A stretch of DNA of 56,249 nt from Candidatus Rokuibacteriota bacterium (GCA_031406795.1 JANOHV010000134.1:1-56249), one strand, 5' to 3'; positions 1 to 56,249 are shown, counted from the stretch's first letter. Made by a program: numbers and translations. The notes: generated from the letters alone by a model not told the origin.

Positions 1-21
1 GCTTGGCGCTCAGCCTCCGCT

Positions 22-3000
22 TCAGGGCGCGACGCCGACGCTCACGCGTTGTGTGCCCGTCTCCTCCACCGAGATCAGATCACTCCAGAACTGTTGCCCC
101 TCGTGGTCGACACGGAACTTGAATTGCCGGACTGGAAGCTCGAAGCCGGTGCTCCCGGAAGCATTCGTCCGCACCTGGACGCCAAGGTCGGCGCCGCCAG
201 GGCTGAAGAGCAAGACGGGAGCACCGCTGATCGGCGCCGGCACTCCTTCCAGCGACCGCTCGACCGTGAGCGTGACGGTGGCATGCGGAATCGTGATCAG
301 CCCTGAGGTCTCTTCGGGTACAAAATGCGCCGTCGTCCAGAACTGATGGCCCAGGTGGTCGACGCGGAAAACGTAATCTGCGTCGGAGAGCAGGAACGAC
401 GCCCGTCCCTGAGCATCGGTCTTGTCCTGGAGGCCGACCGCGGTTCCGGAGGAGGTGAAGACCGAAACCGGCACTCCGGAGAGCGAGCGCCCCTTCCCAT
501 CGTCGACGGTGAGGTCAAACCTTCCCCCGCCAGTCGACAAGGCGATCATAGTGACCTGGTTCGCAGCGACGGCCCCCGTCCCGAAGTACCGGTTGCCCTG
601 AACGACCGCACCGAAACGATACGAACCCTCCGGCAAACGGAGCCGCGCTTCTCCGTCGGCGTCGGTGAGCTCCGAGATGCCGAGGTACTTGCCACCCTCG
701 GAGGAGACTTCGACGCGGATGCCCGCGAGGGGAGAACCGGCTTGGGTCACCACCACGACCGCGACGCCTTCCCGGATCGTGACGACGGGCGACGTCCAGG
801 CGAGGGCGTCCGACCAATACGGTGCGCCCAGGTAGTCGGCGCGAATGCGGCAGGCGATCTCCGCCAACAGGAAGCTTGCCCGTCCGTCGGTGTCGCTCAT
901 CGTGCGCTCTCCCAGGTACGTCCCGCTCTCGTCGAAGAGGTAGACCGGGATTCCCGCCACCGCCCGCGTGTCTTCCTGGTAGGTCCGCTGGACGGTCACC
1001 CCGGTCTCCCGCCGTGGGATGATCAGCTCGATGCCCGCTACGTCCGGGACCGTGAGGACCCCGCTCCAGAACTGGTGCCCGAGGTAGTCCGCACGAACGC
1101 GGTAGTCGCCGTCGGGAAGGTCGAAATGAACCTTGCCCGCGGCACCGGTTGTGGAAGACAGACCAAGATCGCGGCCAGCTTCGTCGAACAGGCGGCAGGA
1201 AACGCCCGGGATGGGCGCGTTGCCATCGCTCACGAGGACTGCCGTCTTGCCTCCACCGAGCTGGATGATAACCGGCTGTACGGTGTGCGCCCCGAGCGCC
1301 GTGTCGGTGCTGAAGGATGCATCGCCGCGGTGGTCCGCCCGGAATTGGTAGCGCTCCGCGGGAAGGCGGAAAGCCGCCCGACCAGACTCGTCGGTCGTCG
1401 CGTTGATGCCGAGATCCACGCCTGTCGGACCGAAGGCCTGAACCGGGATCCCCGGCTCAGGCACCGTTCCCCGGACGACGGTGACTTCCGCGACCGCCTC
1501 CGGAATGGTGACCTCGCTCGTCGAGCCCCGGATGGGGTCGGACCAGTAGGAGAAGGAGAGATTGTCCACTCTCACCATGTAGTCCCGGTCCGGGAGACTG
1601 AAACCCACCTGACCATTAGCATCGGTTTCCGCCGAGTTCTCCAGATCGGAGCCTGCTGTCGTGAAGAGATGCACGGGAAGACCCGGCCGCGGCTCGATCG
1701 ACCCGTCGTAATCCCCGCTGGCCGTGATCAGGACGTCCCGGTGCGTGATGGCGAAAGGCAGGCTCGTGTCTCCCCAAACGGTGACCAGGTCGCTCCAGAA
1801 TTGGTACCCGAGAAGATCGCAGCGCACCCGGTACTCCGCGCCGGACACGTCGAATACCGCCGCGCCCGCGTCGTCGGTCTGTCGCGAGAGGCCGAGGTAG
1901 GCCCCTGCCGCACTGAAGAGATGGGCGGAAACTCCGGGAAGCGGCCGGCCGTTCCCGTCATGGAGCCTGACGGTGAGCGCGCCCCCTCCCAAGTCTATCC
2001 TGACCTCGTTCTGGCCGCCGGGCGCAACGGTCACGACCTCGCTCCAATACCTGCTCCCGAGGAAATCGGCGCGCAGCTTGTAGCTCTTCCCTGCCGGCAG
2101 GGCCAATGTCCCGCGCCCTTCAGCGTCAGTAGTCACCGATTGGCCCAGAAACGCCCCTGCCGAGGTGAAGAGGGAGACGGGGACGCCGGATTGGGCACGC
2201 CCACCGCGCAGGGTGGAGGCAACCACGTGTTCCTCCACAATTCTCAAGGTCAGGCTGCCGACTCCCGGCAGCGTGACGACGTCGGTCCAGAATTGTTTGC
2301 CAAGGAAGTCCACGCGGAATCTGTAAGAGCCGTTCGCGAGATTGAAGAGGGCCTGGCCACCGCCATCCGTCGTCCGGTTCACGTTGAGGTTGCCGCCCTC
2401 GGGAGTGAAGAGCGCGCAGGCGAGACCGTTGAGCGCGCGTCCCGCCCCACCCTGAACGGTCAACATGAAACTGCCGCCTTCAGTCGCGATCGGGACCCGA
2501 ACGACCTTGTCGCGGGGAAGGCCCACGCTGGCACTGAAGAACTGGCTTCCCTGGCAGGTTGCCCGGAAGCGATACGTCTCAGCGGGAAGCCGGAAGCTCG
2601 CCCTCCCGTTTGCGTCCGTGCCTTTCGAGAGCTGGATGGAGACATTGCTCTTGTCGAAGACGGACACGGGCACGCCGGCGAGCGCCGCCGACGAACCCGT
2701 CACGGTCACATCGGCAATGGCCTCGGGAATCGTGATCGCCGCCTCTCCCCCCGTCAGCACCTCGGACCAGAACTGGCGCATCAGGTAATCCGCGCGGACC
2801 TTATAGCCGCGTTCCGGAAGATCGAAGGTCGTTTTCCCCGTGCTGTCCGTCGCCTTCTCGATGTTCAGGTACGTCCCGCTATCGGTGAAGAGATGGGCGG
2901 GTACCCCGGTCTTGGGCGCACGGTCCCCCGCGAAGGTGCCGGCCACCGCGACAACCGTCGTCCGGTGCGGGATGGAAACCGTGATGCCGGCGTTTCCGGC

Positions 3001-6000
3001 TACTCTTGTCGCTTCGCTCCAGAACTGGTAGCCCAGGTAGTCGACGCGCACCTTGTAGCTGCCGGAGGGGACGCTGAAGGCCGCTCTGCCCGCCGCGTCG
3101 GTTGTCCTGGAGACGCCAAGGTAGCTTCCCGAGGCGGTAAACAGGCGCGTGGGGACGGAGCCGATGGGTACGCCGTTCCCTCTGTCCACGGCGACGCTCA
3201 TGACGCCGCCGCCAACGTCGATGCTGAGCTGGTGCGAACCATTCGGCGCGACGGTGAGCACCGGGCTGAAATACTGGTTGCCCAGGTAATCTGCCCTGAA
3301 CAGGTAATCCCTGCCGCGCGGGAGGGTGAAACTCACGACCCCGTTCGCATCCGTCAGACCGGAGAGCCCCGGGTAGGTACCCCCGGCCGTGAGAGGATAG
3401 ACCCGGATGGCACCCTTCGCCACGCCCCCCTGGACCACGGAAATCGCGACGCTCTCTTCGGCGACCGTAAGGTTGGCGGCATACTCCCCGGGCAGCGTCA
3501 AAGGCCCGGACCAGAGCTGGTACCCCAGGTAGTCGGCGCGGAACCGATACGTCCCGTCGGCGAATTGCGCCGCACCGAACACGGCCTTCCCCATGGCATC
3601 GGAGACAGCGCTCTTGCCGGTAAATACACTTGCCGCCGAGAAGGCGTAGACGGGAACACCGACAAGCGCTCGTCCCCCTGACGCGGCGAGGCTGACCACG
3701 ACTTCGCGGGGCACCGTGCTCCTCGTCGTGAAGACCACTTCGGCGGAACCGACATTGCCGGCGGCGTCCGTCGACTCCACCCGCACGACATGGTTTCCGT
3801 CCGCGAGCGGCCCGAAGGATTCCCCCGAATGCGTGCCGACGACCAAGCCGTCGAGTTTGACGACCGCGATGCCGCCGCCTGCCGAGAAGTTCAGCTGCGG
3901 GGCGCCGGTTCCCGTCGTCCCCGCCACGGGCGAGGTGATTGCCACGATCGGCGAGGTGACATCTTTTTCGACAACCGCGCTTGTGGTATCGCTGCGTGTG
4001 CCCTCGTCATCGAAGGCGACCGCATCAAGGGTGTTCGGCCCCTCGATCGGCAACGTCACCAGCCCGAAGTCAAAACGCCCTGCTGCGTCCGCAGAGGCGG
4101 TTCCGAAAGCGGCACCGTTGATGAAAAGCGAGACGCCCGCGAGCGGGCCGGCCGTTCCCGCGATACCGGCCGCTTCCCGATTGGTCAATGCCGGGAGGAC
4201 GTCGAAGCTGGGTGGGGCGGGCTTCTTCCGGATCTCGAATTGCAGCTGCTTAACGCTCTCTTCCGTCTGAGTGAAGAGACGCACCCGAGCCGTGTGCGGC
4301 CCCGGGCCCGGCAGATTCTGCGGAAGAATGCTGAGCTCCACCTCGTCGAAACCGCGGAACGCCAGCGGTTCCACGAGGAGTACCGCCCCGTCGACCGCAA
4401 CGCTGATATTCCCGTCCAGTTCGCCCGCGAGATGAGCGGTCACCGTGAGGGGGTCAATCCCTTCCCGGTACCGCCCCCGGTCCGCGACCAGTTGCGTGAG
4501 CGAAAATCCCCCGACATCAAAGGCCTGGGCGACGGTGGTGATGACGCGCGAGCGATCCGCGTCCCGATAGAAGAGGCAGAAGAGTCTGTGCATTCCGGTC
4601 TGCCGGGAGCGGATCTCGCCGGCGACGCGGAAGGACGTTACTCCCTCGGCGAAGCGCCCCTCGTAGCTGAACGCCGGTGTCAGCTGCCCCTCCGGATCCT
4701 CGATGAATCCATCCACCCATCCGTCAATTCCGGCTTCGGCGCGGACCAGCAGATCCGCCTGGAAGGGATCGGCGTCCCGGTAGCGTGGTTTGTCGAGACG
4801 CAGGTCGACGAACTCCACCCGCGGGGAGGCGACGTTGAAACGGTAGATCTGCGTTTCGCCGCCGAAGACATAGGTCAGGAACTGTGTGCCGCCGAAGAGA
4901 TCGACGGGCAGCGCCAGCGAGCAGGTGGCGGGCGCATGCGGCTCGAGGTCGATGCGCCGGAGGAACCCCCCATCGAGTCCGGAGATCTCCACCGACGCCG
5001 CCTCCGCGGCTTCCACGGTGATCGCCACCGTCTCGCCGGGGAGATACGCCGGCTTGTCCGTGCTGAGCCAGACTCGATCGTGCTGCTCCTGAACATAGAG
5101 CGTATTGATGTAGATCGAGCGGCCGCTCTCCAGAACGACTTCGTACAGCAAGCGCCCGTCGAAGGAGGTCACGGGGACGTCAAATTCCAGGAGTACTCCC
5201 TGAGCTGGCAGCGTGACGTAACGCCACTCCTCAAAGTCGTTGAAGTTGACCCGCACGCCCAGGGGGACCTCGGCGAGAGACCCGATGCTGCGGATATCAA
5301 GCGCCACGCGCGCGACGCCGCCCGCGCGGTAGAGTTTCCTGTCAAGGGAGGCGTGGACATCCACCTTGACCCCGGACACGTGGAAGCCGACCGCCCGTTC
5401 ATCGACGGCAATCATCGCGCCTCCCACGATCGCGCGGAGGGTGTAGACCGCCGGGTAGTCCTTCTCTTCGATGTCCGCTGGAATGGGGAAGGAGAACGTC
5501 GAACACCGCTCTTCGCCGACCCGCAGCAGGCCCGGCTCAGTCTGGGAACCCTCGAAGGCCGTGAGACTGCTCACGAAGTAGCCTTCCTGGTCTCCCCCAT
5601 TGGTCACGCAGAATCGGAGCGAGGCGTTGCCGCCCGTCGGGAAGGTGGCCGGCTCCGGCAGCTGAGAGATGCTGAGACCGGGTCCGCGCACCGTGAATGT
5701 GGCCTCCGTGGAGGCGAGCACCCTGCCGTCCCGACTCAGAACTCTGACGCGCACGGGCTGCTCGCCGATGGCCGCGGCAGGAAGCGGCACGGGAAACGCC
5801 CGGTACCATTCGGCGCCCGGATTGATCGGGCCAATCGCCTCCTCCGCGGACCAGAAACCGGTATCGACCAGGACCGAACCCGCGAAGGAAGCGGCGCCCG
5901 CGTTCACCACGGTCAGGCCCACCGGGAGCATCCCTCCAGCATTTGCCCCGGGTGTGACGCTCAGGGATACCGCGACGCGCGGCAGCACGAGGAAGGTCGA

Positions 6001-9000
6001 CTCGGTCGCAAGCGCGCCGTCCAGAAATCCCTGGATCGCGTAGGAGCCGGGGACGAGCGCATGAACCACCGTGCCTTCGAAGGCCGCCTCGACCGCATTG
6101 CCGTCAGGTGAGCCGAGGAAGACCGCCGTGCGTCTCTCCACGATTACCTCGTCCCCCTTCGTGATGCGAGCCAGCAGCTGGAACTCGGCGGGGATCTGTC
6201 CGGTATTGCGAACGCCGTAGGGAATGAGGATCTCACCGTCCGGGTAGGGGCCGCCCGCTTCGATCGTCAAAGCGGCCGACGGCTTGACGATGTGCAACAA
6301 CACGTCGCCGGCGGCGCCGATCGTGTTGTAGTGCAATCGATACTCGCCGGCTTCCAGTTGGCACTCAAAGGTTCCGCGGGCGCTGTTGCCGCCTTCGTCG
6401 AGCGTCAGGTAATGGTCTGCCCTCCGCGAGCTCAGCAGGCGCCCGCTCGCCTCATACAGGGTGAACTCGGCAGGGTACGTGCCCGCCGTCCGGCCGACGT
6501 TCGTGATCTGGTACCCCGTCACGACCGCGCCTTCCGCGTAGCAGGTTTCCGTTGCCACTTCGAGCTGGGCTGCCAGCGCGGAGGTGACGATTCTCGAAGC
6601 GGTCCGTTCAACCTCGCCCCCCACTGCCACGACGAACTCCGTGGTGACCGCGATCCGACGCTCCGCATAGACCGACCTGCTCTCTCCCGGCGCCAGGGTC
6701 CACTCGCCGTCCAGACCGAGGCCGGGAGAAGAGAACGTGAAGGTGACCGGGCTGATTCCGTCGTTGCTCGCGTAGAATTCGACGGTGAAGGGGTCGCTTC
6801 CCACCTCTGCGGGCGCGTAGAGCCCGACCGAGACGCCGCTGAGCGCCACATCGTACTGGCCGCTCATCCGGGAGAGCGTCACGCCGTCTCGCTGAGCGAT
6901 CGCGCTCAGAAGGTATGTTCCCTCCTCGCCCGCCGTGTCCGTGACCGAGAAGGGTGCGGCACTTTCGGGGCCAACGTCGAACACCTCCGTGAGCAGGGAC
7001 AGATCCCCGCGGGTGAGCAGGAGCGTGACCCCTGAGATCGGCAGCGATGAATTGTTCCTGATCTCACCGCTGACCTGGATCGCCTCGCCGGGGCGGTAGA
7101 ACTTCGCGACCGTCGAGAAGACCACGGCGATCTCGTGGTCGGTCACGGCGAACTGATGCTCCGCCGACGCGATCCTTTCGCCGCGAGCGTTCTGCAATGT
7201 GGCGATGAGTTTCATGCTCCCCGGAGGATCGAAGAGGCCAAGGGCGGTCTCATACCTCCGGCTGGATCCCGCCGCCTGATCGAGCGGCTGGCTGGTTTCC
7301 TTGATGCTCTCGTAACCGGGCTGGGGACTCAACCGCTGCACACGTTGGTTCCCGCTGTCGGCAACGTAGACGATGCCCTCGCCCGTGATGGCGATCCCCC
7401 GCGGCCGGCTGAAGAGCCCGCTGGCATCGCCTGCCGTCCCCCGGCTGTCCCAGGCTCCGGCATCCCCGACAGCGCCCCCCCAGGATTTCAGGAAGTTGCC
7501 GTCGGCATCGAATTGCTGAATCCGGTTATTCCGGGCCTCGAAGTGCCGGTTCCTGCTCACACTGCTGTCGACGACATAGATCGTGCCGTCGGGGTGCACC
7601 GCGATCCCGCAGGGCGTCTCGAATTGTCCTTCACCGGTCCCGAGGGTTCCCCACGAGGCGAGGAAGGCACCGTCTTCGGTGAACTTCTGGACGCGATGGT
7701 TCCCGCCGTCGGTTACATAGACATTGCCGTCCGCGTCGACCGCGATCCGCTGCGGATACGAGAACTGACCGTTTCCACTCCCCAGGCTCCCCCATTTCCT
7801 GATGAAGCCGCCATAAAAGTCGAACTGCTGCACGCGGTGGTTCCGGCTGTCGACAACGTAGATGGTGCCGTTGGGTGCGCGAACCACGCCGGTCGGTCCG
7901 GAGAACTGGCCGTCCCCGGCACCGGTGCTTCCCCAGGCGAAGATGAACCTCCCGTCCGGCCAGAAGAATTGGATGCGGTTGCCCCCCGTGTCCGCGACAT
8001 ACACTTGCCCGTACGAAGTAACGTGCAGCGACTCCGGGCGCCCGAACTGCGGGTGATCGGGCCCATTGCCTTCCCACTCGCCAATCAACTCCCCCTCGCT
8101 GCTGAACACTTCGATCCGACTATTGCCGGTATCGACGGCGTACACATCCCCCCACGAAGCCACACTGACGTCCTGGGGGGAGGCATAGCCGAAACGACCG
8201 GGCGCATTTCCATAGGTGGACCACGTCTCGACGTGGGTCATATCGAGGGTGAACTGCTGGACGCGGTACCACGTGTCCGCCGTGAACAGTCTCCCGCCGG
8301 GCGATGCGGCCAGGGAGTAGATTCCCGAGAGTTCGCCCTCCCCCGTACCGGCGACGCCCTGCTGGCCGAGGTAGTTGCCATCCGGGTCGAATCTGTGGAT
8401 TGTATCCCCGTTCCATTCGGCGGCATGGACGAAGCCGTTCGCGTCGACCGCGACGCTGGTAAGGTCCGAAAGAAAGAGACCTGATCCCATCCATCGGACG
8501 CGATTCCCGTCAGCGTCGTACTTCGCGATCCCGTAATCTGCCGTCACGTACACGTAGCCGTTCAGGTCGACGGCGATCTCTTCGGTGCGTGCACTTCCAA
8601 CGAATTCGTACGTCACACCCCAGGCGCCGAGGAAATTTCCGCTCGCATCGAACTTCTGAATGCGATGATTATAAGTGTCGGACACGTAGACCGTGCCGTC
8701 AGGAGCTGCGGCAATCCCCCTCGGCCAGTCGAATTGCCCTATCCCGCTGCCCGTGCTGCCCCACGTTGAAACGAACCGGCCGTTGGCGGCGAACTTCTGG
8801 ATACGTCCATTGCCGGAGTCGGCAACGTAGAACGACCCGTCAGGGCCGACGGCCGTTGCCATCGGCCAGTCGAACTGCGCGTCGCCGCGTCCATGCGTAC
8901 CCCACTGCCGGAGCAGCGTGCCGGAGGCATCCAGTTTCTGGATACGGTCGTGCCAGCCATTGGTGACGTAGACCGCCCCCTGCCGATCGACGGTGATCCC

Positions 9001-12000
9001 CCCGGGCTCTCCGAAGTTCCAGTACCCGCCCTTCGGCAGGAAGCGCAGAAAGTCCCTCGCACCGCCGTCGTTGTATCTCTGGACCGTCAGCTTGAGCGTG
9101 GCGTCAGCTACCTCACGGGAATCCACCGCGACGTCCGCAATGCCCGTGACCGGCTCTTCGCGCGCATAGACTGCCTGGTCCGTCGCAATCCTCAAGCCCG
9201 CCGAAACGCCATCAATGCGAATCGCCTTGGAGAGATAGTAGGATCGCTGGTGTCCGTCGCTCACGGCGAGAGACAGGTAGCCGTCGCCGGCGGCTGCGTC
9301 CTGGGGAACGTGCAACTCGGCGAGGACCCTCCTCTCTCCGACGAGAAGAGTCCCCGACGCAGTCTCCTCCACGATGAGGTTCCAGTCCCTGTCTCGGAGT
9401 TCGAGGTACTGTGTCGCATAGTCCGCGTCGACGCCGCCGACATTCCTCACGTCAATGACGATCGTATCTCCTGCGGAGAAGGTGTCCCCGGCGGAGGAGA
9501 TCACGAGTCGCGAATCTGCAATGGTGAGATCGGCGGTCTTGGTGAGCACGAATCCGTTGGGAAAGGTCAACGTTAGCAGGACTTGATGATTACCGGCGGT
9601 CATGTCCTCCGGCACAGAAAGCACCCGCGGGAAGGTGGCGTCGGCAGCGGAAAGCCGGATGATCTGGCCGGCTCGCAACGTGAGATCCGTCGTGTCGACG
9701 TACGCCGCGTCGGCGATCTCCAGGCGGCACCGAACCTGAATCTCGCCGACAAAGGCGTCCCCTGCAGCCAGCGTGACCGTCGGCGCGAGCAGCGCCCTGA
9801 TCTGATGGAACGAATCGCTCCTCGGGGAGGGGAGCAGTATTTCGAGACCGACCGCCGGTGGCTTGACGACGAAGACCCGCGAATCCCCGACCGTGTCGCC
9901 GGACGGGACCCTGGCCTCGGCGGTCACCTGGTGCCGCCCGCAAGCGAGCGTGCTGCTGACAACCGGCTGAAGCGCGATGATCCGATGCGCTCCGGGTTCG
10001 ATAATTACCGTGTCCGCGGCCTCGAAACCGAGGTCAGCTATCCGCGTGGAGGCCGATACCTCCTGGCGGAAATCACCCGTATTGGAAAGATTCAGCAGGA
10101 CACCCATGGTTTCGTTCAGACGGTACTCGGCCCTGTCTAAGGCAATCGCGGCACCAACCGCGGAAACGATTGCCCGTTCTCCCTCCACCTTCTTGCCGTC
10201 GAATGTGACTTCGTAATGCAATGCGTAGGTTCCCAGGCGAATCTCCGGAACAGACACCGTGAGCCCGAGTGTCCGGGTTTCTCCCGGCGCCAGGGCGGCC
10301 GCGCTCGCGGCGCCCCTCCAGGCACTCGTTCCATCGGGCGCCGTCAATTCGGCCACGATCCGCGCCTGCGCTATTTCGAAAGAGCCGATGTTGCTCAGGT
10401 CGAATGCCACGTCGTTCGTGTGCGCGAATGCGACCGGATACCGAGGTACGACGGCAAGCATGGCTCGCGAGAGAACGAAGCTCTTCCTCGCCGCATTGAC
10501 GTTGTTGCCCAGCGCGTCGATCGCCGTGGCGAGGACGGTGTACGTCCCCCAGGCCGCATCCTCGGGGAAGGTGTAAGGAATGCTCTCCGTCAGGCTGGCG
10601 CCGGCGGCCCAGTCGAGCGGGAACCGTCGCGTCAGTGCTACCGTGCCATCCGGAGCCCAGACCTCCAGGGAAACCTCACTGTGCGCCGGGGCCGGGGCCA
10701 GGTTCGTCATCGTCAGATCGATCAGCGCCGTCTCCCCGCGTGTCCCATAGACCGCCTTGTCCGTCGCCAGCGCAAGCCCCACCGCCGGCGTGTAGACGCG
10801 GAACTGCTTGAGGACCTGAAACTGCTTCCCGTCGGGAAGCGTGAAGAAGGCTTGGGCAACCCCGCCGCCGTCGTACAGGCCGTTTCTCCAGCCCAGGGGA
10901 TCCACCGCGCGGCGCAGTTCATGGTGCCCGTGCGCCGGCACCGTCATTGTCTCGATGAACCAGGGCCAGTGGCCATTCACCGTGATCAGCTGGGCCGCGT
11001 CGGTGTGGTTGTACGCTATGAAGGTGAACTCAGCGCGCCCCCCGACCGGATAGAAGTCGGAATCCGACTGGATGCTGAAATAGAAGTCGCGCTGCTGATA
11101 AGGCGACACGCTCGCCGGGCTGACGACGAACCGATTTGCGCGCACTGGCTCCTGGACGATAGTGCCGGAGGCATCGAGCAGCGTGTAATCCACCCACCAG
11201 ATACCGACCGTTTCCACGGACTCGGCCGGCAGCGCGAGGTCCCCGAGGCTCACCTCTCGCAGTGTGTTCAGCTCGACGTGAGCATCGACAACGCGTTCCG
11301 TGAAGATCTTCCTGTCGGGCGTGAAGACGGTGAAGCGGACCTTTTCGGCGCTTGTCCCCTGCTGATTCGCGGCGGCACCCAGGCCGAAGTTCATGACCTC
11401 GACCGGCAGATCGACGACCGCGCCGGGCCGGAACTCCGGCAGTTCCTTCGGATCCAACGCCCAGGCGAGCACGTCGCGCACGAGGTGGCGCGCGTCCATC
11501 GCCGCCTGGCCGTTCGCATGCGCCCAGTCCGTGTAGGCCGTCGTCGCGATCACCTGCCCCGCCCCGTGCGGATAGACGACGAGCCCCGGCTGCCCGTTTC
11601 TCGTGCGCCTCAGGTAGACCGCGGCTTCCGCCGGCAGTTCGGTGAAGTACCCGTCCACCTCGGCATCCGAAGTCCCCTGCACGATGTGCTGGCCGCTCAG
11701 GAACTGGCCGTACTGTTCAATGTAGAAGGCCTTCGTGAAGCACGCCGTGTCCTCGAGCCACCCGTATCCGGCCGGCTCTCCCGGCAGCGCGGCGAACTCT
11801 CGTCCATGCTCCTGCGCCAGGCTCACGATGACCCCGCCGCGATGGGCGTATTCCGCGAGCGCGGCCTTGAACAGGTCCGAGGTTTCCATTCCGGCGAGTC
11901 CGCCCGTCGGAATCACCAGCACCCGGATCTGCCGCACGATCGAGGGGTCGAAACCGATTCCCACCAATGCCGCCCGGGCGCCGAAGGTGTTCAGGAGCTT

Positions 12001-17881: not shown

Positions 17882-18050
17882 CGGCCAATCTGCGGCAATA
17901 ATCCGATTGCCCCGCGCCTGACGACGGCCCGTAACTCGCGCCGGAGCTTCGGGTTTCATGCCATCGGACCCGTCGGAAGCCATCCGCATATGCAACCCGG
18001 TTATCCGGATGTCGTTAGCGTACTTGGCTTCGACACCGTCGGTATCGTCG

Positions 18051-18079
18051 TTGACAACCTGGCGGGAGCCCGGGAGAAT
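18051..18079 (+). promoter_or_regulatory. Putative sigma70 promoter of the toxin-antitoxin operon
   Basis: TTGACA-N17-GAGAAT about 50 nt upstream of the antitoxin ATG. Confidence 0.5.
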
Positions 18080-18128
18080 GAAGGCAGCCTTACGACAGCA
18101 GTATGGCTTTGGAGGGTAGGGACCGAAC

Positions 18129-18317
18129 ATGTCACTGACTAAGGAAAAGGTCATCGAACTCATCAAGGGGCTGCCGGACGACATCACTGTCGACGACATC
18201 ATGGACGAGTTGTACTTCAAGTCTCAGGTCGACGAGGGGCTTGCCCAGCTCGACCGCGGCGAGGGGATCCCCCACGAGGATGTGGAAAAGCGGATGTCGA
18301 AATGGCTCTCCCGCTAA
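18129..18317 (+). CDS. Type II antitoxin (small acidic partner of a ParE/RelE toxin)
   Basis: 62 aa, LPDDITVDDIMDELYF...GLAQLDRGEGIPHEDV; overlaps the downstream toxin. Confidence 0.8.
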   Translation: MSLTKEKVIELIKGLPDDITVDDIMDELYFKSQVDEGLAQLDRGEGIPHEDVEKRMSKWLSR

Positions 18318-18604
18318 GGTGGGCACCCAAGGCCGCTCACCAACTGCAGGCGATCGTCGAGTACATCGCCCAGGACTCCGAACGCTACGCGGCCATCTTC
18401 GCCCGTAGGGTCCTGCAGACCGTCAGAACGATCCCGGCCCACCCCGACGCCGGCCGTGTCGTTCCCGAGTACGGGGACAAGCACCTGCGGGAAAAGATCC
18501 ACCTTGGCTATCGGATCGTCTACCGCCTCACGCCGAACGCTGTCGAGATCGTTGCCATCTGCCACGGCGCCCGTTTGATCGAGAATGCGATGAGGGACCG
18601 GTAG
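18302..18604 (+). CDS. RelE/ParE family type II toxin
   Basis: LRWAPKA...IVEYIAQDS...GRVVPE...YRIVYR...IVAICHG. Confidence 0.9.
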   Translation: MALPLRWAPKAAHQLQAIVEYIAQDSERYAAIFARRVLQTVRTIPAHPDAGRVVPEYGDKHLREKIHLGYRIVYRLTPNAVEIVAICHGARLIENAMRDR

Positions 18605-18648
18605 CCTGGGATGGGCGCCTTCCCGGGCAGGCCGCAGGCAACAAGGCT

Positions 18649-18679
18649 CGCCTCGCACGTGGACCCTTCTTGGCGGTCT
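18649..18679 (-). repeat. Partial, reverse-orientation copy of the structured repeat family
   Basis: Reverse complement agaccgccaagaagggtccacgtgcgaggcg resembles aggccgctcaaaagggtccaggtgcaaggcg at 47230. Confidence 0.6.
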
Positions 18680-18794
18680 GCCGAATCGCAACTTCCGACG
18701 AACCGCCTCGCCATCTCAATTCCCGGCATCCGGGCGGTCCCGGATGCCGGGCGATGAGCATTGCGGTTACGGGGAAAGCCTGTCAATTGCCATG

Positions 18795-19053
18795 CCCTCG
18801 CGCCCGAGACGGGTCCGGATGCAAGGCGGAGCGTGAACCGACGAATGAGGCGGCCTAGTGGCCGCCGCAGTGAGGAGGGAATGCGACAACGCAGCAGCCG
18901 GGCCAATCACCCCGATCGGAATTCCCCTCGCGCCCGCAGGGGGTCTGTATGCAAGGCGGGCGCCGAACTGACGAATGAGGCGGCCTCGTGGCCGCCGCAG
19001 TGAGGAAGGAGGCGCCCAACGCCGCAGACAGGCCCGCTGCGGGTGCGAGGGGG
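18795..19053. repeat. Two tandem copies (130-bp period) of a structured REP/MITE-like element abutting the tRNA 3' end
   Basis: Shared core TGCAAGGCG...GAGGCGGCCT.GTGGCCGCCGCAG...CAACGC.GCAG; the second copy has terminal inverted repeats cccctcgcgcccgcag/ctgcgggtgcgagggg. Confidence 0.85.
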
Positions 19054-19054
19054 G

Positions 19055-19130
19055 TGGTGGAGATGAGGGGGATCGAACCCCTGACCTCTGCGTTGCGAAC
19101 GCAGCGCTCTCCCAGCTGAGCTACATCCCC
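19055..19130 (-). tRNA. tRNA-Ala (anticodon CGC)
   Basis: GGGGATGTAGCTCAGCTGGGAGAGCGCTGCGTTCGCAACGCAGAGGTCAGGGGTTCGATCCCCCTCATCTCCACCA; 76-nt cloverleaf, G3-U70 pair, encoded CCA. Confidence 0.97.
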
Positions 19131-19236
19131 ACGGCTGCTGCCCGTACCGTCGCCCGAGCCATCGCCCGGGCCCATCGTCGCGAGCGGGATACTACCACAG
19201 GATCCGTCCCGCGGGAAAGACGTTTCCCGCCGGCGG

Positions 19237-20466
19237 TCACCTCCAGACTTCGAGCTCGATCCGGTTCTCCGCCGTCTCCTCGACGAAGAGCCGCAGATTG
19301 CCGAAGTCCATGCGCTTGACCTCCTCCGCGAAGGTCTCGGTCGAGGTGTAGACCGTGTAGTTCGGAAAGTTCGCCTGGCCGATGTACCGCGACAGGCGGG
19401 CCAGCGTCCGCTCGAAACGCGAGAGGTCCATCTTGCGCAGGTTGACGACCGCGAAGGTCACCGTGCGCGGCGGGATCTGGATCCTCAATCGCTCGAGTTC
19501 GGCCTTCAGATCGGGCAGGTTGACGCTGATGCGCTGGGCGACGCGGTACTCGGTGCCGAGAAAGTCCTCCTGCGACTCGAGCACCTTCGCGAGCTTCTCG
19601 ACCGGCATGGCCGACAGCAGGTTGGTCAGGCAGTCCGCAACCTTGAACGGGTCGTCGGGAAGCCAGACCCCCTGCGGCCTGAAGCAAACGTCGCCGTACG
19701 CTTCCTGTTGCAGAGTCACCCCGAGGGTGACGAGCGCTTCGCGCAATGCGATCTTGAGCGCCTTGCGCCGGGCGATCTCGGCGAGGCGCTCGAGCTCCTT
19801 CGGCAGATCAAAGCTCTCCTGAAAACTGGCCTTCCAGCCCTGATTGTCGTAGAAACCGCACAGCGGCACCGTCGATTCGACGGCGAAAATCGTCTCCTCC
19901 GCGGCCGGAACGGCTGCCGGGGCATCGGTCGGCAGCAGGCTCCGGATGCCGGCGAAGATCTCCGGCTCGCTCTTCTCCTCGAAGCCCATGAAGATCTTCT
20001 CGACCTGCCCCTTGAGGTTCACCGAGAGCACGGTCGGGAGAAAGCCCACGCCGAGGAGCTTGCTGATCTTGCCGTCCTCGTCGAAGATCAGCGGGTAGTT
20101 GATCTTGCGCTTCTCGAACTCCTCGAAGCGCCCGATGAAGGTGCGGATGCGCGCCAGGCCCAGGTCGCTGTCGGCGTTGATGCCGATGACCTCGAGCTTG
20201 TCGCCGCCGATCTGTTCCTGCAGGCGGATCAGGCTGGAGATCTCCTCGACGCAGGGCTTGCAGTAGATCGACCAGAACGCGAGAACCAGCACCTTCTTGC
20301 CGAGCAGGGCGCCGACGTCGATCTCCTCCCCGGTGAGCGACCGCCCCTTGAATGCCGGGACGACGTCGCCCTCCTTGACCGTGTTCAGATCGCGCACGCT
20401 CGCCGAAGCCGGCGCGATCGCGCAGAGAAACGCCGTCAGTGCCAGTCCTGCCGCGAATTTCTTCAT
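19237..20466 (-). CDS. TlpA/ResA-like thioredoxin-domain exported protein with a long C-terminal extension
   Basis: Signal peptide MKKFAAG...ASA; LAFWSIYCKPC active site; cis-Pro motif GFLPT; start refined to ATG 20466. Confidence 0.8.
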   Translation of the reverse strand: MKKFAAGLALTAFLCAIAPASASVRDLNTVKEGDVVPAFKGRSLTGEEIDVGALLGKKVLVLAFWSIYCKPCVEEISSLIRLQEQIGGDKLEVIGINADSDLGLARIRTFIGRFEEFEKRKINYPLIFDEDGKISKLLGVGFLPTVLSVNLKGQVEKIFMGFEEKSEPEIFAGIRSLLPTDAPAAVPAAEETIFAVESTVPLCGFYDNQGWKASFQESFDLPKELERLAEIARRKALKIALREALVTLGVTLQQEAYGDVCFRPQGVWLPDDPFKVADCLTNLLSAMPVEKLAKVLESQEDFLGTEYRVAQRISVNLPDLKAELERLRIQIPPRTVTFAVVNLRKMDLSRFERTLARLSRYIGQANFPNYTVYTSTETFAEEVKRMDFGNLRLFVEETAENRIELEVWR

Positions 20467-20485
20467 GACTCTGCCCTCCCTGGGC

Positions 20486-21154
20486 TCATCCGATGAAAGC
20501 GCCTGACCCGCTTCGCGTCGCCCTGCGGCGATGACGCAGGAACTCGACAACTCCGGGCAACACGGAAACGACGATGATCACCATGATGACGAGCGTGAAG
20601 TTCCGCTTGACCATGGGGATGTTGCCGAACAGGTACCCGCCGACGACGAACAGCACGACCCAGACGATGCCGCCGACGATATTGTACAGCAGGAACCGGC
20701 CGTAGTTCATGCTGCCGATCCCCGCGACGAACGGCGCGAAGGTGCGGATGATCGGCATGAACCTGGCGATGATGATGGTCTTGCCGCCATGCTTTTCGTA
20801 GAACTTGTGCGTGCGATCCAGGTGCTCCTTGTTCAGGAAGCGGGTACCCGTCCCGTGGAAGACCTTGGGGCCGACCAGGTGCCCGATCCCGTAGTTCACC
20901 GTGTCCCCCGCGATCGCGGCGACGCTGAGCAGGCCGAGCAGCCAGCCGACTTCCAGGCTGGTGGTGGCGGCAAGCGCCCCCGCGGCGAAGAGCAGCGAAT
21001 CGCCGGGGAGAAAGGGCGTCACCACGAGGCCGGTTTCGCAAAAGACGATCAGGAACAGGATCAGATACGTCCAGAGCCCGTAGTCCCGGATGATCAGCTC
21101 CAAATGCTTGTCGAGATGGATGAAAATGCCGAACGCTTGCTGAAGAAGTTCCAT
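20486..21154 (-). CDS. dedA: DedA family membrane protein
   Basis: ETGLVVTPFLPGDSLLF and ARFMPIIRTFAPFVAG signatures. Confidence 0.93.
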   Translation of the reverse strand: MELLQQAFGIFIHLDKHLELIIRDYGLWTYLILFLIVFCETGLVVTPFLPGDSLLFAAGALAATTSLEVGWLLGLLSVAAIAGDTVNYGIGHLVGPKVFHGTGTRFLNKEHLDRTHKFYEKHGGKTIIIARFMPIIRTFAPFVAGIGSMNYGRFLLYNIVGGIVWVVLFVVGGYLFGNIPMVKRNFTLVIMVIIVVSVLPGVVEFLRHRRRATRSGSGAFIG

Positions 21155-21189
21155 CGTCTCTCCGGGATTACCTTAACCTCGTGGACCGC

Positions 21190-21217
21190 ATTATAGCATC
21201 TGCGCACATGATGTCAC
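21190..21217 (-). promoter_or_regulatory. Putative extended -10 sigma70 promoter for dedA
   Basis: Minus strand GTGACA-N16-TATAAT with TG-C immediately before TATAAT. Confidence 0.55.
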
Positions 21218-21273
21218 GATCAAGTACGCGCGGCCGGCTTGTGGATGCGGCCCGGCTCTGGTATCACGAACCG

Positions 21274-21915
21274 GTGCGCGACGACCCGGAGTGGCTCTTC
21301 GACCTCGACAATACGCTCTATCCGCCCGAGAACGGGCTGTTCGGCGCGGTGGATGCGCGCATCAACCAGTTTCTCGCGACTCATCTGGGTGTCAGCGGCC
21401 CGGCCGCGGACGAGATGCGCCGGCGCTACCACGACCGGTACGGCATCACGCTGGTCGGCCTGATGGAGGAGCACGGCACCGAGCCGCACCACTACCTGGA
21501 TTTCGTCCACCACGTTCCCGTGGGCGCCTATCTCGAGCCCGACCCGGGGCTGCGGGAGCTGGTCGGCGGCTTGCCCGGCCGCCGTTCAATCTTCACGAAC
21601 GGCTCGCGCCGGCACGCGCTGGCGGTGCTCTCGGCGCTCGACATCGAGGGGCTCTTCGAGGAGATCTTCGACATCGTCGCGCTCGGTTTCCGGCCCAAAC
21701 CGGACCCCGCGACGTACCGGACGGTGCTCGAGCGGCTGGGCGTCCCCGCCTCCCGGGCGATCCTGCTGGACGATCTGCCGCGAAACCTGGCGCCGGCCCG
21801 GGAGATCGGCATGCGCACGGTGCTCGTCGGGGCGCCGGATCCCTCGCCGTCCGCCGACTTCTCGATCCGGACGATCCACGACCTGCCGTCGATTCTCCCG
21901 CACCTTCTGGCCTGA
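21274..21915 (+). CDS. HAD-superfamily hydrolase, pyrimidine 5'-nucleotidase-like
   Basis: WLFDLDNTLY (motif I), FTNG, KPDP, LLDD motifs; GTG 21274 is the likely start but uncertain. Confidence 0.85.
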   Translation: MRDDPEWLFDLDNTLYPPENGLFGAVDARINQFLATHLGVSGPAADEMRRRYHDRYGITLVGLMEEHGTEPHHYLDFVHHVPVGAYLEPDPGLRELVGGLPGRRSIFTNGSRRHALAVLSALDIEGLFEEIFDIVALGFRPKPDPATYRTVLERLGVPASRAILLDDLPRNLAPAREIGMRTVLVGAPDPSPSADFSIRTIHDLPSILPHLLA

Positions 21916-21940
21916 AGCGTTCCCGTGCCGGCCGTTGCGG

Positions 21941-24900
21941 TCACTTTCCCTCGGGGAAGTGATAGTTCTTGTAGTGCTCGAGCAGCGACTCGCCGTGGCA
22001 CTCCGCGCACAACGTCCGATCGAGGGCGTTGCCGCGAACGCGCAGGAAACTGTTCGTGACGTCCCCCTCGACCGGCATGCCGGTGCCGGAATTGCTGACG
22101 TCCGCCTCCCAGCGGTGCACGTCGTGGCAGGAGATGCAGGAGAGATACCCGCTGTCCGTCTGCGTGCCATCGTCCGCGAAGACCGGGATTCCGGCCGGAC
22201 CGGCGGCGGCCCTGCGGGTGATGGTGAACTTGCGCGGCAGCAGGCCCTGGCCCGGGTAATTCACCAGGTGGGCCTCCGTGCGGGGCGGCACGTGCGCCCC
22301 CAGATCGTTGCCCGCCCGATGACAGCTGGTGCAGGTCCGACTGCTCTCGTCGCGACCTGCGCCGAAGCCGCGATTCCACAGCACCCGGGCCTCGGGCGCC
22401 CGGTGCATGGCGTGACAGGCCCCGCAGACCCCGCTCGCCTCCGCGTTCTTCCCGTCGCGGTTCACGGCCGCCGGCGCCGTCACCCGAAGGTCGTGGTCCG
22501 AGCCGACGACCATGGACTTCTCGGCGTGGCAGGGGAAGCACAGCGGGGCGTAGCCGTCGGCCCCCTGCCGCAGGAAACTCGTCGCCGACTTCGAGGTCGC
22601 CCCGGAGCCGCCGGCCGGCGTCCAGCGGTGCGGGTCGTGGCACGTCGCGCAGGCGATCCTCCCGCCGGCCTGACGCTTGCCGGCGAGCCCGTACAACGGC
22701 AGGTCCGGACCGAAGTCCTGCCCCGGGCTCACGCCGACCGGGTGCCCGCGCTCACCGACGGTCGTGCCCGAGGCGATCTTTCCGGCCGCGTGGCAGACTT
22801 CGCACGGATCGGTCCCCGGCGCGGGCTTCGCACCCGGTTTCTGCGGTTGCGGCGGGGTGGCGGCCAGCGGTTGCGGCCCGTGGACGCGGTGGCAAGGGTC
22901 ACAGACCCCGGAACGCAGGGCGCCGGGTGAAGCGGACGCACCGCCCTTCGGACCCGTCTGCGTCAGATCGTGGGGTGTCCCCGCGACAGCGGCATGCGCG
23001 GGGTGACAGCCGGCGCACAGATCCGCCGATCCGCCCGCCGGACGCACCAGAAATTTCGTCGCGGCGCTCCCCGACCCGGACGCCCCGCGGTCGGCCGGGT
23101 CGGCCGGGTTCCAGCGGTGCGGGTCGTGGCAGCCGCCGCAACCCACGCTTCTGGCCCCCTTGACGCCGGCCACGGGTGACATGGGATGAAAGCGCTCGGC
23201 AACCACGGCGCCGTCCGCAGCGCCGCCCGAGCGATGACAGACGCCGCAAAAATCCCCGAGATCGGCCGCGGCGCGATCACCGCCGCCGCGCGCCGCCGGC
23301 CAACTCGCGACCGCAAGAGGATCGTGCACGCTGTGGCAGGGCCCGCACGTCGTCCCCTGGGTCTTCGCCAGATCATGGGGGGTTCCGGCGACCACGGCCT
23401 GCGCGGCGTGGCACCCAACGCACAGATCCTTGCCGCCGCCGCCAAGGCTTTCGCGCAGAAATCGGCCGTCCGGCCCGCCGCGATGGACATCGTGGCAGGT
23501 GGCGCACGTGATCACCCCCTGGCGATACCGCCGGCCGTCGCTCCAGAACAGCGGCAGACCCGCCGTCCCCCGGCCAGGGGGGGGCGCCATCCCCAGCGGG
23601 TGGTTCGTGGCGCCGCCGAAAGGCGCGCCGGCCGCGCCGGCCCCGTGGCAGGCGGCGCAGAGCCGCTCGATTGCGCTCTGACCCTCGACGGGCTCGCCGA
23701 GCGGGATGCGCCACCCGTGCTCTCCGTGACAACCGCCGCAGAGTCCCCCGACCGCCGATGCCCCCTTGGCGCTCTGCGGCGCGCGGGCCGAGCTGTGCGG
23801 CGTAGACGCGATCGACGCTTCCCTCGTGTGGCAGAGCAGGCAAGAATAGGACTCGCGCGGAATCACCAGACCCGGGGTCGCGGGGCGTCCCCGGTGGGCG
23901 CGGTGACAGGTCGTGCAGGTGAGCTCGCCCCCCGGGCCCGTCGTCCCGCCGGCCTTGATGAACGACGCGTCGACGCGCGCCCGCCGCGGCTTCACCGAAA
24001 TCGGGTGAGCCCCGAGGGCGGCGGTCTCGGGGTCGAGCGAATTCTGCGCCGGGTGGCAGTAGAGACAGAGCGCCTCCCGGGTCGTCACCAGCTGCGGCGT
24101 GCCGACCCGGCCCGCGTGGGCGCGATGGCAGGAGAGGCAGGTGATGCGCCCCCCGGGTGCGAAGAAGGCCCCGGATTTCGCCAGGCGCGCGCCCTGGGCC
24201 CGCTCGTCCTTCGCGACACCCACCTCCACCGGATGATTCCACGCCTCGCCTTTGCCCGGACCCGCGACGTCGGCGTGACAGCGCCGGCAGATCGTGTCGG
24301 GCTCCGCCCACGTCGCGGCCAGCAACCCCCGGCGGGCTCCCGGCTTCTCGGCGTTGTGCATCCGGTGACAGGATAGGCAATTCGCCTGCTCGGCAGACAC
24401 CGGGTGATTGGCCTCGGACTTCCCGGACGAGAAGTTCTTCTCATGGCACTGGCGGCACAGACGCCCCTCCAGCGCGCTTTTTTCCAGCATCATTCGCCCG
24501 CCGGCCGTCTTGTGGACCTTGTGACACCCGAGGCAGGGCGGGCCGCTCTTGCCGGTGACGTGCGTGGTCAGGCCGGGACCCCGCCCGGCGCGACTGGGGT
24601 TATCGCCGTGACACGGCCCGCAGAGGCTCTCTGCGCTGGCCGCGCGGATCAGGCCCTCCCCCTGCGCCCGGTGCACCGCGTGACAGCCGCCGCAATCCTG
24701 CGGCAGGCCCTTCTCCGCGGCGACCGCCGGGTGCTCGCCCGAGTCGCCCGCGCGCCGTCCCGGGTGGCAGGTCGCGCAGAACGCGTAGCTGCCCTGCGGA
24801 TAGCGCATGAACGGCCGGACGTTCGCCGCCTGCACGTGGGGCGTGTGGCAGGAGCCGCAGGTGACCTTCCCCGCGGCAGGATGGTGACGGCCGCTCCAGA

Positions 24901-25237
24901 GATTCCGCCGGCCATCGCTGACGATGCCGTTGTGGCAGCTGTAGCAGATCCCCGCGTCCCCCGCGCCGGGGCCGCCGGGCGGTTTGAAAACGATCAGCCC
25001 GGCAGCGGCGGCCGGCGCCTTGTCGAGGTGACAGACGCCGCAGCGGCGCGGCAGGATGCTCTCGAGCGCGGATGCCGCCGGCTGGCCCGGAGCGCCGCGG
25101 CCGCCCGGGGGGGGCGTGGGGGCAGACGCACCGGTCTCCAGGCCGCGCGCGGGCAGGCCCACCAGCAGGATCAGCAGCGCCGCGAGCGCTGCGCGGCGGA
25201 TCGGCACCCTACTCCAGAGCGCGGGCGAAGCCCGCAA
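21941..25237 (-). CDS. Very large multiheme cytochrome c (30 CxxCH, doubled-CXXCH type)
   Basis: 30 CxxCH motifs counted, alternating CxxCHxxH and CxxCH with HP motifs; N-terminal hydrophobic signal; start uncertain (25237 or GTG near 25207). Confidence 0.92.
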   Translation of the reverse strand: MRASPALWSRVPIRRAALAALLILLVGLPARGLETGASAPTPPPGGRGAPGQPAASALESILPRRCGVCHLDKAPAAAAGLIVFKPPGGPGAGDAGICYSCHNGIVSDGRRNLWSGRHHPAAGKVTCGSCHTPHVQAANVRPFMRYPQGSYAFCATCHPGRRAGDSGEHPAVAAEKGLPQDCGGCHAVHRAQGEGLIRAASAESLCGPCHGDNPSRAGRGPGLTTHVTGKSGPPCLGCHKVHKTAGGRMMLEKSALEGRLCRQCHEKNFSSGKSEANHPVSAEQANCLSCHRMHNAEKPGARRGLLAATWAEPDTICRRCHADVAGPGKGEAWNHPVEVGVAKDERAQGARLAKSGAFFAPGGRITCLSCHRAHAGRVGTPQLVTTREALCLYCHPAQNSLDPETAALGAHPISVKPRRARVDASFIKAGGTTGPGGELTCTTCHRAHRGRPATPGLVIPRESYSCLLCHTREASIASTPHSSARAPQSAKGASAVGGLCGGCHGEHGWRIPLGEPVEGQSAIERLCAACHGAGAAGAPFGGATNHPLGMAPPPGRGTAGLPLFWSDGRRYRQGVITCATCHDVHRGGPDGRFLRESLGGGGKDLCVGCHAAQAVVAGTPHDLAKTQGTTCGPCHSVHDPLAVASWPAARGGGDRAAADLGDFCGVCHRSGGAADGAVVAERFHPMSPVAGVKGARSVGCGGCHDPHRWNPADPADRGASGSGSAATKFLVRPAGGSADLCAGCHPAHAAVAGTPHDLTQTGPKGGASASPGALRSGVCDPCHRVHGPQPLAATPPQPQKPGAKPAPGTDPCEVCHAAGKIASGTTVGERGHPVGVSPGQDFGPDLPLYGLAGKRQAGGRIACATCHDPHRWTPAGGSGATSKSATSFLRQGADGYAPLCFPCHAEKSMVVGSDHDLRVTAPAAVNRDGKNAEASGVCGACHAMHRAPEARVLWNRGFGAGRDESSRTCTSCHRAGNDLGAHVPPRTEAHLVNYPGQGLLPRKFTITRRAAAGPAGIPVFADDGTQTDSGYLSCISCHDVHRWEADVSNSGTGMPVEGDVTNSFLRVRGNALDRTLCAECHGESLLEHYKNYHFPEGK

Positions 25238-25363
25238 GACAATGGAGGCTTCTGCATGAGCACACCGGCAGTGCTCGCCTGCTGATCGGCATGGAGGTCT
25301 GTCTCACCGAGAGATGATGATCGTTCTCGCGCAGAGCACAAATGCTGCAAAGAAATGCCATGC

Positions 25364-25564
25364 CTACTCCACGGGGCGCTTGAACAGGTAAAAGGCCCCG
25401 AGGACCTCTCCCTGGGCGCTCGTGAAGGGCGTGCTGCCGACGAGTTCCCAGCCGTCCTCGCCCGCCTTGTTCATCTTCATCAGATTGACTCCCGCCTTCG
25501 GACGTCCGCCGAAAATCTCGGGGTTGGACTCGTAGAGCTGCCCATATTCCCACTTCTTCGCCAT
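25364..25564 (-). CDS. DUF4177-like small protein
   Basis: KWEY...NKAGEDGWELV...YLFKRP pattern; GGAGGA RBS. Confidence 0.75.
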   Translation of the reverse strand: MAKKWEYGQLYESNPEIFGGRPKAGVNLMKMNKAGEDGWELVGSTPFTSAQGEVLGAFYLFKRPVE

Positions 25565-25629
25565 CGATTCCTCCCAACCCTGTTGTCGTGCTCGTGGGGA
25601 CGGGTTTCACCCCGGCCCCCGACCACCAG

Positions 25630-26565
25630 TCAGCGCGCGCCGAACTCCCAGGCGCTCACGCGGCCGGCGCCCATCTCTACGATGTATGCGGTGCTGCCGC
25701 GGACGGCCACCCCCGTCGGGCTCTCCAGGGCAAGAGGCCGCCCCTCCTCGCACAACACCCCCTGGTAGCCACCCTGAGAGTCGAAGATCTGCAGCGACCC
25801 GAAATAGGCGTCGGAAACGAGCACGCGATCACCCTCGAGGATCGCCAGCCCGGCCGGCCGGAAGAGGGTTCCCTCCGTCGCGCCGAATTCGCCGATGGCC
25901 GCCAGGGGGTCCCCCTTCGGCGTGAACGCGAGAATCCGGCTGTTGAGCGAGTCGGTCACCAGGATCCGGTCGAGGCTGTCCTGAACGATGCGGAAGGGCG
26001 CGCGAAACTGCGTCGCATTGTCGCCGAGCCCGCCCCAGGAGGCCTGCTTCGCGCCATCCAGCGAGAACACCCTCACCCGGTGGGCGCGATTGTCCGCGAC
26101 GAAGCAGCGCCCGCGCGAGATCAGGATCCCCGTGGGACTCGAATTCTCTCCCGGGTCGCCGGCCGGAAATTCGCGCGCCTGCTTGCCCTTGAGATCGATG
26201 GCGACGATGCGTCCATCGCCGGAGGCGGCCAGAAAGAGCTGGTCGGCGCCACCGAAGCCGATTCCGAGCCACGAAGCGCCCTCCGGCCCGGGAAGCGGGA
26301 TCGTCCCGATGCTGCGCCCTTGCAGATCGAGCACGGCAACCCGCCCGTTGAGGTCGTCCAGCACGTACAGGCGCTCGCCGGCGAGCACCAGGTCGGCCGG
26401 TTGACGGAAGGCGACCTTGCCGGCTTCGCGCACCGAGAAGACCCGGCGCGCGGGAATGCACGCCCCCGCAGCCTCCTCGGGAGCGGCTGCGGCAAGCAGC
26501 GCCGCGAGCACGGCGAACAGAACCGGCGTCAGCTTCGGCAGGGGGCCACCACGGCGGGAACGCAC
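25630..26565 (-). CDS. Exported NHL-repeat (six-bladed beta-propeller) protein
   Basis: FRQPADL, FRAPFRI, LFRPAGL, LESPTGVAV repeats; hydrophobic signal; start refined to GTG 26565. Confidence 0.85.
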   Translation of the reverse strand: MRSRRGGPLPKLTPVLFAVLAALLAAAAPEEAAGACIPARRVFSVREAGKVAFRQPADLVLAGERLYVLDDLNGRVAVLDLQGRSIGTIPLPGPEGASWLGIGFGGADQLFLAASGDGRIVAIDLKGKQAREFPAGDPGENSSPTGILISRGRCFVADNRAHRVRVFSLDGAKQASWGGLGDNATQFRAPFRIVQDSLDRILVTDSLNSRILAFTPKGDPLAAIGEFGATEGTLFRPAGLAILEGDRVLVSDAYFGSLQIFDSQGGYQGVLCEEGRPLALESPTGVAVRGSTAYIVEMGAGRVSAWEFGAR

Positions 26566-26578
26566 ACGGCCCTCGCGC

Positions 26579-27193
26579 TTACCGAATTTGCGGGAAATAC
26601 CACTTCTCGCCGGGTGCGAGCGTGAAGTAATTCGCGAGCCGCTCGAGCGCCGCCACGCGCGCCGGCGAGGAGCCGGGGCGCGCGAGGGCGCCGATGTCTC
26701 CGGGCCGATGGCAGCCACCGCAGGCCGGACCACGCTCAAAACAGCGTCGCCCCGCCATTGCGGCGGAGCGCAGGAGCGCCAACTGGTCCTTCGACAAGCG
26801 CTCACGGGGAACAATTGCGAGAAACGCCGTGGACCCGGCCTGGACCTGCCACGCGGGCGCCGGGCGCGAGCCGGCGGCCGCCGGCCAGTGACAGAGCAGG
26901 CAGTCCATGCGCGTGGCGTGCTCGTTGAGCAAGGCGCGATCCACGCCTCTCCCGGGGTGGGGCAGGCCGGGATGACACTCCGCGCACCAGACGGCCGGGC
27001 CGGCCGGCGAGAGAATCGCGGCCGGCGGGTGTAGCAGCGCTCCCGCAGTCAATTTCGTCTCCAGCGCCGCCAGTTCGGCGGTCGTCGGCGCTGCGGCCGG
27101 GGCACCGGCAATCAGCGTGCTCGCCGCAGCCGCGGCGAGCGCCGTGAAGACCACGAACACCGCAATGCGCTGCCCAAGTCCGGTCCGGTTCAC
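26579..27193 (-). CDS. Triheme cytochrome c
   Basis: CAECH, CLLCH, CGGCH; N-terminal signal/TM; GTGA overlap with the upstream gene. Confidence 0.8.
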   Translation of the reverse strand: MNRTGLGQRIAVFVVFTALAAAAASTLIAGAPAAAPTTAELAALETKLTAGALLHPPAAILSPAGPAVWCAECHPGLPHPGRGVDRALLNEHATRMDCLLCHWPAAAGSRPAPAWQVQAGSTAFLAIVPRERLSKDQLALLRSAAMAGRRCFERGPACGGCHRPGDIGALARPGSSPARVAALERLANYFTLAPGEKWYFPQIR

Positions 27194-28173
27194 GATTCCC
27201 CACCCGCGGCGTCGAGTTCACGGATCGCCTCCTGGGCTTTGCGGGCCAGGGGGTGAAACGGGTCCGCGGCGAGAAATTGCTGATAGGCCTCCCGGGCCAT
27301 CACCCGTTCTCCCATGCGAACCAGGACCCGAGCCATATTGTAGCGCGCCTGAGAATAGTCGGGGTAGAGCTCGAGCGCGCGTCGATAGTGGAACAGCGCC
27401 TCGACGTAGCGCTCCTCGAGCGCGAAATGGTTGCCCTTCTCCAATTCCTCCTGGACCTGCGCCTTCTCGTGAGACTGCCGTTCGCGCGCCTTCTCCTCGG
27501 GGGCGGCCAATTGGTCGGCGCGCTCCGCCTCCTCGCCGAGATGACGCCGCAAAGCGCCGGGAACCTTGACCCGCGCTTTCTCGGAATCCAGCGAGCCGGT
27601 GATCCAACTCCACTCCGGCCACCAACGCCCCTCCCAGATCAGGACCCCGTAGAGGTGCCAGAGGCTGGAGACGAAAAGCAGCAGCGCCACGCCGCGGTGC
27701 AGGGCCGCGAGCTGCGGCATTAGGGCGAGAGAGCCGAGGCGGCCCCAGAAACCCACGCCAGCGCCGGTCGCGCCGAGAAGCGCCAGCGCGAGCAGGGTCC
27801 ACCAGTAGAACGCCTTCTGGCTGGGGCGGTACTGATCGGCCACCGGCGGCGGCGCCGTCTCGCCGAGCAGAAAGCGCATGCCGGCGAGTGCGGCCTCCCG
27901 GTCGCCGCGGCTCCAGCGCAGGGGGAAGCCGTCCCAACCGCGGGATTCGACATAGCCCCGGACTGCCAGATAGATCAGGTGGTAGCCGAGAACCCCGATC
28001 GCGACGAAGCCGAAGAGGACATGCCAGCCATGGATGGCGGCGGCCCCGGCCCCGAACGGGCGGCCGAGCACCAGCCCGGAGGCAAGGGCACTCCCGACCG
28101 CGAGCGCCAGCAGCGCATGCTGCGTCCGCTGATTCAGATTCATCCGCGGTATGCCGGTCGCCATGGTCGTCAT
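27190..28173 (-). CDS. Di-heme cytochrome b (FdnI/HyaC-like) fused to a C-terminal TPR domain
   Basis: Four TM helices with His in QHALL, WHVLF, LHRGV, WHLYG; YRPSQKAFYW; TPR ALFHYRRALELYPDYSQARYN; ATG 28173 overlaps the upstream TGA. Confidence 0.8.
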   Translation of the reverse strand: MTTMATGIPRMNLNQRTQHALLALAVGSALASGLVLGRPFGAGAAAIHGWHVLFGFVAIGVLGYHLIYLAVRGYVESRGWDGFPLRWSRGDREAALAGMRFLLGETAPPPVADQYRPSQKAFYWWTLLALALLGATGAGVGFWGRLGSLALMPQLAALHRGVALLLFVSSLWHLYGVLIWEGRWWPEWSWITGSLDSEKARVKVPGALRRHLGEEAERADQLAAPEEKARERQSHEKAQVQEELEKGNHFALEERYVEALFHYRRALELYPDYSQARYNMARVLVRMGERVMAREAYQQFLAADPFHPLARKAQEAIRELDAAGGES

Positions 28174-29030
28174 CTCCCCCGCGCCAGACCGATAGCCGCG
28201 CGCGCGACCAGACCAGCCACCAGCGCACCGGCGAGCAGGGTCAGCGCCAGGGACAGCGGCGACATCCTCGCCCGACCCCGGGGCAGCGGATTCATCGAAG
28301 CCCCGGCGACGGCGGATTCGCCGAGCGCGCCGTGACAGGCCCCCTTGCGGCCGGTGCCGAGGGCGCCATTGGAACAGGTTTCCGCCAGGTGCTTGCGGTT
28401 CACCGGGGATTCCGGCGCCGAAGCGGGACGCACCCGGTGGGCGCTGTGGCAGTCCGGACAGGAGGGCGCCCGGCGGTTGCCGCCTGCGAGCGCCAGAAAA
28501 TGACGGTCGGCGAACCAGGCCGCGACCATCGGGCTTCCCCGGTGGCAGGCGGCGCACTGGCGGGCCTCCGCGAGCTTGTCGCGCGCGGTAGTTTCCCGCC
28601 GCTCCGGCGACGGATGGCAGATCAGGCACCCGATCTTGCGCGAGCGCGCGCTGCCGTGGACGCTTGCCGTGTACTCCCAGTAGAGTCCTTCGTGCGAGAA
28701 GTCCCGGCCGCCGGTGCTCTCTCCGTGGCAGGACTGGCCGCAGCCGACGTCGCGATGCTCCCCGTGGGGGATGGACGCGATGTCGGCGTGGCACTCGCGG
28801 CAACCGACATCGCCGTGCGCCGATGAGTCGAATTTCCCGGCGGCGATGCCGAGGGCACGGGCCTTCCCGGCTTCGCGAACGGCGAACCCGGCGAGACCGT
28901 GGCACTCGAGGCACCCTTCCTCGTCGCCGGCCGCGGCGGGGCGGGGCAAAGCGAGCGCCGCCGCGGCGCAGACCGCCGCAACGAGCAGCCTGCCGACAGC
29001 ACGACCACTATTCCACGTAGAAACGGACAT
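28170..29030 (-). CDS. Membrane-anchored multiheme cytochrome c (5 CxxCH plus CX3CH and CX12CH)
   Basis: CLECH, CRECH, CLICH, CAACH, CPDCH, CGQSCH, CSNGALGTGRKGACH; signal peptide and C-terminal TM helix; start uncertain. Confidence 0.85.
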   Translation of the reverse strand: MSVSTWNSGRAVGRLLVAAVCAAAALALPRPAAAGDEEGCLECHGLAGFAVREAGKARALGIAAGKFDSSAHGDVGCRECHADIASIPHGEHRDVGCGQSCHGESTGGRDFSHEGLYWEYTASVHGSARSRKIGCLICHPSPERRETTARDKLAEARQCAACHRGSPMVAAWFADRHFLALAGGNRRAPSCPDCHSAHRVRPASAPESPVNRKHLAETCSNGALGTGRKGACHGALGESAVAGASMNPLPRGRARMSPLSLALTLLAGALVAGLVARAAIGLARGR

Positions 29031-30330
29031 CAACGTGCACCTCGGCACGTACTCTATCATAGTCCCAGGAACGTACCGAACCTTCCACGGCCTTGATCAG
29101 GGACTCGAAGCGGGCGCGATCTCCGGCCTGCGGTCGCTCGACGGCGACATCTTCGACCTCGCCGCTGTCGTTGATCGTGAGCACGAGGTAGACCTGGCAC
29201 CAGCCCTGCTGGAAGTTGCTCTTGCGGATGATCACTTCCGGGTACGAAATCGCATCGTAATCCTCCTCGATTCGGGAGGGGGGATAGCTCTTGATGATCA
29301 TCTGGACACGCCGGTCCAACTCGCCCTCGTGGGAGACCTTGGCCGCTTTGCCCCCGCGTCCGGAACCCGCACCCCCAACGCCACTGCCATGCCCGGATCC
29401 GGCGCCCGACCCCGCCCCATCCCCCCCGCCCGACCCCCGGCCGCCGCCCGTCCCGCGCCCCGCCGGGGCATCGACGTAGTCGCCGAAGAACGAGAGCTTG
29501 CCGCCGGGACCCAGCGTGCGGGAGAGCGGGGCCGGCGTGATGTGCCCGGAGAGGTCCTTGAAGACCGCCGTGTACGTGCCGGGCGGAAGATCGTCGAGCA
29601 GGGCGCGCCCCGGCCTGCTCAAGTCCAGCGGACGACCGTCGGGGCGGTAGATGGTGAATTGGGCGCCCGGCTCGTTGCTGTCGACGACCAGCTCGGTGCT
29701 GCGCCGGTACTTGCCGACGAAGACGATCTGCCCCTTCGCCACCAGGTTCTTGGTCTGCACCGGCGGCGTCGCGAAACCCGCCACGGGGTTGAAGGTGGCG
29801 GTATAAGACCCCGTTGGCGCTCCCTTGCGAACCCAGAAGGTGCCGGACCCGCGGTATTCGGCCGGCCCGGTGACGATGAACGAGGCTGCCGGCAGGTCGG
29901 TCACGACGCTCACCGAGTTGTCGCCCTGCTCGGCGAGCCGCGCTTTGTCCGGTTCCTTCTCCACCAGTTCCTGCTCCATCGCCGGGGAAAGCTCGGTCTC
30001 CTTCGGAGGCTCGGGACCCTGCTCCTTGACCTTGGGCGCTGGCGCGGGCGGGGGTGCCGATTTCTCGCCGCCGCCGACCTTCCCTTCGGTGGCGGCGGGA
30101 ACCTGGGCCATGCGCGGCGGCGCGGGGACCGTCTCGCGCGGCGGCGCGATGTCGCGCACCCGGCGGATGACCATGAGCCGCTCCTTCTTCTGCTCCTCCT
30201 GCGCCCGCTGATAGAGCCGCCCCCAGCCGAAGAGCACCACGAAGTGCACCACCACCGCTCCGATGATCGCAATGACGGCGACGAGCCGTTCCGCGCGGGT
30301 GATCTGACCTTCGGGGTTTATCCGCGGCAT
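29008..30330 (-). CDS. TonB/TolA-like energy transducer with two PEGA-like repeats and a Gly-rich linker
   Basis: Single N-terminal TM with His (AVVVH), Pro-rich spacer, C-terminal QVYLVLTINDSGEVEDVAV...SVRSWDY resembling TonB_C; follows exbB-exbD. Confidence 0.75.
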   Translation of the reverse strand: MPRINPEGQITRAERLVAVIAIIGAVVVHFVVLFGWGRLYQRAQEEQKKERLMVIRRVRDIAPPRETVPAPPRMAQVPAATEGKVGGGEKSAPPPAPAPKVKEQGPEPPKETELSPAMEQELVEKEPDKARLAEQGDNSVSVVTDLPAASFIVTGPAEYRGSGTFWVRKGAPTGSYTATFNPVAGFATPPVQTKNLVAKGQIVFVGKYRRSTELVVDSNEPGAQFTIYRPDGRPLDLSRPGRALLDDLPPGTYTAVFKDLSGHITPAPLSRTLGPGGKLSFFGDYVDAPAGRGTGGGRGSGGGDGAGSGAGSGHGSGVGGAGSGRGGKAAKVSHEGELDRRVQMIIKSYPPSRIEEDYDAISYPEVIIRKSNFQQGWCQVYLVLTINDSGEVEDVAVERPQAGDRARFESLIKAVEGSVRSWDYDRVRAEVHVDVRFYVE

Positions 30331-30352
30331 GGGCTGAGCGTACTGCGGCGGA

Positions 30353-30760
30353 CTACTTGCCTTCCTTTTCCGTCGGGAGCGCGATATTGCTGATCCCGAC
30401 CTGGAGCAGTTCGTCGAGCACGTCGACCACGCGCCGGTAGGGCACCCCCTGGTCGCTCTTGATCAGGACGAACCCCTCGGGACGGCCGGCCAGCTTGCCG
30501 AGCACGGCTTTGCCCAGGCCGCGCAGTTCGACCTTCTCTCCGTCGAGAAAGAGCGTCTGCGCAGGATCGATCGAAATCGTGACGTTGCGCTCCTTGATGT
30601 CCTGCTGCGTCGTGGTTGCCGGCAGACGCATCTGGATGCCGCGGGAGACGTCGAAAACCGTGCTCACCATGAAGAAGATGATCAGCAGAAAGGTGATGTC
30701 CGCCATCGAGGCGGTCGGGATCGGCTCGTCGTCGTCGCGGAAGCGGTTCTTAAATCTCAA
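30353..30760 (-). CDS. exbD: ExbD/TolR family biopolymer transport protein
   Basis: PTASMADITFLLIIFFMV with the conserved TM Asp; IKSDQGVPYRRVVDVLD. Confidence 0.9.
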   Translation of the reverse strand: MRFKNRFRDDDEPIPTASMADITFLLIIFFMVSTVFDVSRGIQMRLPATTTQQDIKERNVTISIDPAQTLFLDGEKVELRGLGKAVLGKLAGRPEGFVLIKSDQGVPYRRVVDVLDELLQVGISNIALPTEKEGK

Positions 30761-31415
30761 GGTAGTCCCCGCCGATCATGTCGCGCTGCGTGGCGCGCTG
30801 GGCGACCTGCTCCTCGAGCTCGCCGAGCGCGTCGAGGAACTTGATCGAGCTCTCCTCCATCTCGAGAACGAAGCGGTTGATGCGGTGCACGAAGAAGTAC
30901 TGGATCGTGACCGTCGGGATCGCGATCGTCAGGCCCGCCGCGGTGGTGATCAGTGCCTCGGCGATGCCGCCGGCAACCACGCCGGGGTCGCCCATGCCGG
31001 CCTTGGCGATGGACTCGAAGGCGCCGATCATCCCGGTGACCGTCCCGTAGAAGCCCAGCAGCGGCGCCATCTTGCCCATCGTCGCGAGGATGACGAGATT
31101 GCGCTCCAACTTCGCGACTTCGACCCCGGCCGAGCTTTCGATGGCCTTCTCGATCTCCTCGCGACTGCGGCGATGCTTGCGCAGGGCGGCGAGGAAGATC
31201 GAGGAGAGCGGGCCGCGGTACTCCTCGCAGATCCGGGTGGCTTCGGCGAGCTGGTTGGAGCCGAGCGCCGTGTTGATGCGCTCCATGAACTCCGTGACGT
31301 TCATCCGGGCGCGATGCAGAAACCAGGCGCGCTCGATGATGACCGCCAGCGCGATGATCGAGCACAGCAGCAACGGCCACATGACCGGGCCGCCTTTGAC
31401 GAAAATCTCCAGCAC
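30750..31415 (-). CDS. exbB: ExbB/TolQ/MotA proton channel protein
   Basis: GGPVMWPL, APLLGFYGTVTGMI, GIAEALITTAAGL. Confidence 0.92.
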   Translation of the reverse strand: MLEIFVKGGPVMWPLLLCSIIALAVIIERAWFLHRARMNVTEFMERINTALGSNQLAEATRICEEYRGPLSSIFLAALRKHRRSREEIEKAIESSAGVEVAKLERNLVILATMGKMAPLLGFYGTVTGMIGAFESIAKAGMGDPGVVAGGIAEALITTAAGLTIAIPTVTIQYFFVHRINRFVLEMEESSIKFLDALGELEEQVAQRATQRDMIGGDYLEI

Positions 31416-31473
31416 GATTTCCCCGCTCCTTTTCTCCCCCCGACGGACGGCACCTGACGGCCGGGCTGCCGGC

Positions 31474-32913
31474 TCAGTGCCTCCCGTGGCAGGGGGTGCA
31501 TTGCTCGTTGTACGTCGTCAGCCGCAGGCGCTTCTCCTCGTCGGCGCCGATGCCCCCCGGCCCCTTGAGCAGGCCGCGCTCGTGCGGGTTGTGGCAGGTG
31601 ATGCAGGTCACGCGGGCGTCCTCCTCGAGCGGCAGCCGCACCTTGCGCCGCTCCTCGTACTCGCGCAGGTTGTCGGCCATCGTCCTCGTCAACGGCTTGA
31701 CGTGGTCCACGCCGCTCGGGTGCGGCGCGGTCGGGTGGCAGGAGATGCACAGCGCGGTCAGCGTGTCGGTGTAGCGCAGGCCGTCACCGCCGGCGCCGAC
31801 GTTCGGCGCGACCACGTGGCAGTAGAGACATTTCTTCTGGTAGATCTCGCCGCCCTCGTCAAGCTGGTCGTGGGGGTTGAGGGTGGAGAAATTCTTCCCC
31901 TCGTGGCAGCGCGCGCAGAACTCCTCGGTGGTGTTGTAAGGCCCCCCGCGCAGGAAGCGGGAGTTCTCGCGGCCGGCCGCGCCCAGGCACTCGGGGGGCT
32001 TGTGGCAGCTGATACAGACAATCGCCTCTTTCTCCAGCGGCGTGTGCGAAAAATCCATCTTCCAGGTCGCCGGGGTGGATTTTACCCCCAACGGGTGATG
32101 CTCGACGCCCGGGTGGCACCGCTGGCAGAGCCGGAGGGATTCCCCGGGGAAGCGCAGTACAATCGGCGCCCCCGGCTGCGGCGTGTCCGGGTGGCAGGCG
32201 AGGCAGAAGATCTTGCCGCCGTGGGGGTTCAGGTTCGCCGAGTCGGCCAGAACCTTCGGGAAGTCGTCCCGCAGCGAAGGAAAGAGCAGCGAGCGGCCAT
32301 GGGCCCGATGGCAGTTCAGGCAGGTCGTGCCGGCGACCGGGACGTTGCCGCGGGGGTAGTGAGAGCGATCGACGCCCGCGTGGCAGGAGCGACAGAAGGT
32401 TTCAACACCCTGGGAAGTGAAGCGCGCCGGTGTGGCCGCCCCGGCCTTGAGTTCGGCCGCCGGCTTGTCGTGGCAACCGGCGCAGTCCATCGCGTCGTGC
32501 GAATTCTCGAAACCCTCGCCGCCGCCGCCGACCGCGGCGGAACCGGTGTCCAGCGGCGGCGCGAACGATACCGCGGGGGCCGCCGGCGAGGAAACCCCGG
32601 GCGCACGCGGGGCGGCGCGTTCGGAAACGGGCGGGAGGATGACGAGCCAGAAATCCTGCTTGCCCTCTTTGTGACAGGAGCGGCAGCTGCCCGAAACGAC
32701 GGCGTGCGGTTCGTCGCTCGAGGAGAAGATCTTCGTCCGCCCGGGGCCGGATCCCGGGGCCCCGCCCTTGTGGCAATGCAGGCAGCCCTCGCGGGTGTGC
32801 GGATTCAGGACGGCATCGTCGCCGGCGGCCGCAACCGCGCCGATCGACAGCAGGGCGACGAGCACCGCCGGGGTGAAACGTGTGCGAATCTGCATGGCGG
32901 TGATGAGAGTCAC
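31474..32913 (-). CDS. Periplasmic multiheme cytochrome c (13 CxxCH)
   Basis: 13 CxxCH motifs counted; repeated NPH and HP distal-ligand motifs; signal peptide; start GTG 32913 or ATG 32895. Confidence 0.9.
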   Translation of the reverse strand: MTLITAMQIRTRFTPAVLVALLSIGAVAAAGDDAVLNPHTREGCLHCHKGGAPGSGPGRTKIFSSSDEPHAVVSGSCRSCHKEGKQDFWLVILPPVSERAAPRAPGVSSPAAPAVSFAPPLDTGSAAVGGGGEGFENSHDAMDCAGCHDKPAAELKAGAATPARFTSQGVETFCRSCHAGVDRSHYPRGNVPVAGTTCLNCHRAHGRSLLFPSLRDDFPKVLADSANLNPHGGKIFCLACHPDTPQPGAPIVLRFPGESLRLCQRCHPGVEHHPLGVKSTPATWKMDFSHTPLEKEAIVCISCHKPPECLGAAGRENSRFLRGGPYNTTEEFCARCHEGKNFSTLNPHDQLDEGGEIYQKKCLYCHVVAPNVGAGGDGLRYTDTLTALCISCHPTAPHPSGVDHVKPLTRTMADNLREYEERRKVRLPLEEDARVTCITCHNPHERGLLKGPGGIGADEEKRLRLTTYNEQCTPCHGRH

Positions 32914-33308
32914 TCCTCCTGCCGCAGTTCCTTGACCGCGGAGTGCATGACGAAGATGCGCTTGTTGTTGCCGCCCGGGTCCGAGGGGAACAGCAGGAAC
33001 CCGTAGCGCGAGAGATTGACGCCGAGGGCCGTACCGCGCATGGTCTCCCCGTCGATGAACGTCAGCAGGTAACGACGGCCGATCGTGCCCTCGGGGATGC
33101 GCAGTTTCTGCTCGCGGTACTCGCGGTTCCCCTGGAGGCTGTGCACGAAGAAGATCGCCTTGAGTTCATCGATGTTGATCGTGGCGGGCCCGCCGGGCGC
33201 CGCGGGCTCCTGGTTAAGGGTAAAAGTGGTGCGGTTGGGGGCGAAATCCGACGTCGTCCCCTTCGCAACCGCCCCGTTCTTGTAGCGCACCACCACCTTG
33301 TGCAGCAT
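32910..33308 (-). CDS. Conserved small protein (DUF6982-like) with an internal two-fold repeat
   Basis: KVVVRYKNGAVAKG / YLLTFIDGETMRG; LKAIFFV; start refined to ATG 33308; family name from recall. Confidence 0.65.
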   Translation of the reverse strand: MLHKVVVRYKNGAVAKGTTSDFAPNRTTFTLNQEPAAPGGPATINIDELKAIFFVHSLQGNREYREQKLRIPEGTIGRRYLLTFIDGETMRGTALGVNLSRYGFLLFPSDPGGNNKRIFVMHSAVKELRQEE

Positions 33309-33336
33309 CGCTTGTTTCTTTCCCCGAATCCGCCGC

Positions 33337-33365
33337 AGTGTCTCAATATCCGCATCCGGTGTCAA
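33337..33365 (-). promoter_or_regulatory. Putative sigma70 promoter of the cytochrome/ExbBD-TonB cluster
   Basis: Minus strand TTGACA-N17-GACACT with TG before the -10. Confidence 0.4.
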
Positions 33366-33577
33366 TTTACCTGACGAGACCAAAATCCGCGCGTAACGCG
33401 CGGATCAGCTGAGGCAGGCTTGTTGCTTGACCGCTGCTCCCCTGCTCTTCGTGAGCGAAATCAGGCTCTTCCCGGTGAGTTGAGATGCCTGCTGTTCGAG
33501 AGCGCCTCGCCGCCCGGGCGGTTTCCCCGGGGAGCCGGCGGGGTGGAAAATCCGTTCGGGATGGTATCATCCCGCCC

Positions 33578-34876
33578 ATGCCGCGCTCTCACCGTGGAAG
33601 CCTCGCCCTCGTCGTCGCCGACCCCGCGGGCCGCATCGTGGACCTCCCGGAGTACTCCGCGCTGGGGCGCGCCGGGGAGGCCCTCGTCGCGCCGGAGCGC
33701 GACGCGTGCATCCCGCTGCCGGCCGGGTCGGAGCTCTTCCTGCTTCCCGGCCGGGAACCCCTCGGCCGCAGCACCCGCACCGGCGAACTGTGCTCGGTCG
33801 GGGGCGTGAGCGCCGTCGCCGCTTTCCTTGCGCCGGCGCACACGCAGCTGCTGACGCCCGCCTACCGGACGGCCGCCGGCGCCCCGCGACTGCCGCTGTT
33901 CGCGTACACGGCCGTCGGCTGGCACCGCGGCCGCTACTACGTCCCGGCGGTGCGCGTCGACGCCGACCGCCGCCAGGATATCGCCGAATTCGACCAGCGG
34001 GAGATCGCGCGGCGCGCCCGCGGGCTCAAGGCGCGCCACCGCGGCAACCGCCTCTGGCAGCACCTGCTCGGCTGCGCGCTGCGCTCGGGCTGCCCCGCCG
34101 CGCGCAACCTGGTCCTGGGACGCTGGGAGGCGCCGCTGCCGACCTCGCCGGCCTGCAACGCCCGCTGCCTCGGCTGCCTCTCGTGCCAGCCCGCCGACTC
34201 CTGCTGCCCGGCCACCCAGGAGCGCATCGCCTTCTCCCCGAGCGTCGCCGAGATCCTGGAGGTCGCGGTGCCGCATCTGGAGACCGCCCCGCGCGCGGTG
34301 GCGAGTTTCGGCCAGGGGTGCGAGGGAGAGCCGCTGCTGGTCGCGCCGCTGATCGAGGCCGCGGTGCGCGAAATCCGCGCCCGCACCGCGCGCGGGACGC
34401 TCAACCTGAACACGAACGCCAGCCTCCCGGAGGCGCTCGGGCGCATCCTCGACGCCGGGCTCGACAGCGTGCGGGTCAGCCTCAACAGCGCCCGCCCGGA
34501 ACTCTACCGCGCCTACGCCCGCCCCCGGGGGTACGACTTCGAAGACGTGATCGAGAGCATGCGCGCGATCAGGCGGCGCGGGAAGTTCCTCTCGATCAAC
34601 TACTTCGTCTTCCCCGGCGTCACGGACGACCCGGCCGAGTGGGCCGCGTTCCGCAGGCTGCTGCGCGAGGTGCACCCCGAGCTGATCCAGTGGCGCAATC
34701 TCAACCTCGACCCGGCGTGGTACTGGGAGACCGCGCGGCCATTCCAGGGCGGCGCGCCGCTGGGTGTGCGGACGATCCTCGCGCGGGTGCGCCGCGAATT
34801 CCCGGCGATCCGCTTCGGCTACTTCAATCCGCCCCTTCGCGGGTCTTTGCGGTATGAAGCCGCCCCGGAACGATGA
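33578..34876 (+). CDS. Radical SAM protein of unknown substrate
   Basis: CNARCLGC (CxxxCxxC), SFGQGCEGEPLL, NLNTNAS; start refined to ATG 33578. Confidence 0.88.
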   Translation: MPRSHRGSLALVVADPAGRIVDLPEYSALGRAGEALVAPERDACIPLPAGSELFLLPGREPLGRSTRTGELCSVGGVSAVAAFLAPAHTQLLTPAYRTAAGAPRLPLFAYTAVGWHRGRYYVPAVRVDADRRQDIAEFDQREIARRARGLKARHRGNRLWQHLLGCALRSGCPAARNLVLGRWEAPLPTSPACNARCLGCLSCQPADSCCPATQERIAFSPSVAEILEVAVPHLETAPRAVASFGQGCEGEPLLVAPLIEAAVREIRARTARGTLNLNTNASLPEALGRILDAGLDSVRVSLNSARPELYRAYARPRGYDFEDVIESMRAIRRRGKFLSINYFVFPGVTDDPAEWAAFRRLLREVHPELIQWRNLNLDPAWYWETARPFQGGAPLGVRTILARVRREFPAIRFGYFNPPLRGSLRYEAAPER

Positions 34877-35454
34877 TCAAGCACCTCGGCCGCAAGCTCT
34901 TCCACGTGCTCGGGGGTCTCGGACTGCTCGCCGTCTGGTTCGCCTTCGGCCGCCCGCGCGCCTTCTTCGTCTACGCGGCGCTCCTCGCCGCGGTGCTGCT
35001 CTTCGACGTCGCGCGTTTTCTCGTGCCCCGCTTCAACGCCTGGGCGATGACCAACCTGGGCGGCTTCCTGCGCCCCGGCGAGGAGCGCAAGCTCAACGGG
35101 ACCCCGCCCTACATCTGCGGCGTCGCGCTGACGCTGCTGCTCTTTCCAGAGCCGGCCGCGGTCGCCGCGATCCTCTTCCTCGTCATCGGCGACGTGTCGG
35201 CGACCACCGTCGGCGAGCGCTGGGGCCGCCGCAGGATCGGCGCCAAGAGCCTGGAGGGGACGGCGGCGTTCTTCGTCGCCGGCTGCCTCGCGGGTTTCGC
35301 CGCGCGCGCCTGCGTGCCCGGCCTCGCGCCGGGGGTGATCGTCGCCGGCGCCTGGTGCGCCGCGCTCATCGAACTGTTTCTCCCGCGCTTCGCCAACGAC
35401 AATCTCGTCATCCCGATCGTCGCGGCTTTCGCCATGACGATCCTGACGTCGTGA
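34873..35454 (+). CDS. CTP-dependent polyprenol/phytol/diacylglycerol kinase family membrane protein
   Basis: RKLFH, IGDVSATTVG, KSLEGT, DNLVIP motifs; ATGA coupling. Confidence 0.82.
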   Translation: MIKHLGRKLFHVLGGLGLLAVWFAFGRPRAFFVYAALLAAVLLFDVARFLVPRFNAWAMTNLGGFLRPGEERKLNGTPPYICGVALTLLLFPEPAAVAAILFLVIGDVSATTVGERWGRRRIGAKSLEGTAAFFVAGCLAGFAARACVPGLAPGVIVAGAWCAALIELFLPRFANDNLVIPIVAAFAMTILTS

Positions 35455-36011
35455 AGAGCCGCCTGCGGATTCGCTCTCTGGCCAGCCCGCACCACCGCGA
35501 CCGGCGCGGAAACGACGTGGACCTGATCGTCGTCCATCACATCACCTGCCCGCCGGGGCGTTTCGGCACGGAGGACGTCGCGGCGCTCTTTCTCGGGACG
35601 CTCGACACCGCCCGCCACCCGGCCTACCGGGAAGTCGCGGGGAAAGAACTCTCGGCGCACTTCCTGATCGACCGGCCGGGCCGCGTCACGCAGTTCGTGG
35701 CGACCGACCGGGCCGCGTATCACGCCGGGGCCAGCCGCTGGCGCGGGCGCGATGGGTGCAACGATTTCTCCGTCGGCATCGAGCTGATCGGGGACGCCGA
35801 CCACGACTTCACCGCGCGCCAGTACGCCACGCTCGCGCGTCTCTGCCGCGATCTGATGCGCACGCACCCGAGGATCACCCCGCGGCGCATCGTCAGCCAC
35901 AGCCAGGTCGCGATTCCCCGCGGCCGCAAGTCCGATCCCGGCCCGCGCTTCGACTGGCCGCGCCTGCACCGAAACCTCGCCGCCCTGCGCCTTCCCCGTT
36001 ACGGCCGCTGA
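35451..36011 (+). CDS. ampD: N-acetylmuramoyl-L-alanine amidase (Amidase_2, AmpD-like)
   Basis: IVVHHI.CPPG, SAHFLIDR.G, AYHAG.S.W.GR..CNDFSVGIEL, HS, RKSDPG; GTGA coupling. Confidence 0.9.
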   Translation: MKSRLRIRSLASPHHRDRRGNDVDLIVVHHITCPPGRFGTEDVAALFLGTLDTARHPAYREVAGKELSAHFLIDRPGRVTQFVATDRAAYHAGASRWRGRDGCNDFSVGIELIGDADHDFTARQYATLARLCRDLMRTHPRITPRRIVSHSQVAIPRGRKSDPGPRFDWPRLHRNLAALRLPRYGR

Positions 36012-36036
36012 AAAGGGCCCATCTGCGGCGTTGCAC
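36001..36036 (-). repeat. Terminal fragment of the structured repeat family overlapping the ampD stop
   Basis: acggccgctgaaaagggccccatctgcggcgttgca is the near-exact reverse complement of 47317-47351. Confidence 0.8.
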
Positions 36037-36248
36037 TTTGAAGGAATGATCTTGACTACCCCCCTCCCCCCCTGATAGTCATTAAGACGAGGCATCGGGC
36101 GGATCTCTCGTTATCAGTTCGACGAGTACCACGGGTGATTCCGGGTTATCACCCGTGATGAATAATCAGCTGATCGGAGCACGCTTGGATCCTACGATCG
36201 GGACCTTTTTTCGCACCCTGAAGACCCTTTGATGCTGAAAGGAGTTCC

Positions 36249-38018
36249 ATGAAAAGCGGCAAAGACAAACGACCAGCCCCCAAATCGTCTCGCACTGCTG
36301 TTTTGCGCAAGACTCCTACCGGCATCCAGGGCCTGGACGAACTCACCGGCGGCGGCTTGCCCCGGGGGCGGCCCACGCTGATCTGCGGCGGCGCCGGCTG
36401 CGGCAAGACGCTCCTGGCCATGGAATTTCTCGCGCGCGGCGCGGAGGAGTTCGGCGAGCCGGGCGTCTTCGTCGCCTTCGAGGAGCGGAGCGAAGAGCTG
36501 GCGACGAATTTCGCCTCACTCGGCCACGATCTCAACGCGCTGGTCGCGCGGAAGAAACTGGCCATCGACTTTGTCGCCATCGATCGCGGCGAACTCGAAG
36601 AGACGGGCGAGTACGATCTGGAAGGGCTGTTCATCCGGCTGGGGTACGCGATCGACGGCATCGGCGCCCGGCGCGTGGCGATCGACGGCATCGAGGCGCT
36701 CTTTTCCGGGTTGAAGGACAGCGCCATCCTGCGCGCAGAGTTGTGCCGGCTGTTTCGCTGGCTCAAGACCAAAGGCGTGACCGCCGTTATCACCGCCGAG
36801 AAGGGCGAAGGCGGGCTGACCCGCCACGGCCTGGAGGAATATGTGGCCGACTGCGTGATCGTGCTGGACAACCGGGTGACCAACCAGATTGCCACCCGGC
36901 GGTTGCGGGTCGTCAAGTATCGCGGTTCCGGCCACGCCTCGCGCGAGTATCCGTTCCTGATCGACGAGGGCGGCGTCTCCATCCTGCCGATAACCTCGTC
37001 GGGGCTGAGCTACGAAGCGAGCACCGAGCGCGTTTCCTCGGGCATCCCGCATCTGGATGATATGATGGGCGGCCGGGGCTACTATCGCGGCAGCAGCGTG
37101 CTGGTTTCCGGCACGGCGGGCACGGGCAAGACGAGTCTTGCGGCGCATTTCGCCCAGGCGTCAGCCGCGCGCGGCGAGCGCTGCCTCTGGTTCGCCTTCG
37201 AGGAATCGCCGAGCCAGATCATCCGCAACATGCGCTCGATCGGCATCGATCTCGCGCCGGCGGTGCAAAGCGGGATGCTGCGCCTGCATGCGGATCGCCC
37301 GACGACATTCACTCTGGAGACGCACCTGTTGGCCATCCATAAACAGGTAAACGAGTTCAAACCCCGGAGCGTAGTCATCGATCCGGTCAGCAACTTCCTG
37401 GCGATCGGCAGTGACTTCGAGATCAAGGCGATGCTGACGCGTCTGACGGATTTTTTCAAAATACGGCAGATCACCTCGCTGTTCACCAGCCTGACCCCGG
37501 GCGGCTCGGTCGAGGCGGCCACCGAAACCGGAATGTCGTCGCAGATGGACACCTGGCTGCTGCTGCGGCACATCGAAAACGGCGCGGAGCGCAATCGCGA
37601 GCTGCACATGCTCAAATCGCGCGGCATGGCCCACTCGAACCAGGTCCGTGAGTTTTTGCTCACCGACCATGGCGTGGAACTGCGGGACGTCTACCTCGGG
37701 CCGTCGGGGGCCATGCTCACCGGCAGCGCGCGCCTGGTCCAGCAGGCGCTGGAAGAAGCACGGGCAGTGGTCGGCAAGCAGGAGATGGAGGCCCAAGAGC
37801 GCGAACTGGAGTACAAACGGCAAGCCATGGACGCGCAGATCGCCGCGCTGCGGGCCGAGTTCGAAATCGTGCAATTGAAAGCCTTGAAACTGGTCGCGCA
37901 GGACGAAGAGCGCGCCAGGGTGGTGGCCGACGATCGTGGTCAGATGGCCAAACAGCGGCAGGTCGATGTGAGGAAAGCAGGCAACAAGACGAAGCCCCCG
38001 TCCGGAAGGTCCCGATGA
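36249..38018 (+). CDS. kaiC: Circadian clock ATPase/kinase KaiC (KaiC2-like, C-terminal coiled coil)
   Basis: Two RecA domains: GGAGCGKT and [12 protein letters not shown] in both, KYRGS/KSRG; SS at the phosphosite position (MSSQMDTW). Confidence 0.95.
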
Positions 38019-38341
38019 AAACCAAGCCCGAGGGCAACTCGGCAAGAGCGGCAACGGCGAAACCCGAAGAGCAATGGACGCTGCGGCTTTACGTGGCGGG
38101 GCAGACGCCCAAGTCCGTGACGGCCTTGGATAACCTCAAGCGTCTCTGTGAGGAACGACTGCGAGGACGCTACAAAATCGAGGTCATCGATCTGTTGAAA
38201 AACCCGCGTCTGGCCAAGAATGACCAGATCCTGGCCATCCCGACGCTGGTGCGAAAGCTGCCGGAGCCGGTGCGCCGGATTATCGGGGACCTCTCCAACA
38301 CCGAGCGCGTTCTGGTAGGGCTGGATTTACGGCATGAATAG
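38015..38341 (+). CDS. kaiB: Circadian clock protein KaiB
   Basis: [12 protein letters not shown]...[27 protein letters not shown] coupling to kaiC. Confidence 0.95.
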
Positions 38342-38350
38342 TTGACAGGA

Positions 38351-38502
38351 GAGCCTCATGCAAATGTCTTGTTCATGGTTCGACAGGCCTGTCCTGAGCG
38401 AAGTCGAAGGGCTCACCACGAACGGGACAATCCCTGAATGATCAATACCCCACCGTTCGCCCTGAGCTTGACGAAGGGCTGGGAGACATATGCAAGAGAC
38501 TC
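38351..38502. mobile_element. 152-bp MITE with 19-bp imperfect terminal inverted repeats, an AGGA target-site duplication and internal REP-like palindromes
   Basis: GAGCCTCATGCAAATGTCT ... AGACATATGCAAGAGACTC, flanked by AGGA at 38347-38350 and 38503-38506; internal TTCGACAGG / CCTGAGC..GTCGAAGG palindromes. Confidence 0.8.
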
Positions 38503-38514
38503 AGGAGCAATTAC

Positions 38515-41169
38515 GTGGTGACCAGCGAAAACTCAACTCCTGAACTCAGGGCTGAACTGGCGGACCTCCGCGCCCGGCTGGCCGAGGCCGAAGAGACCTT
38601 GCGCGCCATCCGCGCCGGCGAGGCGGAGGCGCTGGTCATCGCGGGCAACCAGGGCGACGAGGTCCATCTGCTGGGCGCGGGCGACCGCATTTACCGGCAG
38701 TTCATCGAAACGGCAAGCGAAGGCACAGCCACGGTGTCCGCCGCCGGGGAGATCCTGAGTTGCAATGACTCTCTGGCGAATACATTGCGGCGGCCGCTCG
38801 ATCGGGTTTTCGGCACCGCCATGCGGGATCATGTATCGCCCCACGACCATGAGGCCTTCCGCGCCATCCTCGCGCAGACTGGCCCGGAGTCCAGCCGGCT
38901 CAAGATCCGCCTGATAACCAGCGCGGGCACTCTGGTGCCGGTGTATCTGTCGGCAACCCTGCTGCATAGTGCCGGGGCGGACCCGGTTTATTGCCTGGTG
39001 CTGACGGACCTGGAGGAAGTCGTCTCGGCGGAGCAGCAGGTGCATTGGGAGCAGGATCGTGCTCAGACCTATCTGGACACGGTCGAGACCATCATTGTCG
39101 CGATGGATTCAAAGGGTTGTATCGTCTCGGTCAACCGCAAAGGCTGCGAGATCCTGGGCTGGAGCGAACAGGAACTCCTCGGGCGGCTCTGGTTTTCAGC
39201 CTGCCTGCCCCAGCCGGACGGGATGGAGAAAGTGTATCCGCAATTCCTGCGGCTGATGGCCGGAGAACTGGAAACGATGCTGTACTTCGAAAACCCCATT
39301 GTCACGAAAAGCGGCGAGTTGCGCCAGATCGCGTGGCACAACGCGGTGCTCCGCGACGATCAGGGGAGAATCAGCGGCACGCTGAGCAGCGGCGATGACA
39401 TCACCGAGCGCAAGCGGACGGAAGATGCTTTGCGGGCATCGCAGCAGCTCATCGAAGGGATAATCAACGCGATTACCGTGAGGGTCTTCTGGAAGGACAG
39501 GAATCTGGTGTACCTGGGTTGTAACGCTGCATTCGCGCGCGATGCGGGGTTTGCCGACCCGAGGGACCTCATCGGGAAAGACGATTTCCAGATGGGGTGG
39601 AAGGACCAGGCGGATCTCTATCGCGCCGATGACCGCCAGGTCATGGAGCGCGGCGTCACCAAGCTTCTCATCGAGGAACCCTCGACGACCCCCGATGGCA
39701 AGAGCATCACGCTTCTGACGAGCAAACTGCCTCTGCGTAATTCCCAGGGGGGGGTCAGCGGCGTGATCGGGACGTATATTGACATCACGGAGCGCAAGCT
39801 GGCGGAACAAACAACGGAACGATACAACCAGGAATTACTGGAACTTGCAGACGCTTCGAGTGTCATACTTGCTTCGGCCGGCGCTTCTGTTCCGCACCTC
39901 TTCAAAACGATCTGTGACATCATCGCCAGAAAATTCAGCTTGAAAATGGTAGGGCTCGGATTGGTGGTCAAAGACAGCCATGACGTGAATTTCTTGGCGC
40001 AATCGGGTCTCGATGACGGGTTTATGCAATCGATGAAGATTGCCTGGGATGATTCGCCGGCCGGCATGGGGCCTACCGGAATGGCGATAAAAACAAAGGC
40101 CGTGCAGGTGGTTGATAACGTAAGAACCGACAACCGGGTCGCATTATGGCGAGAAGAAGCCCTGAGCAGGGGGTTGCGTTCGATGTTGGCTGCGCCGATG
40201 GTCACCTCTGAAGGGTTGGTCATAGGAACCCTCAATCTTTACCGTGACGATGTCGACTATTTCACACCGCAGCACCAAAGAATATTCCAGATTCTTGCCA
40301 ATCAGGCGGCGACCGCTATTGAAAGTGCCAGGGTATTGGAGGGCCTCGAGCTCAAGGTTGCGGAGCGGACCAGGGAGTATGAAACCGCAAATCGTCAGCT
40401 GCTGACCATGAACGACGAACTGGCGTTGCGGCGGTCCGAGGCCGAGGCGGCGAAGCTGCAAGCCGATGCCGCGAACCGGGCAAAGTCCGATTTTCTGGCG
40501 AACATGTCCCATGAACTCAGGACCCCGCTCAACGCGATCATCGGTTTCTCCGACGTCATGATCAACGGCATGTCCGGCCCGATGACGGACGAGCAGATTG
40601 AATTTTTAGGCGACATCGGCACGAGCGGGAAGCACTTGTTGAGCCTGATCAATGACATCCTCGACCTCTCGAAGGTGGAGGCCGGAAAGATGCAGCTGGA
40701 GCCCGGCACGCTCAATGTGGAAGAATTGCTCGAGAACAGTCTGGAAATGTTCAGGGAAAAGGCGCTGAGAAGTCGGATCAAGGTCGATCATCGGGTCGAT
40801 GACGGGATTGCCGATATCATCGCCGACAAGATGAAGCTGAAACAAATCCTGATGAATCTCTTGAGCAATGCCTTCAAATATACGCCGGAGGGTGGTGCCA
40901 TTACCCTTCGGGCATGGAGGGAGGGGAGGGGCGAGATCGGATTCAGCGTCGCAGACACCGGCCCGGGAATCGGGGCCGAGGATGTCCCGAAGCTCTTCCG
41001 ACCCTTTCAGCAGCTTGGAACGTCGCTGTCCCAGAAAGCCCCGGGCACCGGACTCGGGTTGAATCTCTGCAAAAAGTTCGTTGAGTTGCATGGCGGCAGA
41101 ATCTGGGTCGAGAGTGAGGTTGGGAACGGGAGTAGATTTATCTTCACGATATCGCCCCCGGCGCAATGA
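38515..41169 (+). CDS. Cytoplasmic PAS(x3)-GAF sensor histidine kinase
   Basis: DITERK PAC motifs, GPTGMAI (GAF), [13 protein letters not shown] (H box), [22 protein letters not shown]. Confidence 0.92.
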
Positions 41170-42677
41170 CCATGGCGAAGATATTGTGCGTCGATGACGA
41201 GCCGCTGAACTTGAAGTTGCTGGAAAAGCTGCTCGTCTCGTACGGGCATGAGGTGATCAAGGCACAAGACGGTGCCGCCGCGCTCGTCATGATCGAGGAA
41301 AACAACGTTGATCTCGTCCTGCTCGACGTGATGATGCCGCTGATCGACGGTTTCGCGGTCTGCCGCCGGATCAAGGGAAATGAACGGCTGCGGGACATTC
41401 CGGTGGTCATGGTGACGGCGCTCTCGGCGAAAGAGGAGCGGATCAAGGGGATCGAGGCGGGAGCCGAGGACTTCATCTCCAAGCCGATCGATCAGGGGGA
41501 GCTCCTCGCCCGGGTCAGGATGCTCCTGAAGATGAAGACCCTGAACGATCAGCGCAATCACGCCTATGAAGAAATCAATGCCATGATGATTTTCGGCGAG
41601 GAAAGCATCCGGTCCTTCGACCCGCTGAATTTTTCCTTTCTCGCGAAGGTGGATGCAATCGTGAACCAGCTCATTGGCAAAACGGTTGATGCGGTCGACA
41701 AACCGCACATAGTCATTGTCGGTGTGCCGGATGAGCGTCAGGCTTGGCAATGGTACCAGTACGACTATGGGGTACAGGCGCTGAACAGGGCGCTTCTCGC
41801 CGTTGACATCCCGCAAGGAGTGCGTGGGACGGCCTCTTCGCGCACCGTCTACCACAACGCGGACGGTCCCGGCAACCCGGAATATCAGCAGATTGTGCGC
41901 ATGATGGCGCCTCTGGCGATAACAGTTTCCAACATGACCTGCTACCTCAGCGAAGCCCTCCAGATTTTTGCCGTGAATTATGGTCGGGATGTCACCCATC
42001 ATGACGCCGCGGTTTTACATAGCCTCGTGATGCAAAGTCTGTTCATGAAGTCCCTTTCCACCCAGATACTCGAGACCGAATCCGCTTTTGAATACACGGT
42101 CTTCGCGCTTGCGAGGGCGTCGGAGGCGAATGACGAGGACACGGGGAACCATATTCTGCGGGTTGGTTATTACGCCGCCGTAATCGCCGAGGGAATCGGG
42201 ATGCCGACGAGCAACGTAGAGGCCATCCGTGTTCAGGCCACTTTGCATGATGTCGGCAAAGTCCATATTAATCCCGATATCCTGAGAAAGGCGGGAAAGC
42301 TCACCCCCGAGGAATGGGCTGAGATGAGGCAGCATACCAGCTACGGCGCAAAGATTATCGGCAATCACTCGAGATTGCACATTGCGAAAAAAATCGCCAT
42401 TTCACATCACGAGCGCTGGGACGGGGGCGGCTATCCCCAGGGCCACCAAGGCGAACTGATCCCCATCGAAGGGCGGATCGTAAACATCGCGGACCAGTAT
42501 GATGCGCTGAGAAACAAACGTTCCTACAAACCCGCTTTCGATCATGCGACCACCTGCCGGATCATCATCGAAGGGGACGGGAGGACGCTACCCACTCATT
42601 TCGACCCGGCCGTGCTCCGGCAGTTTAAGGAACGCCATGGCCGATTCGAGGAAATCTATGAAAAGCTGAAAGGTTGA
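41166..42677 (+). CDS. Response regulator with HD-GYP cyclic-dinucleotide phosphodiesterase domain
   Basis: REC (VDDE, LLDVMMP, SKP), [25 protein letters not shown]...RSYK; ATGA coupling to the kinase. Confidence 0.92.
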
Positions 42678-42701
42678 ATATTTCGCTACTGCAAACCCGC
42701 T

Positions 42702-43073
42702 CTAATCATGCGTGGCCTTGATTGCCTTATTAACCGCTGCTATGAAACTGTCTTTATCTATCGGCTTTGAGATGTAATCAGCAAACCCTTCATTGAGGAA
42801 ACGCTCTTTGTCTCCCTTCATCGCGAAAGAAGTCAGGGCGATAACGGGAATATCCTTTGTCTGTTCATCCGCTCTGAGAGCCTGCAGCGCAGCGACGCCA
42901 TCCATGACCGGCATCTGGATGTCCATCAGGATGAGGTTCGGCAGCGAGGCTTTCGCCACTCTCACCCCTTCTTCGCCATCCCGTGCGGTGAGTATTTCGC
43001 AACCCAGTGCTCGAATATGGACGGTAAAGAGCTTACGATTCATTTCATTGTCATCGACAATGAGGATTTTCAT
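42702..43073 (-). CDS. Single-domain response regulator (DivK/CheY-like)
   Basis: ILIVDDN, LMDIQMP, ALTSFAM, ISKPI. Confidence 0.92.
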   Translation of the reverse strand: MKILIVDDNEMNRKLFTVHIRALGCEILTARDGEEGVRVAKASLPNLILMDIQMPVMDGVAALQALRADEQTKDIPVIALTSFAMKGDKERFLNEGFADYISKPIDKDSFIAAVNKAIKATHD

Positions 43074-45022
43074 GACGTCACCGGCAGGGTGAATACGAAG
43101 GTGCTGCCCTTCCCGGGTTCACTCTCACACCAGATCCTGCCACCGTGAAGCTCGACGTATTTTTTACAGATGGCCAGTCCGAGTCCGATGCCGCCGAACG
43201 TTTTTGTCAGTGGCGCGGCCAGTTGCTCGAAGGGATGGAAGAGCTTCGCCAGGTCTTCGTGCGCTATCCCGATTCCGCTATCCGTCACCGCTATTTCAAG
43301 CTTCCTGTCTCCCGCCTTGTCCCCCGTTCTTCGGGCGCTGACCATCACGACTCCCTCCTCGGGCGTAAACTTCAAGGCATTTTCCAGCAGGTGATCAACC
43401 ACCTGCACGATCTTCTGTTTACCTGCAACGACATGACCGATCCCGTCGGCGATATCCGTGCCGAGCTTGATCCCTTTTCTTGCGGCTCCGGCCGCGTGCC
43501 TGCCGATGACTTCTTCGAGCATCTGCTTGATGGCGAACTCGCTGACCAGCTGCTTGGGCTCATCCGGACCCACATCGGCAAAAGCGAGCATGTCGTCGAT
43601 GATCTTGCTGAGATGCTTCCCGCTCGTCCAGATATTCTCAAGATATTCGTGCTGGTCAGCGGTCAGTGTCCCCGCGTCGCCGCTCTTCAACACCTCGGAG
43701 AACCCGATGATCGAATTCAGGGGCGTCCTCAATTCATGAGACATGTTGGCCAGGAAGTCCGTCTTGGCCCGGCTTGCCACCTCGGCGCGGATCGTCTTCT
43801 CCTCAAGCTGGGCGGTCCGCTCTTGCACTTTAACTTCGAGCTCCCTGGCGTTTTCCCGCAGCGCTTCTTCTGCCTGTTTTTCCCGGGTGACGTCATGCAC
43901 GGTGCCGGCCTGGAAGGCCAACGCGCCCTGGTCGTCATAGACCGCATCGCCATTTCCCCTGATGAAACGGACCGTGCCGTCGGGCCGGTTGATGCGGAAA
44001 TCCATGCTGCCGGGTTTTTCTCCGGCCGCACAGGAAGCATTCCAGGCCTGCATCGCCGCCCGGTCGTCAGGATGAATCAGGCCAATGAACGACGCCAGCG
44101 ACGGTTTGAACGTGTCCGGCGAAACTCCATAAATCCGATACATTTCGTCCGACCACGATATCACTCCCTGCTTGTCAACAAGAAAGCTGCCGACATGACC
44201 CAGTCGTTGCGAATCGGACAGAAGACGCGCATTCGTCCGCAATGCCGTCTCTGCCTGTTTGCGCTCGGTGATATCTTGCATGGTGCCGATCATCTTGACC
44301 GGCTTCCGTGCCGCATCTCGAATCACCTCTCCCTCTTCATGGACAATGCTGACCGTGCCGTCCACCCTGACGATGCGATGTTCGATGTTGTAGGAGTTTT
44401 CTTCCGCTAATGCCTTCTCAATCTTATCTTGGACATACTTCCTGTCGTCCGGATGGACGTTTTTCAGGAATTCCTGGAAGGTTGCGGTAACTTCGCCGGG
44501 CGTGAAGCCAATGATTCGGTAGACTTCGTCGGACCACCAGACTGTTTCGCCGGGAATGTCCCATTCCCAGTTCCCGACATGAGCGAGCCGTTGCGCCTCG
44601 GCGAGTCTTGCCGCGCTGCTGCGGATTTGTTCGTATGCCATTCTCCGCTCGGTAATATCGCGGGAGCCCCAGATCATCATCTTGTCCGGGCCGGGAAGAT
44701 GCAAAAGCGCCGTCCTGCCCTCGAACCAGCGTTCACCTTCCTGGACAGGAAGCAGATACTCGATATTCTGGTTTTGTTGTGTTTCTATCGTTTTTTGCAC
44801 AATTGAAAGAAAAAGATCCGCTTTCTCTCTGGGGAACACATCGTGGAGCAGCTTGCCTTTCAGCGCGCTCAGGTCCGCGGCGAGCAGACCGTCCTTCTGC
44901 GGCTGTGCGATAATTTCGACATATCGGCCATGCTCATCGATGACGAACGCAATATCCGACAGAGTGCTTATAAGAGCGCGAAGCAGTTCTTCGCTGTAGT
45001 TCCTGCCGGCGTCGTCATTCAT
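43070..45022 (-). CDS. Cytoplasmic multi-PAS histidine kinase
   Basis: Three PAS/PAC units (GNWEWD...HPDDR), [28 protein letters not shown]. Confidence 0.92.
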   Translation of the reverse strand: MNDDAGRNYSEELLRALISTLSDIAFVIDEHGRYVEIIAQPQKDGLLAADLSALKGKLLHDVFPREKADLFLSIVQKTIETQQNQNIEYLLPVQEGERWFEGRTALLHLPGPDKMMIWGSRDITERRMAYEQIRSSAARLAEAQRLAHVGNWEWDIPGETVWWSDEVYRIIGFTPGEVTATFQEFLKNVHPDDRKYVQDKIEKALAEENSYNIEHRIVRVDGTVSIVHEEGEVIRDAARKPVKMIGTMQDITERKQAETALRTNARLLSDSQRLGHVGSFLVDKQGVISWSDEMYRIYGVSPDTFKPSLASFIGLIHPDDRAAMQAWNASCAAGEKPGSMDFRINRPDGTVRFIRGNGDAVYDDQGALAFQAGTVHDVTREKQAEEALRENARELEVKVQERTAQLEEKTIRAEVASRAKTDFLANMSHELRTPLNSIIGFSEVLKSGDAGTLTADQHEYLENIWTSGKHLSKIIDDMLAFADVGPDEPKQLVSEFAIKQMLEEVIGRHAAGAARKGIKLGTDIADGIGHVVAGKQKIVQVVDHLLENALKFTPEEGVVMVSARRTGDKAGDRKLEIAVTDSGIGIAHEDLAKLFHPFEQLAAPLTKTFGGIGLGLAICKKYVELHGGRIWCESEPGKGSTFVFTLPVTS

Positions 45023-45237
45023 CTGACACCTCCCGGCCCGCGCACTGCCTGCAGAAGCGTGTGCCCAAGGTCGCCACGTCCGATGCTACGATCTTTCGTT
45101 TTTCAGAGATGAAAGTCAAGCATCAGCTGGTCGCTGATTCACGGGGAATCTTGCTTTCTGGGTATCTTGTAGATAGTGTCTCTTCGGGGAAGAGAGCGCC
45201 AGGTGTTCTGGTTCCTGAAAAATCGCGGAGGGATGCC

Positions 45238-45606
45238 ATGGCCGGCGAGTCAATTCTCGTGGTGGATGACGACCGCAACAATCTCAAGCTTGTCAGCATC
45301 CTTTTGAAGCAAGCCGGCTACGTCGTTGATCTGACGATGGATGGTGAGGAGGCGCTGGAGAAAATTGCGGATTCTCCGCCGGATCTGGTCATCCTCGATG
45401 TCTTCATGCCGTCCATGAGCGGCCTGGAACTGGCCGATACCTTGAAGCAGGACGCACAAACCAACGGGATACCCCTGCTGGCGATGAGCGCCTACCACGA
45501 ATATGAAAAAGGGGCGCCGCGGCGCGACCTGGCGGCTGACGATTTCTTGAAAAAGCCGATTTCCAGTGACGAGCTTTTGAAAAAAGTACGGGCTTTGCTG
45601 GGCTAG
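45238..45606 (+). CDS. Single-domain response regulator
   Basis: ILVVDDD, ILDVFMP, MSA, KKPI; start refined to ATG 45238 behind GGAGGG. Confidence 0.88.
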   Translation: MAGESILVVDDDRNNLKLVSILLKQAGYVVDLTMDGEEALEKIADSPPDLVILDVFMPSMSGLELADTLKQDAQTNGIPLLAMSAYHEYEKGAPRRDLAADDFLKKPISSDELLKKVRALLG

Positions 45607-45681
45607 CGCAGCTACGTCAAACCCCTGTTAGAATAGAGCGCGATTGACCGACGACCTCACTTGCACAAGGAGAACCGACAG

Positions 45682-46563
45682 ATGGCACCGGGAACCGACG
45701 AGGACAAGAACCTCGCGCTCTTCATCGATTTCGACAACATCGCGCTCGGGCTCAAGGGCTCGGCCAAGAAATTCCGCATCCGCCTCGTGCTCGAGCGGCT
45801 GCTCGAGAAGGGCAAGATCATCATCAAGAAGGCCTACGCCGACTGGAGCCACTACCCGGAGTACAAGAACGAGCTGCACGCCGCCGGGATCGAGATGATC
45901 GAGATCCCCAAGCGCCACCTCTCCGGAAAGAACAGCGCCGACATCCGCCTCGCCGTCGACGCGATGGACCTCTGCTGGTCCAAGGAGCACCTGGACACCT
46001 TCGTCATCCTCTCGGGCGACTCGGACTTCTCGCCCCTCGTGGCCAAGCTGCGCGAGAACAACAAGTCGGTGATCGCGATCGGCGTGCGCGAATCCTCGTC
46101 GGCGCTGCTGATCGAGAACTGCGACGAGTTCATCTTCTACGAAGACCTCAGCGCCGAGAGCGCCCCCGCGCTCGGCACGCCGCCCACGGGCAAGGCGCAG
46201 GCGTTCAGCGTCCTGGTATCCACGGTGCAGGCGCTGATCCGCGAGAACAAGGAGGTGCTCTACGGCTCAATGGTCAAGGACACCCTCAAGCGCAAGCACC
46301 CCTCGTTCACCGAGAGCAGTTACGGGTACTCCAGCTTCTCCGAACTGCTGGAGGACGCGCGCGACCAGGGGATCCTCGAGATCGCGCGCAACCAGAAGGC
46401 CGGCGGGACCTGGGTGGTGACGGGGCTGGGTCGCGCCGCGGGGATCGAGAAGGCCGCCGCGAAACCCGCGGAGAAGGCCGCCGAGGGCGCCCGGCGTCCG
46501 AGGACGCGCCGCCGGGGGACGGGGCGGGGACCGGGATCAGCCGCGCCTGGTGGGAACGGTTAG
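45682..46563 (+). CDS. NYN-domain (LabA/DUF88 family) protein with a C-terminal OST-HTH/LOTUS domain
   Basis: ALFIDFDNI, GKNSADIRLAVDA, LSGDSDFSPL, CDEFIFYE, FTESSYGYSSFSELL. Confidence 0.9.
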   Translation: MAPGTDEDKNLALFIDFDNIALGLKGSAKKFRIRLVLERLLEKGKIIIKKAYADWSHYPEYKNELHAAGIEMIEIPKRHLSGKNSADIRLAVDAMDLCWSKEHLDTFVILSGDSDFSPLVAKLRENNKSVIAIGVRESSSALLIENCDEFIFYEDLSAESAPALGTPPTGKAQAFSVLVSTVQALIRENKEVLYGSMVKDTLKRKHPSFTESSYGYSSFSELLEDARDQGILEIARNQKAGGTWVVTGLGRAAGIEKAAAKPAEKAAEGARRPRTRRRGTGRGPGSAAPGGNG

Positions 46564-46615
46564 CGTTCCCACCAGCCCGGGCGCGGCCCGAAGCGATGTT
46601 CAACAAGGAGGCCCC

Positions 46616-47191
46616 ATGAAAGTCGTCGCGTTCAACGGCAGTGCCCGGAAGGACGGGAACACCGCGTTGTTGTTGAACACCGTGCTGGCGGAACTGGCCG
46701 CGCAGGACATCGAGACGGAGCTGTACAGCCTGGCCGGCAAGCCGATCCAGGGGTGCATCGCCTGCATGCAGTGCTTCAAGAACAAGGACCGCCGCTGCGC
46801 GGTGAGCAAGGACGTCCTCAACGAGTGCGTGGCGAAAATGGTGGAGGCCGACGGGATCCTGCTCGGCTCGCCGACCTACTTCGCCGACGTGAGCGCCGGG
46901 ATGAAGGCGCTGATCGAGCGCGCCGGGATGGTCTCGCGCGCCAACGGCGATCTTCACAAGCGCAAGGTCGGGGCCGGCGTCGTCGCCGTTCGGCGGGCCG
47001 GCGCCTACCACGTGCTCAGCTCGCTCAACGCATTCTTCCTGATCGGCCAGATGATCGTCCCCGGCTCGAGCTACTGGAACATCGCGGTCGGGCGCGAACC
47101 GGGAGAGGTCGCCAACGACGCCGAGGGCATGAAGACGATGCGGGACCTCGGCCAGAACATGGCCTGGCTCCTGAAGCGGCTCAACCCGTAG
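46616..47191 (+). CDS. Iron-sulfur flavoprotein (flavodoxin-fold, NADPH-dependent FMN reductase family)
   Basis: NGSARKDGNT, CIACMQC-x7-C, GSPTYF; AGGAGG RBS. Confidence 0.88.
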   Translation: MKVVAFNGSARKDGNTALLLNTVLAELAAQDIETELYSLAGKPIQGCIACMQCFKNKDRRCAVSKDVLNECVAKMVEADGILLGSPTYFADVSAGMKALIERAGMVSRANGDLHKRKVGAGVVAVRRAGAYHVLSSLNAFFLIGQMIVPGSSYWNIAVGREPGEVANDAEGMKTMRDLGQNMAWLLKRLNP

Positions 47192-47196
47192 CGGCC

Positions 47197-56249: not shown

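Follow-up and report, generated by a model that had tools for sequence, protein, structure and literature searches.

We found that genes for an ExbB-ExbD-TonB motor lie within a block of ten genes encoding multiheme cytochromes and their partners, in the fixed order c12/13-exbB-exbD-tonB-c7-cytochrome b(TPR)-c3-NHL-DUF4177-c30, and that this order is constant over three phyla though cytochrome identity is only 31-55%. Cytochrome b and the seven-heme c7 are built like an inner-membrane quinol:cytochrome c oxidoreductase. Exported proteins of the block include c3, c12/13, c30 and the NHL propeller. The placement of the motor in this operon suggests that it positions or switches an electron wire rather than importing food. 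To our knowledge, the conduits described so far that carry electrons through the Gram-negative envelope do so passively, and the described Ton-type motors work in uptake, upkeep of the envelope or gliding; a motor-bearing block in an electron-transfer operon was not found in the literature searched.

Gene layout and cytochromes of the block

The window, that is, the whole stretch of 56,249 nucleotides from Candidatus Rokuibacteriota, carries eleven co-oriented genes at 21941..33365, as an earlier note on this DNA had stated, all of them on the minus strand. The overlapping junctions that it described were recovered at five of the ten gene boundaries (-4, -11, -23, -4 and -4), the other five being gaps of 13 to 126 bases. 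Ten of its eleven genes form the conserved core, whereas the DUF6982 gene falls outside it as a lineage-specific first gene, seen only in the source phylum's loci. The features are as follows.

32910..33308, minus strand: DUF6982 protein, cytoplasmic, 132 aa (PF22478, 81 bits; start set from orthologues)
31474..32913, minus strand: c12/13, periplasmic 13-heme cytochrome c (13 CxxCH)
30750..31415, minus strand: ExbB/TolQ-type motor subunit, 221 aa (PF01618, MotA_ExbB, 115 bits)
30353..30760, minus strand: ExbD/TolR-type motor subunit, 135 aa (PF02472, 96 bits)
29008..30330, minus strand: TonB-type energy transducer, 440 aa (AlphaFold model and fold matches)
29281..29319, minus strand: conserved TonB-box-like strand, residues 338-350 of the transducer (profile of 134 sequences)
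29011..29283, minus strand: TonB/TolA C-terminal fold, residues 350-440 of the transducer (fold and sequence matches)
28170..29030, minus strand: c7, 7-heme cytochrome c with signal peptide and C-terminal membrane anchor, a CbcA-like layout (CxxCH count and alignment)
27190..28173, minus strand: cytochrome b, FdnI/HydC-type, with C-terminal TPR (PF01292, cytochrome b561, 44 bits, plus TPR)
26579..27193, minus strand: c3, 3-heme cytochrome c with N-terminal hydrophobic segment (3 CxxCH)
25630..26565, minus strand: NHL beta-propeller with signal peptide (PF01436, 52 bits; start approximate, ORF open to 26814)
25364..25564, minus strand: DUF4177-like protein, 66 aa, no signal peptide (DUF4177, 16.9 bits, cut-off 25)
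21941..25237, minus strand: c30, 30-heme doubled-CxxCH cytochrome c, 1098 aa, with signal peptide (30 CxxCH)
21940..21963, no strand assigned: 10-pair hairpin, possible terminator, between c30 and a convergent HAD gene

The hairpin is weak as a terminator, and terminator-like sites numbered 8 against 6.3 expected. Upstream of the block, no sequence resembling a sigma-70 promoter was detected. In RNA run X1 (share 0.05), short low-depth contigs covered several genes, with DNA carry-over possible, which gives no sign that the block is expressed or co-transcribed. In agreement with the earlier note, Pfam scans of the window's large ORFs (34 plus 7, the sets partly overlapping) gave no match to TonB-dependent receptor or porin families, and genome-wide searches with PF00593 and PF11854 gave none on the block's contig.

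The estimate of about 53 hemes was borne out by 51 CxxCH and two conserved atypical motifs. Both of the latter belong to c7, which combines 5 CxxCH with one CX3CH and one CX4-13CH; because these two motifs are kept in 26 of 27 orthologues (that of G001 is frameshifted and unscorable), we count seven hemes in c7 and 53 overall. In three genomes (G006, G373 and G535) c7 is fused to cytochrome b, the latter having five invariant histidines (19, 51, 65, 159 and 173) and a TPR domain that is probably cytoplasmic. An ORF at 27218-28228, considered as the cytochrome b gene, was rejected as lying in the wrong frame. The first cytochrome has 12 hemes in most other lineages, and its N-terminal one-heme domain, borne on a low-complexity linker, is missing from motor-less relatives; in distant relatives the match starts only at about position 100-280 of the profile, and an AlphaFold model of the 13-heme protein (mean pLDDT 42.6) was too low for use. 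Full-length orthologues of c30 contain 29-30 CxxCH, and the protein has 33 additional histidines and no CxxCK. A lipobox was found in none of the block's cytochromes, so they give no sign of surface exposure, a point against the explanation favored below. The source genome (G000) also encodes a separate fusion of an 11-heme c with a b cytochrome, on contig C170.

The 66-aa protein is linked to DUF4177 clusters in the ESM Atlas (0.94) and, more weakly, to the Sp36 family NF053529 (25.8 bits, below the cut-off of 50). With 55-92% identity across lineages, its gene is among the best conserved of the block, and it was seen only with the motor: the 10 genomes of 251 with strong matches all carry one. 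This gene and the TonB tip can serve as specific markers for the block.

The motor and its TonB-type transducer

The ExbB-ExbD motor is present and intact, and the gene previously described as tonB-like encodes a true TonB fold. The motor has its proton-path residues. As in Ton systems, ExbB carries transmembrane Thr and Glu residues (T125 and T158 invariant in 23/23 sequences, E153 in 21/23), ExbD has the conserved transmembrane Asp (Asp21 in the window) in 23 of 24 rows, the one exception being truncated, and the transducer ends in a C-terminal fold past a long linker. ExbB scores 114 bits against the TolQ model and 87 against the ExbB model, both below cut-off. On the inferred tree, module ExbBs fall on one side of a branch with support 89/95, a value below the starred threshold for monophyly.

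From its N-terminus, the 440-aa transducer comprises an anchor with His29, a Pro-rich linker, two CnaB/prealbumin-like beta-sandwiches, a Gly-rich linker and the TonB C-terminal domain. The sandwiches are confined to the source phylum, other lineages having forms of 263-319 aa without them, and the linker is 120-310 residues long. His29 is kept in each of the 24 rows that reach the N-terminus; in the Ser-x3-His motif of TonB anchors, the Ser position is Ser in 7 rows and Ala in 17. The window protein gave no Pfam match, PF03544 included, and no NCBIfam match, and the Foldseek matches listed for the whole model were only pilin-like domains. A representative-protein search was filled by beta-sandwich repeat matches and did not map the tip family. 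The tip itself matches TonB domains with Z 7.0-7.8 (rmsd 2.7-3.2 over 78-81 residues) and TolA with Z 7.0 (1tol) and 6.3 (2x9a), scores 0.96 to TonB clusters in the ESM Atlas, and gives weak matches to PDB sequences (E 0.7-1.6), all of them TonB. P364 and W422 are invariant in it, G376 is conserved and the TonB-type YP motif is retained.

Directly before this fold, the AlphaFold model places the conserved box-like segment as a strand (E342-349). Plain TonB domain matches begin at residue 350-358, and that to the g3p-TolA fusion 1tol begins at 343. The strand may be a built-in plug of TonB's own box-binding site; no pairing of strands emerged from covariation over 134 tip sequences (effective about 70). 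A strict TonB-box pattern occurs in TonB itself in 13 of 27 rows and is conserved in no cytochrome nor in the NHL protein (0-3 of 18-27 rows each). Complex prediction of the tip with c13 and NHL yielded 0.31, 0.47 and 0.01 over its runs, against a mark of 0.32 and 0.00 in three controls, a mixed outcome to which we give no weight either way. No binding partner for the TonB domain was found, and this counts against our best explanation.

Distribution of the block and its motor-less relatives

Examination of gene neighborhoods in other genomes, a check that the earlier note had proposed, found exbBD-tonB tied to these cytochromes with gene order unchanged in three phyla. The reading of that note thus withstands the first of its two refuting conditions, a lack of such linkage. 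The block is present in 6/6 genomes of the source phylum, 2/11 of a second phylum and 11/251 of a Desulfobacterota-like phylum (Deferrisoma- and Deferrimicrobium-like hosts), its hosts comprising several groups of sediment and vent bacteria; it is absent from the two genomes of the phylum of G175. Among the 251 genomes, exbB follows all 11 close c12 orthologues, and tonB is followed by c7 in 44 of 45 metagenome loci, the 45th ending 113 bases past tonB. Family f256 has its DUF4177-c30 part on a separate contig, and NHL is followed there by other genes. A pattern scan of contigs, which missed divergent TonBs, detected only 5 loci, and profile searches found more. Across 145 genomes of other phyla, the TonB-tip profile produced one weak match (G123, E 3.6e-4), with no module genes within the 8 kb fetched around it. 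Because a Deferrisoma-like genome carries the block complete, the proposed role of the motor is testable.

Related blocks without the motor occur in 7 genomes, and in 5 of these a c8-15 gene immediately precedes the c7-type genes, so that the motor occupies a position between two genes adjacent in its motor-less relatives. Accompanying the motor are the TPR on cytochrome b, the DUF4177 protein and the extra N-terminal domain of c12. The TPR was found in 8/8 motor-linked cytochrome b genes scanned (as a separate adjacent ORF in G334) vs 0/10 motor-less ones, and DUF4177 in none of the 7 motor-less genomes. NHL genes occur in motor-less blocks too, and in several of these c3 is fused behind cytochrome b. 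The motor-less relatives are located among respiratory porin-cytochrome genes. Within one phylum, an MtrB-type porin is encoded in 0/11 motor-bearing vs 4/7 motor-less genomes, a contrast affected by kinship, as three of the four positive genomes belong to one family. Motor and MtrB-like genes are both present in G000, where MtrAB is encoded outside the block (contig C24), and in G001 and G006. No outer-membrane protein accompanies the block, nor does a beta-barrel gene stand beside its multihemes, save for the distant case of G006, where an unclassified 806-aa barrel-like gene without a match in G000 lies six genes upstream of c12. The search for a cognate beta-barrel, which the earlier note had also proposed, revealed none shared: a heuristic list for the source genome held 17 barrel candidates, of which 6 were followed, and its MtrB recurs in 1 of the 16 other motor-bearing genomes.

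Possible roles of the motor and comparison with known systems

The earlier note had read the motor as one that may assemble, export or gate a heme wire. The explanation we favor, to which we give about an even chance, is that the motor is dedicated to a CbcBA-like heme chain running from quinol to periplasm, which it docks or gates at the outer membrane. A quinol-to-periplasm electron chain would have acquired its own proton-driven motor, with electrons passing from quinol to b, then to c7/c3 and on to c12/c30, and with proton flow through ExbBD pulling on TonB. The tip would not bind the TonB boxes of ordinary receptors, its own box-like strand perhaps occupying the site, and would instead take hold of the chain, with the added N-terminal domain of c12 as the most likely contact, or else of an unrecognised partner in the outer membrane, and would thereby dock, thread or gate the long wire at that membrane. 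On the cytoplasmic side, the TPR and DUF4177 protein could couple the motor to the quinol oxidase, and contact with the wire would follow the energy state of the cell. In favor of this explanation are the constant gene order, the position of c7 behind tonB and of exbB behind each close c12 orthologue, the ExbB branch, the make-up of the motor-less blocks, the four motor-bearing genomes without a receptor plug and the contrast in MtrB-type porins. Besides the missing binding partner and lipobox, the points against it are the receptors of the other 13 genomes, the lack of an accompanying outer-membrane protein, the kinship behind the porin contrast, the co-presence of motor and MtrB-like genes in three genomes, the low ExbB support and the split block of f256. 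A bolder form of this reading, which we advance tentatively and consider somewhat unlikely, is a mechanically actuated electron conduit, in which a self-plugged TonB grips a multiheme and pulls the 30-heme wire to or through the outer membrane from a porin-free operon, the TPR and sP36-like protein forming a cytoplasmic switch. If true, the proton-motive force would itself gate respiration to acceptors outside the cell, and Ton-type motors would have a function new to them.

Service to ordinary receptors encoded elsewhere (for B12, peptides, heme or siderophores), with the operon matching heme or iron supply to cytochrome synthesis, seems to us quite improbable. Receptors are present in 13 of the 17 motor-bearing genomes. 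The source genome has two: a BtuB-like receptor encoded next to an ABC transporter, and a second one adjacent to a radical SAM gene of the geopeptide type. There, as in G001 and G379, the module ExbBD is the sole one outside tol and mot loci; the motor of G000 could additionally serve these receptors. Yet four of the 17 retain the motor without a detectable receptor plug (G373, 100% complete; G535, 95%; G374, 91%; and G475, 97%, where only c12-exbB was seen), and ordinary uptake therefore fails to explain the linkage. The earlier note had named receptor service as a result that would count against it: its reading withstands this condition in part, with these four genomes in its favor and the source genome against. 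Three of the four also lack a barrel over cut-off, and the other two ExbB-type genes of G373 lie in Tol-like and gliding-like loci. Separate canonical TonBs are encoded after secF in G000 and adjoining a receptor in G379, receptors with their own adjacent exbB occur in G341 and G333, and no TonB-dependent receptor was found next to the block in any locus examined. Receptor service would also leave the co-acquired TPR, DUF4177 and c12 domain unexplained.

Ton motors classically serve iron uptake, and the chain might reduce Fe(III), or another metal, at the surface or within the periplasm for assimilation, while the motor energises ferric entry via a non-canonical outer-membrane channel. In Deferrimicrobium-like hosts (L046, L053, L079, G379 and G341) the block lies directly behind, and on the same strand as, genes that we take from sequence features to be fur-like, feoB-like and dtxR-like. 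We nevertheless regard reductive metal acquisition as unlikely: this neighborhood is limited to one lineage, the feoB-like and dtxR-like genes of G000 being on other contigs, 53 hemes would be a large iron cost for assimilation, and the respiratory setting of the motor-less relatives speaks against it. Slightly more unlikely is Tol- or gliding-like envelope work, in which the motor would shift outer-membrane or peptidoglycan parts so that the 30-heme protein spans the cell wall, the electron path being untouched. The resemblance of the tip to TolA domain III as well as TonB, the higher TolQ-model score of ExbB and the six-bladed propeller in the operon, which recalls the TolB propeller of tol-pal, are consistent with it, but the block has no Pal-like lipoprotein or TolB, tol loci lie elsewhere (tolQRA-tolB on contig C13 in G000), the NHL gene is shared with motor-less blocks and the tip bears the TonB-type YP motif. 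The patchy distribution of the block (11/251; 2/11), apparently horizontally spread, and the exchange of exbBD between lineages in G002, L068 and L080 would fit an old insertion that travels with a mobile cytochrome island and has no functional link to it. We judge this very improbable, since passive linkage is largely refuted by co-occurrence: no locus examined showed decay or loss of the motor with DUF4177 and TPR still present, and where exbBD was exchanged a module-type copy took its position. The long retention of a motor inside a quinol-oxidase/multiheme operon, in some hosts without receptors, suggests that building or switching the heme wire includes a step that needs energy, and bears on outward electron transfer in metal reducers without obvious porin-cytochrome genes.

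With Ton systems the block shares the motor residues, anchor His, long linker and C-terminal fold; it differs in the mostly Ala anchor position, in the extra box-like strand before the fold and in escaping PF03544 in the window protein. Tol-Pal (TolQRA-TolB-Pal) and Agl-Glt gliding exemplify ExbBD-type motors that perform non-transport work via a TonB/TolA-fold tip; unlike them, the block has no TolB, Pal or gliding-type genes, such loci being separate in the same genomes. The Methanosarcina sP36 is a 61-aa hexamer that binds and regulates the membrane transporter AmtB1 (PMC10714827). The likeness of the 66-aa protein to it, a weak model match in a block devoid of ammonium-transport genes, offers a lead for a regulatory role only. 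Doubled-CxxCH multihemes and NHL propellers are common to the block, MtrAB conduits and the Desulfovibrio ferrophilus DFE clusters, the block differing from MtrAB in having no barrel gene; the DFE cytochrome-NHL clusters are without apparent porins, and the available part of their description mentions no motor (PMC9769857).

In build, c7 and cytochrome b resemble Geobacter CbcBA (Cbc5, GSU0593-0594), which likewise pairs a separate seven-heme c bearing a C-terminal anchor with a b cytochrome, there a four-helix diheme protein, and for which no motor is described in the accessible portion of that report (10.1101/2021.04.15.440034). CbcB has three conserved histidines, with the fourth ligand on CbcA (10.1101/2021.04.15.440034), whereas cytochrome b of the block has five invariant histidines and a TPR, and the c7 anchor in the window has no His. 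No regulator, BccR-type as in CbcBA or otherwise, lies directly upstream of the block in the window. CbcL (Cbc1, GSU0274) has an FdnI/HydC-type b domain with five potential heme-ligating histidines (10.1101/2021.04.15.440034), a count that matches the block's cytochrome b though helix placement differs, and its c-b fusion is paralleled in the three genomes with fused c7; CbcL combines nine c-hemes and six helices in one protein, whereas the block has seven hemes and five helices, split in most hosts.

Gene content of the cytochrome block and its surroundings

The block (window 21941-33308) comprises eleven genes, all on the minus strand, on contig C8 of a 4.1-Mb genome (G000; G, C and L numbers denote genomes, contigs and fetched loci) that is 99.9% complete. 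Four products are multiheme cytochromes c, designated by heme number (c12/13, c7, c3 and c30) and carrying 13, 5, 3 and 30 CxxCH motifs. Because the five-motif protein has an additional CX3CH and a CX4-13CH seen in 26 of 27 orthologues, it is best counted as a seven-heme cytochrome, and the estimate of about 53 hemes in an earlier note is borne out (51 CxxCH plus CX3CH plus CX4-13CH). Distal histidine counts fit bis-His electron carriers; a motif scan found no CxxCK in the block cytochromes, and a sequence scan no lipobox in any of them. The cytochrome b reading frame (27190-28173) contains PF01292 and TPR, with five histidines invariant across every orthologue covering those positions. Since G000 encodes 55 ORFs with at least three CxxCH (569 CxxCH motifs overall), an MtrAB pair and a c-plus-b fusion, an additional cytochrome cluster is unremarkable, and it is the motor within it (exbB-exbD-tonB) that needs explanation.

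Features of the window around the block
22-13887, minus strand: protein of 4621 aa that looks secreted and carries NHL repeats plus carboxypeptidase-regulatory-like and Ig-like domains (Pfam)
19237-20550, minus strand: TlpA/redoxin-type thioredoxin gene, near the block
36249-38341, plus strand: kaiC-kaiB pair, then PAS/GAF histidine kinase and HD response regulator (Pfam)

Long plus-strand ORFs overlying 22-13887 have no Pfam matches and look like shadows. Thioredoxin genes of the TlpA/redoxin type lie near the block in several lineages (also at L015:5941-6954 and in G373, G505 and G535) and possibly serve cytochrome maturation. Elsewhere in G000, an MtrA-like decaheme gene precedes an MtrB barrel (PF11854, 262 bits) at L141:5417-8548 (C24), and a cytochrome of at least 70 CxxCH and 3871 or more residues, interrupted by the contig end (L038:1-16571, C156), lies behind a 26-heme one, amid clustered NHL genes and cytochromes of 14-15 hemes. 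Adjoining the tol locus, L008:12519-18001 (C13) holds genes that, judged from N-terminal sequence, we take to resemble dsrMKJOP.

Linkage of the motor to the cytochromes

The TonB family is present in 6/6 genomes of the G000 phylum, 2/11 of the G006 phylum and 9/251 of a large phylum that, going by the names of related proteins, we take to be Desulfobacterota. A c12 profile search adds two genomes in the last, each with exbB next to c12, for a total of six families, and no clear TonB-family match was found among 145 genomes of other phyla. The full order c12/13-exbB-exbD-tonB-c7-b-c3-NHL-DUF4177-c30 occurs on a single contig in five metagenome loci and ten genomes (G000, G001, G003, G005, G006, G333, G379, G341, G373 and G535), counting the G001 and G003 blocks despite frameshifts that resemble sequencing errors. 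The remaining loci are consistent partial blocks ended by contig ends, except in family f256, where DUF4177-c30 is located elsewhere, and c7 follows tonB in 44 of 45 metagenome loci located by TonB only. Identity to the window proteins in other phyla falls to 31-41% for the cytochromes and is 29-46% for the TonB tip (the C-terminal TonB fold, residues 350-440). The hosts include G333, a single-contig genome of 4.2 Mb whose DUF4177 protein shares 94% identity with a protein labelled Deferrisoma sp., and a second lineage whose matches carry Deferrimicrobiaceae names. In the ExbB tree, a branch separates the 23 module copies from 14 paralogues, with support (89/95) below the starred threshold. 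As related genomes are not independent, the counts of genomes and loci reflect deep retention, not numerous origins. The association of exbBD-tonB with these cytochromes, read in the earlier note from the window, thus holds elsewhere, gene-neighbourhood comparison recovering the same order in three phyla, and we regard the linkage as near certain. In close relatives of G000 (L080, L068, and L031 of G002), exbB groups with Deferrimicrobium-like copies and the flanking c13 and tonB are G000-like, which we read as an in-place exchange of motor genes.

Twelve genomes have only distant c12 relatives. Among the 11 whose loci were inspected, seven (G419, G347, G330, G543, G369, G452 and G513) carry c7-b-c3-NHL-multiheme blocks without exbBD or tonB, and in five of these seven a c12 relative lies directly before the c7 gene, the position of the motor in the window. 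Cytochrome b bears TPR in 8/8 motor-linked versus 0/10 motor-less genes; strong DUF4177 matches occur in 10 of the 251 genomes, all motor-bearing, and in none of the seven motor-less ones; and, by alignment and profile comparison, an N-terminal one-heme domain of c12 accompanies the motor. The cytochrome b TPR and the DUF4177 protein are predicted to lie in the cytoplasm, with ExbB and cytochrome b as the only partners able to meet them there. MtrB-type porins were found within the 251-genome phylum in 4/7 motor-less versus 0/11 motor-bearing genomes, and outside it in 3/8 motor-bearing genomes, a contrast that is suggestive only. The G000 MtrB, used as query, matched in only one of 16 other genomes. 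Upstream of the G006 block, among genes for 4-5-heme cytochromes and NHL proteins, L037:7547-9967 (C215) encodes a barrel-like protein of 806 aa that matches neither a Pfam nor an NCBIfam family.

The tonB-like protein

ExbB and ExbD have clear Pfam matches and retain the motor residues; the tonB-like protein matches no family in Pfam or NCBIfam. Its structure model comprises an anchor helix, two CnaB/prealbumin-like beta-sandwiches (with Z reaching 8.6 for a single domain) and, at the C terminus, a fold whose matches to domains of TonB and TolA score Z 7.0-7.8, with support from ESM Atlas. These scores are middling alone, but three methods concur, supporting a predicted TonB-type C-terminal domain. 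Directly ahead of this fold, residues 338-350 form a conserved strand that looks like the TonB box of a G001 receptor. Structural matches to plain TonB domains start at residue 350 or beyond, whereas alignment with 1tol, a g3p-TolA fusion, starts at residue 343, corresponding to 1tol chain residue 42, which, going by the entry title, we take to belong to the ligand portion from the phage. Most simply read, this means that the strand would occupy the ligand site, giving a self-plugged TonB tip; covariation across 134 tip sequences (effective ~70) gave no pairing signal for it. The same tip family ends a 2076-aa HEAT-repeat protein remote from module genes (L119:6393-12623, G374:C59). In the lineage whose TonB is without beta-sandwich domains, a PEGA-domain protein is encoded directly upstream of c12 (L046:5622-6884, also G379 and G341).

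Candidate roles of the motor and comparison with known systems

The earlier note had suggested that the motor may act on a heme wire instead of in import. Searches of G000 for TonB-dependent receptors and MtrB-type porins (PF00593, PF11854) found two receptors and MtrB (with MtrA), all outside the block. As the only other ExbB-type gene is tolQ and a separate short TonB follows secF, the ExbBD of the block may also power uptake through that TonB, and may do so in G001 and G379 as well. Receptors are present in 13 of the 17 genomes tested among 19 that bear the motor (G006 and G157 were left out). Yet G373, G535, G374 and G475 (100, 95, 91 and 97% complete) carry the motor with no plug domain, the first three also with no receptor barrel above cut-off. 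Drafts can miss genes, but four such absences, one of them in a genome that is 100% complete, make service to an ordinary receptor, possible in G000, a quite improbable reason for the linkage. One G000 receptor gene (L001:464-3302, C23) is followed by a radical SAM gene whose best match, partial and below cut-off, is a geopeptide maturase model. The receptor-less G373 and G535 each have a locus (L130, C12, and L133, C40, respectively) that combines exbB with a pair of exbD-like genes, a gene for a TonB-C protein and large genes of lipoprotein-like type, presumably resembling gliding (Agl/Glt) clusters.

We give about an even chance to a motor that specifically serves the electron chain: through a putative client of the TonB tip it would dock, thread or gate the chain at the outer membrane, and it would be coupled to the chain on the cytoplasmic side. 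Reductive iron uptake, suggested by one lineage in which the block comes after genes resembling fur, feoB and dtxR, is rather unlikely, Tol-like envelope work is improbable, and a merely passive linkage very improbable. It is conceivable but doubtful that the block represents an electron conduit of a new kind, driven by a motor.

The c7-b pair would function in the manner of Geobacter CbcBA or CbcL, although, as far as the portions consulted describe them, neither definition is fully matched (10.1101/2021.04.15.440034). Cytochrome-NHL clusters without porins are described for Desulfovibrio ferrophilus in the consulted part of PMC9769857, and the consulted parts of 10.1101/855817, PMC8478452 and PMC13664910 treat TonB-ExbBD as iron uptake. 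The term 'ExbB' does not occur in the main text of PMC9386147 (Deferrimicrobium), and in the titles and abstract openings returned by a full-text search, whose scope excluded supplements and subscription journals, the block is undescribed, either as a motor with multiheme clusters or in these hosts.
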